A stretch of DNA of 64,000 nt from Candidatus Bruticola sp. (lineage in GTDB: Bacteria; Vulcanimicrobiota; Xenobia; Xenobiales; Xenobiaceae): assembly GCA_051874735.1 (NCBI GenBank), contig JBJEGD010000031.1:98681-162680 (forward strand), given 5' to 3'. A model generated the notes under the pieces. That model was not told where the DNA came from, did not search any database, and saw only the letters and a list, made by a program, of their open reading frames with translations. Position numbers and translations under genes: made by a program. Positions 1 to 64,000 of the stretch are shown one piece after another; position 1 is the first letter of the stretch, and each line of letters begins with the position of its first letter.

Positions 1-76
1 TGGTCAGTCAGCTGCTACACTTAAAAACGAACCTAATAAAGCGAACGATCGCCAAGAAAGCGAGCTGTCCGAGGAA

Positions 77-1390
77 ATGCGGGCCATGCCTTTATCGGCT
101 CGTATGAGACCTCGCACTTTAGATGAATATGTGGGACAGGAACATTTAGTTGGTCCTGGTCGTATATTGCGCCGTCTTATGGACGGTGAAGCGTTGCCTT
201 CCATGATTTTATGGGGACCTCCAGGAACAGGCAAAACTAGCTTAGCCAGATTGCTTACTGCTGGGGCTAAAGCGGCTTTTGTCTCTCTGTCTGCTGTAAC
301 TGCTGGAGTTGGTGAAGTACGCCGTATTATTGGCGAAGCTAGAGAGCGTTGGCGTCTCATGAGGCGCCGCACATTAGTTTTTCTTGATGAAATTCATCGT
401 TTTAATAAGGCACAGCAAGACGTAATGCTGCCTCATGTTGAGGATGGATCTATAATTTTAGTGGGAGCCACTACTGAGAATCCTTCATTTCAAGTGGTGG
501 CGCCTCTTTTATCTCGATGTCGTGTTTTTACTTTAAATCCCTTAAGTCAGCAGAATATTGTTCTGTTGCTGCGCCGAGCTTTGGAAGATAAAGAAAGAGG
601 TTTGGGCCATTTTAATGTTGAGGTTGACCCTAGACTGCTGGACATTTTAGCTGAAGCTTGTACTGGAGATGCTCGCACTGCTTTGAATATTCTGGAAGAG
701 GCGGTCAATTCTGCCGCTGCTGATGAAGATGGACGTATAATGCTTACAGAGCGTCATTTGGCCGAAGCGGCTGGGCTATCAAATTTTCGTCACAGCCGAT
801 CTGGTGAGTCACATTACGACATAATTTCAGCTTTAATTAAATCGGTGCGCGGTAGCGATCCTGATGGAGCTGTATATTGGCTGGCCCGTCTGTTGGAAGC
901 AGGAGAAGATCCTCTTTTTGTGGCTCGGAGGTTAGTAATTTTGGCTTCCGAAGATGTCGGCTTAGCTGATTCTAATGGACTTACAGTAGCTGTAGCTGCT
1001 CAGCAGGCTGTGAACTTTGTTGGCATGCCGGAAGGTTTTTATCCGTTGGCTCATGCCACTTTGTATTTAGCCTTAGCCCCTAAATCTAACAGTGTGGGAA
1101 CCGCTTATATGGCGGCCTCTCAGATTGTTCATCAAAGTCCAGGTGAGCCTGTACCCTTGCATTTGCGCAACGCTCCCACTAAGCTTATGCAGAATTTAGG
1201 CTATGCTAAAGGATATCGCTACGCTCACGATTATGAAAACCATTATGTAAAGCAGCAATTTTTGCCTGATAATTTAAAAGAGTGCCGTTTTTATAATCCC
1301 GGTAAATTGGGTTATGAAAAGCGTTTAGCTGCTTGGTTGGAGCATTTGCGCTCTTCTTCAGAACTAACTCGAGAGGATAACCCTGCTTAG
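77..1390 (+). CDS. rarA: Replication-associated recombination protein A (RarA/MgsA AAA+ ATPase); may start before the window
   Basis: PLSARMRP, Walker A GPPGTGKT, Walker B LDEIHRFNKAQQD, GATTENP, SALIKSVRGSDPD, VPLHLRNAPT. The frame is open from position 2, so the true start may lie upstream. Confidence 0.95.
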   Translation: MRAMPLSARMRPRTLDEYVGQEHLVGPGRILRRLMDGEALPSMILWGPPGTGKTSLARLLTAGAKAAFVSLSAVTAGVGEVRRIIGEARERWRLMRRRTLVFLDEIHRFNKAQQDVMLPHVEDGSIILVGATTENPSFQVVAPLLSRCRVFTLNPLSQQNIVLLLRRALEDKERGLGHFNVEVDPRLLDILAEACTGDARTALNILEEAVNSAAADEDGRIMLTERHLAEAAGLSNFRHSRSGESHYDIISALIKSVRGSDPDGAVYWLARLLEAGEDPLFVARRLVILASEDVGLADSNGLTVAVAAQQAVNFVGMPEGFYPLAHATLYLALAPKSNSVGTAYMAASQIVHQSPGEPVPLHLRNAPTKLMQNLGYAKGYRYAHDYENHYVKQQFLPDNLKECRFYNPGKLGYEKRLAAWLEHLRSSSELTREDNPA

Positions 1391-1461
1391 TTAAGTAGAG
1401 AGGCGCTTGAAGCGAGTAGTGTTAATTTTATTGATTATTTTTATTCAACAAGAGGATTCCA

Positions 1462-2295
1462 ATGTTTAAAATAGGCTGCCATTTATCAATTTCTAAGGGA
1501 TTATCGGCTATGCTGAAAGATGCCCTGTCCATAGAAGCTAACGTTATTCAGTTTTTTTGCCGCAATCCTCGAGGTAAGGGAGTTTTGCGTTTCAGTAAAG
1601 AAGACGTCGAAAATTTTGTTCAGCAGCTTAGTCAGTATAGTTTTGGCCCTCTATTAGTCCACAGTCCGTTTGTTATTAATCCTGCTTCAGTAGAAGAAAA
1701 TGTGCGTTCTTTAACTAAAGAAGTATTTATTGAAGATTTAAATTTTACAGCTCAGCTGCCCGGAGCTATGTATAATTTCCATCCTGGAAATTATTTGAAG
1801 CGCACACCTGAAGAAGGTATTATTTCCATAGCTGAAATGCTTAATGAAGTGGTGCCAGATGATTTTCCGGGGATCGTTCTGCTAGAGACTATGGCTGGCA
1901 AAGGTACAGAGTTAGGACGCTCTTTTGAGGAATTGAAATCTATTATCGATCGGACTGAATGCTCCGAAAAATTGGGCGTTTGTTTAGATACCTGCCATGT
2001 TTGGGATGGAGGCTACGATGTGGTCGATGACTTGGAGCGCACTTTAGACCAGTTTGATCGAGTAGTGGGAATAAATAGATTAAAAGCTATCCATTTAAAT
2101 GATAGTTTGAATGTTCAAGGGGCTCGCAAAGATCGTCATGCTAAAATAGGAGAGGGACGATTAGGTATTAAAGCCATAGCTAGAATTATAAATCATCCTC
2201 TGCTTAAAGATCTGCCATTTTATTTGGAAACTCCCAATGTTTTGGCTGGCTACGGAGAGGAAATAAAAATTTTGCGTAGTTTATATGAAGCGTAA
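1462..2295 (+). CDS. nfo: Endonuclease IV (AP endonuclease family 2)
   Basis: IGCHLS, FHPG, LETMAGKGTELG, CLDTCH, HLNDS, DRHA, LETP Zn-ligand motifs; RBS AGAGG upstream. Confidence 0.95.
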   Translation: MFKIGCHLSISKGLSAMLKDALSIEANVIQFFCRNPRGKGVLRFSKEDVENFVQQLSQYSFGPLLVHSPFVINPASVEENVRSLTKEVFIEDLNFTAQLPGAMYNFHPGNYLKRTPEEGIISIAEMLNEVVPDDFPGIVLLETMAGKGTELGRSFEELKSIIDRTECSEKLGVCLDTCHVWDGGYDVVDDLERTLDQFDRVVGINRLKAIHLNDSLNVQGARKDRHAKIGEGRLGIKAIARIINHPLLKDLPFYLETPNVLAGYGEEIKILRSLYEA

Positions 2296-4042
2296 TACTG
2301 AAGGCTGCGAAGGTAAAGCGCCCATAAATAATATTTGTGAATTTAATCCGAATCTAACAAGTCAAAAAAGTACGGAGCGTCCCGATCGGCTTTCAGCGTC
2401 ATCTGAAATTAGAACCGAGCTGCGCCTGTTGCCTTCTAAATTAGCTCCTTCTGTCCGACCAAGGAGTAACAAGGGGCTCTTTTGGCTTATAGCATTTGGG
2501 GGCGTTCTTCTACTGACAGCGTTTATCTGCAGTTTGATAAGCCTTCGTCCTGAAGTGGAAAATATACTGAGTTGGAAGCGCAACTGTTTGGCAGTCGCTG
2601 TGCCTTGTGATTTGAACGGGCTAGATCCGGCTTTGTCATCGAATGCCGTGTCTATGCAAATGTTGCAGCCGGCCTTTGATAATTTAGTGGAATTTTCCGA
2701 AGGGACTATCAAGCCTTGTCTAGCTCAGAGCTGGAGTACTTCGCCTGATGGTTTAGTCTGGACTTTTAACCTGCGTCCCAACGTTTTGTTCCATGACGGT
2801 ACATCGCTTTCTGCTTCTGTAGTTTGCAGTTGGATCAAGCGGCTTATGAATGGAAATGGCCGCTATTATAAATTCTTTAGGATCAATTTGGGCGGTCAGC
2901 GTCCAGTTATAGCTGAAGTCAAGAGCTTGGGGCAGTTTCAGGTTAGGTTCAAACTCAATTATCCTTGTGCAGATTTTTTGGAGTTGTTAGCCGCCCCTCC
3001 TATGGCCGTTACCATTGCAGATAAAAAGGCCCTTGGATATGGAGCGGTATTAGGTACTGGCCCTTTCCAAATAGCCGATTATAGACCTGGTCAGCGTTTG
3101 AGGCTGCAAGCTTTTCAACAGAGCTGGCGGAAACAGTCCAGCTTTAAAGAATTAGTTTTTATAATTTTGCCAAATTCGTCCAGTCGGTTGCGTGAGTTGG
3201 AGAGGGGAGCCATCGATGTAATGCTCACTCTGCCCTTAGCGGAAGTCGATAGACTTAAAGCTAGTGACCAAATTGTTTTAACTGAGTCTAAAACTTTGGT
3301 GCGCCTTTCTTTGATGCCGAACTTTCTGCACCGCCCATTCAACGATATTAGAGGACGGTTAGCTTTGAGCTATGCTTCACCTAAAAAGTTATTTACAGAG
3401 CGTTTTGCTGGTAAGCGAGGTTCGTTGGGCCGCTCAATTTTGTCACCTTTAAGTAAGTTCGCTTTAAATTCTTGTTCGCTCAATAATTACGCCCCTGACA
3501 AAGCGAAGCGTTTGCTCAGTCGCATTTACGGAGTAGAGAATCAGCCAGAAAAACTTATTATGCTTTATTGTCGGGATAGTGGAAGTTGGGCTGATATGCG
3601 CTCTTCTGCCCAATTTTTGGCTGCTGGTCTCGAGACTTCCGGATTCCAAATTGAGCTGCATGAGGCCGATCAGGAGGAGTATCAGCGCGATCTGTCAGGA
3701 AATTATTATGATATATGCTTGCAGGCTGAAGAGGTAGCAGCTGCTGATCCCAGTTTGGAAATCAATCTCCTCATATCCGACCCTGGTGACGTTCACGATC
3801 AGTACAACATCGCTAATTACGATAGTCAAAGAATTTGGCGCCTTTTAGAAGCGGCTCGCTCAGCCCAAAATGTTGCTGATCGTATGAACTGTTATCAGGC
3901 CGTACAGAAAAAATTAGATAGTGATGCGGCTGATTTTGTACTCTGCTGGGCTAGTGTAATTCACGCTCATCAGCAAAATGTTCGCGGTTTAGAAATAGAT
4001 CGCTGGGGTATTATACATTTCGAAAAGGCTTTTATCTTATAG
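2285..4042 (+). CDS. ABC transporter substrate-binding protein, family 5 (OppA/DppA-like), N-terminal TM anchor
   Basis: LDPA...FDNLVE...PCLAQSWSTSPDGLVWTFNLRPNVLFHDGT and GTGPF signatures; hydrophobic LFWLIAFGGVLLLTAFICSLI; overlaps the nfo stop. Confidence 0.85.
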   Translation: MKRNTEGCEGKAPINNICEFNPNLTSQKSTERPDRLSASSEIRTELRLLPSKLAPSVRPRSNKGLFWLIAFGGVLLLTAFICSLISLRPEVENILSWKRNCLAVAVPCDLNGLDPALSSNAVSMQMLQPAFDNLVEFSEGTIKPCLAQSWSTSPDGLVWTFNLRPNVLFHDGTSLSASVVCSWIKRLMNGNGRYYKFFRINLGGQRPVIAEVKSLGQFQVRFKLNYPCADFLELLAAPPMAVTIADKKALGYGAVLGTGPFQIADYRPGQRLRLQAFQQSWRKQSSFKELVFIILPNSSSRLRELERGAIDVMLTLPLAEVDRLKASDQIVLTESKTLVRLSLMPNFLHRPFNDIRGRLALSYASPKKLFTERFAGKRGSLGRSILSPLSKFALNSCSLNNYAPDKAKRLLSRIYGVENQPEKLIMLYCRDSGSWADMRSSAQFLAAGLETSGFQIELHEADQEEYQRDLSGNYYDICLQAEEVAAADPSLEINLLISDPGDVHDQYNIANYDSQRIWRLLEAARSAQNVADRMNCYQAVQKKLDSDAADFVLCWASVIHAHQQNVRGLEIDRWGIIHFEKAFIL

Positions 4043-4077
4043 CTTTTATCTTATAAGTTCGGCGAAAGAACAGACTC

Positions 4078-5601
4078 ATGCTTATATACGATCGAGTTTC
4101 TTTATTGAGCCAAGCGCAGGTCTCTAGTGATAAATATGAACAATTGTGCTTCGGGATCAACCTGCTGGAAAAAGTGCGGAACACTTTACAGAATATTAGT
4201 ATCCCTTTGCTTAAGTTGCCTGAGTTTTGGAGAGGCCGCATATTTATTGTGGGTGGAGCACTGCGCAATTTAGCCTGGAATTATCCCGTTAAAGATTGGG
4301 ATCTGATTATTGAAGGAGGGGCACCACATGACACGGCCCGCTTATCCCGCCGTTTCTGTGATGTTTGCGGGGCTGCCTGGGTAGTTTTAGATCATAAGCG
4401 CGGGTTCTATCGAGCCGTTTTTACTAACGAAAATACGGATGTCGATTTTTGCGCCCTGCGCGGTGCTTTTTTGGAAGATGATCTTAAAGATAGAGATTTT
4501 ACGATCAATTCTTTAGCTTACAGTATAACTGAGAATATTATTTACGATGAAAAGCAGAGTTTGGTCGATTTGTACCAGCGCAAGTTGGCGCCCGTTTCGC
4601 CTTCTTGTTTATTTAACGATCCGCTGCGAGCTCTGCGGGCTTTGCGCTTAGGTATTGCATATCATCTTACTTGGGATAATGACTTATCTGCTCAGGTAGC
4701 TCATACGTTACAATCAGAAATAGGTCGAGTAGCCGAGGAGAGAGTTGGCTCTGAATTGGCTGCTGTATTACAGTGTTCATTGACTGAACAATTGAGTCTA
4801 TTGGCTGATTGCGCTTTTCCTCAATTTTTGTGCGGCGCGGGTACAAACTATCAGTTGGAAGGTCATAGAGAAAACTCTTCTTGGCTTTCTTCTGAGGGGG
4901 TAGTTCTTTTAATCGCTTTAGAGAGAGAACAGCATACAGGTTGGCCCAAGCTCAAACATAGCGGAAAACTTTTGCAGCATTATTTGAAATTATCGGTAAA
5001 AGGAGGGCGAAGTTTTCTAGTATTACTCAAAATGGCTTTGTTATGTCCTAGTTATCATCTAGAAAAAAAGCAAAATCGCTATAAATTATCAGTTCAAGAA
5101 CTAAAAGTAATATTTGAACTTAAACAAGCTGCTTCTGAATTGTGCAATTTACTATCGCAGAGAGCCTCAAGGAGGCAGTATTATAATTTTTTAACTAAAG
5201 TTAAGTTCTTCCCATGTTTAATTGCCTTGAATTATCTTTGGAAATTGTTTCAGTTTCAGGAAAAAGATAAGGGAAAATTATCATTTAACTCTGTTGGTAA
5301 TCTATCTAATCAAGACGACTTTCCTTTGGCATCTGACAACAGTGCTAAATTATGTGCCTATCATGAAGATACTTCTTGGTCCTTTCTGTTAGATTGTCTA
5401 TTACTAGATTATTTGAAAAACGGCACTCTTTCTTGCCCTGTTGTGCCTATAGATGGTCATCTTTTACAGAAAGAGTTAAACATCAGTCCTGGTCCTCAGT
5501 TAGGAAAAATTTTGGCTGCTCTATCTGCAGAGTGCAGCGAGCATTTTATGTCAAAAAATGAAGCTTTATCTTGGGTAAAGAATCACTTAGCTTGCGAGTA
5601 A
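4078..5601 (+). CDS. Class II tRNA nucleotidyltransferase / poly(A) polymerase family protein, probably CC-adding type
   Basis: FIVGGALR..KDWDL (DxD), EDDLKDRDFTINSLA, NDPLRALR and C-terminal PGPQLGKIL; the flexible loop before motif B is absent. Confidence 0.8.
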   Translation: MLIYDRVSLLSQAQVSSDKYEQLCFGINLLEKVRNTLQNISIPLLKLPEFWRGRIFIVGGALRNLAWNYPVKDWDLIIEGGAPHDTARLSRRFCDVCGAAWVVLDHKRGFYRAVFTNENTDVDFCALRGAFLEDDLKDRDFTINSLAYSITENIIYDEKQSLVDLYQRKLAPVSPSCLFNDPLRALRALRLGIAYHLTWDNDLSAQVAHTLQSEIGRVAEERVGSELAAVLQCSLTEQLSLLADCAFPQFLCGAGTNYQLEGHRENSSWLSSEGVVLLIALEREQHTGWPKLKHSGKLLQHYLKLSVKGGRSFLVLLKMALLCPSYHLEKKQNRYKLSVQELKVIFELKQAASELCNLLSQRASRRQYYNFLTKVKFFPCLIALNYLWKLFQFQEKDKGKLSFNSVGNLSNQDDFPLASDNSAKLCAYHEDTSWSFLLDCLLLDYLKNGTLSCPVVPIDGHLLQKELNISPGPQLGKILAALSAECSEHFMSKNEALSWVKNHLACE

Positions 5602-5951
5602 CTTCAGTTTTCACTGCCTCTATACGGCCAATTTGACGATATTAATTGAAAATGTAAATAATGGAATAACGTATACTTTAAACTGAACTTAGAGAGAATG
5701 TTGTCGGAGGAACTGTTTTTATCTTGCTTAAGCAATTTACGATGGGAAGGCAAGTTAAACTTTATGGAGAATAACGACGAGGAATTTTTTCGTTGCTGTG
5801 ATGGCACTTCTGTTGTTCTTTGCTGAAATTGTCTGCAGTTTAATTAGTTTAAAGGACAAGTTTAGTGTTGTTGTCTTTGGGCAGATAGTATTTGGGAGGG
5901 GCAGGAAAGAGTTTTTGTATTGAGAGAGGGCTGCAGCAAGAACTGATTCCT

Positions 5952-6052
5952 AAAACGCTACGACTCACAGAGTTAAAGTAGAGGCAATGAGTCGTCACTC
6001 TCTTGGGTGAAAAAGCCTCTTTCGCGATGTGAAACGCTATCGTTGGCGTTTT
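5952..6052 (+). ncRNA. Candidate structured cis-regulatory RNA (four helices plus pseudoknot) in the kinase 5' leader
   Basis: Hand-folded: 5952-5960/6044-6052, 5961-5967/5988-5994, 5995-6000/6005-6010, 6024-6028/6039-6043; pseudoknot AGAGGC 5980-5985 with GCCTCT 6015-6020. No family recognised. Confidence 0.4.
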
Positions 6053-6089
6053 TGTGGTTTTTTAAATACATTATGAGGTCGCTAACCTA

Positions 6090-9000
6090 ATGGGTACCAT
6101 CTATATTGGGCGCTATAAAGTTATAGAAGAACTGGGAAGAGGCGGTATGGGAGTAGTGTATCGCGGTGAAGATCCAGTGCTAGAACGTCAAGTCGCTATA
6201 AAAGTTCTGCCTCCCAAAAAGATGACCCCTAAGTCTATTGAACGCTTTCTGCGCGAAGCAAAAACAGCGGCCCGTCTAGATAGTCCTTATATTGTTAAAA
6301 TTCACGATATCGGTCAAGTTGACGACATACATTTTATTGTTATGGAGTATGTCGAAGGCAGTTCACTTGGCGATATGATTGAATATGAAGAGGTTCCGAC
6401 TGCGGAACAGCTTCGTTTGCGTCTAAAAATATTCCGCCAAGTTATGGAAGCTGTGCGGTATGCTCACGAAAATGGGGTAATTCACCGCGACCTTAAGCCC
6501 GACAACATTATGGTTAATAAATCTGGCCACGTTAAGGTAATGGACTTTGGTTTAGCCTTTTTCGCCGGTCAGCATTCTCTTACCGAAGTAGGTCAAGTTA
6601 TGGGCACTGCTGCTTACGTGTCTCCAGAACAAGCCGTAGGCAAGCTGACCGACGAGCGCACTGATATTTATTCTTTGGGCGTCATTCTGTTCGAGCTTAT
6701 TACTGGTCGTTGGCCTTTCAGTGCTGGCAATCCTTTGGAAATGTTCCGTAAAGTGGCTGAGGAGCCGGCTCCTTCTCCGCGCATTTACAATAAAGGGATT
6801 TCTCCCGGCTTAGAAACTTTAGTTCTGCGGTCGTTGCGCAAGAAAGTTGAAGATCGTTTTTCCTCTGTAGCAGAAATGCTCGAAAGTTTCGATGCGTGCT
6901 TGCGCAACGATATTTACGCGCCTTCAACGTCCGTTTCGGCAGCCTCTCTTGCAGTTGACAAGATGACTGGTACGGCCAAACATTCTCGTTTGCCGGCTCC
7001 TTCTTCTGCGCGTTTCAATGCTTCCAAAGCTGGAGCTGCTCCCGAATTAGCCTCTTCCTTGCCTCCTTCAGCTGAATCTAATAGTCGGCGTCTGCCCGAT
7101 CCTTCGAGAGTAAGGCGTTTGCCCATAGGCCAAAACCATATCTCAGAAACTATACAGGCTGCAGCTTCAGCTCCGTCAGTGGTAGCGGCGCCTGCGGCGC
7201 CGCTTAAGGACAGAAAAAATTCTATGCCGGTTTCAGGATCTTCCCGTTTGGTGCGATCTACTAATACGAGACCAGCTGTAGTCATCAATTCTGCTGCTGC
7301 TTACGAAGCTGATATCGCCCGTCAAAACGAGCAGTCTGCCAAAGCGAGCCGGAAGGCGGGCGGGGTCATTACTATCGGTGGAGAGGAAGCCTTCCGCACT
7401 TCGGTGGCTTCTTATAGCTCTCAAGAGCAGCAGCCAGCTGTCAAGGCTGAAGAGTCTATTATTAAGCCGGAGGCATTTCCTCAGAAAGTATCACTGCCTA
7501 CGCCTGGTCCGCCAGTTCGCCGTGTTATTCAAGAAACTAGTGTAGCTGCTCCCTTAAATTTCTCTGCTGGTAGTGTAACTTCACCTGCCCCTTCAGCTGG
7601 AGCAGTTCAGATACCTATTCCTAAAATAGAACCTGCCCCTTTAGTAACAGAACCTAAGAATGAACTGCCTGCGCTTTCTGCGCCTAAGGAAAATAGCGAA
7701 GGAGGGAGTAGTGCTGCTCCTAGGCGTTTTGTTGGGGGCAGCGGTGCCGCTGTAGCTTCTAATGCTTGGATGGCCGGTGTCGAGGAAAAAATTTCTCCGT
7801 CCTCTCCTTCAGAAGCAGAAATTATGCCTGATGCGGCAATTTCAGAAGCCGTGTCTGAACGCGATCTGGAAACGGTTATTAAGTCTGGTTTGTCAGCCTT
7901 CAAAGATTCGCGTTTCTCAGAAGCCGCTTCTGAGTTCAGCTTAGTGCTGTCCCGCGATCCGGAGAATATTCAAGGACTTATAGGTTTAGGGCGCGTTCGT
8001 TGTGAATTAGGCGAATACGACTCTGCACGTTCTTTAATTGAAGAAGCAGTTAAGTACGCTCCTGACAGTCACGAGCCTTATGTTGCTTTAGCCGATTTTT
8101 TCTCCAGAACAGAGCAACCAGCCTTAGTTATTTCTGCCTTACATAAAGCGCTCGACCGCTGTGAATATGACAATATGCTGCGTTGTCGTTTGGCCTTTCT
8201 CTATTTTTCTCAAAGTAGGCCCGACGTAGCCTTTGAGCAGTATTGTGTTGCTTTAGAACAAGCTCCTGACGATTTCCAAGTTAATTATCAGTTCGCTCTG
8301 TTCCTTGTAACTCAAGAGCGATATAAAGAGGCTCTGAATTGTTTGCACAGAGCTTGCAATGCTCAGCCCGATAATGGTGATATTTACAGTCTTTTGGCTG
8401 ATGTTTGTCTCAAATTGGGCGATACAGCTCAAGCTCAAAGCGTACTGGAAAGAGCGCTTGAAGCTGGTGTACGTGTCGATTCCGGCGTTCATACTGATTG
8501 GGCCTCTCTTTACATGGCTCAAAATAATGAAAAACAGGCTGTCAGCGAATTGAGTGAAGCTTTAGAAGCAGAGCCTGGACACATAGAGGCTTCCATAAAG
8601 CTTTCCGCTCTGTTTTGCCATCACAATCAGCTTAGCGAAGCTGTTCGAACTTTAGAACAAGCTTTAAAGTTCCATCCCAATAGTTTGAGTTTGCATAGGC
8701 GTTTAGGAGAAGTGTTTATTTTGGGTGGTTCCTTGGAAAAAGCCATGGATCACTTTGAACAGATTGTTAAGTTGGAACCAGCCTGCGCCGAAAACTACAA
8801 CCGCTTAGGTCGATTATCTCTCAAGAAACATTACGATGCTTCTTCCGTTGAACAGTATCAGAAGGCCGTTGAAGCGCATCCTGTCAATCCGACCTATCGC
8901 GAAGATCTGGCTATGGTGTATTACTGCATGGGTAAGTATCAGGCAGCTATCGCCGAGTTGGTAAAAGCCTGTCGTCTAGATTACACTAATCCAGATTATC

Positions 9001-9974
9001 CAAAGTCCTTAGGTATTATGCTTTTAGAGTTAGGGGCTTATGAAGACGCCATGCGTCAGCTCCAGAGTAGTTTATCGCTTCGTCCTAATGACGCTCAGGC
9101 TCGAGGAATGTTAGGTAGAGCTTTGGCGGGGCAGGGTCTGAACAATTTAGCGATTATCGAATTCCAAAAGGCTATCGACAGCGATCCTGATATGTACCTA
9201 TTTAACCTGCCTTTGGCCAGAGCCTATGCCATGCAGGGACGTCACGATCAGGCTGTGCTGTGCTTTAAACGTTTCCTCAATGTCATTCCTGACAGCAGTA
9301 GTTTCTATTCTGTTTACAATGCTTATGTGGGCGTTGGGCGCAGTCTGATTGCTAATGGTGAATTAGTGGGAGCCTTAGAGGTGCTGTCTTCTATTTTAGT
9401 GCGCGATCCTTACAATGCTGAGGCTTGTATTGGTCTAGCTAAGGTTTGGCTCAGCAAGAAGAATTATGCTAAAGCTTCCAGCTTTGTAGAGGAAGGCTTG
9501 AAATCAGCTCCCCACTATGCTCCGCTGCTGCTAGTCAAAGCTGATATTTTGGGAGCTCAAGATCGGTGGAGTAGTGCTGTTTCTGCATTACTTGAGGCCG
9601 TTCAGGAAGCGCCGCATAATCACCATATTGTGGAACAGCTGGGCCGAGCCTACCGCAAATGCGGGCGTCTTCAGGATGCTATAGAAATTTTCTCCAAGGC
9701 TGCCGAAGATTTTCCCGAATTTAGCGGCCATTTCTATTGGCTTAAAGGGCGTGTTCTTTATCGTCAGGGGCAGTATGAAGCTGCCGTTTGGTCTTACCGG
9801 CAGGCCGCAGAGACTGATCCTGAGGATTGGCGTATATATTTAGATATGGGCAAAGCGTACAGTAGTTTGCAGCAGCTCGACGAAGCTGCTGGGGCCTACA
9901 GAAGTGCTGAACGCTTAGCTCCTGCTGAAGAAAAGAAGCAGATTCGCTCTTTACTTAGCCGTCTGCGCCGTTAA
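6090..9974 (+). CDS. Hanks-type Ser/Thr protein kinase with Pro/Ser/Ala-rich linker and long C-terminal TPR array
   Basis: LGRGGMGVVY, VAIKVL, HRDLKPDN, DFG, GTAAYVSPEQ, DIYSLG; about 700 aa of TPR-like repeats; no TM segment seen. Confidence 0.93.
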   Translation: MGTIYIGRYKVIEELGRGGMGVVYRGEDPVLERQVAIKVLPPKKMTPKSIERFLREAKTAARLDSPYIVKIHDIGQVDDIHFIVMEYVEGSSLGDMIEYEEVPTAEQLRLRLKIFRQVMEAVRYAHENGVIHRDLKPDNIMVNKSGHVKVMDFGLAFFAGQHSLTEVGQVMGTAAYVSPEQAVGKLTDERTDIYSLGVILFELITGRWPFSAGNPLEMFRKVAEEPAPSPRIYNKGISPGLETLVLRSLRKKVEDRFSSVAEMLESFDACLRNDIYAPSTSVSAASLAVDKMTGTAKHSRLPAPSSARFNASKAGAAPELASSLPPSAESNSRRLPDPSRVRRLPIGQNHISETIQAAASAPSVVAAPAAPLKDRKNSMPVSGSSRLVRSTNTRPAVVINSAAAYEADIARQNEQSAKASRKAGGVITIGGEEAFRTSVASYSSQEQQPAVKAEESIIKPEAFPQKVSLPTPGPPVRRVIQETSVAAPLNFSAGSVTSPAPSAGAVQIPIPKIEPAPLVTEPKNELPALSAPKENSEGGSSAAPRRFVGGSGAAVASNAWMAGVEEKISPSSPSEAEIMPDAAISEAVSERDLETVIKSGLSAFKDSRFSEAASEFSLVLSRDPENIQGLIGLGRVRCELGEYDSARSLIEEAVKYAPDSHEPYVALADFFSRTEQPALVISALHKALDRCEYDNMLRCRLAFLYFSQSRPDVAFEQYCVALEQAPDDFQVNYQFALFLVTQERYKEALNCLHRACNAQPDNGDIYSLLADVCLKLGDTAQAQSVLERALEAGVRVDSGVHTDWASLYMAQNNEKQAVSELSEALEAEPGHIEASIKLSALFCHHNQLSEAVRTLEQALKFHPNSLSLHRRLGEVFILGGSLEKAMDHFEQIVKLEPACAENYNRLGRLSLKKHYDASSVEQYQKAVEAHPVNPTYREDLAMVYYCMGKYQAAIAELVKACRLDYTNPDYPKSLGIMLLELGAYEDAMRQLQSSLSLRPNDAQARGMLGRALAGQGLNNLAIIEFQKAIDSDPDMYLFNLPLARAYAMQGRHDQAVLCFKRFLNVIPDSSSFYSVYNAYVGVGRSLIANGELVGALEVLSSILVRDPYNAEACIGLAKVWLSKKNYAKASSFVEEGLKSAPHYAPLLLVKADILGAQDRWSSAVSALLEAVQEAPHNHHIVEQLGRAYRKCGRLQDAIEIFSKAAEDFPEFSGHFYWLKGRVLYRQGQYEAAVWSYRQAAETDPEDWRIYLDMGKAYSSLQQLDEAAGAYRSAERLAPAEEKKQIRSLLSRLRR

Positions 9975-10101
9975 GTAATTATGGGGGAGGATTAGCAGAC
10001 TCATTTAAAAAAGTTTGCACATTGATATTTGTAGTTATTGTGACCAGTTGAGCTACTGTAGCTGAAAAGTTTGGGAAAGTTCAGCTGATCGGAGGTTTCA
10101 C

Positions 10102-11046
10102 TTGAATATAAACGTGTTCAGAAACATGCGCCTCAATATATTAGCTGCTGCGGCTTTAGTGTTCGTACTTATAAGCAGTACAAAAATGTCTGCCCAGCAG
10201 GCTGCGGCCGCTGAGCCAGGAACTAAGGATAGCGGTTATGCCGTACTAATTGTTGGCGACGAATCTAAGCCAGATATGGCGCGTGCAGAAAAAGAGTTAA
10301 TTGCGGAAATTACCAAGCTATTAGTAGAAAAAGACGACAAGGGTGCCTATAAATATAGTCGGGCCCGATCGGGGATGCAGGTATTTTCCTATCACGTTAA
10401 TCACGAGCGTGAAAAACAGTTCTGTGAGAAGAAGCTTAACATTTTAGGGGAAGATTTACTTTTCTTGGGAGTTATTTCTCTTAATGGCCGGTTGCCCGGT
10501 AAGGTCGTTTACCGAGTCGATCGCATTGTAAATGAAAAGCGAGCTGCAGCTGAAATTTTTAATTATGCGGAAGAGTTGTTAGCTGGTGGGGCTCTGCCTG
10601 CTGTACAAACTCCAGCTAAGTCAGAAACGGCAGTTAATAAACCTGCAGCGATCGCTAGTTCCGATACAGATAAAAAGACGACTTCAGTCTCTAAACCTGC
10701 TGTCAGTGCCCCCAGTTCTTCTTCTGTTTCTACTTCTAATACTGCTGCTAGCCGTCCCGCTGTGCAGGCTCCGTCTTCTAAGAAATATCCTCCTGTTCCC
10801 GAAGGCAAATATTTAAGCTGTCAGGTTGGCGCTTTCTCTAATGAAGTCAATGCCAAAGAATTAGTTGACGATTTGAAAGCTAAAGGATATGAGGCTGCTT
10901 ATCGCAAGTTCGAGCGTTCTGGAGGCAGTTTCTTCTACAGGGTGTACTCTGGCTCGTTCTCAACCAGAGCTGACGCTGAGGCTGCTTTGCAGCGTCTCAA
11001 AGAGCATGGTTTCGATAAAGCCATTTTAGTAACTCTAGACAAATAA
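10102..11046 (+). CDS. Exported SPOR-domain (peptidoglycan-binding) protein
   Basis: Signal-like N-terminus, S/T/A/P linker, C-terminal QVGAFSNEVNA...YRVYSGSFSTRADAEAALQRLK; RBS GGAGG 10091-10095. Confidence 0.85.
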   Translation: MNINVFRNMRLNILAAAALVFVLISSTKMSAQQAAAAEPGTKDSGYAVLIVGDESKPDMARAEKELIAEITKLLVEKDDKGAYKYSRARSGMQVFSYHVNHEREKQFCEKKLNILGEDLLFLGVISLNGRLPGKVVYRVDRIVNEKRAAAEIFNYAEELLAGGALPAVQTPAKSETAVNKPAAIASSDTDKKTTSVSKPAVSAPSSSSVSTSNTAASRPAVQAPSSKKYPPVPEGKYLSCQVGAFSNEVNAKELVDDLKAKGYEAAYRKFERSGGSFFYRVYSGSFSTRADAEAALQRLKEHGFDKAILVTLDK

Positions 11047-11061
11047 CGAGCTGTTAAGTTC

Positions 11062-13110
11062 GTGAATTCATCAGTAAACAAATATGCCCGTGTTGTAATC
11101 GAATCTTCAGCGCGGGCATTAGATCGTATGTTCACTTACGAGATACCGGAGGAATTCCAAAGCGGCTTGGCCGTAGGTTGTGTGGTTGAGGTTCCTCTAG
11201 GGTCTCGTTTTTTAAATGGCGTAGTTGTTGATGTCTATACTGAACTTAGTGAGCAGGATAAACAATATTCTCTACGTCCTATATCCCAGGTTTTGGAGGC
11301 TGCGCCTTTTTGGGGTGGCGAGTTAATGAAATTGGTGCAGATAATGCGTCAATTTTATGCCGGATCTTGGTATGATAGCTTTCAAACTGTAGTGCCTACG
11401 CCAGTTATGAAGCGGTTGCGTTCAATGTGGGCGAAAAAAAGGGTACTTTCTAAGAAGCGCTTGAAATCTGAAATAAAAGATATTTCTGATTATCCTCTTT
11501 TGCCACTCACCTCAGAGCAGGACAAAGCTGTAGAAATGATTTGCCGCTCTGCTGATGATGGTAAGCCTGTTCTACTTTATGGAGTAACTGGAAGCGGAAA
11601 AACTGAGGTCTATTTGCAGGCTTTGCACCGTATTTTAAAACAGGGAAGACAAGGCATAGTGCTAGTGCCGGAGCTCTCTCTTACTCCTCAGGCTATAGAG
11701 CGTTATTGTGGCCGTTTAGGTGATAAAGTTGGTGTTCTTCATTCCGCTTTAGGTGATGCTGAAAGGCGCGATTATTGGTGGGCCATGCGGCGAGGGGAAC
11801 TGAGCGTCGCTTTAGGCACGCGATCCGCGATATTTGCTCCTTTTGAAAATATTGGCTTTATTTGCGTTGATGAAGAACACGAATCATCCTATAAACAAGA
11901 AAATCAGCCGCGTTATCATGCTCGTCAAGTGGCTTTTATGCGAGCTAAACAGCATAAAGCTGCTCTTGTATTGGGTAGTGCAACCCCTTCAATTGAAAGT
12001 TACTATTTGGCGCAGAAAGGGGTCTATCGTTTAGCCAAACTGAATAGCCGCCCCGGTGGACGAAAACTTCCTCCCATTCGTTTAATAGACATGCGCTTAG
12101 AGAAAAAAAATGGCGGCTTAATTTCTCAAGCTTTAAAAGAGGCTTTAAAACTGCGCTTGAGCAGAGGAGAACAGTCTGTTTTGCTTTTGAACAGGCGCGG
12201 CTTTGCCGGCAGTTTGCAGTGCAACGCCTGTGGCTATGTGCCTCATTGTCCTAATTGCAGCATAAGTTTAGCCTGGCATCGCCAATCTAAAAAATTGATT
12301 TGTCATTACTGTGATTATCGCCAAGAAGTAAGCGGTTTCTGTCCTAAATGTAAGGATATAAAATTTAAGATGGGAGTACCTGGGGCTGAGCGGCTGGCTG
12401 CTGAGATTGCTGAGTTATTTCCTGGAGTTGGCATATCTAGGCTAGATCGCGATACTGTTTCCAGAAAAGGTTCTCATCAGGCCATTTTAGAGGAATTCAG
12501 CAGCGGTAAGACACAAATTTTATTAGGTACAAAAATGATAGCTAAGGGGCTGGATTATCCCAGAGTTACTTTAGTGGGCATTTTGAGAGCTGATGCTGAG
12601 CTCAGTCAGCCCGATTTTAGGGCTGGGGAACACACCTTTCAGCTGTTGAGTCAAGCGGCTGGCCGAGCTGGCCGAGGTGATTTGGGAGGAGAGGTTTTTC
12701 TGCAAGTTTGGGATGCAGAAAATCCTGTCATCGACGCCGTAGTCAATTACGACTATCAGTCTATGTATGAAAGTGAAATAAAAATAAGGCGTCAACTCCT
12801 TTATCCGCCCTTCCGACGCCTGATTCGCTTTATAATTTCTGGTGAGGACGACTTGCAAGTACAAACAGCGGCTGCTCAAGCTGCAGATATACTGCGGTCA
12901 GCTTTCGCAGCCGATGAGGTTGTGGGCCCAGCCCCATGCCCTATAGAGCGCCTGCAGGGATTATACCGCCGCCATTTGCTAGTGAAAGCTAAGCCGGAAT
13001 ATAGTTTGCGCCAATTAGTTTCATTTTGTACTAAGGTTGCCGCTGAAGTGGGGGAAAAGAATAATGGTACGCGCTTATCTGTAGACCCCGATCCCCAGTC
13101 CCTTATTTAA
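11062..13110 (+). CDS. priA: Primosomal protein N' (replication-restart helicase)
   Basis: GVTGSGKTEVY, LVPELSLTPQ, DEEHESSYKQ, GSATPS, four CxxC pairs, GTKMIAKGLDYP, QAAGRAGR. Confidence 0.96.
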   Translation: MNSSVNKYARVVIESSARALDRMFTYEIPEEFQSGLAVGCVVEVPLGSRFLNGVVVDVYTELSEQDKQYSLRPISQVLEAAPFWGGELMKLVQIMRQFYAGSWYDSFQTVVPTPVMKRLRSMWAKKRVLSKKRLKSEIKDISDYPLLPLTSEQDKAVEMICRSADDGKPVLLYGVTGSGKTEVYLQALHRILKQGRQGIVLVPELSLTPQAIERYCGRLGDKVGVLHSALGDAERRDYWWAMRRGELSVALGTRSAIFAPFENIGFICVDEEHESSYKQENQPRYHARQVAFMRAKQHKAALVLGSATPSIESYYLAQKGVYRLAKLNSRPGGRKLPPIRLIDMRLEKKNGGLISQALKEALKLRLSRGEQSVLLLNRRGFAGSLQCNACGYVPHCPNCSISLAWHRQSKKLICHYCDYRQEVSGFCPKCKDIKFKMGVPGAERLAAEIAELFPGVGISRLDRDTVSRKGSHQAILEEFSSGKTQILLGTKMIAKGLDYPRVTLVGILRADAELSQPDFRAGEHTFQLLSQAAGRAGRGDLGGEVFLQVWDAENPVIDAVVNYDYQSMYESEIKIRRQLLYPPFRRLIRFIISGEDDLQVQTAAAQAADILRSAFAADEVVGPAPCPIERLQGLYRRHLLVKAKPEYSLRQLVSFCTKVAAEVGEKNNGTRLSVDPDPQSLI

Positions 13111-13663
13111 TGAATTGCTGCAGACCTTCAGTCAACGAGGCGCATCTTTCAACTTTATTGTAACGCTGCTGAGTCAGTTGGGAAGCTTCCTTTAGACCGT
13201 ATCCTGTAGAAGTAAGAAAACAACGGCATCCCAGGGAGAGTGGGGCCTCGATATCAGTGATTTTATCACCGAAGGCTATAGAACTGGAGAGATCCAGATC
13301 CCAATCTTGCTGGGCCTGCAAGTACATGCCTGGTTTAGGTTTGCGACAAGAGCAATTTTTTTCCGCCGCAGATACTGAAAACTGAGGATGGTGAGGGCAG
13401 CAATACATGGCTTGGAATTGAGCCCCATAAGTACGTAAATCATTCTGCATATAATCGTAAACTTTATTTACGTCGTCCATAGTGAAATAGCCTCGGGCTA
13501 CTCCTGATTGGTTAGTAACCATAATCAAGAGCCATCCTTGCTTGTATAAAGCGGCTAAAGCTTCAGGTACTCCTGCAATCCAGCGAACTTGCTCAGGTTT
13601 ATGCAAAAAATTCACTTCTTCAATTAGGGTACCATCTCGGTCTAAAAAAATAGCTTTATTCAT
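13103..13663 (-). CDS. gmhB: D-glycero-D-manno-heptose-1,7-bisphosphate phosphatase (HAD IIIA)
   Basis: FLDRDGTL, VTNQSGVARG, CPHHP...CSCRKPKPGM, GDKITD; convergent 8-nt overlap with priA. Confidence 0.9.
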   Translation of the reverse strand: MNKAIFLDRDGTLIEEVNFLHKPEQVRWIAGVPEALAALYKQGWLLIMVTNQSGVARGYFTMDDVNKVYDYMQNDLRTYGAQFQAMYCCPHHPQFSVSAAEKNCSCRKPKPGMYLQAQQDWDLDLSSSIAFGDKITDIEAPLSLGCRCFLTSTGYGLKEASQLTQQRYNKVERCASLTEGLQQFIK

Positions 13664-13928
13664 TAAATTACTACTCTATTTTGGTCATTAGCTACTTTGT
13701 CAGTAAAGTATGACCGCGCTGTCTTTTCCTTTTTTATAAAATGTAGATTAAGTGATGCATCTAGTTCCCGGGTAATCTCTGTAACGGTCAATTTTTTTCC
13801 TGCTTACATAAATAAAAAAGTAGTTGACCATCTTTGCTTTATAATTCTGGGGAGGGTAGCTTATTTTCAGCGTAGAAAGTTCGATTGTTTGATAAAGTTG
13901 TTTAACAGAAGTCGGAGGCTCTTCACTT

Positions 13929-14627
13929 ATGGGTAAACGCACCATTAACATCGCTATTGATGGACCTGCCGCTGGAGGTAAAACTACTGTCGCACGTTTG
14001 GTGGCGGCTCGCTTAGGTCTTTTGTATTTAGACACGGGAATGATGTATAGGGCAGTCGCTTGGCAGGCCCTAAAGCAAGGGTGCGTTTTAGATAACAACC
14101 AGGAGTTAGGCCGCTTAGCTGAAGCCATAAATATGCATTTGGAACCTGATAGTAGCGTCTCTGCCGGATGTCGAGTTATAGTTGACGGTGAAGATATTAC
14201 TGAAGAATTGCACGGGCCAGCGGTTAACAGATCCGTATCTAAGGTAGCCAGTTGCTCTTTGGTGAGAGTAGAAATGGTTAAAAGGCAGAAGTCGATGGCC
14301 GAAGCTGGTGGTATAGTTATGGCTGGCCGCGATATCTGCACGGTGGTTTTGCCCGACGCAGAGCTTAAATACTTCCTCGACGCCTCTTTGGAAGAGAGAG
14401 CTCGCCGCCGCTTGTTGGATATGCAAAACCGTCTAGACAATGCTCTCACTTACGATGATATTTGCCAGCAGTTGGCTGCCCGCGATTATGAAGATACTCA
14501 CCGTTCCGATTCACCTTTAAAACGTTCTCCCGATTCAGCTTACATAGACTGTACGAGTATGAGTGCAGAAGCTGTCGCTGATATTATCTGTCAAGACTAC
14601 GCGGAGGCTTCCCGAGCTAATGAATGA
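13929..14627 (+). CDS. cmk: Cytidylate kinase
   Basis: IAIDGPAAGGKTT, LDTGMMYRA, GRDICTVVLPDA, RDYED..RSDSPL; RBS GGAGG. Confidence 0.95.
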   Translation: MGKRTINIAIDGPAAGGKTTVARLVAARLGLLYLDTGMMYRAVAWQALKQGCVLDNNQELGRLAEAINMHLEPDSSVSAGCRVIVDGEDITEELHGPAVNRSVSKVASCSLVRVEMVKRQKSMAEAGGIVMAGRDICTVVLPDAELKYFLDASLEERARRRLLDMQNRLDNALTYDDICQQLAARDYEDTHRSDSPLKRSPDSAYIDCTSMSAEAVADIICQDYAEASRANE

Positions 14628-15411
14628 ACCGAGCGCTGAGAAGAATTGGCCTACACAGATAAAGGCAGAACATGGGGAAAAAACTGTCTGTTGCGGTTTG
14701 CCTGCAGTCGATTCTTTGCTCTCTATTCCTGAAAGTTTGCGCCATACGTCTTTAGGTAAGGTTTGTTTAAAGCCGCCCGATTTTAAGCAAACTTTGTATA
14801 AAGTAGCTCGCAGTGCCGTTTATTTGTATTGCAGTACTCTATTCGGCGTCGATACAGAAGGTGTGGAAAACATACCGAAAGATGGAGGTTGTCTGATTGC
14901 TTCTAATCATGTCTCTCTTTTCGATCCACCTTTAGTCAGTATTGCTATTAAATTTCGTCAGGTTCATTTTGTGGCCAAAAAGGATCTCTTTATGATCCCC
15001 TTACTGGGCCCTGTGTTGGCCGGTTGCGGCTGTGTTTGGGTAGACAGGAGCTCTAAAGATGGGAGCTCCGTCAATCAGGCTGTCGATCTGTTGAAAAGCG
15101 GACGCCTAGTTGGCATTTTCCCTGAAGGAACCAGATCCAAAGACGGAAAACTGCAGCGGGGTAAGTTAGGCGTTGCAGTGATGGCCCTTAAGAGTGGAGC
15201 TCCTATTGTACCGGCTTGCGTTTTTAATACTTATGAAGTAGGACAAAACCATGGTATCCCTTGCGGACGTCGTTTGAGCATCCGCTTCGGTAGTCCTATA
15301 TTTGTAGGTTTAAATGAACAGCCCGATCCTAAGGCCATGAAAGAAGTCAGCAATAAAGTTATGACAGCTATCGCTGATTTACAGTATCTAGGTCCGGTTT
15401 CCCCCAGTTGA
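14620..15411 (+). CDS. plsC: 1-acyl-sn-glycerol-3-phosphate acyltransferase
   Basis: NHVSLFD (HxxxxD), FVAKKDLF, FPEGTRS. Start moved to ATG 14620 (GGAGG 14603-14607), overlapping the cmk stop. Confidence 0.88.
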   Translation: MNEPSAEKNWPTQIKAEHGEKTVCCGLPAVDSLLSIPESLRHTSLGKVCLKPPDFKQTLYKVARSAVYLYCSTLFGVDTEGVENIPKDGGCLIASNHVSLFDPPLVSIAIKFRQVHFVAKKDLFMIPLLGPVLAGCGCVWVDRSSKDGSSVNQAVDLLKSGRLVGIFPEGTRSKDGKLQRGKLGVAVMALKSGAPIVPACVFNTYEVGQNHGIPCGRRLSIRFGSPIFVGLNEQPDPKAMKEVSNKVMTAIADLQYLGPVSPS

Positions 15412-15493
15412 GTCGTTTTTTTGCTTATACTGCCGCATACTTTGCACTCTGTCATGTTAGCCGGAGTGCTTTATAAATAGGAAATAAATACGT

Positions 15494-16867
15494 ATGAACA
15501 ATCAAATTAAGCCGCGTCTAAACAGCAGTGCCATGGTTGCCATCGTGGGGCGCCCCAATGTAGGCAAATCCGCGCTGTTTAATCGTTTGACTGGTGAACG
15601 CAAGGCTATTGTAGAAGATACGCCAGGTATTACTCGCGATCGTATTTACGGTACTTGTGAGTGGAATGGGCGGACTTTTACCGTTTGTGATACAGGGGGT
15701 ATCGATCCTAACGATCCCGACATTCTGCGTCGTGACATACATCAGCAGGCTCAAATCGCCGTAGATGAATCTGATTTGGTACTTTTTGTGGTGGATATTA
15801 GGGCTGGTGTTCAGCCTCTCGACGAAGAAGTTGCCAATATTTTGCGTCGCTCTAAAAAACCGGTGTTGCTTATTGCCAATAAAGCTGAAACTTTGGAAGT
15901 AGAAACTCACGCCGTAGAATTTTATGCTTTGGGTATGGGCGATCCTTATCCAGTCTCAGCTATACACGGGATTTCTACTGGCGATTTATTAGATGCTATT
16001 TTGGAGAGGTTGCCTCAAGAAGTTAAGCCCAGTGAAGAACAAGAAATTTCCATAGCTTTGGTTGGTCGTCCTAATGTAGGTAAATCTTCTACTATGAATA
16101 GGTTAATTGGCCAAGAGCGCAGCATTGTGCATAATGAAGCTGGTACAACGCGTGATTCTGTGGAAACATTGGTTGATTTTGACGGTCGAGTTGTGCGGTT
16201 AATTGACACTGCCGGTTTGCGCCGTCAGGCTAAAATTGATGAAAACGTAGAATTTTATTCTAGCGTCCGAGCTGCTCAATCTTTGGAAAATGCCGATGTT
16301 GCTATTTTAGTCATCGATGCTAGAGATGGAGTAGTGGCTCAGGATAAGCGCGTAGCCGGAGAGGTGCACGAAGCCGGCAAGCCTTCGGTAATTGTCGTTA
16401 ACAAATGGGATTTAGTTAAAGAGTTAGCAGGATCTGAAGCTGGAGGCCAAACTGGCGGAGCTAAAGTTGAGGAATGGAAGCAGCGTTTTGTTAAAAAACT
16501 GGGCAAAGATCTAGAATTTATGGCCTATGCTCCAGTAATTTTCTCTTCTGCTCTGACTGGCGATGGAGTTGATGAGATTTTAGAGGCAGCTTTAGAATCT
16601 TACGATGAATCACGCCGTCGCGTACCTACGCCCGTCCTCAATCAAGTGGTTAAAGAGGCCGTAGCTTTGCGTCCGCCGCCAAGTTACAAGGGAGATCGTT
16701 TAAAAATTAAATATGTCAGTCAGAGACCTTCGGCTCCGCCTCGATTTACTTTTAAATGCAATTCTCCCGACTTAGTCCATTTTTCTTATAAACGCTATTT
16801 GGAAAATCAGCTGCGCGAGGCTTTCGGTTTTGTGGGTACACCTATTGAGCTGAAATTTGTTAAATAG
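15494..16867 (+). CDS. der: Ribosome biogenesis GTPase Der (EngA)
   Basis: Two G domains (GRPNVGKS twice, DTGG/DTAG, NKAE/NKWD) plus KH-like end YKRYLENQLREAFGFVGTPI. Confidence 0.97.
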   Translation: MNNQIKPRLNSSAMVAIVGRPNVGKSALFNRLTGERKAIVEDTPGITRDRIYGTCEWNGRTFTVCDTGGIDPNDPDILRRDIHQQAQIAVDESDLVLFVVDIRAGVQPLDEEVANILRRSKKPVLLIANKAETLEVETHAVEFYALGMGDPYPVSAIHGISTGDLLDAILERLPQEVKPSEEQEISIALVGRPNVGKSSTMNRLIGQERSIVHNEAGTTRDSVETLVDFDGRVVRLIDTAGLRRQAKIDENVEFYSSVRAAQSLENADVAILVIDARDGVVAQDKRVAGEVHEAGKPSVIVVNKWDLVKELAGSEAGGQTGGAKVEEWKQRFVKKLGKDLEFMAYAPVIFSSALTGDGVDEILEAALESYDESRRRVPTPVLNQVVKEAVALRPPPSYKGDRLKIKYVSQRPSAPPRFTFKCNSPDLVHFSYKRYLENQLREAFGFVGTPIELKFVK

Positions 16868-17123
16868 AGTAGTTCTTCTGGCTGCGTCTATTGGCTGAGG
16901 CGTACAAGTAGTGTTCTGTAAACCGGAAGTTTATATATTACAGTGGGCGGATTTTATCTATTAACGTGGAAATTATGCCCCTGAGGCGCTGTTGAGAGCC
17001 TAGCCAGATTGTTGGAAAGGGTAGTGCGTCTTTTAGTGCCGTGCCAAGCTGATGCAAATTTACAGCGCCATCAGCGCACAGCCATTGGTCTGGAAAGAGT
17101 TTTCCGCATTTTGGAGGAGTAGA

Positions 17124-18146
17124 ATGAATAAATTTTTCTACGGCTTTTTGACGGCAGCCATTTTGTTCGGCTCTGCCGTTTCGGTCAGTGCTGCCGAGTA
17201 TGAATTTTATGTGCGCAACCGTCCTTTTAAAGGTAGTGCTGTAGTTTCTGGTGAAACGGTCAAGGCTTGTCTTGACGATCTGTTTACTTCTTTGCAGTAC
17301 AGTTGGAATATCGATGGCGGCAAGCTTTATGTTTATACGCTGGCTGAAAGTAAGAAGAATGTAAAGAAGGCTGCTGTAGGTGGACCTCTGATTACTTCAG
17401 AAGTTTCTTCTATAGTTTTCGGCGGCAAAGAGTTTTCTCTGCCTATGAGCAGCAAAGCTGGCAAAGTTATCGTCGATGTGAAGGACTTCGCTAAGGCCTT
17501 TGGCTTAAAATATAGCGTTTCTCCTGTCATGGGGAGCATCGATCTGAGTGCGCCGGTCAGCAAATCTCAAATTAGCGCTTTGTCGTTATCTAGCAGTGCA
17601 GCTAAAAGTAAATCTGGCGGTAGCTCTTCTGCAGTTAAGAAAGGCAGTGAAGCCAAATATAAGCTCAACGCTAGCGGACAGATTGAGACTGATGGCAGCA
17701 ACAGAGAGTCTCCTATAGTGGTTAATGACATCGAATGGTTTAACAATGATTCCGGTGGCGCTTATACCGCTGAGGTTCATATGAACAGTGCTAAAATCAC
17801 TAACAGCGGCGCGGAGTCTTTGACTGGAGTTAAGTTCTCAGTTAATGCCGTGCTGTATGATGGCACCGTCATGAATAGTTGGAGTGCTGATGTCGGTACT
17901 TTAGAGGGCGGGAAGAGCTACACGTTAGTTCCCGATAATCCTGTGTGGTTCAATTACAATCGTGTTCCCGTCGATTGCAAAGCTTTAATCAGTCACGATC
18001 CGCCTAAAGATGCTCAGGAAGGTAGTACTCAAGAGGCCTCTTCGGCTCAATCTACCGCTGTACCGACTTCGGCTGCTGTACCGACTTCGAATAGTGTTCA
18101 AAGCAATCCTGATGATCCTATGAGTGAGTTTTGGCCCTCCTTCTAA
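17124..18146 (+). CDS. Secreted hypothetical protein with low-complexity linkers
   Basis: RBS GGAGGAG 17113-17119 before ATG 17124; signal peptide MNKFFYGFLTAAILFGSAVSVSA; Ser/Lys-rich linker; AVPTS repeat near the C-terminus. Confidence 0.8.
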   Translation: MNKFFYGFLTAAILFGSAVSVSAAEYEFYVRNRPFKGSAVVSGETVKACLDDLFTSLQYSWNIDGGKLYVYTLAESKKNVKKAAVGGPLITSEVSSIVFGGKEFSLPMSSKAGKVIVDVKDFAKAFGLKYSVSPVMGSIDLSAPVSKSQISALSLSSSAAKSKSGGSSSAVKKGSEAKYKLNASGQIETDGSNRESPIVVNDIEWFNNDSGGAYTAEVHMNSAKITNSGAESLTGVKFSVNAVLYDGTVMNSWSADVGTLEGGKSYTLVPDNPVWFNYNRVPVDCKALISHDPPKDAQEGSTQEASSAQSTAVPTSAAVPTSNSVQSNPDDPMSEFWPSF

Positions 18147-18337
18147 TCAGCGGGAGATGATTCTGCTTTGGTGGGCAGCATGGGCTGTAAAATTTTAATT
18201 GAAAAAAACTAGGCTCAGCCTAAGCCGATAGGACAGGCGTTCTTCGGAAGAAGCTCTGGAGAGTGATTTCGAGGGGCGTTTTTCTCTGTAGGGGATTTTT
18301 GTACTTGCGCTTTGGTGAGCTGGAGGGAAACAGAGTT

Positions 18338-18922
18338 ATGTCAGTTTTCGAAATTTTGACAGACGGAGCTTCGGTTTTGCGTCGAAAATGCAAGCCGGTA
18401 GAAAAAGTTGACCGCAAAGTGCGTGATATACTCGATCGTATGTTAGAAACTATGTATGCTGCTCCCGGTGTGGGGTTAGCTGCTCCGCAGATCGGGATAT
18501 CTCGTCGCATGATAGTTATGGATGTAGGCAACGGCCCTATCAAGTTGGTGAATCCGAAAGTTACTTTTTTGAGTGATGAAGAGGAACTTGGAATGGAAGG
18601 TTGCCTTTCTTTTCCCGGTTTGGAAGGCGAAGTTTGGCGCTGTACTAAAGTGCGCTTGAGTGGTCTAGATGAGAATGGAGAGAAAGTAAGCTACGAGGGA
18701 GAGGGCCTTTTTGCCCGTTGTGCTCAGCATGAGTGCGACCATCTCGACGGACGTGTCTATGTCGATTTGGCTGAAAATCTTCATAAGGTTTCCGTGACTG
18801 ACGAATCTGATAGCAATAATGAAGCAGAAGGATCATCTGCTGAAGCTGAGCTGGCTGAAAGTGCCGATGCCGTTGGTGAAGCCAATAAAGATGGCAAATC
18901 TGATACGGAAACAAAAGCTTAA
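18338..18922 (+). CDS. def: Peptide deformylase with acidic C-terminal tail
   Basis: GVGLAAPQIG, EGCLS, QHECDHL; RBS GGAGG supports ATG 18338. Confidence 0.96.
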   Translation: MSVFEILTDGASVLRRKCKPVEKVDRKVRDILDRMLETMYAAPGVGLAAPQIGISRRMIVMDVGNGPIKLVNPKVTFLSDEEELGMEGCLSFPGLEGEVWRCTKVRLSGLDENGEKVSYEGEGLFARCAQHECDHLDGRVYVDLAENLHKVSVTDESDSNNEAEGSSAEAELAESADAVGEANKDGKSDTETKA

Positions 18923-18941
18923 CTGAAAGGGCTCTCTGTTA

Positions 18942-19880
18942 ATGCGCATACTATATATGGGAACTCCGCAGTTTGCTGTTCCTGCTTTGCGTAAGCTGGC
19001 TGAGCGTTTTGAGGTTGTCGGAGTGGTTACTCAGCCAGATAAGCCCAAAGGGCGCGGTCATAAGCTTGCTCCGCCTCCTGTCAAAGTTACTGCTTTAGAA
19101 TTGGGGCTGCCCGTTTATCAACCCTTAAAGGTACGCGATCCTGAGTTTCTCGGTCTAGTTAAACAGCTCAATCCCGATTTAATTCTAGTGGCAGCTTATG
19201 CTAAGCTTATACCTAAAACTTTGTTGGAACTTCCCCGCTTAGGTTGTGTAAATCTCCATCCCTCTCTGTTGCCGCGCCACCGCGGAGCGATTCCCGTGCA
19301 GGCGGCTATTATATATGGCGATAAAGTAACCGGTGTATCTACATTTATTATGGAAGAAGGCTACGATACCGGTCCGATTCTTATGAGCAGAGAGACAGCT
19401 ATAGGACCTCAAGAGAGCGGCATTCAGTTGATGGAGCGGCTCGCTGAACTGGGGGCCGATCTGTTAGTGGAGACTGCGCTGGGGTTAGAAGCAGGCGCTT
19501 TGAAAGCTGAGGCTCAAGATGGTGAGTTTAATTATACCAAGCCTTTCCAGAAAGAAGATCTTTTTATAGATTGGTATAAAGATAGCAGACAAATAGCTGA
19601 TTTTGTCAGGGCTCTCTATGATGAGCCGGAAGCTGCCGCCCGTTTTCAAGGACAGGTTGTCAAGATAGGACGAGCTTCAGCCGTCGATTTTGCTGGTGAG
19701 GGGGAAGCTGCCGTTCCTGGACAGATTATCGGTCAAATCAAGGGACGCGGCTATGTAGTTGCGACTGGAAAGGGTGCAGTAGTTTTAGAGCTAGTTAAAC
19801 CTTCTGGTAAGGGCTGGATGGATGGAGCTTCCTTCATGGCCGGACGCCGTCTGCAGATTGGCGATATTTTAGAGACTTAG
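18942..19880 (+). CDS. fmt: Methionyl-tRNA formyltransferase
   Basis: YMGTPQFA, VVTQPDKPKGRG, NLHPSLLPRHRGA.P, DTGPI; follows def. Confidence 0.96.
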   Translation: MRILYMGTPQFAVPALRKLAERFEVVGVVTQPDKPKGRGHKLAPPPVKVTALELGLPVYQPLKVRDPEFLGLVKQLNPDLILVAAYAKLIPKTLLELPRLGCVNLHPSLLPRHRGAIPVQAAIIYGDKVTGVSTFIMEEGYDTGPILMSRETAIGPQESGIQLMERLAELGADLLVETALGLEAGALKAEAQDGEFNYTKPFQKEDLFIDWYKDSRQIADFVRALYDEPEAAARFQGQVVKIGRASAVDFAGEGEAAVPGQIIGQIKGRGYVVATGKGAVVLELVKPSGKGWMDGASFMAGRRLQIGDILET

Positions 19881-20004
19881 GTGACTTAAGCCCTTTCCTA
19901 GGGAAAAAACTTTCCAATAAGTAGGAAAAAAACATTTCAACGTGAACCAAAAGGCCAATGCGGTGTGGACACCGCAATACTTAAAGTAGAGGAATTTAGA
20001 GAAC

Positions 20005-20238
20005 ATGCCTCATATAATTACCGATTCTTGTATCACTTGTGGCTCTTGCGCCGAAAATTGCCCTGTCGAGGCCATTCACACCTCCGATAACGAAGCCCAG
20101 TATTTCATCAATCCTGAAGTGTGCATCGACTGTGGCGCTTGCAAGAGCTGCTGCGGAGCTGACGCTATTTATGCTGATGATGAGATTCCCGCTGATAAAG
20201 AGGACTTCATCAAGGTCAACGCTGAATTCTATAAATAG
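20005..20238 (+). CDS. Dicluster 2x[4Fe-4S] ferredoxin
   Basis: CITCGSCAENCP and CIDCGACKSCCG; FdxA-like C-terminal tail; RBS AGAGG. Confidence 0.92.
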   Translation: MPHIITDSCITCGSCAENCPVEAIHTSDNEAQYFINPEVCIDCGACKSCCGADAIYADDEIPADKEDFIKVNAEFYK

Positions 20239-20278
20239 TTTTTCATTTGATCCATCCTGCTAACAGGATGTAAATTAG

Positions 20279-20345
20279 AAGCGGTTTGCATCTGAGTCGG
20301 GTAGCTGTTTGCCATTCTGGCTCCGGCTGACAACACCGCTTTTTT
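20279..20345 (+). terminator. Long imperfect hairpin plus U-tract between ferredoxin and metF (terminator or attenuator)
   Basis: AAGCGGT 20279-20285 / ACCGCTT 20335-20341, inner AGTCGG/CCGGCT, followed by a T-run. Confidence 0.5.
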
Positions 20346-20378
20346 ATTTTAGTATCTCCTTTTTATGAGGAAACGGTA

Positions 20379-21323
20379 TTGAAAAAACTGATAGAAATTT
20401 CTGAACTCAAAGATTTTTTTTGCAATAATGCCCCTAAAGTTTCTTTTGAGTTCTTTCCGCCCAAAACTCCGGAAGCAGAACAAACGCTTTGGCATACTAT
20501 CGTCCGTCTTGAACCACTAAAACCGGAATTTGTGGGGGTAACTTACGGAGCAGGCGGTTCTACTAGAGAACGAACTCATAATATTGTGACTCGTATAGCT
20601 AAAGAAACTTCTTTAGTACCTGCTTCTCATCTTACTTGTGCCGGAGCCAGCTGCCAGGAAGTCGATAATATTGCTCGACGTTATTGGGAAGCTGGTATTC
20701 GTCATATTGTGGCTTTGCGTGGAGATCCACCTAAAGGGTCTAAAGAGTACCTGCCACACCCTAACGGCTATAAGTACTGTTGTGATTTAGTGGCTGGTTT
20801 GCGCCGTATTGGCGATTTTGAAATAAGCGTAGCAGCTTTTCCTGAGGGCCATCCTGAATCAAATTCTCTCGATTTTGATATGGAAGTGTTAAAACGTAAA
20901 ATAGACGCAGGGGCTTCCAGGGCCATAACTCAGTATTTTTTTGACGTAGATGATTATTTCCGCCTTTTGGATAGAGCTGAAAGGCATCATATTGACATAC
21001 CTATAGTTCCTGGTATCCTTCCTGTCACTAATGCCAGTAGTCTGCTGCAGTTCAGTCGCACTTGCGGAGCCAAGCTGCCCGATTGGATTGTCAAACTTTT
21101 TGACGGTTTGGACGAAGTTCCGGGCATCCGCAGTATGTTGGCTATGCAGCTAGCGGCCAGCCAGCTGCTTTTACTTAGTAAAGCCGGCGTAGAGTCTTTT
21201 CATTTCTTTACTATGAATCGATCTGAACTCACTTGGGCTCTTTGTCGCATATTAGGCATTTTAACTAAACCACTTTCCGATTTAGATATTGCTGCTCAGA
21301 GTGAAAAACGCGGTTTAACTTAG
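20379..21323 (+). CDS. metF: 5,10-methylenetetrahydrofolate reductase
   Basis: SFEFFPPK, VTYGAGGSTR, HLTC, ALRGDPP, AAFPEGHPE, ITQYFFD, PGILP, FHFFTMNR. Confidence 0.95.
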   Translation: MKKLIEISELKDFFCNNAPKVSFEFFPPKTPEAEQTLWHTIVRLEPLKPEFVGVTYGAGGSTRERTHNIVTRIAKETSLVPASHLTCAGASCQEVDNIARRYWEAGIRHIVALRGDPPKGSKEYLPHPNGYKYCCDLVAGLRRIGDFEISVAAFPEGHPESNSLDFDMEVLKRKIDAGASRAITQYFFDVDDYFRLLDRAERHHIDIPIVPGILPVTNASSLLQFSRTCGAKLPDWIVKLFDGLDEVPGIRSMLAMQLAASQLLLLSKAGVESFHFFTMNRSELTWALCRILGILTKPLSDLDIAAQSEKRGLT

Positions 21324-21416
21324 AAACTTTCTAATAGTTTTAAAATTATAATTTACTAACATTATTATTCTTGGTACTACTGCACAGTGCCGGAATGCAG
21401 GTTTTAAGGAGGAATT

Positions 21417-22775
21417 ATGTCTATGCGCAAAGCGTTATGCGGTTTAGCAGCAGCTCTTTGTATAGCTACTGCTCCTGTAGCAGCTGAGGAGTCGGGCCAG
21501 GGAGATATGCATGTGCCTTATACAGAATTTGATCTTCCCAATGGGCTGCACGTTATTCTGCATGAAGATCATACTATTCCTATGGTTTATACCAACATTT
21601 GGTATAAAGTGGGTTCCAGTAACGAACAAGTAGGACGCACAGGTTTCGCTCATCTATTCGAGCACCTCATGTTTGAAGGTTCAGGCCATGTAAAAGAAGG
21701 CGAGTTCGATCGTCTATTGGAGGGGGTAGGGGGGAGCAACAATGCTTCTACTAGTACAGATCGCACTAACTATTACTGTTCAGTGCCTTCCTGCGCTTTA
21801 GAATTGCCTCTTTTTTTAGAATCGGACCGCATGGGATTCTTGCTCGATTCAATGTCGCCTAATGTTGTCGATGGCCAGCGCGATGTGGTTAAAAATGAAA
21901 TGCGTCAGAGCTATCTCAACCGCCCTTATGCCAGACTTTGGTTAGAATTGCCGCGTTTGCTCTATCCTAAAGAACATCCTTATAACTGGCCGATTATCGG
22001 ATCTATGGACGATTTAAGTGCTGCAGGCTATGAAGATGTAGTTAATTTCTTCAAAAAATACTATGTGCCTAATAATGCTAGTTTAGTAGTGGCTGGGGAT
22101 ATCGATCCTGCGGAAACCAAGCGTTTGGTAGAAAAGTGGTTTGCAGATGTAAAACCAGGCCCTAAAGTTGAGCGCCTTTCTGCTCCTCCAGTAGAACTGA
22201 AAGGCATAGTCAAAAAAACTATTGAAGACAAAGTCGCTCTGCCTCTTCGTTCGCAAAGCTGGCCCACTCCCGCTTTGTATGCAGAAGGAGATGCTGATAT
22301 GGATGTATTGGCTTCTATCCTGACCAATAGCAAAAATTCACGTCTTTATAAGCGTCTAGTTTACGAGATGCAGATAGTGCAAAGCATTATGGCCGAACAA
22401 TCTAGTTCCGACTTAGGTTCCTGCTTTACTATTACCTATATCCCTAAGCCTGGAGTCAATCTAGACGAAGTGCAGAAGATCGTAAATGAAGAAATTGCGA
22501 AGATTCAGAATACACCGCCCAGTCAGCAAGAAATTGATCGTGTGGTTAATATGACTGAATCGGCTTTTTATGCTAATGCTGAGTATATCTCTGAAAAAGC
22601 TGATATGCTCAATAACTATTATTGGCACTTTGGCAAGCCTGACTCTTTCTCGTCTGATTTGGAGCGTTACCGTAAAGTAACTCCTGAATCCGTGTCTGCA
22701 TGTGCTAAAAAATATCTCGATCTTGGCAAATATGTGGAAATAACCGTTGTACCCGAAAAGAAGGAGGCTGAGTGA
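21417..22775 (+). CDS. M16B Zn-peptidase, catalytic subunit, exported
   Basis: Signal peptide; inverted zincin GFAHLFEHLMFEGS, NASTSTDRTNY, LESDRM; RBS AAGGAGG. Confidence 0.92.
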   Translation: MSMRKALCGLAAALCIATAPVAAEESGQGDMHVPYTEFDLPNGLHVILHEDHTIPMVYTNIWYKVGSSNEQVGRTGFAHLFEHLMFEGSGHVKEGEFDRLLEGVGGSNNASTSTDRTNYYCSVPSCALELPLFLESDRMGFLLDSMSPNVVDGQRDVVKNEMRQSYLNRPYARLWLELPRLLYPKEHPYNWPIIGSMDDLSAAGYEDVVNFFKKYYVPNNASLVVAGDIDPAETKRLVEKWFADVKPGPKVERLSAPPVELKGIVKKTIEDKVALPLRSQSWPTPALYAEGDADMDVLASILTNSKNSRLYKRLVYEMQIVQSIMAEQSSSDLGSCFTITYIPKPGVNLDEVQKIVNEEIAKIQNTPPSQQEIDRVVNMTESAFYANAEYISEKADMLNNYYWHFGKPDSFSSDLERYRKVTPESVSACAKKYLDLGKYVEITVVPEKKEAE

Positions 22776-24343
22776 ACATGAAATTTTGGCTTACTTCTTG
22801 TATTTTTGTATTAGGAATGTCTCTTATGGCTCAAGCTGAAACTCCAGTAAAAAGTAATGATAAGGGAATGGCTCCCAACCGTTTAACGCCTCCTCCTGTC
22901 AGTTCTCCCTCTTCGGTATCGGTTCCTAAAATTGAAAAACGTCAACTTTCCAATGGTATTCCCGTTTGGTTTATGGAGCGTCGGACTACTCCTTTGGTTA
23001 CCGCTTGTTTATTTGTCAAAGCTGGGGCTGTCGACGAGCCTATTAACAAAATGGGGTTGGCGGCTTTGACTGCTGAGTGTCTCGATGAAGGCACCGCTAA
23101 ATACGATGCTTTGCAGTTTGCTGAGCAGAGTGACAATATCGGTTCTTATTTTAATATAGATCAGTCTTATTTTGGATCGACTATTTCTTTAACCGTTCCT
23201 AGCCAGCGTTTGGCTCAAGGACTCGATCTTATGTCTGAAGCGGTAATCCATCCTACTTTTCCGGATAAGGAAATTGCTCGTCTTAAAAATTTGCGTTTAA
23301 CTAGTTTTATGCAGCAGCGCGAAGATCCGTCTTCTTTAGCTAGTTGCGCCTTTAGCCGCTTAATTTATAGGGCTGATCCCGAAAACAGACAGGGCTATAG
23401 TTTAAATGGTTTAGCTCAAACTTACGCTTCTTTAAATCGTCAAGATGTGGTTAGCTATTATAAACGTTATTATGCACCGCAGAATGCCTTTTTCTCTGTG
23501 ACTGGCGACGTCGATATTGACAAAGTTATGGAGCAGCTTGAATCTAAATTCGGCAGCTGGAAGCGGGCTGAACTTAGCCGTCAAGAGACTGCCGTTGAGT
23601 TTAAAGAAGGCCTTAATAAGCCGGTCAGCGCCCTTAAGAAGGGAAGCTCTCAAAGTTTGAATTTGGCTGCGTTGCCTAAAACTTCTTCAGGTGTAGGCAA
23701 AATTTTGTATGTGGTGGATCGTCCCGGTTCTCACCAATCTGTATTGCGTGTGGGTAGAATTGGTTTTGCTAGAAATACTAAATATTTCTTCCCTCTGAAA
23801 GTTATGAATACAGCTTTGGGCGGTTCTTTTATGTCCAGGCTCAACCAGAATTTGCGTGAGAAAAACGGTTATACCTACGGTGCTCGTTCTATGTTCGTTT
23901 TTCGTAAGGAGGCCGGTCCTTTCTTAGTTGCTACTGATGTTCAGGCTGACAAGACTGTGCCAGCTTTGCGTGAGATTCTCAATGAAATTGAATCTATGAG
24001 TAAAAAGATGGATACCGAGGAACTGGAACGCACAGAAAATTATATCTGCTACGGTTATCCTCAGTCTTTCGAAACTAGTTTAAAGTTGGCCCAGCGCCTT
24101 CTGGAAATGCAGCTTTATAATTTGCCCGATGATTATTATGACAATTACGTTGATAATATAAGAAAAGTTGATGCAGCGTCTATGAATATGCCGCGCCTCT
24201 CTTTCTTTAGACCGGAAACTATGGTTATGGTAGCTGTAGGCGATGCTTCGTCTATTGCTGAGCAGCTTAAAGATATGCCGGGCTGGAAAATGGAGGTTCT
24301 CTCCGTAGATGCTGTTATGGGACCTGATGTGCCGTTAGAATAA
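22772..24343 (+). CDS. M16B peptidase, non-catalytic subunit, exported
   Basis: Signal peptide, LSNGIPV, no HxxEH, LGGSFMSRLNQNLREKNGYTYGA; GTGA overlap with the preceding gene. Confidence 0.9.
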   Translation: MNMKFWLTSCIFVLGMSLMAQAETPVKSNDKGMAPNRLTPPPVSSPSSVSVPKIEKRQLSNGIPVWFMERRTTPLVTACLFVKAGAVDEPINKMGLAALTAECLDEGTAKYDALQFAEQSDNIGSYFNIDQSYFGSTISLTVPSQRLAQGLDLMSEAVIHPTFPDKEIARLKNLRLTSFMQQREDPSSLASCAFSRLIYRADPENRQGYSLNGLAQTYASLNRQDVVSYYKRYYAPQNAFFSVTGDVDIDKVMEQLESKFGSWKRAELSRQETAVEFKEGLNKPVSALKKGSSQSLNLAALPKTSSGVGKILYVVDRPGSHQSVLRVGRIGFARNTKYFFPLKVMNTALGGSFMSRLNQNLREKNGYTYGARSMFVFRKEAGPFLVATDVQADKTVPALREILNEIESMSKKMDTEELERTENYICYGYPQSFETSLKLAQRLLEMQLYNLPDDYYDNYVDNIRKVDAASMNMPRLSFFRPETMVMVAVGDASSIAEQLKDMPGWKMEVLSVDAVMGPDVPLE

Positions 24344-24423
24344 AAAAGTTGCGCAATTTTAGCTGTAAAGCTTTAAATTCGCGGATAAGTTCGACTTTAT
24401 TTAACAAATTTTGAAGTCGAGAA

Positions 24424-24471
24424 TAACTTAATAAGGCCGCTCTGAATTTTCAGAGCGGCCTTATTAAGTTA
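24424..24471. terminator. Perfect 23-bp inverted repeat, probable bidirectional terminator
   Basis: TAACTTAATAAGGCCGCTCTGAA-TT-TTCAGAGCGGCCTTATTAAGTTA between convergent genes. Confidence 0.8.
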
Positions 24472-24489
24472 GCAGAAAGATTGTAGACC

Positions 24490-25950
24490 TTAACTAATCA
24501 TAGTGTTTCTTTCAATAGTCATTTTCCCATCGGTCCAGCGTACTATACCCATATATGGATTGCCATTTTTATCAAACAGATCTTCTTTTTTCACTACCTG
24601 ATTAGGTTCAGTGTAGAGAATCGAACCGTTTTGGATGTGCATTTTCAGGTCGTTAATTAAATCGGAGCTGTCGCTCATGGTACCGATACTAGAGGAGGCT
24701 TGAGCTTTTACTTCTGCTCCGGCGAATTTGCCAAATTCCGGCCCTTCTAAGGTTACTGTAACTTCATGGGTCGGAACTGAATTCATAGAAACAGTCGCAG
24801 GGGTATCGTCATCTTCGAACAATATATTGCGATTTTGCATGCAATTCAAAATGATATCGTGATTCTTGCCACCCATATCTTCATCGGCTTTAAGCATGCA
24901 GAGAGCAATATCGCGGTAAGTAGCGTTAGTCTGTGGAGACATATTTATAGCTTTAGCCAATATGTCCATACTTTCATTGCCGGCCGCTTTTATGGCCTTA
25001 GCAGTTTCCATACCGTCAGTCATGTTGCGTTCTGTAAGGGCGGCCATAATATCGTATTGAGCGCCACTGAAAATGCGTGACCAGCTGTGGCATTCGGTAG
25101 TCAGAGGATCGGTGCCGGAAGGATTGCGATCGACAGTATGAGGAGCTTGCCATTTGAAGTCGTTAATTAAACTGCGCACGTGATCTCCGCCAGTTACGTT
25201 GCGTCCGGCTTCATTATTAATAGCGCGGCCCATTAATTCGCCAGTTTCTGACAGGCAGTTAGGCTGGTGCAGATTACCGCCGCATTCTTGGGCTGCTAAT
25301 TCGCACACTTCATCGCTCTGACTAGCCATATAAAGAGCCGTCAAGTCTCCGAAAGCTTCATGAAAACCGTTAGTATCAGCGTGCCAGGATGAGAAAAAAC
25401 CGGGGCGTATGGCATCTAAAATAGCGTGGCCTGCTTCATGAGAGACTATTTCTCCAGAACTTCCGGAGTATACTTGCTGTTGAGTAACCGGATCTTTGGC
25501 GTGGAAGAAGTTCAGAGATTCATCTTGGCGTGAGTAGTAGGCATTGAGCATAACACCGCCGTCAGGAATAAGCTTAATTTGCTTTTCACCGAAAGCCCAA
25601 TTTATATCTTGACCGAATTTTTCACTCATAGAGTTGACAGTAGTTTGAATTACGGCCATGGTATTGGCTGCTACGTATTGACGGGTGCCCGGCTTATAGA
25701 TATATTCGCCATCTTTATTGGGCCGCAGTCCTTCCTGATCTGCCAATCGTACGTGCTCGCCTTCAGGTGCTTTTTTGCTATTAGTCCTGATGTTTGGTAC
25801 TTGGATTGTAATCGGATCCATCACCAATTCATCTTGAGGATTGTAAGAAAATTCTGGACCTTTGGTGGCAGCATTTACTTCAGATGAGTTTATACCGCTA
25901 TTGGGGGCTGTATAAGCTGTTGAGCTAATGCCGCTGATAGAGTTTAACAT
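24490..25950 (-). CDS. Gluzincin Zn-metalloprotease (M4/M36-like), paralog 1, no Sec signal
   Basis: NAYYSR, IVSHEAGHAILD (HExxH), GFHEAFGD (third ligand E), ECHSWS; RBS GAGAGG. Confidence 0.85.
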   Translation of the reverse strand: MLNSISGISSTAYTAPNSGINSSEVNAATKGPEFSYNPQDELVMDPITIQVPNIRTNSKKAPEGEHVRLADQEGLRPNKDGEYIYKPGTRQYVAANTMAVIQTTVNSMSEKFGQDINWAFGEKQIKLIPDGGVMLNAYYSRQDESLNFFHAKDPVTQQQVYSGSSGEIVSHEAGHAILDAIRPGFFSSWHADTNGFHEAFGDLTALYMASQSDEVCELAAQECGGNLHQPNCLSETGELMGRAINNEAGRNVTGGDHVRSLINDFKWQAPHTVDRNPSGTDPLTTECHSWSRIFSGAQYDIMAALTERNMTDGMETAKAIKAAGNESMDILAKAINMSPQTNATYRDIALCMLKADEDMGGKNHDIILNCMQNRNILFEDDDTPATVSMNSVPTHEVTVTLEGPEFGKFAGAEVKAQASSSIGTMSDSSDLINDLKMHIQNGSILYTEPNQVVKKEDLFDKNGNPYMGIVRWTDGKMTIERNTMIS

Positions 25951-26192
25951 GTCAGTAACCTCTCGTAAAAACGTATCTTTGAAGTTATCCCGCCCATTAT
26001 TTTGTACTCTTATTATATATATAAGAGTGTGTATTATATTTACATAGATGTTTCATTTAACGCAGATCCGTTAAAACGCCTGCTTAATAAAAATTAAGCC
26101 CCCGCACCTGGTAGTTAGTTTGGAGGCTCACTTTGGGCTAGCACAGCCCAAGAGAGGCTGTATCTATTTTTTGTACCCGAGTTTTTGTCTTA

Positions 26193-27677
26193 TTAACTGA
26201 TCATTTTGTTGCGCTCAATAACCATTTTTCCATCAGTCCAGCGCACTACACCCATGTAAGGATTGCCATTTTTATCAAAAAGGTCTTTCTTCTCGACAAC
26301 TTGGTTAGGTTCAGTGTAAAGAATGGCTCCGCTGTTAATTAAGCGCTTCATGTCTTTAGCCAACTTGTCGCCAGGATTGCTCATAATGCCGATAGCATTT
26401 CCTCCGGAAGTATTCTTACCTGTAACTTCAGCACCAGCAAAAATACCGTACTCAGGTCCGTCTAAAGTAATAGTAAGATCGCAGGGTTCCGCAGTAATAG
26501 CCATAGTTTCCGCAGGAGTGTCGTCACCCTCCTCGAGTATGTTTCTCTCTTTGAAAGTATTAAGAATAATGTCGTGCGCTCTACCTTCGTTGCTGCGAGC
26601 ATCAACTTTTAACATAGATAAAGCGATATCTCTGTAAGAGGCATCGTGAGTTGGAGAAATTTTCACAGCTCCGACTAATAATTCCATACTCTCTTGACCG
26701 GCAGCTTTGATGGCCTGAGCGGCGTCCATGCCTTCAGCCATATTGCGCTTGGTAATAGCTGCCATAACATCGTATTGGGCGCCGCTAAAAATTCGGGACC
26801 AATCGTGCATTTCGGTAGATACGGGATGCTCAGGGGTAGGCTCTTCGCTATCTATGCCGCTGGGATCCTCCCATTTGCAGTTGTTAATCATACAGCGCAC
26901 GTAGTCGCGTGGTTCGGTATGTATATTATATTTATTATTAATAGCGCGTCCCATGTGTTCGCCAGTATCGGAAAGCAGGCTGGGTTGGCTTAAGTCGCCG
27001 CCTGTTTGCTGGGCAGCGATCTGGCATACTTGGTCGTTTTGGGTAGACATATAAAGAGCGGTAAGATCGCCGAAAGCCTCGTGCAGACCGTTTGTATCAG
27101 CACTCCAGGAAGTTAGAAAACCGGGGCGCACGGCATCAAGAATAGCGTGTCCCACTTCGTGAGAAATGACTTCTCCGGAGGCGCCAGAGTAGACAGTTTC
27201 TTTTTTGACCGGATCAAAATCGTGGAAAAAGTTTAGAGATTCTTCGTCTCGGGAATAATAAGCATTCAGATCGACGCCTGCATCGGAATCTAAGAGAATT
27301 TGTTTATCACCGAAGGCAAAAGTGACGTCATATCCCAGAAGTTTTTCCATACTGCTGATGGTGTGCTGTACAGTAGCCATACTGTTGGCAGCTGCATATT
27401 GTTTAGTACCTTTATCGAAAACGTAGCTGCCTTCAGAATTCGGTTTTAGACGTTCTTTTTTTACGAATTTTACATTTTCGGTGCGGGGAGCTTTGGCCGT
27501 TTTACCATGTTCAGTTTTGAGATCTATGGTAACAGGATCCATAACCAATTCATCTTGAGGATTATAAGAAAATTCCATCTCTTGGGGCTGAGCATTATTG
27601 TTAGAGGTAGCAGCCTCGAGCTGATAGGTAGGAGCTGCGCAAGAGGCGCAGTTGGTACTGTAAATTGAACCAATCAT
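26193..27677 (-). CDS. Gluzincin Zn-metalloprotease (M4/M36-like), paralog 2, no Sec signal
   Basis: NAYYSR, VISHEVGHAILD, GLHEAFGD, EMHDWS; collinear with 24490-25950; RBS AGAGG. Confidence 0.85.
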   Translation of the reverse strand: MIGSIYSTNCASCAAPTYQLEAATSNNNAQPQEMEFSYNPQDELVMDPVTIDLKTEHGKTAKAPRTENVKFVKKERLKPNSEGSYVFDKGTKQYAAANSMATVQHTISSMEKLLGYDVTFAFGDKQILLDSDAGVDLNAYYSRDEESLNFFHDFDPVKKETVYSGASGEVISHEVGHAILDAVRPGFLTSWSADTNGLHEAFGDLTALYMSTQNDQVCQIAAQQTGGDLSQPSLLSDTGEHMGRAINNKYNIHTEPRDYVRCMINNCKWEDPSGIDSEEPTPEHPVSTEMHDWSRIFSGAQYDVMAAITKRNMAEGMDAAQAIKAAGQESMELLVGAVKISPTHDASYRDIALSMLKVDARSNEGRAHDIILNTFKERNILEEGDDTPAETMAITAEPCDLTITLDGPEYGIFAGAEVTGKNTSGGNAIGIMSNPGDKLAKDMKRLINSGAILYTEPNQVVEKKDLFDKNGNPYMGVVRWTDGKMVIERNKMIS

Positions 27678-28082
27678 TGTTAAAAAGACCTCTTTATTAA
27701 ATGTGGACAGATGTACGGATATATAGGTTAACTTCTGTGTTTATCAAGAACTTCCCCAGGTAATTTCTGAGAAAAGGGTTTGAATTTTTCTGCCAGTATT
27801 TATGCCGCCGCCTGTCCTGCGAACACATAAAAAGCATCTGCTATCTGTCAGTTATATTTTAGCGTATCGTATTAGGGTAACGTGAACTAAATGTAAATAT
27901 CTGGCTGCTAAAACCATATAGAAGAGCTTTAATATAATTTAATTTCACTTATAAATATTTAAATAGATTTAATAAAAATGCAGTTTTAGGGTAGTATATT
28001 TACATTGTTTTATAGCTAATATACTAAGTTTGTGCTATCCTGAATGATATGCCAATACGAGAGAAAGACGTGCGCCACAGTT

Positions 28083-29108
28083 ATGAACATTAATTCTGTT
28101 AATATGCAATCTTTTATACCGGGCTGCGGAAATATACAAACTGAGGCCGTTAAGAGTCCTGTTGTGGAAGAGGCTGTTTTGCCGTCTGCATCAGATATTT
28201 TTGAAAGTTCTCTAAGCAGCGTCTCCAACGGAGAAGCGGCTGTTGTGTCGGGCGCCCAATCTGCTGTTAAAGATAAAACACAACTGTCCGATCACGATTT
28301 AAATCAGCTTTTAGAACAGATTGTTTCCTGCAGTGATAACGAGCATTCGTCTACCTCTTGTGCAGTTTCTTCTGCTATGGGGGAGGCCGATTTCCAGGCT
28401 GCTGGTTTAGGCAGTCTCAGTTTGAAAGGGTTTACTTCTAGTCGCGTACCCACACTTAGTCTAGTCCAAGATTATCAATATATTTCTGAGTCTGATGCAG
28501 AAAATAACTACAATAATAATGTTAAGTCCGATTTAAACATGGCTGAGCGCGGTTGCATTAAGGCTTACTGTACAGTGGCCTACCAAAAAATGAATGGTTA
28601 CCTGCTGGGCAACGTGAAGAGTCGTTTTGGAGTCGTGCGCAAAGCCTCTGAATGTATGGCTAAAGCTTTGGAAAGGCATAGTGTTCCTCAGGGCTCGATC
28701 CTTTATCGTACTGCTAGTCTGGCTGAGCTGCGCAATTATATGACTGCTGAAGATTATGACAAGGTAGCTGAGATGCAGTTAGATATGTCTCCAGCCGAAT
28801 TAGCTCCTTATATAAAGTCTAAAATAAGCGGTACTCAGTCTAATCGCAAAACTTTTCTTTCCACTACTATCGATCACAAGTTCGATTTTCAAGACAAACC
28901 TAAAGTCGCCACTAAAATATACGTTGGCGACAACGTAAAAGGCATTTATGTGGCGGCCGATGAGAAGCTTACCCGCTTCCCTGAAGAAAAAGAGTACTTG
29001 TTAGCTCCAGGCACCAAGATGACCGTTATGGACGTCGAGTATAGCGAGAAGAATAAGGGCTTCATCCTTCATGTATATGCTGGCGATGTGCCACCTAGTG
29101 AGGCTTAG
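28083..29108 (+). CDS. Mono-ADP-ribosyltransferase, R-S-E clade (VIP2/C3/ExoS-like), with Ser-rich disordered N-terminus
   Basis: IKAYCTVAYQKMNGYL, ILYRT (R), FLSTT (STS motif), PEEKEYLL (ExE). Start ATG 28083 preferred; the ORF track gives 28044. Confidence 0.85.
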   Translation: MNINSVNMQSFIPGCGNIQTEAVKSPVVEEAVLPSASDIFESSLSSVSNGEAAVVSGAQSAVKDKTQLSDHDLNQLLEQIVSCSDNEHSSTSCAVSSAMGEADFQAAGLGSLSLKGFTSSRVPTLSLVQDYQYISESDAENNYNNNVKSDLNMAERGCIKAYCTVAYQKMNGYLLGNVKSRFGVVRKASECMAKALERHSVPQGSILYRTASLAELRNYMTAEDYDKVAEMQLDMSPAELAPYIKSKISGTQSNRKTFLSTTIDHKFDFQDKPKVATKIYVGDNVKGIYVAADEKLTRFPEEKEYLLAPGTKMTVMDVEYSEKNKGFILHVYAGDVPPSEA

Positions 29109-29112
29109 TGTT

Positions 29113-29337
29113 ATGGTTGAAGACAGAAAAAGTATAAATGATGCTTTAAATAGGGCTGCAGCAGGAATTTCGGCTGCTGAGGCCGTGGAACAGCGGCGCG
29201 AATCAGAAATAGTTTCGCTTAGTCGCAGTGATATTACCGATTTGTTGCCTCCGGAGCAGCGGGCCGAACTTGAAGCTCAGGCTGAAGCTATAGAGCGCCG
29301 CTGGCGTGAGAAGCGTATTTTAGCCGACGAACAATAA
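29113..29337 (+). CDS. Small charged helical protein co-transcribed with the ART (candidate immunity, antitoxin or chaperone)
   Basis: ATG 4 nt after the ART stop, 74 aa, E/R/A-rich, ends just before a terminator. Confidence 0.6.
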   Translation: MVEDRKSINDALNRAAAGISAAEAVEQRRESEIVSLSRSDITDLLPPEQRAELEAQAEAIERRWREKRILADEQ

Positions 29338-29340
29338 ACG

Positions 29341-29383
29341 AAAAAAAGAAGGCTGTAGTTTCAATCTACAGCCTTCTTTTTTT
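29341..29383. terminator. Bidirectional intrinsic terminator
   Basis: AAAAAAAGAAGGCTGTAG-TTTCAAT-CTACAGCCTTCTTTTTT between convergent genes. Confidence 0.85.
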
Positions 29384-29432
29384 AGTAACCACCGGCACAA
29401 AAACTGGAAACCCAACCTAAATTGGCAAACGT

Positions 29433-30125
29433 TTAACTTCTTATCTGTTTCTCGTTCATATTGCCCATTCTGTCTATAGTAATTTCGACGCCGATGCGAG
29501 GAGTAGAGGCTTTTTCGTAGTGCTTAACTTGAATTTTTCCGTCTACATAGGGAGTTCCATCTGGTTTAAACAGAATAAAGAAGGAACTGCCGCCAGTTTT
29601 GGCTGCTTTAGTCTGTTTATCGGCTTCAATAAATTCTACCCAAACACCTTTAGTAATCTGTTTTTGGGGATCGGTAATGCCAGCACCTCCTCTAGCTGCC
29701 CTAACCAATCCGCTTGTAGCGAACAAAGCGACCTGATCGTAAGAGCCTACAAAGCCTTTGTTTACAACTCTTGATTTCCCATCGGGAGTGCGTCCGTTAT
29801 AGACACGCCAGACAAAACACTCCGAATTTCCAAAAAGTTTGCTGAAGTTGTTTACACCTTGATTATATTGAGAGTTTGAAGCTTTGGGACGAGTTGTACC
29901 GTTTACGACAAGGTCGCCGGCAGAGCGGGCTAAGGGGGGGACATCGTGCAGAGCTCCGCAAAGTTGCTCCATCTCCTGCCGCACTTGAGTTCTGGCTAAG
30001 TTGCGGCGATGATTGCCTATGCCTATCGCAGCCAGAACGGCTAAAATGCCGATTACCACCATAAGCTCTATGAGAGTATAACCTAAAAACTTGTGTTTGG
30101 AGTGCGGTGACATAAATATTTTCAT
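29433..30125 (-). CDS. Type IV minor pilin / pseudopilin (FimT/GspH-like)
   Basis: KHKFLG|YTLIELMVVIGILAVLAAIGI class III signal; C-terminal ILFKPDGTP...ITIDRMG typical of FimT/GspH. Confidence 0.8.
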   Translation of the reverse strand: MKIFMSPHSKHKFLGYTLIELMVVIGILAVLAAIGIGNHRRNLARTQVRQEMEQLCGALHDVPPLARSAGDLVVNGTTRPKASNSQYNQGVNNFSKLFGNSECFVWRVYNGRTPDGKSRVVNKGFVGSYDQVALFATSGLVRAARGGAGITDPQKQITKGVWVEFIEADKQTKAAKTGGSSFFILFKPDGTPYVDGKIQVKHYEKASTPRIGVEITIDRMGNMNEKQIRS

Positions 30126-30127
30126 GT

Positions 30128-30619
30128 TTATTCTTTCTCCCGCGATTTAGCTATGAATAGGATAACACCTAATCCTATTATAACAACAATTGCCCCAATA
30201 ACAATAAACATTAGATTGCTATCTTTTTTCTTGGCAACTGGGGCTTCGACTTCTGCAGTAAAGTTAGGCACCTCTGGCATTTCTTCCTTATCTGTAACTT
30301 TGGGGGCAGGGCGTGTTGGCAAGGTGCTCTCTACCTGCTGCTCGGGAACTTTGTAGCCGTTATCGGATACTGGCACTTGCGGAGAGGTATCTATGGCCGT
30401 GCCTCTGTGTAAAACAGTTCCAGTTGGAGTATCGACATAGCGTATGATGTCGTCACCTTCTACAACGGCAGCTGAAACTGGGCAGGATAATAAACTAAAA
30501 AATACAGCACCGCATAATAGAAACAAAACAAAAATAAAAATTTTACACTTTGCCAATTCGTTCACTACCTTTATAATATTCTTAGCTTGGAATAATTTAT
30601 TCAGCCAATAATGGTGCAT
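30128..30619 (-). CDS. Small exported protein with Pro-rich stalk and C-terminal membrane anchor
   Basis: Signal-like IFIFVLFLLCGAVFFSLLSCPVSA, P/E/K-rich linker, TM LMFIVIGAIVVIIGLGVILFIA, charged tail; start uncertain, probably later than 30619. Confidence 0.65.
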   Translation of the reverse strand: MHHYWLNKLFQAKNIIKVVNELAKCKIFIFVLFLLCGAVFFSLLSCPVSAAVVEGDDIIRYVDTPTGTVLHRGTAIDTSPQVPVSDNGYKVPEQQVESTLPTRPAPKVTDKEEMPEVPNFTAEVEAPVAKKKDSNLMFIVIGAIVVIIGLGVILFIAKSREKE

Positions 30620-30704
30620 TTATTTACTCCAAGTTAATGGACTTAATATGCCTTTTCATTTTATACTATAGGCAAGCGAGATGGAAGAGAGGTCGTGTAG
30701 TCAT

Positions 30705-31289
30705 ATGAAATTAAAATTTAAAAGAAAGGGACAGCGAGGTCTGACCTTGTTGGAAATATTAGTTGCGATTGCAATTTTAACCTCCACTTTAATAGCTTTC
30801 GCTTCTGTATTTCCGGCCGCTTTTAAACTCAACAGACAGTCGCAAAATTCGGTTAAAGCTGCCAAGCATGCTGCTGCTATAGCTGAAGAGCTAAGATCTA
30901 TGCCTATTGCCTGCAATCCTAATCTTTATGGTTCTTTCTCTTCTAGAGCCAGCAAGCATTATCTTGAGCAGTATTCCTACAACCAGGCTACTGCGAACTT
31001 TGATAATACATACGATGGTTTGACGGCTGTAAAAGAACTGAAGAAAGATGGTAAAAAAACTGGTGATACGCAGGGAATATTCACTTTAGACGCCGCCAAA
31101 GTAGGATACTCTTCAGGTAAAACTCCCAAAGACACTTATGGTGTATATTTCATTCACAATGGCAAGGGAGACAACAACGACTCCCGTTTTTGGGAAATTT
31201 ACGTCAACGTTTTTTGGAATGAAACTATTAATGGCAAGAAAGTGGCTCGCTCCGCTTCTGTAGTCAGCGCAAGGACTGGTAACCGGTGA
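30705..31289 (+). CDS. Type IV minor pilin (PilV/GspI-like)
   Basis: KRKGQRG|LTLLEILVAIAIL prepilin motif; ATG 30705 preferred over 30681. Confidence 0.82.
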   Translation: MKLKFKRKGQRGLTLLEILVAIAILTSTLIAFASVFPAAFKLNRQSQNSVKAAKHAAAIAEELRSMPIACNPNLYGSFSSRASKHYLEQYSYNQATANFDNTYDGLTAVKELKKDGKKTGDTQGIFTLDAAKVGYSSGKTPKDTYGVYFIHNGKGDNNDSRFWEIYVNVFWNETINGKKVARSASVVSARTGNR

Positions 31290-32269
31290 TGAATAGAGCC
31301 AAGTTTAAAGCTAAATCCGGATTCACTCTCATAGAAGTTTTAGTAGGTGCTGCACTGCTCTCTATGATGATCGGTTTTATCGCTTATATGATTATCAGCT
31401 CACTTAGAGCTCAAGAATTTGAGCGCAGTGTTCGCAACGCTACAGCAGCTACGCGAGAAGCTCTAGACCGCATGGCCAGTGAATTGCGCCTTGCCACCCC
31501 TTTGCCTGCTATAAGCAGCGGTTCTAGTTTAAGTTTTGTAGGTACTAACACCCTGCCTTCCGGAGTTTTGCTGCCGGACAGTTACAATGTTAGTTATAAT
31601 GCCTGCAGCGGTTTTAATGTAAAAAACAGCGTCGTTGAAGGGGACACAGGCGGTCAAGTTATGTCTTGGGTAAAAAACCGCCTTATTTTTACACGTCCCA
31701 AATTGGAAGCAAATGGTATGACTACATCTTCCACTTATAATTACGATTCGTCTAAAATAGACAGTTACTGCTATGTCGAATGGATGGTGCCTGACGCCAC
31801 TCCTGACCGTCTTTACCGCAGAGTGTATCCTATTAGCAATCTCAAGTTCGGTCACAGGCCAGTTACGCGCACAGGTATAACTATAGACGGTACCGCTTCA
31901 AGAACTGTAAGTGGTGTTATTTGGACTTTAGATAAGTCATTTTTTGGCAATACTGCTAATATTTTCTCCTCATCAGGTACAAGCGGCAATGAAGCTGATT
32001 GGTTGGTAGTTACTTTGAATGAAGACTCTAAAGTTACTAACAACAATGACAAGCAAGTTGCCTTTACCAGAGGTAACAGCACGATGAGTTTTATCGTTTC
32101 TCATCCAAAATCTACTAACAGTAGCGGTGGCACTGTCGACCCGCTTTATTACACCACTTATAATAGAAATTTGTTTAATATCAAATTTACTACTCTGGTG
32201 GCTAAAAGAACGGGCAAGGCTACTGAAATTAAATTTGAAACTCAGGTCCGCCTTCAGGCCGGAAATTAG
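31289..32269 (+). CDS. Type IV minor pilin (PilW/GspJ-like)
   Basis: KAKSG|FTLIEVLVG, AREALDRMASELR-type helix (TREALDRMASELR); TGATG coupling with the upstream gene. Confidence 0.82.
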   Translation: MNRAKFKAKSGFTLIEVLVGAALLSMMIGFIAYMIISSLRAQEFERSVRNATAATREALDRMASELRLATPLPAISSGSSLSFVGTNTLPSGVLLPDSYNVSYNACSGFNVKNSVVEGDTGGQVMSWVKNRLIFTRPKLEANGMTTSSTYNYDSSKIDSYCYVEWMVPDATPDRLYRRVYPISNLKFGHRPVTRTGITIDGTASRTVSGVIWTLDKSFFGNTANIFSSSGTSGNEADWLVVTLNEDSKVTNNNDKQVAFTRGNSTMSFIVSHPKSTNSSGGTVDPLYYTTYNRNLFNIKFTTLVAKRTGKATEIKFETQVRLQAGN

Positions 32270-32287
32270 AAAGGAGAGTAGTGGTAT

Positions 32288-34672
32288 ATGAACGTCACCC
32301 GAAGAATGAGAGTCAAGAAGGGCGTGGCCCTTATCTTTGCCCTCTTTACTATCGCTATTTTATTCTCTATAAGCACTACAGTGGTGGCCCTGTCTCTCAA
32401 CGACAGCAGAACGACCAGAACGGTTAACTATAACGACGCCGCGCTACATGCTGCTAACTGGGGTATAGAGGCCGCTATCAATTATATGGGGCAGCCCGGC
32501 ATAGGGTTCGCTAAAACTAGGAGTCAGTGGGTCAATACCTCTAGCTTTGGCAACTTTTTAGTTGAAGGCCGCCATTTGGTATGCATTTCTGGCAGAAATG
32601 CTTCCTTAAATGATCAGGTTGACGTAAGAGTGACTTCTCTCGATTCTAACACTCTCAAAAATACCTACGGCTTATCCTACGATACTAATACTAAATTGGG
32701 TGAAGATTATTGGAAAAGTAATTATACTGGCACCGATAATTCTACGGCCAACTTGCGCTCCGGCAGCGATAGCCGCCTTATTCGTTTTATAACTAAGAAT
32801 GGTAGCAGTAATTATCGCTTAGATTATGGCGGCGGCGTCAATTACGCCGAAGTTGAGGTCGTTTGTACTGAATTTCGCTATCCTACTAGCAATCAGCCCA
32901 GTCAGTATCAGTTGTTGTCTGTAGCTAAAGTTTATGCTAACGACAATAAAACTACAGGTAGCAACAGAGTTCCTTTGGCCACTAGAGTTGTGGAAGCTCG
33001 TGTGCGTGAGAGCGTAGCTTGCGACTTCATGCATTTCATTCAGAATGCCCGCTCTTGGGACGCCACCGGCGTCAACTTAGGAGACAAAACTAAGACTGGT
33101 TCCGATGACGGTGTGGAAATTGCTAGAACAGCCGTATTCTTGCCTGAAGATTATTTAGAAGCTGGACGTCTGCGCGTTGATGGTTACGGCAGCAACGATC
33201 CGGAAAAAAACCGAGTCAAAAAGTATTTGAATGAACGCGGACTCGATGGCAAGTTGGGGTTCTTCTCTCCCAGTAATTTCCGGGAAACTAACTATATTTT
33301 CCAAGGTGATGTAACTACTGCCAGAAGCAGTGCTAATTACGAGTACAAAAATAGTAAGGGCGGACGTACTTACACTTTTAATCAGGGTAATAAAGATACT
33401 GGAAGGATATTTAGTGGAACTTTGCGTGACGGTGTGCCTTCACTCGGTCTTCCTCAGGTAAATAGTTATTTTGATGACGTAAATACCAAGGTTAGAAATA
33501 CTAGCGGCGGTACGAAATTATCTTATACTGTGGCTAATAACAGTACTTGGGCTAATAAGCGCAGCGACTGTAATGCTCCTAAAACAGCTGGCGTCTGCCC
33601 TGATATTGCCCAAGCTCCGAAATCAGGTCTCAAAGATATAAACGGAAAAGATATTCCTTCAGCTACGCCTACTTTCGCTACTGTGCGTGTCGAAATTAAG
33701 GGCGATGAAGTCAGAGTTGTTAAATATAATTCAGCTGTAACTGACACTTCCGGCAATATCGATTCCCGATATGTAGAAACTCTTACTAATAGACCGGTTA
33801 AAATTAGCAATATTAATAATGGCGTTATTAGTGTTACCGGTGGTAATGTTGAAGTTGTCAATGTAGATACTTTTGCTAATACTGGTCTCAGCACAAATTA
33901 CATAAAGAGCACTACTGTGAACAATGCTATGCTCGATGGTTCATTGACTATTCTGGCCAATGTCGATGAGGCTCGCGATATTAGCTTAAACAACTCCGAC
34001 GCTTCACCCTCTGAAAAACAGTCTGGTGGTTCTGTTCTTTACAGTGATGCTGCTAGAACTTATTACGAGAAAGATCCCTACGAACATGTGCCGCCTTTCA
34101 GTCAGAAGGATTTAAAAATTGGCAATTCTACCGTCAAGAGCATTTGGCCCACTCCTGCCAACAGTTCCATTGAGCGTGAAGGTAATGTCATGATAGCTAG
34201 TGATATTGCCTATCAACCCGGTTCTTCTTCTAGCCTGGGTGTGGTCGCTAAAAATTACATTTTGCTCAACGACAAATCTCTTGGAGTCAAATCTACTCAG
34301 GCTAAGAAAGATCAGCTGCGCGTAGATGCCGTACTTATGAGTATGGATCACTCCGTGCAGTTCGACTGGAACAATATGGCTGCTAACAGTAAGGCTAATT
34401 ACAACTACTTGATAGCCGATCGTACTTTAAAACGTGCCAGTCAGCGTACCTTTAAGTTAAACGGAGCTATCGTTAGCAGTTTCCTCGACGTCGAAGGCGA
34501 TACTAACGGACGCGGTTATTACACGCAAAATTTCAACCACGACGAAAACTTGCGCTATAACCTGCCTCCTCTCTTCCCTAGATGGGATATCAGCAACTTC
34601 GCTAAAAATGGCATTTTCGGCGAGTGGATGATCACCGCTTATGAAGATAAGGGTGCCATTAGAGACATCTAA
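32288..34672 (+). CDS. Large PilX/GspK-like pilus-tip protein (ComZ-like)
   Basis: KKG|VALIFAL lacking Glu5, AALHAANWGIEAA (PilX-N pattern), N/T/S-rich body, C-terminal FNHDENLRYNLPPLFP; RBS AAGGAG. Confidence 0.75.
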   Translation: MNVTRRMRVKKGVALIFALFTIAILFSISTTVVALSLNDSRTTRTVNYNDAALHAANWGIEAAINYMGQPGIGFAKTRSQWVNTSSFGNFLVEGRHLVCISGRNASLNDQVDVRVTSLDSNTLKNTYGLSYDTNTKLGEDYWKSNYTGTDNSTANLRSGSDSRLIRFITKNGSSNYRLDYGGGVNYAEVEVVCTEFRYPTSNQPSQYQLLSVAKVYANDNKTTGSNRVPLATRVVEARVRESVACDFMHFIQNARSWDATGVNLGDKTKTGSDDGVEIARTAVFLPEDYLEAGRLRVDGYGSNDPEKNRVKKYLNERGLDGKLGFFSPSNFRETNYIFQGDVTTARSSANYEYKNSKGGRTYTFNQGNKDTGRIFSGTLRDGVPSLGLPQVNSYFDDVNTKVRNTSGGTKLSYTVANNSTWANKRSDCNAPKTAGVCPDIAQAPKSGLKDINGKDIPSATPTFATVRVEIKGDEVRVVKYNSAVTDTSGNIDSRYVETLTNRPVKISNINNGVISVTGGNVEVVNVDTFANTGLSTNYIKSTTVNNAMLDGSLTILANVDEARDISLNNSDASPSEKQSGGSVLYSDAARTYYEKDPYEHVPPFSQKDLKIGNSTVKSIWPTPANSSIEREGNVMIASDIAYQPGSSSSLGVVAKNYILLNDKSLGVKSTQAKKDQLRVDAVLMSMDHSVQFDWNNMAANSKANYNYLIADRTLKRASQRTFKLNGAIVSSFLDVEGDTNGRGYYTQNFNHDENLRYNLPPLFPRWDISNFAKNGIFGEWMITAYEDKGAIRDI

Positions 34673-34719
34673 AACTACTTAAATCAGCTCAGCTTTTTTA
34701 GAAGTAGAGTTGTTGGGCA

Positions 34720-34759
34720 GGCCGCTTGTGCTGTAGGGCAGGGGCGGTCTTTTTTTTTT
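34720..34759 (+). terminator. Intrinsic terminator after the pilin operon
   Basis: GGCCGC...GCGGTC stem followed by a long T-run. Confidence 0.65.
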
Positions 34760-34804
34760 CGAAGTTTTTCTACACCAAGTTGTTTTTGTAAAGGTAAAAA
34801 AACT

Positions 34805-36619
34805 ATGACGAATTGCGGTTTTGATAATTGGGATTTGCAGCCGTTTTTTAGCGGACCTGATCAAGAAGATTATTTAGCTTATTTTTTGTCAGTTAAAGAA
34901 GATATATTATCAATTCTCAGTAAGCCTGAAAATAAACTTAGTTTGGAAGATTTGGGCGCATTTATTGTTGAATTTGAAAACTTGCAAGCTAGATTGCAGC
35001 ATTTAATCTGTTATATAGAATGTGTGCGCTCAGAAAATATTGCTGATGAAGTAAGTGCTCAGGCCCAGAACAGCCTCGATGAATTATCTGCTCAAAGCCG
35101 TTTGGTCGAAGTGCGCCTTTTAGCCCAGCTGCGCCAGCTAAACAAATGCGAATTTTCCCAATTGCGTCGAGATATCCGCTTGAGCGGAGCTGAGTATCAG
35201 TTAGATAGGTTGCGTTACAGAGCTATACACAGCATGGATGCTGCTTTGGAAAGCTTGGCGGCTGAACTGAATTTAACAGGTTTCCGGGCTTGGGAAAATC
35301 TTTATGAAAATATTGCCGGTTCGCTTAATTTTACCATTACTGATAGTTGCGGAAAAAAGCGCTTAGTACCTATGAGTTTAAAAGTCAGCTTGATGGAAGA
35401 TCCTGATCGTCAAGTGAGAACTAGCACTTTAAAAGAATCAAATAAAGCTTGGGCGAGTTCTGCTTATGCTGTCAGCGCTGCTTTAAATAATATAGCTGGA
35501 TGCCGCCTTAAGCTGCAGCAGAAACGTCAATGCGGTCACTTTCTCGATGAAGCCTCCTTTGAAGCTGGCTTGCAGCGCAGCACTTTGGACAAAATGATAG
35601 ATACGGTTTTGCAGCATATTGAACTGCCGCGCCGTTATCTGCTTTTAAAAGCCAAGCTGTTAGGTTTAAATAAGCTAGGATTTCAAGATTTGGGCGCACC
35701 AGTAAATTTTGCTGCCTATACGCATGAAGCAGAAAGTGCGGCTGCTAAAGTTTATACTTGGAGCGAAGCGGGACAAATCATTATAGAGGCATTTAACCGC
35801 TTCGATCCGGCTTTCGGTAGCTTCGCTAAGCAAGCTTTAGATAATCATTGGGTAGAATCTGAAGTGCGCGAAGGTAAACGTCCGGGCGGTTTCTGCACTT
35901 CCTCCACACTGTTGGGACAATCGCGTATTTTTATGACGTTCCAAGGTAATTTGGGCGATGTTTTTACTTTAGCTCATGAGCTGGGCCACGCTTACCACGA
36001 GCACCTAATGGCGGGACTGCGTCCATGTGCTCATAATTACCCCATGACTTTAGCAGAAACGGCTTCCACTTTCGCTGAAGCTTTACTCAGCGATTATTTA
36101 ATTTCTCAGCCTTCTATGAGCCGCTTGGATAAACTCAGCATGTACCAACGGTGCCTCGATGATGCTGCCACTTACCTCTTGAATATAGTGATGCGTTTTC
36201 TATTTGAACGATCATTCTATGAACAGCGAGCCCATAAGATTCTGTCTGCTGATGAATTGTGTCGCCTTATGGAAGAGACTCAAAAAGCTGTTTACGGCGA
36301 AGCCTTAAATACAAATGAGCTTGATCCTTGGTTTTGGGCTTCTAAAGGCCATTTTTACATTACGGATATCAGTTTTTATAATTTCCCTTACATTTTTGGC
36401 TACTTATTTAGTATGGGAATTTATGCTCAGGCTCTGCAGCAGGGCAGAGATTTCTTGCCCACTTTTGCTAAGTTGTTGCGCTTAACTGGCAGTGCTTCTT
36501 GTGAAGATACAGCTCGTTTGGCCTTAGGCGTCGATTTGGATAGCAGTAGCTTCTGGGAAGGTTCTTTAAGCCTAATAGAGCGCGATTTTGCGGCATTTGA
36601 ACTACTACTGAATGCATGA
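34805..36619 (+). CDS. pepF: Oligoendopeptidase F (M3B)
   Basis: N-terminal WDL, GKRPGGFC, TLAHELGHAYH, LAETASTFAE, HFY..FYNFPYIFGYL. Confidence 0.9.
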   Translation: MTNCGFDNWDLQPFFSGPDQEDYLAYFLSVKEDILSILSKPENKLSLEDLGAFIVEFENLQARLQHLICYIECVRSENIADEVSAQAQNSLDELSAQSRLVEVRLLAQLRQLNKCEFSQLRRDIRLSGAEYQLDRLRYRAIHSMDAALESLAAELNLTGFRAWENLYENIAGSLNFTITDSCGKKRLVPMSLKVSLMEDPDRQVRTSTLKESNKAWASSAYAVSAALNNIAGCRLKLQQKRQCGHFLDEASFEAGLQRSTLDKMIDTVLQHIELPRRYLLLKAKLLGLNKLGFQDLGAPVNFAAYTHEAESAAAKVYTWSEAGQIIIEAFNRFDPAFGSFAKQALDNHWVESEVREGKRPGGFCTSSTLLGQSRIFMTFQGNLGDVFTLAHELGHAYHEHLMAGLRPCAHNYPMTLAETASTFAEALLSDYLISQPSMSRLDKLSMYQRCLDDAATYLLNIVMRFLFERSFYEQRAHKILSADELCRLMEETQKAVYGEALNTNELDPWFWASKGHFYITDISFYNFPYIFGYLFSMGIYAQALQQGRDFLPTFAKLLRLTGSASCEDTARLALGVDLDSSSFWEGSLSLIERDFAAFELLLNA

Positions 36620-36717
36620 TAAAATGACAGTTCATAGGGTTAAATTATTGATTAAGTAATTGTGTCGGTGTCTTAAGACACTGGGACTAGGCGGCTCTTT
36701 AGTAAGCTGCCGGGGAG

Positions 36718-37929
36718 TTGAAAGTTTTGGATAAGAAACCTGTCACCATTTTAATTGTGGCCAGCTATTTCAAGGGCAATCGTTTTATTGAAGAGTGCTA
36801 TAAAGAAGGCTGCCGGTTGTATTTGCTTACTAAGCTCAGCCTCAAAGAAGAAGCTTGGGCCAGGCACTGCTTACAAGATGTGTTCTATATGACTGAATTT
36901 ACTAGTCGCGATGAAGTTATGCGAGCTGTGTCCTATTTGGCCCGTAATATAGTCTTCGATCGTATCATTCCTATGGATGATTACGATGTCGAGTTAGTGG
37001 CCTCTTTGCGCGAGCATCTGCGTATTCCCGGTATGGGAGATACTACAGCCCGTTATTTCCGTGACAAATTAGCTATGCGTGTGCAAGCTCGCGATGAACA
37101 TATTCGCTGCCCTCGTTTTGAACATGTTCTCAATTATGGCAAGTTAACCCAATTTATGAATGAGGTACCCGCTCCTTGGTTCTTAAAACCGCGCTCAGAA
37201 GCCGGAGCTGTGGGTATTAAAAAGATTACTTGTGCTCAGGAATTTTGGGATACTATTAATCAGTTGGGTGATGAGCAGAGTTACCGTCTTTTGGAAGAGT
37301 ATATACCTGGCTCAGTTTATCATGTCGATTCTATTGTTTGGGACAGTCAGATCGTTTTTTCTAATGTTTCCCGCTATGTGAAGCCGCCTTTTGATATTTG
37401 GAATTTCGGTGGTGTTTTCTGCACTAGGACTCTGCCCCAGGGCTTTGAAGAAGAGCCGGAAGTGGCCGATATGAACCGGCGCTTAGTGAAGGCTATGAAA
37501 ATAGTGAGGGGAGTAACCCACGCTGAATTTATCCGTTCTTCCAAAGATGGCCAGGTTTACTTTTTAGAAGTAGCAGCTCGTGTAGGCGGAGCTAGCATAG
37601 ATATGATGGTGGAAGCAGCCACAGGTATTAATTTATGGCAAGAGTGGGCGCGTTTAGAAATCGCTTCTGCCCGTGGTGAGACTTATACTGTACCTGACCG
37701 ACGTTACGATAGCGCATCTTTGATGGTCTGTCTCTCCCGTCAGGCCAAACCTGACACCTCTGCTTATAATGATCCTGATATCTTCTGGCGCATGGATAAA
37801 GATCATCATGTCGGTTTAGTTATTAAAAATTCCAGTTTTAATCGTATAACCGATTTAACAAAATCTTATATGGAGCGTATGGCCCAGGATTATCTGGCGG
37901 TTGAACCTCCTAAGCAGACTAACGATTAG
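36718..37929 (+). CDS. ATP-grasp domain protein (carboxylate-amine ligase-like)
   Basis: FRDKLAMR, LKPRSEAGAVGIKK, LEEYIPG..YHVDS, HAEF, FLEVAARVGG. Confidence 0.85.
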   Translation: MKVLDKKPVTILIVASYFKGNRFIEECYKEGCRLYLLTKLSLKEEAWARHCLQDVFYMTEFTSRDEVMRAVSYLARNIVFDRIIPMDDYDVELVASLREHLRIPGMGDTTARYFRDKLAMRVQARDEHIRCPRFEHVLNYGKLTQFMNEVPAPWFLKPRSEAGAVGIKKITCAQEFWDTINQLGDEQSYRLLEEYIPGSVYHVDSIVWDSQIVFSNVSRYVKPPFDIWNFGGVFCTRTLPQGFEEEPEVADMNRRLVKAMKIVRGVTHAEFIRSSKDGQVYFLEVAARVGGASIDMMVEAATGINLWQEWARLEIASARGETYTVPDRRYDSASLMVCLSRQAKPDTSAYNDPDIFWRMDKDHHVGLVIKNSSFNRITDLTKSYMERMAQDYLAVEPPKQTND

Positions 37930-37939
37930 CTTGCTCGCT

Positions 37940-37983
37940 AACCGATTTCAACTTGGCCTGAGGTCAAGATGAAATCGGTTTTT
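37940..37983 (+). terminator. Intrinsic terminator
   Basis: AACCGATTTCA...TGAAATCGGTT stem followed by Ts. Confidence 0.7.
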
Positions 37984-38035
37984 AATTATAAGCAGATCTT
38001 AAACTACTCGAATACGTTTGGGTAAAGGATATAGC

Positions 38036-38893
38036 ATGCTGAGAAAAATTCGTTTTATTTTGGCGGCAATAATACTTATCGTCTTTTGTATTATGTTTGC
38101 TGGGGTGGGCCGATTAGCTGTATATTCAGCCTACTTGGCCAAGATTCAGCTAATTCCAGCTATACTTAGCTTAAGTTTAATTACCGTAGCATTATGGATA
38201 GCTGTAGCAGCTTTGGGAGGCCGCCTTTACTGTTCCCTAATTTGTCCTTTAGGGTTGCTGCAAGAAGTGTTTGCTCTTATCGGAGATAAATTTCGTATGC
38301 AGCCCAAATTTACTTATAGTCAGTCCTATCCGCGTCGGCGCTATGTTGTATTGATTATTTTCACTCTATGTTTATTTACAGGTTTGGGCGCTCTTTTTAC
38401 TTGGCTCGATCCTTACGCTCTATTTGGACGTATGGCTGCGAATGCATCAATGTTAATAAAAAACGCTCATATTTGGCTGAACTTTAAAATGGGGGCTATA
38501 GCTCCTAGGGCCGCCAAATATTATAGTATCGATTGGTTAAATTTTAGTCTGACTTTCGTTATTTTTATTCTAATTATGGGAGCTGCGGTTCTAAAAGGGC
38601 GCTGGTATTGCAATAATATTTGCCCTGTGGGCACTGCACTTGGTCTTATTAGCAGTCATTCTCTCTATAAAATAGATATAGATAAAACTAGTTGTGTTAA
38701 ATGTGGTCTGTGTGCTCGCAGTTGTCAAGTTGAATGCATCGATATTAAAAGTGGCGAAGTTGATAATAGCCGCTGCGTCAAATGTTTTAACTGTTTGAGC
38801 CTCTGTCATAAAAACGCTATAGCTTGGCGTATTCCGTCAAAGGGGAACGCTTTAGATAATAGCCAAGAGAATATCTCTAATCTTAGCAAATAG
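38036..38893 (+). CDS. Membrane 4Fe-4S-binding protein (NapH/MauN-like)
   Basis: TM helices, GRLYCSLICPLG and GRWYCNNICPVG motifs, C-terminal CVKCGLCARSC and CVKCFNCLSLC; RBS AAGGA. Confidence 0.85.
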   Translation: MLRKIRFILAAIILIVFCIMFAGVGRLAVYSAYLAKIQLIPAILSLSLITVALWIAVAALGGRLYCSLICPLGLLQEVFALIGDKFRMQPKFTYSQSYPRRRYVVLIIFTLCLFTGLGALFTWLDPYALFGRMAANASMLIKNAHIWLNFKMGAIAPRAAKYYSIDWLNFSLTFVIFILIMGAAVLKGRWYCNNICPVGTALGLISSHSLYKIDIDKTSCVKCGLCARSCQVECIDIKSGEVDNSRCVKCFNCLSLCHKNAIAWRIPSKGNALDNSQENISNLSK

Positions 38894-38896
38894 GAT

Positions 38897-39673
38897 ATGA
38901 AAATGAGCGAAAACACTGAAAAAAAATTATTTAACGATCATAATAATTTGAGCTCTTCTTCAGCAATGTTCTATGGTAAGGCAAGAGAAGAAAATCAGAT
39001 GACTAGGCGCTCTTTTTGTTCTCTTTTAGGTGTTGGTCTAGCAGCTATAGGCGGTTTGGGTGGTTTCCTAACTTGCACTGAATCTGCTTCTGCTGCTTCT
39101 GAGGTTGGGAGTAAAAAAGAACGTCCAGCTAAAGTGGATCCTGAGAGAGAAAATTATGTGCTGCCTTGTGGTTCACAAAGTTATGAACATTTTCACAAAC
39201 ATTGCGTAGGGTGCATGCTGTGTGTCAGCAACTGTCCTAACCGGGTTCTCAATGTTAAGGCTGGCCATAAAATTATAGATTCTAATTACGGATTGTTGAA
39301 CGTTAATCAGCCTGCTATGTCTTTTGCTTCAGGTTACTGCAGTCCGGAGTGTAATAAATGCTCAATGATTTGTCCTGCTGGAGCTATTATGCCCGTCTCA
39401 TTGGCGGATAAAGGGCAGATCTCGATAGGACTGGCGGCTTGGCAAGCAGATAAATGCCGTTTAAGTTTTGGAAAACGGTGTGGAGCCTGCGTGCGGGTAT
39501 GTCCTCAAGAAGCTATAAAGATTGTGACTAAACCGGGAACTGATATTAAGCAACTTGTTGTCGATCCTGATCTATGTATTGGCTGTGGAGCTTGTGAAAA
39601 TATCTGTCCGGCTCGGCCGCTACCTGCTATAGTGATAAACGGCTTGAAAACTCATAAACGGAAAAATTCTTAA
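38897..39673 (+). CDS. Polyferredoxin (NapG/MauM-like) with twin-arginine motif
   Basis: MTRRSFCSLLG Tat-like motif; four Fe-S motifs including CVGCMLCVSNCP and CIGCGACENICP. Confidence 0.85.
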   Translation: MKMSENTEKKLFNDHNNLSSSSAMFYGKAREENQMTRRSFCSLLGVGLAAIGGLGGFLTCTESASAASEVGSKKERPAKVDPERENYVLPCGSQSYEHFHKHCVGCMLCVSNCPNRVLNVKAGHKIIDSNYGLLNVNQPAMSFASGYCSPECNKCSMICPAGAIMPVSLADKGQISIGLAAWQADKCRLSFGKRCGACVRVCPQEAIKIVTKPGTDIKQLVVDPDLCIGCGACENICPARPLPAIVINGLKTHKRKNS

Positions 39674-39694
39674 ACTTATAAGTTGAGCTAGGTT

Positions 39695-39743
39695 AAAAGC
39701 CCGCCGGTAATCTGATAAACAGCTGTCCAGCGGGCTTTTTTTT
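39695..39743. terminator. Bidirectional terminator
   Basis: AAAAGCCCGC...GCGGGCTTTTTTTT between convergent genes. Confidence 0.75.
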
Positions 39744-39785
39744 GTTTAGCAGCATATTAAATTGTGTTTTAAGTAGCTGCTCATG

Positions 39786-40472
39786 TTATTCTCTTTCCTC
39801 AAGTAGTTCATTATAGCGATGAGGAAGTTCCAGAAGGCTATTTAACTTCAGATCGGCAGCCGCAAATTTTTTGTTATGGCGCATAGCCGGCTCAGGAATA
39901 GCTACGCAAGTCATTTTAGCCGCTTTAGCAGCAAATACGCCGTTAATAGAATCTTCTATAGCCAAACAGTCCACAGGATCTATTCCTAAGGCTTGAGCTG
40001 TATGGATATAAACGGCCGGATGAGGCTTGCCATAAGTTTCCTTTTCAGCAGAGCAGATGACAGAAAAAATATTTCGCAGTGACAAAGCTTCTAAAACGGC
40101 ATTGATAAGCATATAAGATGAAGAAGAAGCTAGAGCTAAGCGCAGTTTACGGTCTTGCAGAAAACTTATAGCTTCCATTACTCCCGGAAGTTTAGTGCCT
40201 TTTTCTTGTACTAGCTCAGCTACACGATATTGAATTTGCGCAGCTATGTCTGTACAGCTGGGATGAGACCAAGGATGCTGATGATGACGATAACGAACTA
40301 GCTCATCAATACGCACTCCCATAGTTTCCATACAGTCTTCTTCACTTAAATTTAATCCGACTGAGGCAAAAATTTCTCTCTCAGCTTGACGCCAGAAAGG
40401 TTCGGAGTCTAGTAAGACTCCGTCCATATCAAAAATACAAGCTGTGAACGGTTTAGACAAAGTAGTAGACAT
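39786..40472 (-). CDS. HAD-superfamily sugar-phosphate phosphatase (HxpB/YniC-like)
   Basis: IFDMDGVLLDSEPFW, LASSS, GKPHPAVY, IEDSINGV; ATG 40472 preferred. Confidence 0.88.
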   Translation of the reverse strand: MSTTLSKPFTACIFDMDGVLLDSEPFWRQAEREIFASVGLNLSEEDCMETMGVRIDELVRYRHHQHPWSHPSCTDIAAQIQYRVAELVQEKGTKLPGVMEAISFLQDRKLRLALASSSSYMLINAVLEALSLRNIFSVICSAEKETYGKPHPAVYIHTAQALGIDPVDCLAIEDSINGVFAAKAAKMTCVAIPEPAMRHNKKFAAADLKLNSLLELPHRYNELLEERE

Positions 40473-40620
40473 AACGACTCGCACTTTCGCTGATGGAAGC
40501 AAACTTCCCCTGTAACCAATAAACAGGGGGAATATTTGCCTTTTTTTATTACGTAGATCTATAATGTGGGCCGACTTTGTGCTCTGTCTATTCTTGTGTA
40601 TGACGTAAATTTAGCTATCG

Positions 40621-41592
40621 TTGAAGATAATCAGTTTAATTAAAAATATTCCGTTATTGTTTATGTTAGAACATGAATTTAACCGAAACAGTTCCGCTGC
40701 CAATAGTTTAGTAAAGGGCAGTTTTTGGAATCAGCGCACGGCTGATTTAGTTATGATCTGCATTGCTATGGCTTGGGGAACGTCGTATTTATTTATGAAA
40801 CTGGGCCTGGAAGTAATGCCACCTTTAAGTGTACTAGCTGTGCGTTTTTGGATCGCCTTTGCCGTTGTTTCCGCCATTTTCTTTAAGCATTTGCAGTGCA
40901 GTTGGACAATTATTGGTGGCGGTGCTCTGCTAGGTTTATTTACTTACGCTATGTGTGCTCTGTTAATTTTAGGTTTAAAGACTACTACAGCTTCTAATGC
41001 TGGTTTCTTAACTAGTACTGCAGTAGTTATGGTGCCTATTTTACACGCTTTGCTTACTAAGAGATGGCCCAATATCTCTGTAATTGCTGGCACCGTTTGT
41101 ACAGCTGCGGGTATCGGCCTGCTCACGCTTCAGAAGTCTTTGGTTTTTTATGAAGGCGATATACTTTGTTTTTTAGGGGCTATAGTTTACGCTTTCTATA
41201 TTATTTTGACTGATAAACTGAGCAAAGGGAATGATGGTTTACAGTTAGGTATTTGGCAACTTGGCTTTGCGGCACTCTACTCTTCTGTAAGCGCTATGCT
41301 CTTTGAAATTCCATCCTTGCCTTCCAATGTGTTAGGTTGGACAGCTGTTTTAGGGTTATCTTTAATAGGCAGTGCTTTTGCCTTTGTGGCTCAGCCTATA
41401 GCGCAAAAGTATACTACGCCAGAGCATACAGGAGTGCTTTTCTCATTAGAGCCAGTATTCGCTGCTCTTTTTGCCTTCATTTTTTTGCATGAAACTATAT
41501 CTGGGCGTGGATGTCTAGGAGTTGTATTTGTTCTCATTGGTATTGTGATTGTCTCGCTAACGTCTAAAGGGGCCCAAGAAAAAATATGTTAA
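40621..41592 (+). CDS. DMT/EamA family transporter
   Basis: About 10 TM helices, AWGTSY, RFWIA, TTASNAGFL, LEPVFA; start uncertain. Confidence 0.88.
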   Translation: MKIISLIKNIPLLFMLEHEFNRNSSAANSLVKGSFWNQRTADLVMICIAMAWGTSYLFMKLGLEVMPPLSVLAVRFWIAFAVVSAIFFKHLQCSWTIIGGGALLGLFTYAMCALLILGLKTTTASNAGFLTSTAVVMVPILHALLTKRWPNISVIAGTVCTAAGIGLLTLQKSLVFYEGDILCFLGAIVYAFYIILTDKLSKGNDGLQLGIWQLGFAALYSSVSAMLFEIPSLPSNVLGWTAVLGLSLIGSAFAFVAQPIAQKYTTPEHTGVLFSLEPVFAALFAFIFLHETISGRGCLGVVFVLIGIVIVSLTSKGAQEKIC

Positions 41593-41595
41593 AAT

Positions 41596-41640
41596 AAAAA
41601 AGCACTTGCCGTTTTTAATAGACGATTAAGTGCTTTTTTT
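41596..41640. terminator. Bidirectional terminator
   Basis: AAAAAAGCACTT...AAGTGCTTTTTT between convergent genes. Confidence 0.7.
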
Positions 41641-41676
41641 ATAATTTTTCAGCTTCTTAAAAGCCGATTATAAATA

Positions 41677-42498
41677 CTACCACCTAGGTGGACCGCCAGG
41701 ACCGCCCGGGCCGTGATGGTGCGGACCGCCAGGACCGCCCGGACCATGGTGTGGATGGTGAGGACCATGGGGACCAGGGCCAAGACCAGGACTCCAAGGA
41801 CTGTGATGATGATCGGGGCCTGGAGGAGGAGGGAAGCCTCCGCGTGGAGGAGGCGGCATTCGGAACAGATCGCCATGACGGTGTCCGTGTGGAGGAGGTG
41901 GAGGTGTTGGGAAAGGAGTATAGAGGCTAGCTCTTACAGTTTCTTCTGCTGTCTGAGAAACGGCACTAGATACGGCTGCAGCTCCTAAACCAACGGCAGC
42001 ACCGGCTACAGCTGCCTTACCAACGTTCGAATTAAAGATGCGCTCGCGCTCTCCTGTAGCAGGGGTATTAGGCTGATTTTGTTGACCAGCCTGAGCTGCC
42101 CGTTTGGCCATTTGGTTATTTTGTATATCATTGCCAATTTTAGCACCTATACCGCCGCCCAAAATTGAACCAAGCATGCTGCCGCCCATCATGCCTAAAG
42201 GGCCGCCTAACTTCATACCGAGGTTAATACCGAGCAGACCGCCGATACCCTGACCTATAACAGAACCAGCATAACCGCCCATGCCAAAACTTGGCATAGT
42301 CGCAGGATTAGCTGCGCCATTTAAAGGAATGCTGCTATCGAGAATTGCGGCCATTATAGGAACGCCTACGACAGCACCGGTAAGACTAGACATGGCCAGA
42401 GCCGTCATGGGATTCATAACGGGGCCGAATACTGAACCCGGACCCATAGGCCCGCCAAAAGGACCAGGGCCTCCGAAGGGAATACCAGGAGTGAACAT
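41677..42498 (-). CDS. Glycine-zipper protein with His/Pro/Gly-rich C-terminal tail
   Basis: RBS GGAGG (42506-42510, minus strand); GxxxG ladders GGYAGSVIGQGIGGLLG and GMMGGSMLGSILGGGIG; tail GPHGPHHPHHGPGGPGGPHHHGPGGPGGPPRW. Confidence 0.75.
   Translation of the reverse strand: MFTPGIPFGGPGPFGGPMGPGSVFGPVMNPMTALAMSSLTGAVVGVPIMAAILDSSIPLNGAANPATMPSFGMGGYAGSVIGQGIGGLLGINLGMKLGGPLGMMGGSMLGSILGGGIGAKIGNDIQNNQMAKRAAQAGQQNQPNTPATGERERIFNSNVGKAAVAGAAVGLGAAAVSSAVSQTAEETVRASLYTPFPTPPPPPHGHRHGDLFRMPPPPRGGFPPPPGPDHHHSPWSPGLGPGPHGPHHPHHGPGGPGGPHHHGPGGPGGPPRW
41690..41742. repeat. 20-bp direct repeat encoding GPGGPGGP units
   Basis: GGACCGCCAGGACCGCCCGG at 41690-41709 and 41723-41742. Confidence 0.8.
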
Positions 42499-42680
42499 AT
42501 TAGAACCTCCATCTACAAATATCTTAACTCATAATACCATATATTGGCTGTATATGGAGCAGAATAATTGTGAACATTTGTCACTAAATTAGCAATAATT
42601 TAGGCTAATAGACGAATTTTTTATATAAAACAGTAACTTTTGTCTGAAATTTACCAGACTGCGCAGTACAGCGAAAGTAT

Positions 42681-42716
42681 AAGGCCCCTGCATACTTAAA
42701 GCTGTGCGGGGGCCTT
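42681..42716 (-). terminator. Hairpin directly downstream of the pfa operon
   Basis: AAGGCCCC...GGGGCCTT stem ending 12 nt past the pfaBC stop; weak U-tract. Confidence 0.55.
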
Positions 42717-42728
42717 CAAGTAACGGGG

Positions 42729-45700
42729 TTATAGAGACGACAAAGATACGCTGAAGTCTTTCAGCTCATAAATTATTTTGCCGTCTGTTTCTAAAATGCC
42801 GTTAGCTTTTATATAAGGATTATTCCCTTGGCCTATTTCAGTAATTTCTGCCCTTACTATAGTTTCTTGGTTCGCTTGGGTTACTTGACCTCGGTAGAGC
42901 CAGTGATGGGGGCTATCTAGGGTAATGGCTGAGAAAGTGTGGCTTTTTTGCAAATTGGGCCATTTTTTAAGAGCGATTATTTTGAGAAGCTGAATAAAAG
43001 CTTCTAATCCTAGCGATCCGGGCATAACCGGATCTTGGAAGAAGTGGGCCTTAAAGAACCACTCTTGAGGATCGATACGTTTTCGGCCTACAGCTGCTCC
43101 TAATCCTAATTTTCCTCCTTGAGGATACCAAGCATATTCATCCAGCATAAGTAGAGCTTTACCGGGTAAAGATAAAGAAGCGGTTCTATTGTCTTGATTG
43201 TCACTTGGGGTTAAAGGAGCTAGCACTGGCAGCTTTTCAAAGGGTACTTCCTGGGCAGGATACCATAAACGTTTTGAGGCGCCACGAACTCCCACCTGAT
43301 CGGCCAGAGCTTTTTCTGTAAAGAAACCAAAAGTAGTTTGTCCTTCATAAATGAGGCGTCCTTTTTGGCTCATATTCATGTCAAAATCTTGAATGATAAG
43401 GCCGCCAGCTTCTGAAGACTTAGTAAGGCGCACTCTAATGGTGACCGTTCCTGATTTAGGATGAAGTTCCTCATGCAGGATTGAGGTTCCGCCTAAATTG
43501 CGGTAGTGCAGATTTTCGCTGCTATGCTTAGAAGAACCAGCATAACTAGATACCCAACCGCATACTTGCAGAGCTATTTCGTTAAGGACACAGAAAGGCA
43601 TGCGTCCAGTATGTCCAGCTTTGAAATACCAAGCATTTTCAGGTATATCGTACTGAGCCTCTACCCAGCCTCCAGGTACGGTTTTAAGGAAAGGATGATC
43701 GGCACTGACAATGCGGCTGACAAATTGGTAAGGCGGTCCAGGCAATCTAGCTATAAATTTAGTATCAAACTCGGCGAACTCCGGTCCAAAGGCTAAAGAA
43801 GGTTTCCCTATGGCAAACTGCATAAACTGCTCTTCGTTAAATATAGCCTTTTTTATAGGATCGCCTAAGTGAACCGCTGGTGGCTGTCTGCTGCTCCAAA
43901 GTTCTTCTAACTTAGCTCCAGTGGTGCCAGTTAACTGCATGGAAATATTTTCAAAGCCTACAACTCTTTTATTATCAGCGTACATAATTGCGTCTGCAAT
44001 AACATAAGGGTGAGGATTATAGCCTATTTCCTTGATCTCTACCTGATAACGCACCGTCTTTGTTGTCTGTAGTACAGGACCGCGACATTTAAGTACGGCT
44101 TTGACTCCAATAACCGGTTCATAGGCTATCTGGTTTTTTTCTCCTACCCAGCCTAAGCGGGTTAACAGGAAACGTAGGGCGTGAGCGCAGCATTCGTACA
44201 TTAAGGTACCAGGCATAACCATATCGTCAACAAAGTGGCAAGTTAGGTACCAATCTTCAGGATGGACGTCAGCTTCAGCTATAACTTTACCCAGCCCCCA
44301 GCGTCCTCCCTGGGGATCACATTCGGGAATACGATGAATTAAGCGCAGCAAACCGGAAGGTAAGCTGATAGGTTGATGCAGTGGCAAACCGGCAAAATCC
44401 GCTCCGAAACAGGCTTCTAAATCGCCGCGGCGTAAGGCTTCAACTTGCTCAGGACTGTAGCTGCCAGGGCTGAGAGGTACTAAATATTTCATATTAGGAT
44501 CTCTGCGCCCCTGTTTAGGACGGAGACTGTCTTCAGTCAGTACTAAACCGCCGTTATTGCGGATTTCATTGTGAGTGAAGAAACCAGCACAACCGTCGCG
44601 CATAGTGAGGAAAGTTTGTCCGTTTATAGTTCCTTCATATTCGAAGAAAAATAACCAAGTATCCCCTTGGTTGATAAAACGTTTAATACGAATGTCATAA
44701 TGAATCGTTTCACCTGGCTGAGGGAGCCCGCGATGGAAAGTAACATTGGCATCTAAAAGGCGGTAGACTCTCTTGCCTTGAGCCTTAAAATCTATACCTA
44801 ACCAACTGCAGAGGAACAGGTCAGCTTGTCCCGCTTCTACTGAAATAAAGACCGGAGCACGTCCTCCATCTAGATACCACATGCCGGGAACGACGTCGTG
44901 TTCAGTTATAACACGCCCAGAGCCCAAAGAGAGAGGTTCACCTTCTACGGATATTATACGATCAACCAGCATGAGAGGTTCGGCTGGCAAGCGAACTCGC
45001 GTAGAATAATTATCAACGGGAGCGAATTTCTCTCCGAGAACATGTCCAATTTTGCCCACAGCAAATTCCAGGCAGGCTTGTCTGTCCATAAAAACTTGCT
45101 GATTGGCAGAAGCTAATGATGGCTTATTACCGCAAATATAACCGTCAGAAGCTGTAAACTCTACACCGTGCAATTTTGTTTTATAAGTAGCCTTATGGCC
45201 GGGGGACGTCTGAGGCGATACTACTCTTCCAGCGGAAGCTGCGGATGGAGCGTCTATTCTACTAAGAGAAGCTCCCTTTAAACTGTCAGGTAGAACTTCG
45301 CTATCTGTATTATGGCCAATACATTGCTGTTGATTAGCAATATCGTTTGCTTTTAAAGAGCTATGTAAAGTTTGATTAGTAAGAGCTTTAACCTGATTGG
45401 GCTGGTAAGCTAAGTCATAACAAGCCAAATTTTGAGTCAAAATACTTTGACGCTGCAGTAAATCAGCTATAGCCTTAGAGCTTTCTTTAACAAAGTCAAG
45501 CCACTTATTATGACTTTGTTGGGAGAGTTGTGCAGAAGTCAGTAAAAGTTTTTCAATATTTTCTAAAGGACTGTTAGCAATATCGATATTTTGAACTGCA
45601 GATGAAGTGACTTCATCATTAGTCAAAAGGCTTGGCAAATGAGCTTCAGCTGGAACTGCAGAAACAGAACTTAACTGATTATGTTCTATATGATTCATAG

Positions 45701-48700
45701 CTTTTTCGGTTATTTTACCATTATTATGCAAATTATCGGCCGCTTTTAAAGGTTTATGAATCGCCTGAGAAGCATCCTCTTCTGTGTTGGGCTGCTTATT
45801 AGGCAAAGAAGCAAACTCCAGTGACAACTGGGCCGCTTGGGGAGTTGATGATTTACAGCTAGCTGATTTTGTGGCTGTCGCTAAAATAGGGGGAGCGTTA
45901 TTCCGAATAATATTATTGAATTCATTCGGTTGGGCTTCTTGACAACTTAATTTAAAGCATAAAGGCGGATCAAAGGGGCGACGTCCTAAAGCAATTTTTA
46001 ATAAACGCTTTCCAACGGAGATAGTCTCTTGCTTGTCTTTAGGGAATAGACTGCTAAGATCGGGACGCAGCCCCTGACTGATAGCTCCAGCTAGCAGGCA
46101 CTCTAAAGATGATAACTCAGATTTACCTCTGTTGCTTAAACTTATGGCAAAATGAGGTTTATCAGCCAAGATATTATTAATCATGCGAGTACATGAGGCC
46201 CCCGGACCCATTTCTAAGAAAATGCGCACTCCGTCTTGCCAAGCTTGACGTATAGTTTTAGTGTAATCGAATCCGAAGCGACCGTGGGCTACAATAGAAT
46301 CGGCTATTTTTTCTGAAGTTAAATTATAAGAGCGGTGGTAATAGCCGCTATAAAAATCGATGCCTGGTGGTGGAGTACAAGGTAAATAATGCATATCCCA
46401 GTATTGTTGAGCCACAGGATCGAGGCAGTCACAATGAACGGTATCCACGCCACTAACAAAAATAGCTTTAGTTTTTAATTTAGTGCAAAGTTTACTGATA
46501 GCTTCGCGAGTGCCTCCCACGACACATTCGTTATCAGTATTAATAATAAGTAAGCGAACTTGAGAAATAGTGGCTATAGCTTCTTTTACCTGAGAAGCTG
46601 GAACGCGGATGACACCAGCCATCCATTCAAACTTGGCGCCAGAAGGAATATTCCAAGCCCTTCTAGCTGCCAGACATTTGCCTGAAAGCTGCTCTCGGAA
46701 TAAGTCGGAACCTTCCATGCGCTTGTACATAAGATCTCTTTCAGGCCAAGCTCTTAGAGCAAATAAAGCTGCCGACTCTCCTAAGCTGTAACCTATGGCC
46801 GCCTGAGGTTCTAAGCCTAAACTACGCACAGCATCTGTAGTCAGCATGGCAAAACTGACCTGGCTGAACATCATTTTATGAGTGTCGGAGGCTAACGTTT
46901 TGAAGGCGTCTCGTTGCCAATTGTCAGACCAATCTAAACGGTAAGGTTGGTTCCAACGCGCCATAAATTCGTCAGCCATATAAAGATTTTCTCGATCGAA
47001 GCGCTCCATTAACTGAGGGAAGTGCAGAGCTAATTCTCTGCCTAAACCTAAGAAATTCGCCCCTGATCCGGGATATACAAAAGCTGTCCGACCTTGCTGA
47101 GCTAAGGGGTTGGGACTGTAAAAAATGGAATGGTTAGCTAGAGGCTTGTCGGCATATTCTTCTAAATGCTTAATAGCAAGTTTCAAACGTATATGGAACT
47201 CATTCCAAGGCTCTTCAGTCGATAAATCTATGACAAAAGCCATGGCTAGCTTATGTTGCTGATTCTGTTGCTTGTGCCAATAAGAGCCTAATCTTATTAA
47301 ATTGTCGACTTCACATTGATCTTGATCAAGCAACTTTTCTGCTTCAGTTTGCAGCTGCTTCAGCTGTTGTTTTAATTGCTCAGCAGTTTCAGCATAAGAA
47401 GCAAATATTACCGAGTTAATTTTATCTAAAGTATGCTGATGAGCGTGTGAGGCAGAAGAATCCACTAACTGATCTTGTGAAGCTGTTTCAGCTACAGGAG
47501 CTTCCTCCAAGATGATAGTCGAGGTCTGGTGCGGGTAGGACGTACATATTACGGCTGCGCATCGAGAGCCGTCAGCGCGTCTGCGGAACCAGAATGAAGG
47601 CTTAGTGTGGACGCAAAAACGGGACCCTGTCCAGTCTTCTCCGTCTAAAGGCTTAATAAATCGAGGAGAAGCTGGCAAGATGTGGTGTTCTAAACTAAGA
47701 GCGGTTTTTAAAGTAGAAGCTAAAGCTGAAGCCGCTCCGCATTGGCCTATAACAGAACTTACAGAGGTGACTGATAAAGGTATATCCCCTTTATCGATAG
47801 TCCGCCTAATTTGCTGTAGGTTTTCACGATAACAGGGCTCAGTTAACAGAGAGCCGTTGCTAAATTCTAGATAACTTAGCTTCTCAGGCGCTGTACCTGC
47901 TTGAGCGCAGGCTTGTTCTAAGGCTAATTGCACAGAAGAAGGTTGAGCGGAATGGTTACCAGTTTCTGAAGCTTGGCCAAAACCTTTAAGCAAACAATAA
48001 ATATGGTCGCCGTCTCGACGAGCGTCGCTTAAACGTTTTAACACGAAACAACAGCAGCCTTCACCGTATCCTTCGGGAAGCTCGGCAAAATGGGAATGAG
48101 CCGCCCGTACGTCACCTTGCAGATCTATGGCACCAACTAACGCTAAATCTAATTTCCTATTAAGTAACGCTTGGCTGCCCAATTTTAAAGCTGTCAAGCC
48201 AGAAGATTCTTGCGATGAAACTGTAAAAGAACAGCCGCCGAACTGAAATTCGCGGGCGGCTCGGCTAGCTGCGATACTGCCGAGCGCTCCCATAGTGCGT
48301 GTTGCATCAAGAGGAGCTGAAATTTCATCTTGCAAATTCTTAAGCCAGTCTTCTTCTTGCTCTGAATTTAAATTGAGTAATTTAGCAAGTTCGTGAGCTT
48401 TCTTCTCTAAATGCCAGCGCAAAGTAAAATTAGTTGAATTTAAGTCTAGCGCAATACCTATAAAGGCAGCTGCGCGATGGCGGCGCTGGCGAAGGGGCTG
48501 TTTAGCATCAGCCATAGCTTGAGCTGCTGTGTACAAAAGCAGAGTTTGCTGAGGCAGAATATGGGGGATATCTGCCGGAGGTACGCGAAATTGGCCTGGA
48601 GTTACAGATATGTCTTTAATATAAGCTTGTTGAGTAGAAATCGGCGTATAGATACCTTGCCAGCGATCGTCAGGTAGCTCTTCTAAAGCGGAAAGGCCGT

Positions 48701-50222
48701 TAAAGACTGCGTCTTTAAATTTCTCTGTGCTATTTAAAGAACCAAAATGGCCAGCTAGGCCAATAACCGCTACAGCATCTAATTTATCTGAGTTAGCAGT
48801 TGAAAGGTTAGGGCAGGAATCTGCTGTTTTACTAGCTCTTGCTTCGGAAGGAAATGGAGCGGTGTACTCTTCTAAAATTATATGAGCGTTAATTCCGCCA
48901 AAGCCGAATCCGCTGACAGCTGCTCGGCGTGGACGTCCCTCAGGTTGGGGCCAAGGTAGTTCCTGATTTTCTATGCGGAAGCAGCTATCTGCCAAAGGTA
49001 GATTGGAACGTTGAAAATTAACTTGGGGAGTAATAATTTTATGCTGCATATTGAGCAGCACCCTAATAAGACCAGCCGCTCCGGCAGCCGTCAGCAAATG
49101 GCCGATCATAGATTTGACTGAGCGGAGCTGACAAACAGAACCTTGAGGAGCATTCTCCCAAAGGGTTTGTAGGCTATTGAATTCTATTCTGTCTCCCACT
49201 GGAGTGCCTGTGCCGTGGCACTCTATTAAATCTATATCCCAGGGGTTAAGTTTGCATACTTCATAAGCTTGGCGCAAGCTGCGCAGTTGCCCTTCGCTGG
49301 AGGGAGCAACTAAACTTCCTTCAATATCGTTGGACAGTCCAGTGCCTTTAATAACAGCATAAATTTTGTCTCCTTGGGCTTCAGCATCGGCAAGACGTTT
49401 CAAAACGACCAAACCACAGCCTTCGCCCACCATTAGACCATCGGCTTTGACGTCGAAAGGAGAGCATACTCCACTGGGAGATAGAGCTCTCAAAGCGGAA
49501 AAGCCCATCTGAGTATATAGACAGTCTGGCCGAGAAACTCCTCCGGCGATCATAGCTTCCGCTTGGCCACTGCGCAGCTCCTCACAGGCTAATTCAATAG
49601 CCACTAAAGAACTGGCGCAGGCGGCGTCTAGGGTATAGCCTCCCAAACCTAAGCCCAAAGAGTTAGCGATCAGCTGTGCCGGCAAGCCTACAGGAGAAGC
49701 GTTGATGGCCCTGACTTCAGAGCTAGCGGCGCCGTTGCTAATAAAAGATGGTTGGATAGAAAATTCAGCAGTGTTGGGATAAGTCTCCTGAAGTTTGCTG
49801 CGCAGACGTTCCGCAAAATCGCTGCCCAAAATATTTTCGCTCAGCTCTACAGTTGTATCGGTAGGAAGAGCTATAGCGGCCATGATAACTCCGGTCCGCT
49901 CTTTCTTGATAGCAGTATTTTGCACAGCTTGGCGAGCAGTATTTAAGCTTAAAACAAATACTGGATCAGTTCCGTTTGGCAGTCCCTCATCTTCCGGCGA
50001 GGGAAGGTTGTGCAGATAATAGCCGCGTGTACAGCGCAGGCCGTCCGCTTTAGGGATAGGACTCAAATGTTTGGCGTCATCTATAGGCCAGCGATTGGAA
50101 CTAGGATGTTCCGAAAGATCTTGGGCTTCTTGAAGGCGGCGCCAATATTCTTCAGCATTGTGTGCTCCGGGAAAGTTTAGTCCGATGCCGACAACGGCTA
50201 TATCTGTATTTTGTTTTGCCAT
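42729..50222 (-). CDS. PUFA synthase subunit, PfaB/C fusion (Pfa3-like): KS-CLF-AT-FabA-type DH domains
   Basis: KS DAACASS/HGTGT/GHLL; CLF lacking the Cys (SSQESSG); AT GYSLG; FabA-type HFVDDMVMPG and HFFQDPVMPG, each preceded by a pseudo-DH. Confidence 0.9.
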   Translation of the reverse strand: MAKQNTDIAVVGIGLNFPGAHNAEEYWRRLQEAQDLSEHPSSNRWPIDDAKHLSPIPKADGLRCTRGYYLHNLPSPEDEGLPNGTDPVFVLSLNTARQAVQNTAIKKERTGVIMAAIALPTDTTVELSENILGSDFAERLRSKLQETYPNTAEFSIQPSFISNGAASSEVRAINASPVGLPAQLIANSLGLGLGGYTLDAACASSLVAIELACEELRSGQAEAMIAGGVSRPDCLYTQMGFSALRALSPSGVCSPFDVKADGLMVGEGCGLVVLKRLADAEAQGDKIYAVIKGTGLSNDIEGSLVAPSSEGQLRSLRQAYEVCKLNPWDIDLIECHGTGTPVGDRIEFNSLQTLWENAPQGSVCQLRSVKSMIGHLLTAAGAAGLIRVLLNMQHKIITPQVNFQRSNLPLADSCFRIENQELPWPQPEGRPRRAAVSGFGFGGINAHIILEEYTAPFPSEARASKTADSCPNLSTANSDKLDAVAVIGLAGHFGSLNSTEKFKDAVFNGLSALEELPDDRWQGIYTPISTQQAYIKDISVTPGQFRVPPADIPHILPQQTLLLYTAAQAMADAKQPLRQRRHRAAAFIGIALDLNSTNFTLRWHLEKKAHELAKLLNLNSEQEEDWLKNLQDEISAPLDATRTMGALGSIAASRAAREFQFGGCSFTVSSQESSGLTALKLGSQALLNRKLDLALVGAIDLQGDVRAAHSHFAELPEGYGEGCCCFVLKRLSDARRDGDHIYCLLKGFGQASETGNHSAQPSSVQLALEQACAQAGTAPEKLSYLEFSNGSLLTEPCYRENLQQIRRTIDKGDIPLSVTSVSSVIGQCGAASALASTLKTALSLEHHILPASPRFIKPLDGEDWTGSRFCVHTKPSFWFRRRADGSRCAAVICTSYPHQTSTIILEEAPVAETASQDQLVDSSASHAHQHTLDKINSVIFASYAETAEQLKQQLKQLQTEAEKLLDQDQCEVDNLIRLGSYWHKQQNQQHKLAMAFVIDLSTEEPWNEFHIRLKLAIKHLEEYADKPLANHSIFYSPNPLAQQGRTAFVYPGSGANFLGLGRELALHFPQLMERFDRENLYMADEFMARWNQPYRLDWSDNWQRDAFKTLASDTHKMMFSQVSFAMLTTDAVRSLGLEPQAAIGYSLGESAALFALRAWPERDLMYKRMEGSDLFREQLSGKCLAARRAWNIPSGAKFEWMAGVIRVPASQVKEAIATISQVRLLIINTDNECVVGGTREAISKLCTKLKTKAIFVSGVDTVHCDCLDPVAQQYWDMHYLPCTPPPGIDFYSGYYHRSYNLTSEKIADSIVAHGRFGFDYTKTIRQAWQDGVRIFLEMGPGASCTRMINNILADKPHFAISLSNRGKSELSSLECLLAGAISQGLRPDLSSLFPKDKQETISVGKRLLKIALGRRPFDPPLCFKLSCQEAQPNEFNNIIRNNAPPILATATKSASCKSSTPQAAQLSLEFASLPNKQPNTEEDASQAIHKPLKAADNLHNNGKITEKAMNHIEHNQLSSVSAVPAEAHLPSLLTNDEVTSSAVQNIDIANSPLENIEKLLLTSAQLSQQSHNKWLDFVKESSKAIADLLQRQSILTQNLACYDLAYQPNQVKALTNQTLHSSLKANDIANQQQCIGHNTDSEVLPDSLKGASLSRIDAPSAASAGRVVSPQTSPGHKATYKTKLHGVEFTASDGYICGNKPSLASANQQVFMDRQACLEFAVGKIGHVLGEKFAPVDNYSTRVRLPAEPLMLVDRIISVEGEPLSLGSGRVITEHDVVPGMWYLDGGRAPVFISVEAGQADLFLCSWLGIDFKAQGKRVYRLLDANVTFHRGLPQPGETIHYDIRIKRFINQGDTWLFFFEYEGTINGQTFLTMRDGCAGFFTHNEIRNNGGLVLTEDSLRPKQGRRDPNMKYLVPLSPGSYSPEQVEALRRGDLEACFGADFAGLPLHQPISLPSGLLRLIHRIPECDPQGGRWGLGKVIAEADVHPEDWYLTCHFVDDMVMPGTLMYECCAHALRFLLTRLGWVGEKNQIAYEPVIGVKAVLKCRGPVLQTTKTVRYQVEIKEIGYNPHPYVIADAIMYADNKRVVGFENISMQLTGTTGAKLEELWSSRQPPAVHLGDPIKKAIFNEEQFMQFAIGKPSLAFGPEFAEFDTKFIARLPGPPYQFVSRIVSADHPFLKTVPGGWVEAQYDIPENAWYFKAGHTGRMPFCVLNEIALQVCGWVSSYAGSSKHSSENLHYRNLGGTSILHEELHPKSGTVTIRVRLTKSSEAGGLIIQDFDMNMSQKGRLIYEGQTTFGFFTEKALADQVGVRGASKRLWYPAQEVPFEKLPVLAPLTPSDNQDNRTASLSLPGKALLMLDEYAWYPQGGKLGLGAAVGRKRIDPQEWFFKAHFFQDPVMPGSLGLEAFIQLLKIIALKKWPNLQKSHTFSAITLDSPHHWLYRGQVTQANQETIVRAEITEIGQGNNPYIKANGILETDGKIIYELKDFSVSLSSL

Positions 50223-50260
50223 ATTTAATAAACCCGTGTTGATAAGCTTAAAACTGTGTG

Positions 50261-53200
50261 TTAAAAACAGTTGCTGCGGAATGATTCAGCCAAGGAAGAA
50301 CTCATAATCCAATGGACGTCACGCCATTCAGCTAACACTTCGCCTTTGTTATCGGTGAGGAATATATCTCCGCGCATTTCATTAGTATCTGCTTCCTTGG
50401 GATAGAGAAGAATATGGGCCTTCTCAGGAAACTTATCTACATATTGACGATAGCTGCCACCGAACATAGGCAAAGAACACAGACCGCGCTGAGCGCCGCT
50501 CCATAACAGTCCACTTTGTAAAGCACAGTCGAGGAACAGCGGATGAGTAATAGGAGTCTCTTGGGGATGATTCATTAATTTGACGCCGCTGTCAGTCACA
50601 TCGGCAGCTAAAACATGCTGTCCGCAAGCCCTAACTTTATCTATGCCGCGCAGTTTGGGACCATGGAAAAGATATTTATTATAAGCTTCTGGCATAGTGC
50701 AAGGATAGCCGTTTTCTTCGATTGGGTTAAGACGGCTGCTTGGTTTATGAGGTAGGCCAGGCTTCAGAGCCAGTACAACTGTACCCTCTGCGCATTTGTG
50801 GGGAGTTGAATTTGGCTTGCGATGATTTATCACAAAGGAAACGCGCAGTTCATCTCTTATTGGCTCTGCTCGTCTAATAACTATATCGATTTCTGAATCG
50901 GCAATATGCTTATCTGGCTGGCCTTGCTCTCGTCCTAATGGTAAAGTAACAGGTCTCAGTACTCTGAGGTTGTCACAGCCCAAAAAGCGGTACTGAGGAA
51001 AATACTTGCGGCAAGCTTGAGCCGCCAGTTCCACCATTAAAGCGGCTGGCATAACAGAGTGACCGCCTAAAATATGATCCTCTAAAAGAGGATAATATTC
51101 TGAATTGAGAGTGCGGTTGTAAGGATCGCAACGATCAATTCCAGAACAATCATCATATGGTGCGGCGGTTTCGTCCGAAGATGCGCGATTGGGAAGCCGG
51201 ACGGGCTTTGGGCCCGTCAGCGCAAAAGGGCGCTGAGAATCGTCTCCTTTCTCTTCCTCGTTACTGTCTAGTCCCAATGATTTAGCTAAGCGGCTCACTT
51301 CCTCTGCAGGCTGCTTTTCTTGATTTTCACTAGAATTGTCTTCGCTAGGTACGTTGAAACCATCTCCCATGACGAGCTCGCAGGCCTGATCGTGACCTAA
51401 CAAAACTTCTGCCGTTAAAGCGCGTGCTCCGCGTCCTCGTTCTATAACTTCAACGCCCAATTGCTCAAATTTGCGTTTAAGACTTTCATCTACCATACCG
51501 CCTTCCCACGGTCCCCAGCCCATGGCTTCAAAACGGGTTTGAGGATAGAGAGCACTGGCTGTATAAGTAAATTTGTTCATTACTTCATTAGCCATAGCGT
51601 AATCTGCTTGACCAGGGCGGCCGAACCGCGCAGAAACAGAGGAAAAAGTAACCACAAACTGCAGCGGGTCATCTTGTAAGGCTTGCATAAAGTTATAAAG
51701 GCCGTTTACTTTAGTGTCGAAGACCATACTAAATTGGTCATCAGTTTTATCACATATGTATCTATCGGCCAAAACGCCGGCTCCGTGTATAAAGCCTGTG
51801 ATGGGGCCTAAGCGCTTGCGAATATCAGCGACAATTTGATTAATTAAGCTGTCATCGCGCACATCAAGGGAAATATACTCCGCCTGTGAGCCGCAGGCTC
51901 GGATATCGTTGATGTTTTGGGAAATCTCCCGATTAACTAAAATGCGGCGACATTCACTCTCTAGAAGCTTAGGAGAGATACTCTTACCGCTCTGTTTAGC
52001 CTGTTGGTAAAGTAAAGCTTTTAAATCGCGGGCCGTTTGGGCTGATTTAGTTTGAGTCCATTCAGGTACAGGAATAGGGGATCTGCCTATTAAAACAAAG
52101 TTGAACTTACCATGTTTAGCTAAAAGTTTAGCACAATCGGCGGTTACGCCTCTAGCTCCGCCCGTTACTATAATTGTCGAACCTAGCTTAGGTAAATTCT
52201 CCCCGTTAAAGCCAAGTTTCTCTTCACGCAATACTGGAATGCGGCGTACGCCACGTCGATCTATGCCTATTTCGTTACTGCCATCAATTAGCAATTCCGC
52301 AATAATCTCAGCTGCTATACGATCGGGATTGTCATCGACGCAAAAATCGAAAGAGCGGCTGCGCAGATTCGGATATTCTTGAGCTACTACTTTGGCTAAT
52401 CCGTGCAGTCCAGCTTCAATAGGATTGCTGGCTTCATCAAAAGTTCCGAAGCGTCCGTCCATGCGGGTGACTGTTAAAAACAGGCCAGGAACCTGATTTA
52501 TCTGTTTCCAAATTTGGCACTGCTGGCGTACCAGCTTGAAGCAGTCTTTGAGGGCTTCTTCTGCTGCACTGCGCTTAAAGAAAAAGTCGCCTACTTCATA
52601 GAGGGGGAAGCTAGGCATAATTACTATTAAACCAGCGAAGTGGTTAGCCATACTTAAATGCTGGTCGGTTAGAGGTTGATCTTTACTTATAAGGCAAGCT
52701 TGCAAACCGAGCTGCTCCATGGCGGAACAGAGAGCCGGAGCAATATAACCGTCATCAGTGATGACATAAAGCCCTTGAGCGTCAATATCAACAGTTTTGT
52801 TAGGTGCCGGCGATTCTTCATAGTAAAGTTTACGCCGTTTGAGCATTTGGCCATTAGGAGCCAAAGCTTCGGCCAAAGCTTCGGCAGTGTTTTTAACTGC
52901 TGAATTTGAGGGCGGATTTTCATCATTAGCCGCTGCAGCGGCTGCGGCGGACGAGTGGTCTTCAGCCACTTGTTCCGCGGCAGCCGGATGGTCGCCTTCA
53001 GTCTGATTACTGCTGCTATTTAAAGCAGCAGAAGTTTCTTTAGGAACCTGTTCCGCAGCTAATGGTAAATTAGACTCAGAACTAGCTTCATTTATGGCCT
53101 CGGTTCCTTTATCGTTATTTTTTTTTTCTTTCCCGCCGTTTGTTGGCTGGGGGCCATTTTCCGGAGGGGTAGGATGATTATTAGGGCTCAGACGGTTGAG

Positions 53201-56200
53201 AATATCGCGCACTGTGTGCAGAGAGCCTATCTCATCGGGCCCTATAGCTGAAGCCGCCGGAATGATCTTTTGGACAGCAGCTAAGATTTCGACCCTTTTT
53301 ATAGAGTCGATACCTAAATCGTTTTCCAAATCCATATCCAGATTTAGCGTTTCTAATGGATAGCCAGTCATATCGGCTACAACCTTCAGTACGGTATCTT
53401 CATTGCTAAATGCTGAGTCGGCAGCTATTTTAGCAACAGTAACCTCTGAAGTTACCTGAGAGTTATTACCCAAACGGTTGATAATATCGCGCAGAGTGTG
53501 TAAAGAACCGATTTCCTCAGGACTGATGGTAGCAGCTGAAGGCAGAGATTTCTGGACAGTAGCCAGAATTTCTACCCTTTTAATAGAGTCGATGCCCAAG
53601 TCGCTCTCTAGATCCATATCGGTATTTAGTGTCTCTACCGGATAGCCAGTCATATCAGATACAATCTTAATGATAACTTCTTCCGCAGGAACAGACTTGG
53701 CGCCATTTTGTTCTTGGATAGCGTCATTCGGCTGAGCACCTGTTGTTTTGTTAGAAGTGAGTCTATCTAAAATTTGACGCAAAGTGTGCAGAGAACCGAT
53801 TTCGTCTGGGCTGATGGCTGTTGTGCCGGACAGCTGTTTTTGGATGGCAGCTAGAATTTCTACTCTTTTAATCGAGTCGATACCCAAGTCATTTTCCAAA
53901 TCCATATCGAGGTTTAAAGTTTCAACAGGATAACCTGTCGTTTCAGCCACTACACTCAGAAGTAGATTTTCGGGATCTTGAACTTTAGCGTCATTCTGAG
54001 CAGAAGCCTCGGCGATAACCTTCTTTTCGGAAACACTGCTCTGGGAAGCGTTTTCGGCAAGGCTGTTAGATTTTAAATTATTCAGCTTATCGGCAATTTG
54101 GCGAAGAGTTTGCAAAGAGCCTATTTCATCGGGAGCTATAACTTTAGCTTGAGGGAATCTTTTCTGTACGGCTGCTATAATTTCAACCCGTTTAATAGAG
54201 TCAATGCCCAGATCGGTCTCTAAATTCATGTCTAAGTTGATCATATCCGCCGGATAACCGGTCATTTCGGCTACTGTGCCGATAATAGCGGCAGTCAAAT
54301 CGCCTGCCTGCTCAGTCTGGGGGGCGGCAGGCATTTTCAATTTCATTTCAGTTACAGCAGTAGCTGGAGCTTCTGCGTTTACTTCTGAAATAGGTTTAGC
54401 TAAAGGCTTGGCTGCTGAAAAGGCAGACATAGCTGAAGATATAGGCACTGAAACTAAGGGCTCAGGCTCAGCAGGGGGTTGGAAATAGGGACGATGCTCC
54501 GCCAAAGGAATGCTGGCCGTCTGGACAGTAGCCAAGTTAGAAACGGTTGTTAAATTGGCGCTATCTTGGCTGAAAGGTTGTGAACACACCTTACTGATAG
54601 GTTCTGCTCCTAAGCTTAATTGCGCTAAAGTTTGCTGAGAGGCAATAATACTCTGCAGAGTCTGTTGAATCTGCACTTGACTATCTAAAAAGCGCAAATG
54701 AGCATTGGCTGTTTGCTGTTGCAGAGTTTGCATAGCTTCCAGGCCAATTTGTATGGTGCGAAAAGCCTGACTCAGCATAGAACTATCAGTTTTTAAAGTC
54801 GTGCTAGTACCAAAAGAGCTGAGATGAGTATTTTGAACGGCAGCTGCTTTTAGGTCTGTCGCCGAAGCTGGAGAAGTGTAACTTTGCGATGTAGGCTCAG
54901 TTAAAGGAGAGGATACGAATATAGGTTGGGGCTGAGACGCGTAGGAAGATTGAACCGGTTTAGTAACTTCATCGGTTGTTGATGGCGTACAGCGAGGGGC
55001 GGCCTGAACTGCGGACAATCCCGGGGTGGAGACTTCCTTGGGGGTAGGAGCCTCTTTATCAATGTGAATGTCGTCAGGCTTTTGGGCAGCCGGAACTGAA
55101 TCAAAAGCGACTTCTCCCAATTCTACAGGAGCAGACGGATTGACCACTGGATTATCGCTGATAAATTTGAGGGGCTGATAGCCTTCCACCGGTTGAATGG
55201 GATCACAGCTAGGAGCTGGAGCATGTTTGCCAGGAGTACGGTAGTTAGCTCCGCAGATAGGCACAATCATGCGTTTATGGCGTGGTTCGCTGATATTTTC
55301 TTCCCATTTAGCAAGATCTACTGGGTAGCCTAAAGCGGACAGTTGGGCTAAAACTTGGGCTAAGCAGACTAACTCTCCGCCTCCGCGGCGTCCGTCGGTA
55401 GCGAGCATGTAGTGAGCTTTACTTCCCAAAATCTTTTTTACTAAACCGGTTAAAACCGTTTTCGGTCCGACTTCAATAAAAGTGCGGAAGCCATCAGCGT
55501 ACATGTTTTCAATAATATCAATGAAACGCACCGAGCTGACCAACTGTTCTCCCAGAGTCCGGCGGAGCTGTTCAATATCGTCTGTATAAACTTTACCAGT
55601 GACATCAGCATAGACTGGAATCTTAGGAGCTTGCAGTTTAATTTTGCTCAAAGCCTCGCAGAAAGGCTCTTTGGCAGTAGCCATAAGAGAACTATGGAAA
55701 GCGGCCGATACTTGAAGACGCTTAGCAGTAATGCGGCGCGATTTACAAATTTCTTCTGCCTGGCTGACGGCTTCTTTAGAGCCGGAGATAACACCCTGAG
55801 AGGGATGATTGCGGTTAGCCAGTACCAGATCTCCACCAACTTCTTGTACTATTTCTTCAATGGTTGAAAGAGGAGCGGAAACTGCTGACATAGCGCCACG
55901 TCCTCCGTCTCCCTTAGCCATAAGGGAACCGCGCAGAGCTGAGAGGGCGAAGAGATCCGATTGAGTGTAAACACCGGCTTGTTGAAGGGCTACCAGCTCT
56001 CCGTAAGAGTGGCCGGCCATAGCTTGAGGTAACACTCCAAAGCCGCGCAGAATAGAGGCTGCTGCTGATTCGGCAGCTCCTAAGCAAGGCTGGGCTGCGC
56101 GGGTATCAGTGATAGCCTTAGTCTGGGCTGTCTCTTCTCCTTCAGCAAAAGTTTTTATGGGGAAGATAAGCTGAGCTGGATCCTGGCTATCCTCCAAAGT

Positions 56201-58021
56201 GTTATGAGCTGTTTCTAAAGCCGCCAACGCTTCAGGGAAAATACTGAAAAATTCGCGATCCATACCGACATACTGGCTGCCTTGACCGGGGAAGAGGAAG
56301 GCTATTTTGCCAGGTTCAGAAGAGGCGTCGCCGTAGAAAGAACCACTGGGAAGCGAGCCAGACGCATCTTTATTTTGCTCCAAAGCCTCGGCTAATTCGT
56401 TAAGTTTAGACGAGTAATCATTAGGTCCACAGACCAGTAGGGTACGAACCGCTGCATCTGCCCGGAAATTACGGCGCGACAAATTGGCCTTATAGGCGGC
56501 TTCATAAAATTCGCAAGCGGCGGCGCTGCGGATATCAGCAATTAAAGAACTGCGCTCTGCAGAACTAAAAGCCCAAATCTGCACAGAACCGTCCCAGGCT
56601 GGAACGGTGCGCTGCCGATTGTATTCTTCTAAAACAACGTGGAAATTGCTGCCTCCAAAGCCAAAAGACGAGACGCCGCTGCGTCTGACTTCACCTTTCT
56701 TGACAACCCAAGGTTTAGTTTGAGTGCTTATATAGAAAGGAGTCTCTTCCAGACCTAATTTAGGATTGGGACGGCTAACGTGTAAAGTCGGCAGAATAAC
56801 TTTGTGGAAAAGAGATAAGCTGGCTTTGCAGAGACTGGCGGCTCCAGCCGAAGCTTTAGTATGACCAATTTGTGATTTGACAGTACCTAAGGCGCAGCTG
56901 CTCTTTTTATCTACGTTTTTAAAAACGCTCTTCAAAGCGTTAAATTCCACGACATCGCCTACTTTTGTACCGGTGCCGTGAGCCTCAATTAGACCTATGT
57001 CAGCGGGGGTAATTCCCGCTTCTTTATAGGCTCTTTCTAAAGCTAAACTTTGACCAGGAGCACTGGGAGCGTAAATAGCTCCGGAATTTCCGTCTGAAGA
57101 AGCCCCCAGTCCTTTTATGACTGCATAAATTCGATCTCCGTCGCGTTCGGCGTCAGCTAAACGCTTAAGTACTAAAACACCTATGCCTTCTCCTAAAAGA
57201 GTACCGTCGCAATCTTCGGAAAAAGGAGCTATATGTCCGGAGTCAGACAGAGCTGGAGTCTTGCTGAAGCAAGTGAACATAAATACATCATTGAAGGTAT
57301 CTGTGCCGCCAGTTAGCACCATATCGGCATTACCTGAGCGAAGTTCAGAGAGAGCCAGATGGACCGCTGCCAGAGAACTAGCACAGGCTGCATCGACGGC
57401 GCAGTTAGCTCCGTGTAAGTCAAGGCGATTAGCTATGCGCCCTGCTACTACGTTGCCCAGCAAGCCTGGAAATGAATTTTCCTGCCAAGATACATAAGAA
57501 TCAGCAATACTGGCAACTACTTTTTCAGCTGTAGCTTTATCAACTCCGGCTTCAGCTAAAGCCTTGCGCCAGCGAGGATGGCCTAAGCGAGCTCCCAGAG
57601 GAATAACCATTTCCAAGGCGCCCGTTACGCCTAAAATAACGCTGGTCGTATCCTTAGGAACGGCTTTGCCCCCCTGACCGTAACCAGCATCTTCCAAAGC
57701 GGCCTTGGCGCCAGCTAAACCGAGAAGTTGAGAAGTATCTGTAGCTTCTAAAACATTGGGCGGAATGTTAAATTCTGTGGGATCGAAGGGGTAAGGTTCC
57801 AAGAATCCGCCTACTTTGGCGTAACAGCGATCGGGACTGTTGTGATCGCCGTCGTACAAATCGTTTACCGACCAATGAGTAGCAGGAACCGGGCCTATAC
57901 AATCAGTTCCGGTGCGCAAAATACGCCAAAAACTCTGGCGGCTGTCGGCTTTAGGAAAAAGGCACCCCATGCCGATAATAGCAATGGGCAGATTATGATT
58001 ATTCTTGTAATTAGAAGACAC
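50261..58021 (-). CDS. pfaA: PUFA synthase subunit PfaA (Pfa2-like): KS-MAT-4xACP-KR-DH
   Basis: KS DAACASS/HGTGT/GHTK; MAT GHSYG and SAAFHS; four LGIDSIKRVEI ACPs; KR GGARGVT and YAMAN; DH HILGGHSVMP. Start reassigned to GTG 58021 (RBS CAGGAG, TAGTG overlap with the pfaD stop). Confidence 0.92.
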   Translation of the reverse strand: MSSNYKNNHNLPIAIIGMGCLFPKADSRQSFWRILRTGTDCIGPVPATHWSVNDLYDGDHNSPDRCYAKVGGFLEPYPFDPTEFNIPPNVLEATDTSQLLGLAGAKAALEDAGYGQGGKAVPKDTTSVILGVTGALEMVIPLGARLGHPRWRKALAEAGVDKATAEKVVASIADSYVSWQENSFPGLLGNVVAGRIANRLDLHGANCAVDAACASSLAAVHLALSELRSGNADMVLTGGTDTFNDVFMFTCFSKTPALSDSGHIAPFSEDCDGTLLGEGIGVLVLKRLADAERDGDRIYAVIKGLGASSDGNSGAIYAPSAPGQSLALERAYKEAGITPADIGLIEAHGTGTKVGDVVEFNALKSVFKNVDKKSSCALGTVKSQIGHTKASAGAASLCKASLSLFHKVILPTLHVSRPNPKLGLEETPFYISTQTKPWVVKKGEVRRSGVSSFGFGGSNFHVVLEEYNRQRTVPAWDGSVQIWAFSSAERSSLIADIRSAAACEFYEAAYKANLSRRNFRADAAVRTLLVCGPNDYSSKLNELAEALEQNKDASGSLPSGSFYGDASSEPGKIAFLFPGQGSQYVGMDREFFSIFPEALAALETAHNTLEDSQDPAQLIFPIKTFAEGEETAQTKAITDTRAAQPCLGAAESAAASILRGFGVLPQAMAGHSYGELVALQQAGVYTQSDLFALSALRGSLMAKGDGGRGAMSAVSAPLSTIEEIVQEVGGDLVLANRNHPSQGVISGSKEAVSQAEEICKSRRITAKRLQVSAAFHSSLMATAKEPFCEALSKIKLQAPKIPVYADVTGKVYTDDIEQLRRTLGEQLVSSVRFIDIIENMYADGFRTFIEVGPKTVLTGLVKKILGSKAHYMLATDGRRGGGELVCLAQVLAQLSALGYPVDLAKWEENISEPRHKRMIVPICGANYRTPGKHAPAPSCDPIQPVEGYQPLKFISDNPVVNPSAPVELGEVAFDSVPAAQKPDDIHIDKEAPTPKEVSTPGLSAVQAAPRCTPSTTDEVTKPVQSSYASQPQPIFVSSPLTEPTSQSYTSPASATDLKAAAVQNTHLSSFGTSTTLKTDSSMLSQAFRTIQIGLEAMQTLQQQTANAHLRFLDSQVQIQQTLQSIIASQQTLAQLSLGAEPISKVCSQPFSQDSANLTTVSNLATVQTASIPLAEHRPYFQPPAEPEPLVSVPISSAMSAFSAAKPLAKPISEVNAEAPATAVTEMKLKMPAAPQTEQAGDLTAAIIGTVAEMTGYPADMINLDMNLETDLGIDSIKRVEIIAAVQKRFPQAKVIAPDEIGSLQTLRQIADKLNNLKSNSLAENASQSSVSEKKVIAEASAQNDAKVQDPENLLLSVVAETTGYPVETLNLDMDLENDLGIDSIKRVEILAAIQKQLSGTTAISPDEIGSLHTLRQILDRLTSNKTTGAQPNDAIQEQNGAKSVPAEEVIIKIVSDMTGYPVETLNTDMDLESDLGIDSIKRVEILATVQKSLPSAATISPEEIGSLHTLRDIINRLGNNSQVTSEVTVAKIAADSAFSNEDTVLKVVADMTGYPLETLNLDMDLENDLGIDSIKRVEILAAVQKIIPAASAIGPDEIGSLHTVRDILNRLSPNNHPTPPENGPQPTNGGKEKKNNDKGTEAINEASSESNLPLAAEQVPKETSAALNSSSNQTEGDHPAAAEQVAEDHSSAAAAAAANDENPPSNSAVKNTAEALAEALAPNGQMLKRRKLYYEESPAPNKTVDIDAQGLYVITDDGYIAPALCSAMEQLGLQACLISKDQPLTDQHLSMANHFAGLIVIMPSFPLYEVGDFFFKRSAAEEALKDCFKLVRQQCQIWKQINQVPGLFLTVTRMDGRFGTFDEASNPIEAGLHGLAKVVAQEYPNLRSRSFDFCVDDNPDRIAAEIIAELLIDGSNEIGIDRRGVRRIPVLREEKLGFNGENLPKLGSTIIVTGGARGVTADCAKLLAKHGKFNFVLIGRSPIPVPEWTQTKSAQTARDLKALLYQQAKQSGKSISPKLLESECRRILVNREISQNINDIRACGSQAEYISLDVRDDSLINQIVADIRKRLGPITGFIHGAGVLADRYICDKTDDQFSMVFDTKVNGLYNFMQALQDDPLQFVVTFSSVSARFGRPGQADYAMANEVMNKFTYTASALYPQTRFEAMGWGPWEGGMVDESLKRKFEQLGVEVIERGRGARALTAEVLLGHDQACELVMGDGFNVPSEDNSSENQEKQPAEEVSRLAKSLGLDSNEEEKGDDSQRPFALTGPKPVRLPNRASSDETAAPYDDCSGIDRCDPYNRTLNSEYYPLLEDHILGGHSVMPAALMVELAAQACRKYFPQYRFLGCDNLRVLRPVTLPLGREQGQPDKHIADSEIDIVIRRAEPIRDELRVSFVINHRKPNSTPHKCAEGTVVLALKPGLPHKPSSRLNPIEENGYPCTMPEAYNKYLFHGPKLRGIDKVRACGQHVLAADVTDSGVKLMNHPQETPITHPLFLDCALQSGLLWSGAQRGLCSLPMFGGSYRQYVDKFPEKAHILLYPKEADTNEMRGDIFLTDNKGEVLAEWRDVHWIMSSSLAESFRSNCF
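53190..54300 (-). repeat. Four tandem ACP-coding repeats within pfaA (approximate bounds)
   Basis: Four copies of TGYP...DM.LE.DLGIDSIKRVEI.A..QK...I.P.EIGSL.T.R. Confidence 0.9.
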
Positions 58022-59670
58022 TATAACGACTCCTGTAACAGCGAGGCTAATTCTTGGATAGGAAGGGGAGCAAAACGCTTCCACTGGGCTGGGAGCTCGA
58101 CTCCCTGATTGCAAAGAAGCGAGGTTCTGGTCAGGATGCAAGCCCCAGTCATAATATTAAGTGCTGCCAAATCTGCGTGGCGCTCTTTTACGTTTTCCAT
58201 AAATGTTCCTTTGCACCACTCATTAAAGCTGCCCATAGATGGACCGCACCAGATTTGGTAATCGGCTCGGCGATCGGGAAGACCGGCATTGGCCCAGCGT
58301 GAAGCTTGCCCCAAGTATGATCTAAAAACTAACGCCATCTTGTGCTTAGGGTCTAGTTCTGCTTTAGTAATTTGCCGCGGGTCTCGTTTAGCAAAGAAAG
58401 CTTTCGTATTTTGCCAAGCTTCTTCAAAGCTGGAGCGCAGCATAGTCTTTTCTATTTGCTCCCTAGTTGAAGGCGGCACTTCGCTAAATGAATTGTAAGT
58501 GCGGTAAACTTCATAGAGACGTTTCGCCCTTACTGGGAACATCGTTCCCCATTTGAGCACTTGGACATTTACACCCATTTCGAACATGTCGGCAGCTGGG
58601 GCCATAGTGACATCGGCCGGAGAGGCCTTAGCCAGCATCTCCCGTACTACCTGACTGGAACCAGATTCCTGACAGGCCTGATTTATAGAACCAGTCATTA
58701 CGTAGGCTGCTCCCATAGCAAAAGCGGCGGCTGCCGCCTGAGGAGAGGCAATACCCCCGGCTGCGCCTACTGGCACTTGCCATCCCCATTTTTCTTGCAT
58801 TCTGTCTCGTAAATCGAGCATAGATGGAAGTAGTCCGAAAGCGGGACGATTATCTGTGTGTCCTCCGCTGTCAGCCTCAGCAGTTATAGCTGAGGCGGGG
58901 GGCAGCAGATAGGCTGCGGCTGCTTCTTCTTGGGTCAGCAGTCCCTGATCAGCTAAAGCAGAAATCATTTCTTGAGGTGGAGGAGCCAGCAGTTTCGCGG
59001 CTACTTCTAAGCGTGATACTTTTGCAAAAACATGATGCGGAGCGCTGATTGTGCCGTCGGGCAAACGCTTTATCCCGCTGTATCGGTAATGAAGCAGCGC
59101 CGGAGTTAAGCCTAAAAAGGCTGAAGCTTCAATACAACTGACTTTATTGTCTATAAAAAGCTGAGCAGTTTCTTTTTCCAGTTGCTGATCAGAAGGACTG
59201 TGAATTAAATTGAAACCATGCGGCAGAGAGCCAAGTTTTTGTTTGAGAGAATGAATGTGAGCTTCTGCTTCTTTTAAACTGAGTCCGGCAGAGCCGAAAA
59301 AGCCCATCATGCCAGCTTTAGCCATAGCTTCAACTAAATTCTCGGAGGCTATGCCGTTAGCCATAGAACCACTTAGACAGGCATAGCGCAGTGAATAAGT
59401 GCGGCGGAATGATTCTTGGCCCAGTTCACTGGGAGGCAGTGCTGGAGCTAAGGCTAATAAAGGCAGGCTTCCTGCGGCAAATGAAGCAGGAAACTGGCAT
59501 ATCCCGTCTTCGAAGAGGGTAAAGGGCAGTTCTTGATCTTTCCATATCGAAGGGGAGGCAACTGCGAAAACAGGTTGTTTCAAATTGCGCAGCACAGCAA
59601 CTGGGTCTGGGCGTTTGGCAGTCGTCTGGGGAGTCCAGCTGCCCGTAACTTTTATGCAGGAATTTGCCAT
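58021..59670 (-). CDS. pfaD: PUFA synthase enoyl reductase PfaD (FabK-like)
   Basis: GSMANGIAS, NLIHSP, EASAF, AKVSRLEVA, EADSGGHTDNRP, MAPAADMFEMGV.VQVLK, DYQIWCGPSMG. Confidence 0.95.
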   Translation of the reverse strand: MANSCIKVTGSWTPQTTAKRPDPVAVLRNLKQPVFAVASPSIWKDQELPFTLFEDGICQFPASFAAGSLPLLALAPALPPSELGQESFRRTYSLRYACLSGSMANGIASENLVEAMAKAGMMGFFGSAGLSLKEAEAHIHSLKQKLGSLPHGFNLIHSPSDQQLEKETAQLFIDNKVSCIEASAFLGLTPALLHYRYSGIKRLPDGTISAPHHVFAKVSRLEVAAKLLAPPPQEMISALADQGLLTQEEAAAAYLLPPASAITAEADSGGHTDNRPAFGLLPSMLDLRDRMQEKWGWQVPVGAAGGIASPQAAAAAFAMGAAYVMTGSINQACQESGSSQVVREMLAKASPADVTMAPAADMFEMGVNVQVLKWGTMFPVRAKRLYEVYRTYNSFSEVPPSTREQIEKTMLRSSFEEAWQNTKAFFAKRDPRQITKAELDPKHKMALVFRSYLGQASRWANAGLPDRRADYQIWCGPSMGSFNEWCKGTFMENVKERHADLAALNIMTGACILTRTSLLCNQGVELPAQWKRFAPLPIQELASLLQESL

Positions 59671-59965
59671 ATTAATATATTTTATGTCCTTTTATCCGCT
59701 CTAAACAAAATGCGGTGGAAATTGTTCTTTAAACAACCGTATTTGGCTGTGATCTTAACTTAAGAACAGCTTTGCAATTTCTCTGATTCTCAGATAAAGC
59801 CACGGCTTTTCCATTCTTAGTCCATATAATTTACTTAAGTTTTGCCCTACTGTCAAATATCTATTAATATTGGAATTAGTCTGTATCTTGCGCTGTCTTA
59901 GAGGATAGTAAAGCCGATCTGGTTGGGAGCAGGAATCATCCCTGATTAAGTGCAAAAATACCACC

Positions 59966-60811
59966 ATGATCAACCGAGACATTTTAGCCAAATTTTTTAG
60001 ATATTACGTTGTGGCTTATCGCCTGGAACATGATATCGACTGGGCAAAAGCCGATGCTTCTTTTTGGAGCTACGAACTAGCTGTGCAGTCAGGCAGCTCT
60101 TCCAAGATTCCCATTTTGCGCAAAGTCTTTAAAGGCAAGAATCTTGTGGCAGATGAAAAAGAAGGTAGCGTTATTTGCAAGGCTCCTTTCTGCCCAATAG
60201 AAAGTCTGCCTTCGTTCGACGAGATGCTGAGCAGCTTAGAAAATAAGGCCAAGGATCTTAATGGTTCCAAATTCCAAATTCAGCTGCTCATTTCCCACAA
60301 AGACGACGAACTTAAAGAAGATTTCGATAGGGAAATGCAGTGGCAGTGGCTTGTTTCTTCTCCCCGCATCTGCGAGTTGTTTATCTTGGGAGAAATAAAA
60401 GATAATTCTGTCTGCTTTGAATCATGCTTCCACTCCTGCTATCAATCTGATCACAACCGCGATATAAGCGAAGATATTTCCGTGATGATTGCTCAGTGGG
60501 AAAAAGTCTATAAAGAAGTCGCTTCAGCTTACGTGGCTCCTACTGATGAAAAAGCCATTATGTCGGTTCTTAAGAAAGAAAATTGGGGAGCCAGCAGCAG
60601 CGAGCATACTTATCCCTGCGAAAGTCAGGAAGAAGCTGATGAAATTTTTGACACTTGCCATAAACTTGGCGTTTTTGAGAGTCGTGGACTTTCAAAAGAA
60701 CGTCATCTTTTGCGTAGCAAGCTTGGACTTATAGAAATGGTCGATTTGGTCTACAGTCGCAGGTATGCCAGAGCTTATCAGCTTTTCGGTTGTGAAGTTT
60801 TGCCTGAATAA
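59966..60811 (+). CDS. Hypothetical protein
   Basis: 281-aa ORF divergent from pfaD; no motif recognised. Confidence 0.6.
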   Translation: MINRDILAKFFRYYVVAYRLEHDIDWAKADASFWSYELAVQSGSSSKIPILRKVFKGKNLVADEKEGSVICKAPFCPIESLPSFDEMLSSLENKAKDLNGSKFQIQLLISHKDDELKEDFDREMQWQWLVSSPRICELFILGEIKDNSVCFESCFHSCYQSDHNRDISEDISVMIAQWEKVYKEVASAYVAPTDEKAIMSVLKKENWGASSSEHTYPCESQEEADEIFDTCHKLGVFESRGLSKERHLLRSKLGLIEMVDLVYSRRYARAYQLFGCEVLPE

Positions 60812-60904
60812 ATTGAGTAGATACTGTTTCGTTGTGTGTAGGGCGGCGCAGATATAACTGAACCGCCTGAACTGTTTTTTCGCAGATGGTGAAGGCGGTA
60901 AGCT

Positions 60905-61894
60905 ATGTATTTTTCTAAATTCAATTTAAAAAAAATCGCTTTTTCAATAGTTTTGGCTGTAGGGGTCGGCTGCTGTTTGGCTGGCGGAGCCGCTTGCAGC
61001 AATGTCGGCACTGTCGATAAAAATGAACTTCGGAAAGAGTCTAAGAGTTCTGAATCTTTATCGGTTAGTTCGAGCGAGCATAGAGTCTCAGAACAGCCAG
61101 TGCTTACTCTAGCCACCTGGAATTTAGAGAATTTTTTCGATACGGTTGACGACGATTATAATGATGATGTGCTTACTGAATCGGAATATGCTGATAAGCT
61201 GAGTAGAGTAAGCTCTGTCCTTCAGCAGGTCGGCGCTGATGTCGTAGGAGTTGAAGAAATTGAGAACTCCCAAGTTCTGTCCGATTTAGGGCGTCGCAGC
61301 GGGTACCCTTACTATGTACTCATTCCCGGTAACGATAAAGTTCGAGGTATAAATGTAGGCGTGCTTTCAAAAGTGCCGGTGCGTAATTGCGTAACTCACA
61401 CTCAAGACAGCTTTATTCAGCCGAAAGGTAAGCGCTCTGCAGTGTTTTCCCGAGATTGTTTAGAAGTGCACTTTAATCATAAAAGTAATTTTACACTTCT
61501 AGTAAATCATTTTAAGAGCAAACGCGGAGGAGCGGCTACAGACGCCAAACGTATCGCTCAGGCTAAGCGAGTGAAAGAAATAGCTCGTTCGCTGAGTTCT
61601 TATCCTACAGCCATATGCGGCGACTTAAATGATACTCCTGAAGCTAAGACGCTTCGTCCTTTGCTTAGTTGTACTTTCCTCACCGATGTTTTAGGACATT
61701 TACCCGAGACAGAGAGGCGCAGCTTCTTTAATAGTAGGTATCAGTCAGCTCTAGATTATATTATTGTCAATGAGAAGCTCAAGCCGGCTGTAGTTCCGAA
61801 CAGCGCTATGGTTTGTGCCGATATACCCGACATAGAGAAAGCTAGCGATCATCGGCCGGTTAAAGTTATTTTCGATTTCCGCAAAATTAAATAG
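60905..61894 (+). CDS. Endonuclease/exonuclease/phosphatase (EEP) family lipoprotein
   Basis: Lipobox-like GAAC, ATWNLENFFD, GVEEIEN, VNHFKS, CGDLND, LDYI, SDHRPV. Confidence 0.88.
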   Translation: MYFSKFNLKKIAFSIVLAVGVGCCLAGGAACSNVGTVDKNELRKESKSSESLSVSSSEHRVSEQPVLTLATWNLENFFDTVDDDYNDDVLTESEYADKLSRVSSVLQQVGADVVGVEEIENSQVLSDLGRRSGYPYYVLIPGNDKVRGINVGVLSKVPVRNCVTHTQDSFIQPKGKRSAVFSRDCLEVHFNHKSNFTLLVNHFKSKRGGAATDAKRIAQAKRVKEIARSLSSYPTAICGDLNDTPEAKTLRPLLSCTFLTDVLGHLPETERRSFFNSRYQSALDYIIVNEKLKPAVVPNSAMVCADIPDIEKASDHRPVKVIFDFRKIK

Positions 61895-61952
61895 CTCTGC
61901 TGGGGCTACTTGTCTATGGCAGTAGCAGTTTTAAAGTTTGCAGACATATTAT

Positions 61953-62003
61953 TAAGCTGTGCCGCTTGTGTTGACCTGAAGCTGCACGGCTTTATGTTTT
62001 TTT
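61953..62003 (+). terminator. Probable intrinsic terminator after the EEP gene
   Basis: AAGCTGTGC...GCACGGCTT stem followed by a T-rich run. Confidence 0.5.
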
Positions 62004-62042
62004 TAGGTATGGCCGTCTTTTTATTAAAAAGGAAAAGTATTT

Positions 62043-63611
62043 ATGCTCACAATTTGTAGTTTTTGGCACCGACAGAAAAATTTTGTTTCAAAAGCGGCTT
62101 TTATGTTGGTTTTGGAAATTTTTTGCTGCTCTACTGTTTGGGCTTTGCCGACCGAGCCTGCTGCTGTTAAAGCTGTCGGTACTGTCACTAAAGTCGAAAC
62201 ATGTTGTATAGCTTGGGAAAGATCTGCTGCCAGCAAAACTGCAGATGATTCTGCGTCAATTAAAGAGCAAGTCCGCCGTTTGGCAAGCGAAACTGAAAAA
62301 ATCAGGGGATTGCGTTTTAAAGAGCCGGTTAACTGCCATTTTTGTACTCAGAATGAGGCGGGGAACTATTTGTTAGAGGCTAATCGCCAGGAATCTAAGC
62401 CTAATATCGATGAACGACGCAATCTGTTCTTTCACAATCTTGGTCTTTTGCAACAAGGACAGAATTTCCGCAATTACGCCGACTTAGTTTATTCAGAGCA
62501 AGTGCGCGGCCTTTATGATACCGTCAATAAAATTCTGTTAGTGGTGACTGATATTTTAGAAGAACCAAAAATTGATGCGATTATCAGCAAACTGCTCAAT
62601 CATTTTAATATCGATTTAAGCGATTTACTCTTAGTGCATGAGCTTTGCCACGCTCTGCAAGATCAAAACTTTAATTTAGGCCAGAAGTTATCAGCCGCTG
62701 AAGGTAATCTTGATAAGGAATTAGCCTTGACAGCTGTAGCTGAGGGAGACGCCACTAGTACTATGTTTACCTATTTGGCTTCTTCTATGGGCTTAAATAA
62801 GTACACTGTCCAGAAATATATAATTACTTCTCCTCAGTTAGTTGAAAAGGCTGTGAATCAATTTCCTCAGCTGGAAAAAGCTCCGCTGATTGTGAAAGCG
62901 GTAACGCTTATGCCTTATATGAACGGCCTCGATTTTTGTCAAGTTTTAGCTGAACAGCAGGGAAGTTCCAGTATAAATGGCGCTTTGGTTGATCCTCCTG
63001 TATCGACTGAACATATACTCCATCCTTTTAAGCATATAAAGAAAGTGGACTTGCCTAAAACTGTAGATTTCAGCGCTTTACCCAGTAATTTCGGCAATTA
63101 TGTAAGCTTAGGCGATGACACTGCCGGTGAGTACATTATCCGTACTTGGATCGAAAATTTTAATAAAGCCAAGGCTGCAGCTGTAGCTCGAGGTTGGGGT
63201 GGTGATACTTGGCGTGTTTACAGACTGTCTCGCTCAATTGGCAGTGCAAATGAGCTTAGTCAATATGCCGACGGTGAGTTGCCTAGGACTTACAGTGTTG
63301 AAAATGGAGCAGATAAAGCTAATCATAGCCAAATTAACGCGTCAGTCTCTAAATTATCAAGCAAACAAGCTTCGGAAAAAACTTCACACTTATATGGCAG
63401 TTTTAATGACAGCTTTGTTATTTGGGCTTCAATTTGGGATAGTGAAGGTGATGCTAAAGAATTTGCTGACGCTGTGAAGAATATATCAGATGTAAAGTCG
63501 GAAATTCATGCTCACGATCGCAGCGTAATTGTTCTGCTTAATGTTCCTGAGAGCCAAATCAATGCGGTTAGAAAGGCAATCTCCAAGCCTAGTATTATGG
63601 TGCGTGGTTGA
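62043..63611 (+). CDS. Exported putative Zn-metallopeptidase-like protein (HExxH)
   Basis: RGLRFK.PV, GLYD, LVHELCHALQDQNF, AVAEGDA, PYMNG, PPVSTEHILHP, GWGGD; start uncertain. Confidence 0.7.
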   Translation: MLTICSFWHRQKNFVSKAAFMLVLEIFCCSTVWALPTEPAAVKAVGTVTKVETCCIAWERSAASKTADDSASIKEQVRRLASETEKIRGLRFKEPVNCHFCTQNEAGNYLLEANRQESKPNIDERRNLFFHNLGLLQQGQNFRNYADLVYSEQVRGLYDTVNKILLVVTDILEEPKIDAIISKLLNHFNIDLSDLLLVHELCHALQDQNFNLGQKLSAAEGNLDKELALTAVAEGDATSTMFTYLASSMGLNKYTVQKYIITSPQLVEKAVNQFPQLEKAPLIVKAVTLMPYMNGLDFCQVLAEQQGSSSINGALVDPPVSTEHILHPFKHIKKVDLPKTVDFSALPSNFGNYVSLGDDTAGEYIIRTWIENFNKAKAAAVARGWGGDTWRVYRLSRSIGSANELSQYADGELPRTYSVENGADKANHSQINASVSKLSSKQASEKTSHLYGSFNDSFVIWASIWDSEGDAKEFADAVKNISDVKSEIHAHDRSVIVLLNVPESQINAVRKAISKPSIMVRG

Positions 63612-63739
63612 AATTGACGTCTGACTAGTATCAGCTTTTGAGTTTAGACAGACTATAAGTTACAGGAAATCACATTGTTTTTTTAGAAAGATAACGGGAT
63701 TTTTGCCTATTTGGCAGCTGCCGTTTGGGGTGTAGTGTT

Positions 63740-64000
63740 ATGCATATACAAATTTTGCTGCGTATTTGTGGCGATAGCGGTCGGCGTTTTATGGGGCCAG
63801 GGCCTTATGCTTTGCTGCGAGGTGTTGAAAAATATGGTTCTATACGTAAATCAGCTATCAATTTGAATATGTCTTATGCTAAGGCTCACCGTATTCTAAC
63901 TTCTTTAGAAAAAGAATTAGGCATAAAGCTCATGAACAGGTATATTGGCGGTTATGAGCATGGCGGAGCTGAGCTAACTAAGGAAGCCAGTTTGCTTTTG
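63740..64000 (+). CDS. ModE-family winged-helix regulator, N-terminal part, truncated by the window end
   Basis: Hand translation MHIQILLRICGDSGRRLMGPGPYALLRGVEKYGSIRKSAINLNMSYAKAHRILTSLEKELGIKLMNRYIGGYEHGGAELT matches the ModE HTH pattern (GPG..LL..GSI..AA..MSY..GG..GGA.LT). Confidence 0.85.
   Translation, partial: MHIQILLRICGDSGRRFMGPGPYALLRGVEKYGSIRKSAINLNMSYAKAHRILTSLEKELGIKLMNRYIGGYEHGGAELTKEASLLL

Follow-up and report, generated by a model that had tools for sequence, protein, structure and literature searches.

A complete pfa cluster was found in a 64-kb window, the whole stretch of DNA analysed here, of the uncultured genus Candidatus Bruticola (class Xenobia, phylum Vulcanimicrobiota/Eremiobacterota). 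The same genome was observed to carry oleABCD and an Sfp-type PPTase, an association that is new in this analysis. In the ORF scan, three long ORFs, all on the minus strand, encode PfaD, PfaA and a PfaBC fusion (Table 1), and as judged from their domains they are an iterative Pfa-type ('secondary lipid') type I FAS/PKS. The product is probably a polyunsaturated acyl chain that is condensed by the Ole enzymes to a polyolefin. This is suggested by oleABCD and the PPTase in the same genome, the co-occurrence of PfaD and OleA, the genomes that hold all these genes in one array and the C31:9 of G. bemidjiensis. The sequence does not tell how long the chain is or how many double bonds it has.

Table 1. 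Features of the pfa locus, given as positions in the 64-kb window.
Feature	Position	Strand	Support
pfaD, FMN-type trans-acting enoyl reductase, 549 aa	58021..59670	-	TIGR02814, Pfam NMO, FabD_helical_ins
pfaA-like, 2586 aa from GTG 58021-58019, KS-MAT-4xACP-KR-DH	50261..58021	-	TIGR02813, motifs
PfaA KS with C-terminal extension	56513..57988	-	PF00109, PF02801, PF16197; DAACASS, HGTGT, GHTKAS
PfaA malonyl-CoA:ACP transacylase	55418..56299	-	PF00698 124.6 bits; GHSYG
Four tandem ACPs	53192..54313	-	PF00550, 4 stretches; 4x GIDS
PfaA KR	51494..52177	-	PF08659 118 bits; TGGARG
PfaA PKS-type DH	50288..51118	-	PF21089, PF14765; HILGGHSVMP
pfaBC fusion, pfa3-like, 2497 aa, KS-CLF-AT-pseudoDH-DH-pseudoDH-DH, without AGPAT domain	42729..50222	-	Pfam/NCBIfam profiles
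PfaBC KS	48768..50207	-	PF00109, PF02801, PF16197; DAACASS at residue 199
Chain-length factor (CLF), KS-like	47667..48776	-	PF00109 89 bits, PF02801 39 bits (residues 470-1000)
PfaB-like AT	46140..47081	-	TIGR02816 82.9 bits (below cut-off 144), PF00698; GYSLG
Pseudo-DH 1, degenerate hot-dog fold	44607..44990	-	PF07977 26 bits
FabA-type DH 1	43956..44363	-	PF07977 110 bits; HFVDDMVMPG
Pseudo-DH 2	43341..43745	-	PF07977 25 bits
FabA-type DH 2	42762..43169	-	PF07977 114 bits; HFFQDPVMPG
Promoter-like TTGACA-17-TAAATT, about 160 nt upstream of pfaD	59828..59856	-	consensus scan only, weak

The preliminary description of this DNA had listed a complete three-gene cluster with intact catalytic motifs and translational coupling of pfaD and pfaA. 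The profile and motif searches agreed with this, since matches to the family models, the domain order and all expected KS, AT, ACP, KR and DH motifs were found. PfaD scored 587.5 bits with TIGR02814 (cut-off 449.25) and PfaA 1470.9 bits with TIGR02813 (cut-off 1010.1), and Pfam detected KS, Acyl_transf_1, four PP-binding stretches, KR and PS-DH in PfaA. Both KS domains, in PfaA and in PfaBC, contain HGTGT and GHxxxA. The active-site cysteine motif DAACASS occurs once in PfaBC and is missing from the CLF. No match to PF01553/AGPAT was found in PfaBC with Pfam and NCBIfam, and the protein ends 10 residues past its last FabA match.

The coupling of the first two genes was evident from the stop codon of pfaD (TAG, 58023-58021), which shares one base with the GTG of pfaA (TAGTG), and from an AGGAG Shine-Dalgarno site 8 nt 5' of this GTG. 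The ORF containing pfaA is open over 50261-58141 on the minus strand, i.e. beyond the assigned start. A start at the TTG at 58141 was rejected in favour of the GTG at 58021, which has the AGGAG and gives a protein whose N-terminus agrees with the PfaA starts in relatives. The promoter consensus scan returned 29 sites compared with 24.6 expected from shuffles, and a tRNA and Rfam search of the window gave no match. Outside the cluster, the downstream ORF 41677-42498 encodes a Gly/Pro/His-rich low-complexity protein without a family match, and the divergent upstream ORF 59966-60811, also without a family match, is syntenic in the nearest species. A search of sequencing runs gave a single DNA data set, in which a small share (0.08) of the words was found, and none of RNA.

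The host had been suspected to be non-myxobacterial, and this was upheld by the closest Pfa3 (80% identity), which comes from Candidatus Bruticola sp., and the closest PfaD (79%), from bacterium UBP9_UBA4705. In relatives, full-length Pfa3 was found with 80, 70, 69 and 68% identity at 100% coverage. Among the relatives, taken up to the level of the class, 38 of 41 had PfaD, as did all 10 genomes of the genus, this one included. As to whether the lineage was already known for this cluster type, genomes and literature gave different answers: the genomes carry it widely, whereas the literature searched (main texts) gave no description of pfa or ole genes for Vulcanimicrobiota, Eremiobacterota, Xenobia or Bruticola, and the available part of PMC10308959 makes no connection between the phylum and PUFA synthases. 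In the host genome (92% complete), searches for the terminal oxidases COX1 and cytochrome bd and for a fatty-acid desaturase gave no match, which is consistent with the host-associated anaerobe supposed earlier. We propose that the pfa trait is old and conserved in the class Xenobia and was kept by the reduced (~2.4 Mb) animal-gut Candidatus Bruticola.

The ole genes were found by profile search as a contiguous, co-directional oleA-B-C-D array on contig C5 of the host genome; the pfa, ole and PPTase genes are unlinked and lie on three different contigs. OleA scored 390 bits (cut-off 285) with NF006720, which we take, from the place of its match in the ole array, to be the OleA model. This model scored above its cut-off in 35 of the 41 relatives and in none of 14 control genomes. 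The host OleA is 35-36% identical to the OleA proteins of Shewanella (35%), Citrifermentans and Singulisphaera, and OleB is a haloalkane-dehalogenase-like alpha/beta hydrolase. OleC reached 628 bits with NF006754 (cut-off 478) and 525 and 473 bits with the olefin beta-lactone synthetase models (cut-offs 900 and 850), while OleD reached 414 bits with NF042422 and 366 bits with another OleD model, each with a cut-off of 580. The four adjacent genes are of the families expected for the OleABCD head-to-head olefin pathway, from which they differ in that OleC and OleD stay under the cut-offs of the OleC- and OleD-specific NCBIfam models. The single Sfp/HetI-type PPTase (251 aa) is the sole PF01648 match of the genome (57.5 bits, cut-off 25). 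Its best NCBIfam match is HetI, yet at only 67.5 bits (cut-off 370), and its assignment to the PfaE subtype is therefore only putative.

The association of the two systems was then followed across the phylum, with 151 genomes and a threshold of E <= 1e-60. Both PfaD and OleA were found in 43 genomes, PfaD only in 5, OleA only in 4 and neither in 99, counts that overstate the link because related genomes are not independent. In the largest family of the phylum PfaD and OleA were each found in 0 of 71 genomes sampled. Exceptions were G037 (97% complete), with PfaD and no OleA-type match, and G109 (93% complete), with OleA and no PfaD. A single array pfaD-pfaA-pfaBC-oleA-B-C-D-PPTase with the domain order of Bruticola was observed in G069, another member of the phylum, and in Citrifermentans bremense R1. 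In G. bemidjiensis, pfaD,A,B,C-oleABCD-pfaE are arranged in tandem and C31:9 is produced, other metabolites being described as largely unknown in the available part of PMC4882568. The primary C31:9 survey is that of Sukovich et al. 2010 (as cited in PMC4882568 and PMC3098273). In a published model 16:4n-3 passes from the ACPs of PfaA to OleA, and S. oneidensis MR-1 is EPA-minus and hydrocarbon-plus (PMC6463001).

The synthase is of a widespread known type, without new enzyme architecture or mechanism. Type I pfa-like clusters have been described in Geobacter, Pelobacter, Desulfuromonas and Gemmata, and this and other pfa types are defined partly by the phylogeny of the PfaA KS (Shulse and Allen 2011, PMC3098273). 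Like the type I cluster of G. bemidjiensis, the Bruticola cluster has pfaD first, then pfaA and a pfaBC fusion with KS-CLF-AT-DH2, and its genome also encodes the Ole enzymes and an Sfp-type PPTase. Type I clusters have been linked to anaerobes (PMC3098273). It differs in the host phylum, in having the ole genes and the PPTase on other contigs and in its PfaD, which is placed apart from the Geobacteraceae, these being found in the opposite half of the PfaD tree. C. bremense R1 has 5 ACPs instead of 4, and its domains are 29-62% identical. The myxobacterial pfa1-pfa2-pfa3 clusters (type L; Aetherobacter and Sorangium, compared by published description) share the order ER, KS-MAT-ACPn-KR-DH, KS-CLF-AT-DH-DH and a PPTase encoded elsewhere, whereas their most characteristic feature, the C-terminal AGPAT on Pfa3 (PMC4882568), is missing in Bruticola. 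The marine gammaproteobacterial pfaABCDE clusters (Shewanella, Photobacterium, Moritella) have the same catalytic domains in the order A-B-C-D with a separate PfaB, in contrast to the AT fused in PfaBC and the leading pfaD of Bruticola. Together with oleABCD, their hand-off from Pfa to Ole yields C31:9 (PMC6463001), which is analogous to what we propose for Bruticola.

The gene order had been described as myxobacterial, and this could not be maintained. When the 80 PfaD loci nearest to this one were compared, pfaD was followed by pfaA in 69, from Planctomycetota, Desulfobacterales, Geobacterales, Elusimicrobiota, Acidobacteriota and others, so that this order is the commonest one; a leading pfaD with the AT inside pfa3, as in type L, is not diagnostic of myxobacteria. 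PfaBC proteins of equal length and domain make-up are numerous, and 5622 of the 7993 scored candidates matched at E <= 0.001. That the cluster was recently acquired from myxobacteria by horizontal transfer, or that the contig is chimeric, is barely credible. The arrangement does resemble Aetherobacter (PMC4882568), the GC content of the cluster is 0.465 compared with 0.434 for the genome, and in the PfaD tree (89 rows) a starred 39-row set contains 5 Myxococcota rows as well as the window's clade. However, a clade of 4 Myxococcota rows (100*) leaves out the window's PfaD, and PfaBC has no AGPAT domain. The distribution of PfaD among the relatives and throughout the genus also argues against this reading, as does the synteny that the three genes upstream of pfaD show with the nearest species (58-84% identity). 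A single origin of PfaD within Xenobia was not rejected: with all 12 Xenobia rows as one clade p-AU was 0.499 and the constrained tree was 0.89 lnL better, in a test of 32 rows under LG+G4 (the Xenobia rows minus the duplicate L018, together with 20 representatives chosen by eye from the first tree) for which the group was set by genome kinship, though named after the first tree had been seen.

The chain might instead be a long-chain PUFA (EPA-, DHA- or ARA-like) that is brought into phospholipids by a free-standing PlsC-type acyltransferase, with Ole in no role or a side role. We regard this as rather unlikely, even though the domain set matches PUFA synthases and the AT in PfaBC resembles PfaB, which has been reported to act as the terminal acyltransferase and to determine which PUFA is made (PMC12895367). 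A PlsC-type gene is found at 14563-15411 of the window (TIGR00530, 112 bits, cut-off 103) and a weaker one near ole, and Shewanella strains can have both EPA and hydrocarbon (PMC6463001). On the other hand, neither an AGPAT domain in PfaBC nor an acyltransferase gene in the cluster is present, the occurrence of PfaD in the phylum closely follows that of OleA, both lying in one array in G069, and the array-bearing G. bemidjiensis is reported for C31:9 (PMC4882568). Another secondary lipid is distinctly improbable, be it a saturated or hydroxylated long chain of the heterocyst-glycolipid type or a starter for a type III PKS leading to an alkylresorcinol-like phenolic lipid. Such lipids are made by Pfa-like clusters of cyanobacteria and Azotobacter (PMC3098273), and a DpgA-like type III PKS lies beside an enoyl-CoA hydratase at L095:7558-8637 (NF042429 409.5 bits, cut-off 425). 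This PKS, however, is unlinked to the pfa cluster, which has the PUFA-type set of two FabA-type DH/isomerases with intact His motifs and the PfaD ER.

A polyene lipid, as had been proposed from the outset, is plausible from the enzyme set, and for its conversion to a polyolefin the following course can be envisaged from the known members of the family. The four ACPs would be primed by the genome's only Sfp/HetI-type PPTase, encoded on another contig, and malonyl units would be loaded by the MAT of PfaA. The chain would be extended by the PfaA KS and the KS-CLF pair of PfaBC, and a methylene-interrupted cis-polyene would arise, without oxygen, through the combined action of the KR, the FabA-type DH/isomerases, the PKS-type DH and PfaD. 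OleA may then take over the ACP-bound polyunsaturated chain, by analogy 16:4-like. Several points speak against the polyolefin: pfa, ole and the PPTase are unlinked; OleC and OleD stay below the cut-offs of their specific models; G037 and G109 each have only one of PfaD and OleA; Ole enzymes of other bacteria are fed by ordinary FAS II acyl chains, and FabH and FabI are encoded in this genome; in addition, the window's PfaD stands apart from the Geobacteraceae, the group with the known product.

Taken together, we predict for Candidatus Xenobia/Bruticola a polyunsaturated hydrocarbon that is made by Pfa and Ole. The pfa-ole-PPTase module is near-universal in one class of Eremiobacterota and was kept in gut genomes despite their reduction; pfa and ole take up about 22 kb of the Bruticola genome, and the genomes of soil relatives have 7-9 Mb. 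It is possible, somewhat short of probable, that this gut lineage, apparently anaerobic and with an about threefold smaller genome, makes a C31:9-type hydrocarbon at body temperature from the kept pfa and ole genes. If true, the compound would serve a function other than cold adaptation, e.g. oxygen protection or membrane organisation, and a microbial polyene of the gut would so far have gone unnoticed. The view of such polyenes as a cold adaptation is weakened and an anaerobe-linked role, as suggested by Shulse and Allen, is supported. The polyene could also be a lipid biomarker for the group.

The pfa cluster was analysed in the ORF listing of the window and by profile searches. Three long ORFs were found, all on the minus strand. 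The second gene product matched the PfaA model TIGR02813 with 1470.9 bits (cut-off 1010) and contains KS, MAT, four PP-binding stretches, KR and a PKS-type DH as Pfam domains. In PfaBC, a KS is followed by the chain-length factor, a KS-like unit that lacks the active-site cysteine motif, and a PfaB-like acyltransferase lies downstream of this pair. The C-terminal part holds four FabA-type hot-dog units of 26, 110, 25 and 114 bits, in agreement with the pseudoDH-DH-pseudoDH-DH pattern of the preliminary description. Every catalytic motif searched for in the pfa proteins was intact. The three-gene cluster, with the domain order given for it, is real and had been well described.

The listed ORF of pfaA begins at a TTG within pfaD; the likely start is the GTG at 58021-58019. 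Here, the pfaD stop and the GTG have one G in common (TAGTG), an AGGAG is found 8 nt upstream, and the N-terminus agrees with the PfaA N-termini of relatives. These observations confirm the proposed translational coupling of pfaD and pfaA. An interval of 38 nt separates the pfaA stop from the pfaBC start.

Features of the window and of other contigs of the same genome
Feature	Position	Strand	Basis
pfaD, PfaD-family enoyl reductase, 549 aa	58021-59670	-	TIGR02814 587.5 bits, cut-off 449
pfaBC, 2497 aa	42729-50222	-	profile matches to KS, CLF, AT and FabA-type units
281-aa protein, divergent from pfaD	59966-60811	+	no known family
273-aa Gly/Pro/His-rich low-complexity protein	41677-42498	-	no family match in profile search
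354-aa protein with ADP-ribosyltransferase exoenzyme domain	28044-29108	+	PF03496, 71 bits
several pilin-like genes	29433-31289		N-terminal methylation motifs
1294-aa Ser/Thr protein kinase fused to very long TPR repeat array	6090-9974	+	
oleA-oleB-oleC-oleD, complete array of four adjacent co-directional genes	contig C5, L096:4793-9457	-	families and order
DpgA-like type III polyketide synthase directly 3' of an enoyl-CoA hydratase-family gene	contig C35, L095:6788-8637		NF042429 409.5 bits, just below cut-off 425

In the preliminary description the gene order was called myxobacterial. In a PfaD scan in which each prokaryotic species was represented by one genome, at least 601 stretches were matched. 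At least 575 of them encode PfaD relatives, and the 10-kb flank was inspected for the best 80 of these. In 69 of the 80 loci pfaD is followed by pfaA on the same strand, and in 38 of the 69 the third-gene KS-CLF also lies within the flank. Four further loci have less than 600 nt of sequence downstream, three have 0.7-3.3 kb without a match there, and four show another order (Shewanella A-B-C-D, SAR324 A-BC-D and two Anaerolineae). The 69 loci are spread over Planctomycetota, Desulfobacterales, Geobacterales, Myxococcota, Elusimicrobiota, Acidobacteriota and other groups. Proteins with the length and Pfam make-up of PfaBC are likewise abundant (5622 matches at E <= 0.001 among 7993 candidates scored). 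A review names a C-terminal AGPAT domain on pfa3 as the feature that most characterises the myxobacterial genes (PMC4882568). In contrast to this type L pfa3, no AGPAT domain was detected at the PfaBC C-terminus by profile search, and the protein stops 10 residues past the last DH. In the scheme of Shulse and Allen (PMC3098273), the layout is that of the pfaBC-fusion types I/K rather than of the myxobacterial type L. Such a gene order is not peculiar to myxobacteria.

That the host is not a myxobacterium was borne out. The nearest PfaBC among the 7993 candidates (80% identity, full length) is named 'Candidatus Bruticola sp.' by NCBI, whose lineage for the genus reads Vulcanimicrobiota; Candidatus Xenobia; Xenobiales; Xenobiaceae. 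The nearest PfaD loci among the matches listed are from 'bacterium UBP9_UBA4705' (79%) and a goat-rumen MAG (59%). The genome has 2.47 Mb and is 92% complete; relatives of the same order have 5-9.5 Mb. Searches of this genome for a heme-copper oxidase, a cytochrome bd oxidase and a fatty-acid desaturase were negative, which fits an anaerobic host but, at this completeness, is no proof of one.

A chimeric contig is unlikely, since synteny with the nearest species covers the three genes 5' of pfaD (58-84% identity) and the GC content of the cluster (0.465) is close to that of the genome (0.434). The 281-aa protein occupies the same position in the nearest species (75% identity) and might be a regulator, or a neighbour with no connection to the cluster. 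Just 3' of pfaBC, the 273-aa protein has a glycine-rich, hydrophobic N-terminal half and a proline/histidine-rich tail. Elsewhere in the window, the pilin-like genes adjoin the ADP-ribosyltransferase-domain gene.

Of 41 genomes, ranging from the genus up to the class, 38 carry PfaD, and the three relatives lacking it have a completeness of 64-72%. At each of nine loci sampled, pfaA directly follows pfaD. A PfaD tree of 89 rows, computed with a quick method, placed the window, UBA4705 and the goat-rumen MAG in one group (support 99) and the remaining Xenobia in a second clade (96). These clades lie next to each other in a region of the tree with poor resolution, together with Phycisphaerae, an Acidobacteria MAG and Desulfobacterales. 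In an AU test with a reduced row set, a single clade of all 12 Xenobia rows was not rejected (p 0.499), and the constrained tree was slightly better than the unconstrained one. One record in the tree, CAZYPN010000006.1, is titled 'uncultured Burkholderiales bacterium', yet its PfaD core is identical to the one in a genome ranked by the search in the window's own order (Xenobiales); the taxonomy in its title is probably wrong. Within the phylum, PfaD was above the cut-off in 46 of 151 genomes. These belong for the most part to Xenobia and a small number of other families; in the largest family, all 71 genomes were negative. Across its lineage the cluster is a general trait and no recent arrival.

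The genome encodes one Sfp/HetI-type PPTase (L097:7995-8750), adjoining fabI on contig C26, and the ole array and the pfa cluster are on separate contigs. An OleA-type model scored above its cut-off in 35 of the 41 relatives versus none of 14 control genomes. At E <= 1e-60, 43 of the 151 phylum genomes had both PfaD and OleA and 99 had neither, a pattern rather than a statistic because kinship makes the genomes non-independent. Five had PfaD without OleA (71, 75, 78, 90 and 97% complete) and four OleA without PfaD (65, 69, 72 and 93%). A single pfaD-pfaA-pfaBC-oleA-oleB-oleC-oleD-PPTase array, identical in domain order to the window's cluster, was found in a phylum-mate (G069) and in Citrifermentans bremense R1. 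On contig C35, the type III polyketide synthase and its hydratase-family neighbour may form a small aromatic or phenolic-lipid pathway.

A tandem pfa-ole-PPTase array is reported for Geobacter bemidjiensis, which produces the C31:9 hydrocarbon hentriacontanonaene (PMC4882568). Shulse and Allen associated type I clusters with obligate anaerobes and proposed them as the source of olefin precursors (PMC3098273), and in the model of Allemann and co-workers a 16:4n-3 intermediate is passed from the PfaA ACPs to OleA (PMC6463001). Because of this published support, the ole and PPTase genes in the genome, the co-occurrence and the linkage in the two arrays, we rank first, with moderate confidence, that the pfa cluster feeds a Pfa-to-Ole polyolefin route. 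OleA would then take over the chain made by the Pfa synthase. A membrane PUFA, made alone or in addition to the polyolefin, is placed second. The sequence analysis shows family membership, intact genes, conservation and co-occurrence; the chemistry, the transfer to OleA and a physiological role of any kind are inferred from these.

The cluster adds one more member to a kind that is known and very widespread, and within its lineage it is the rule. In the searchable literature, no earlier report of it in the class Xenobia of Eremiobacterota was found. Its presence throughout this class is modestly new, as is the retention of pfa along with ole in reduced animal-gut genomes, which speaks for a function not connected with cold.
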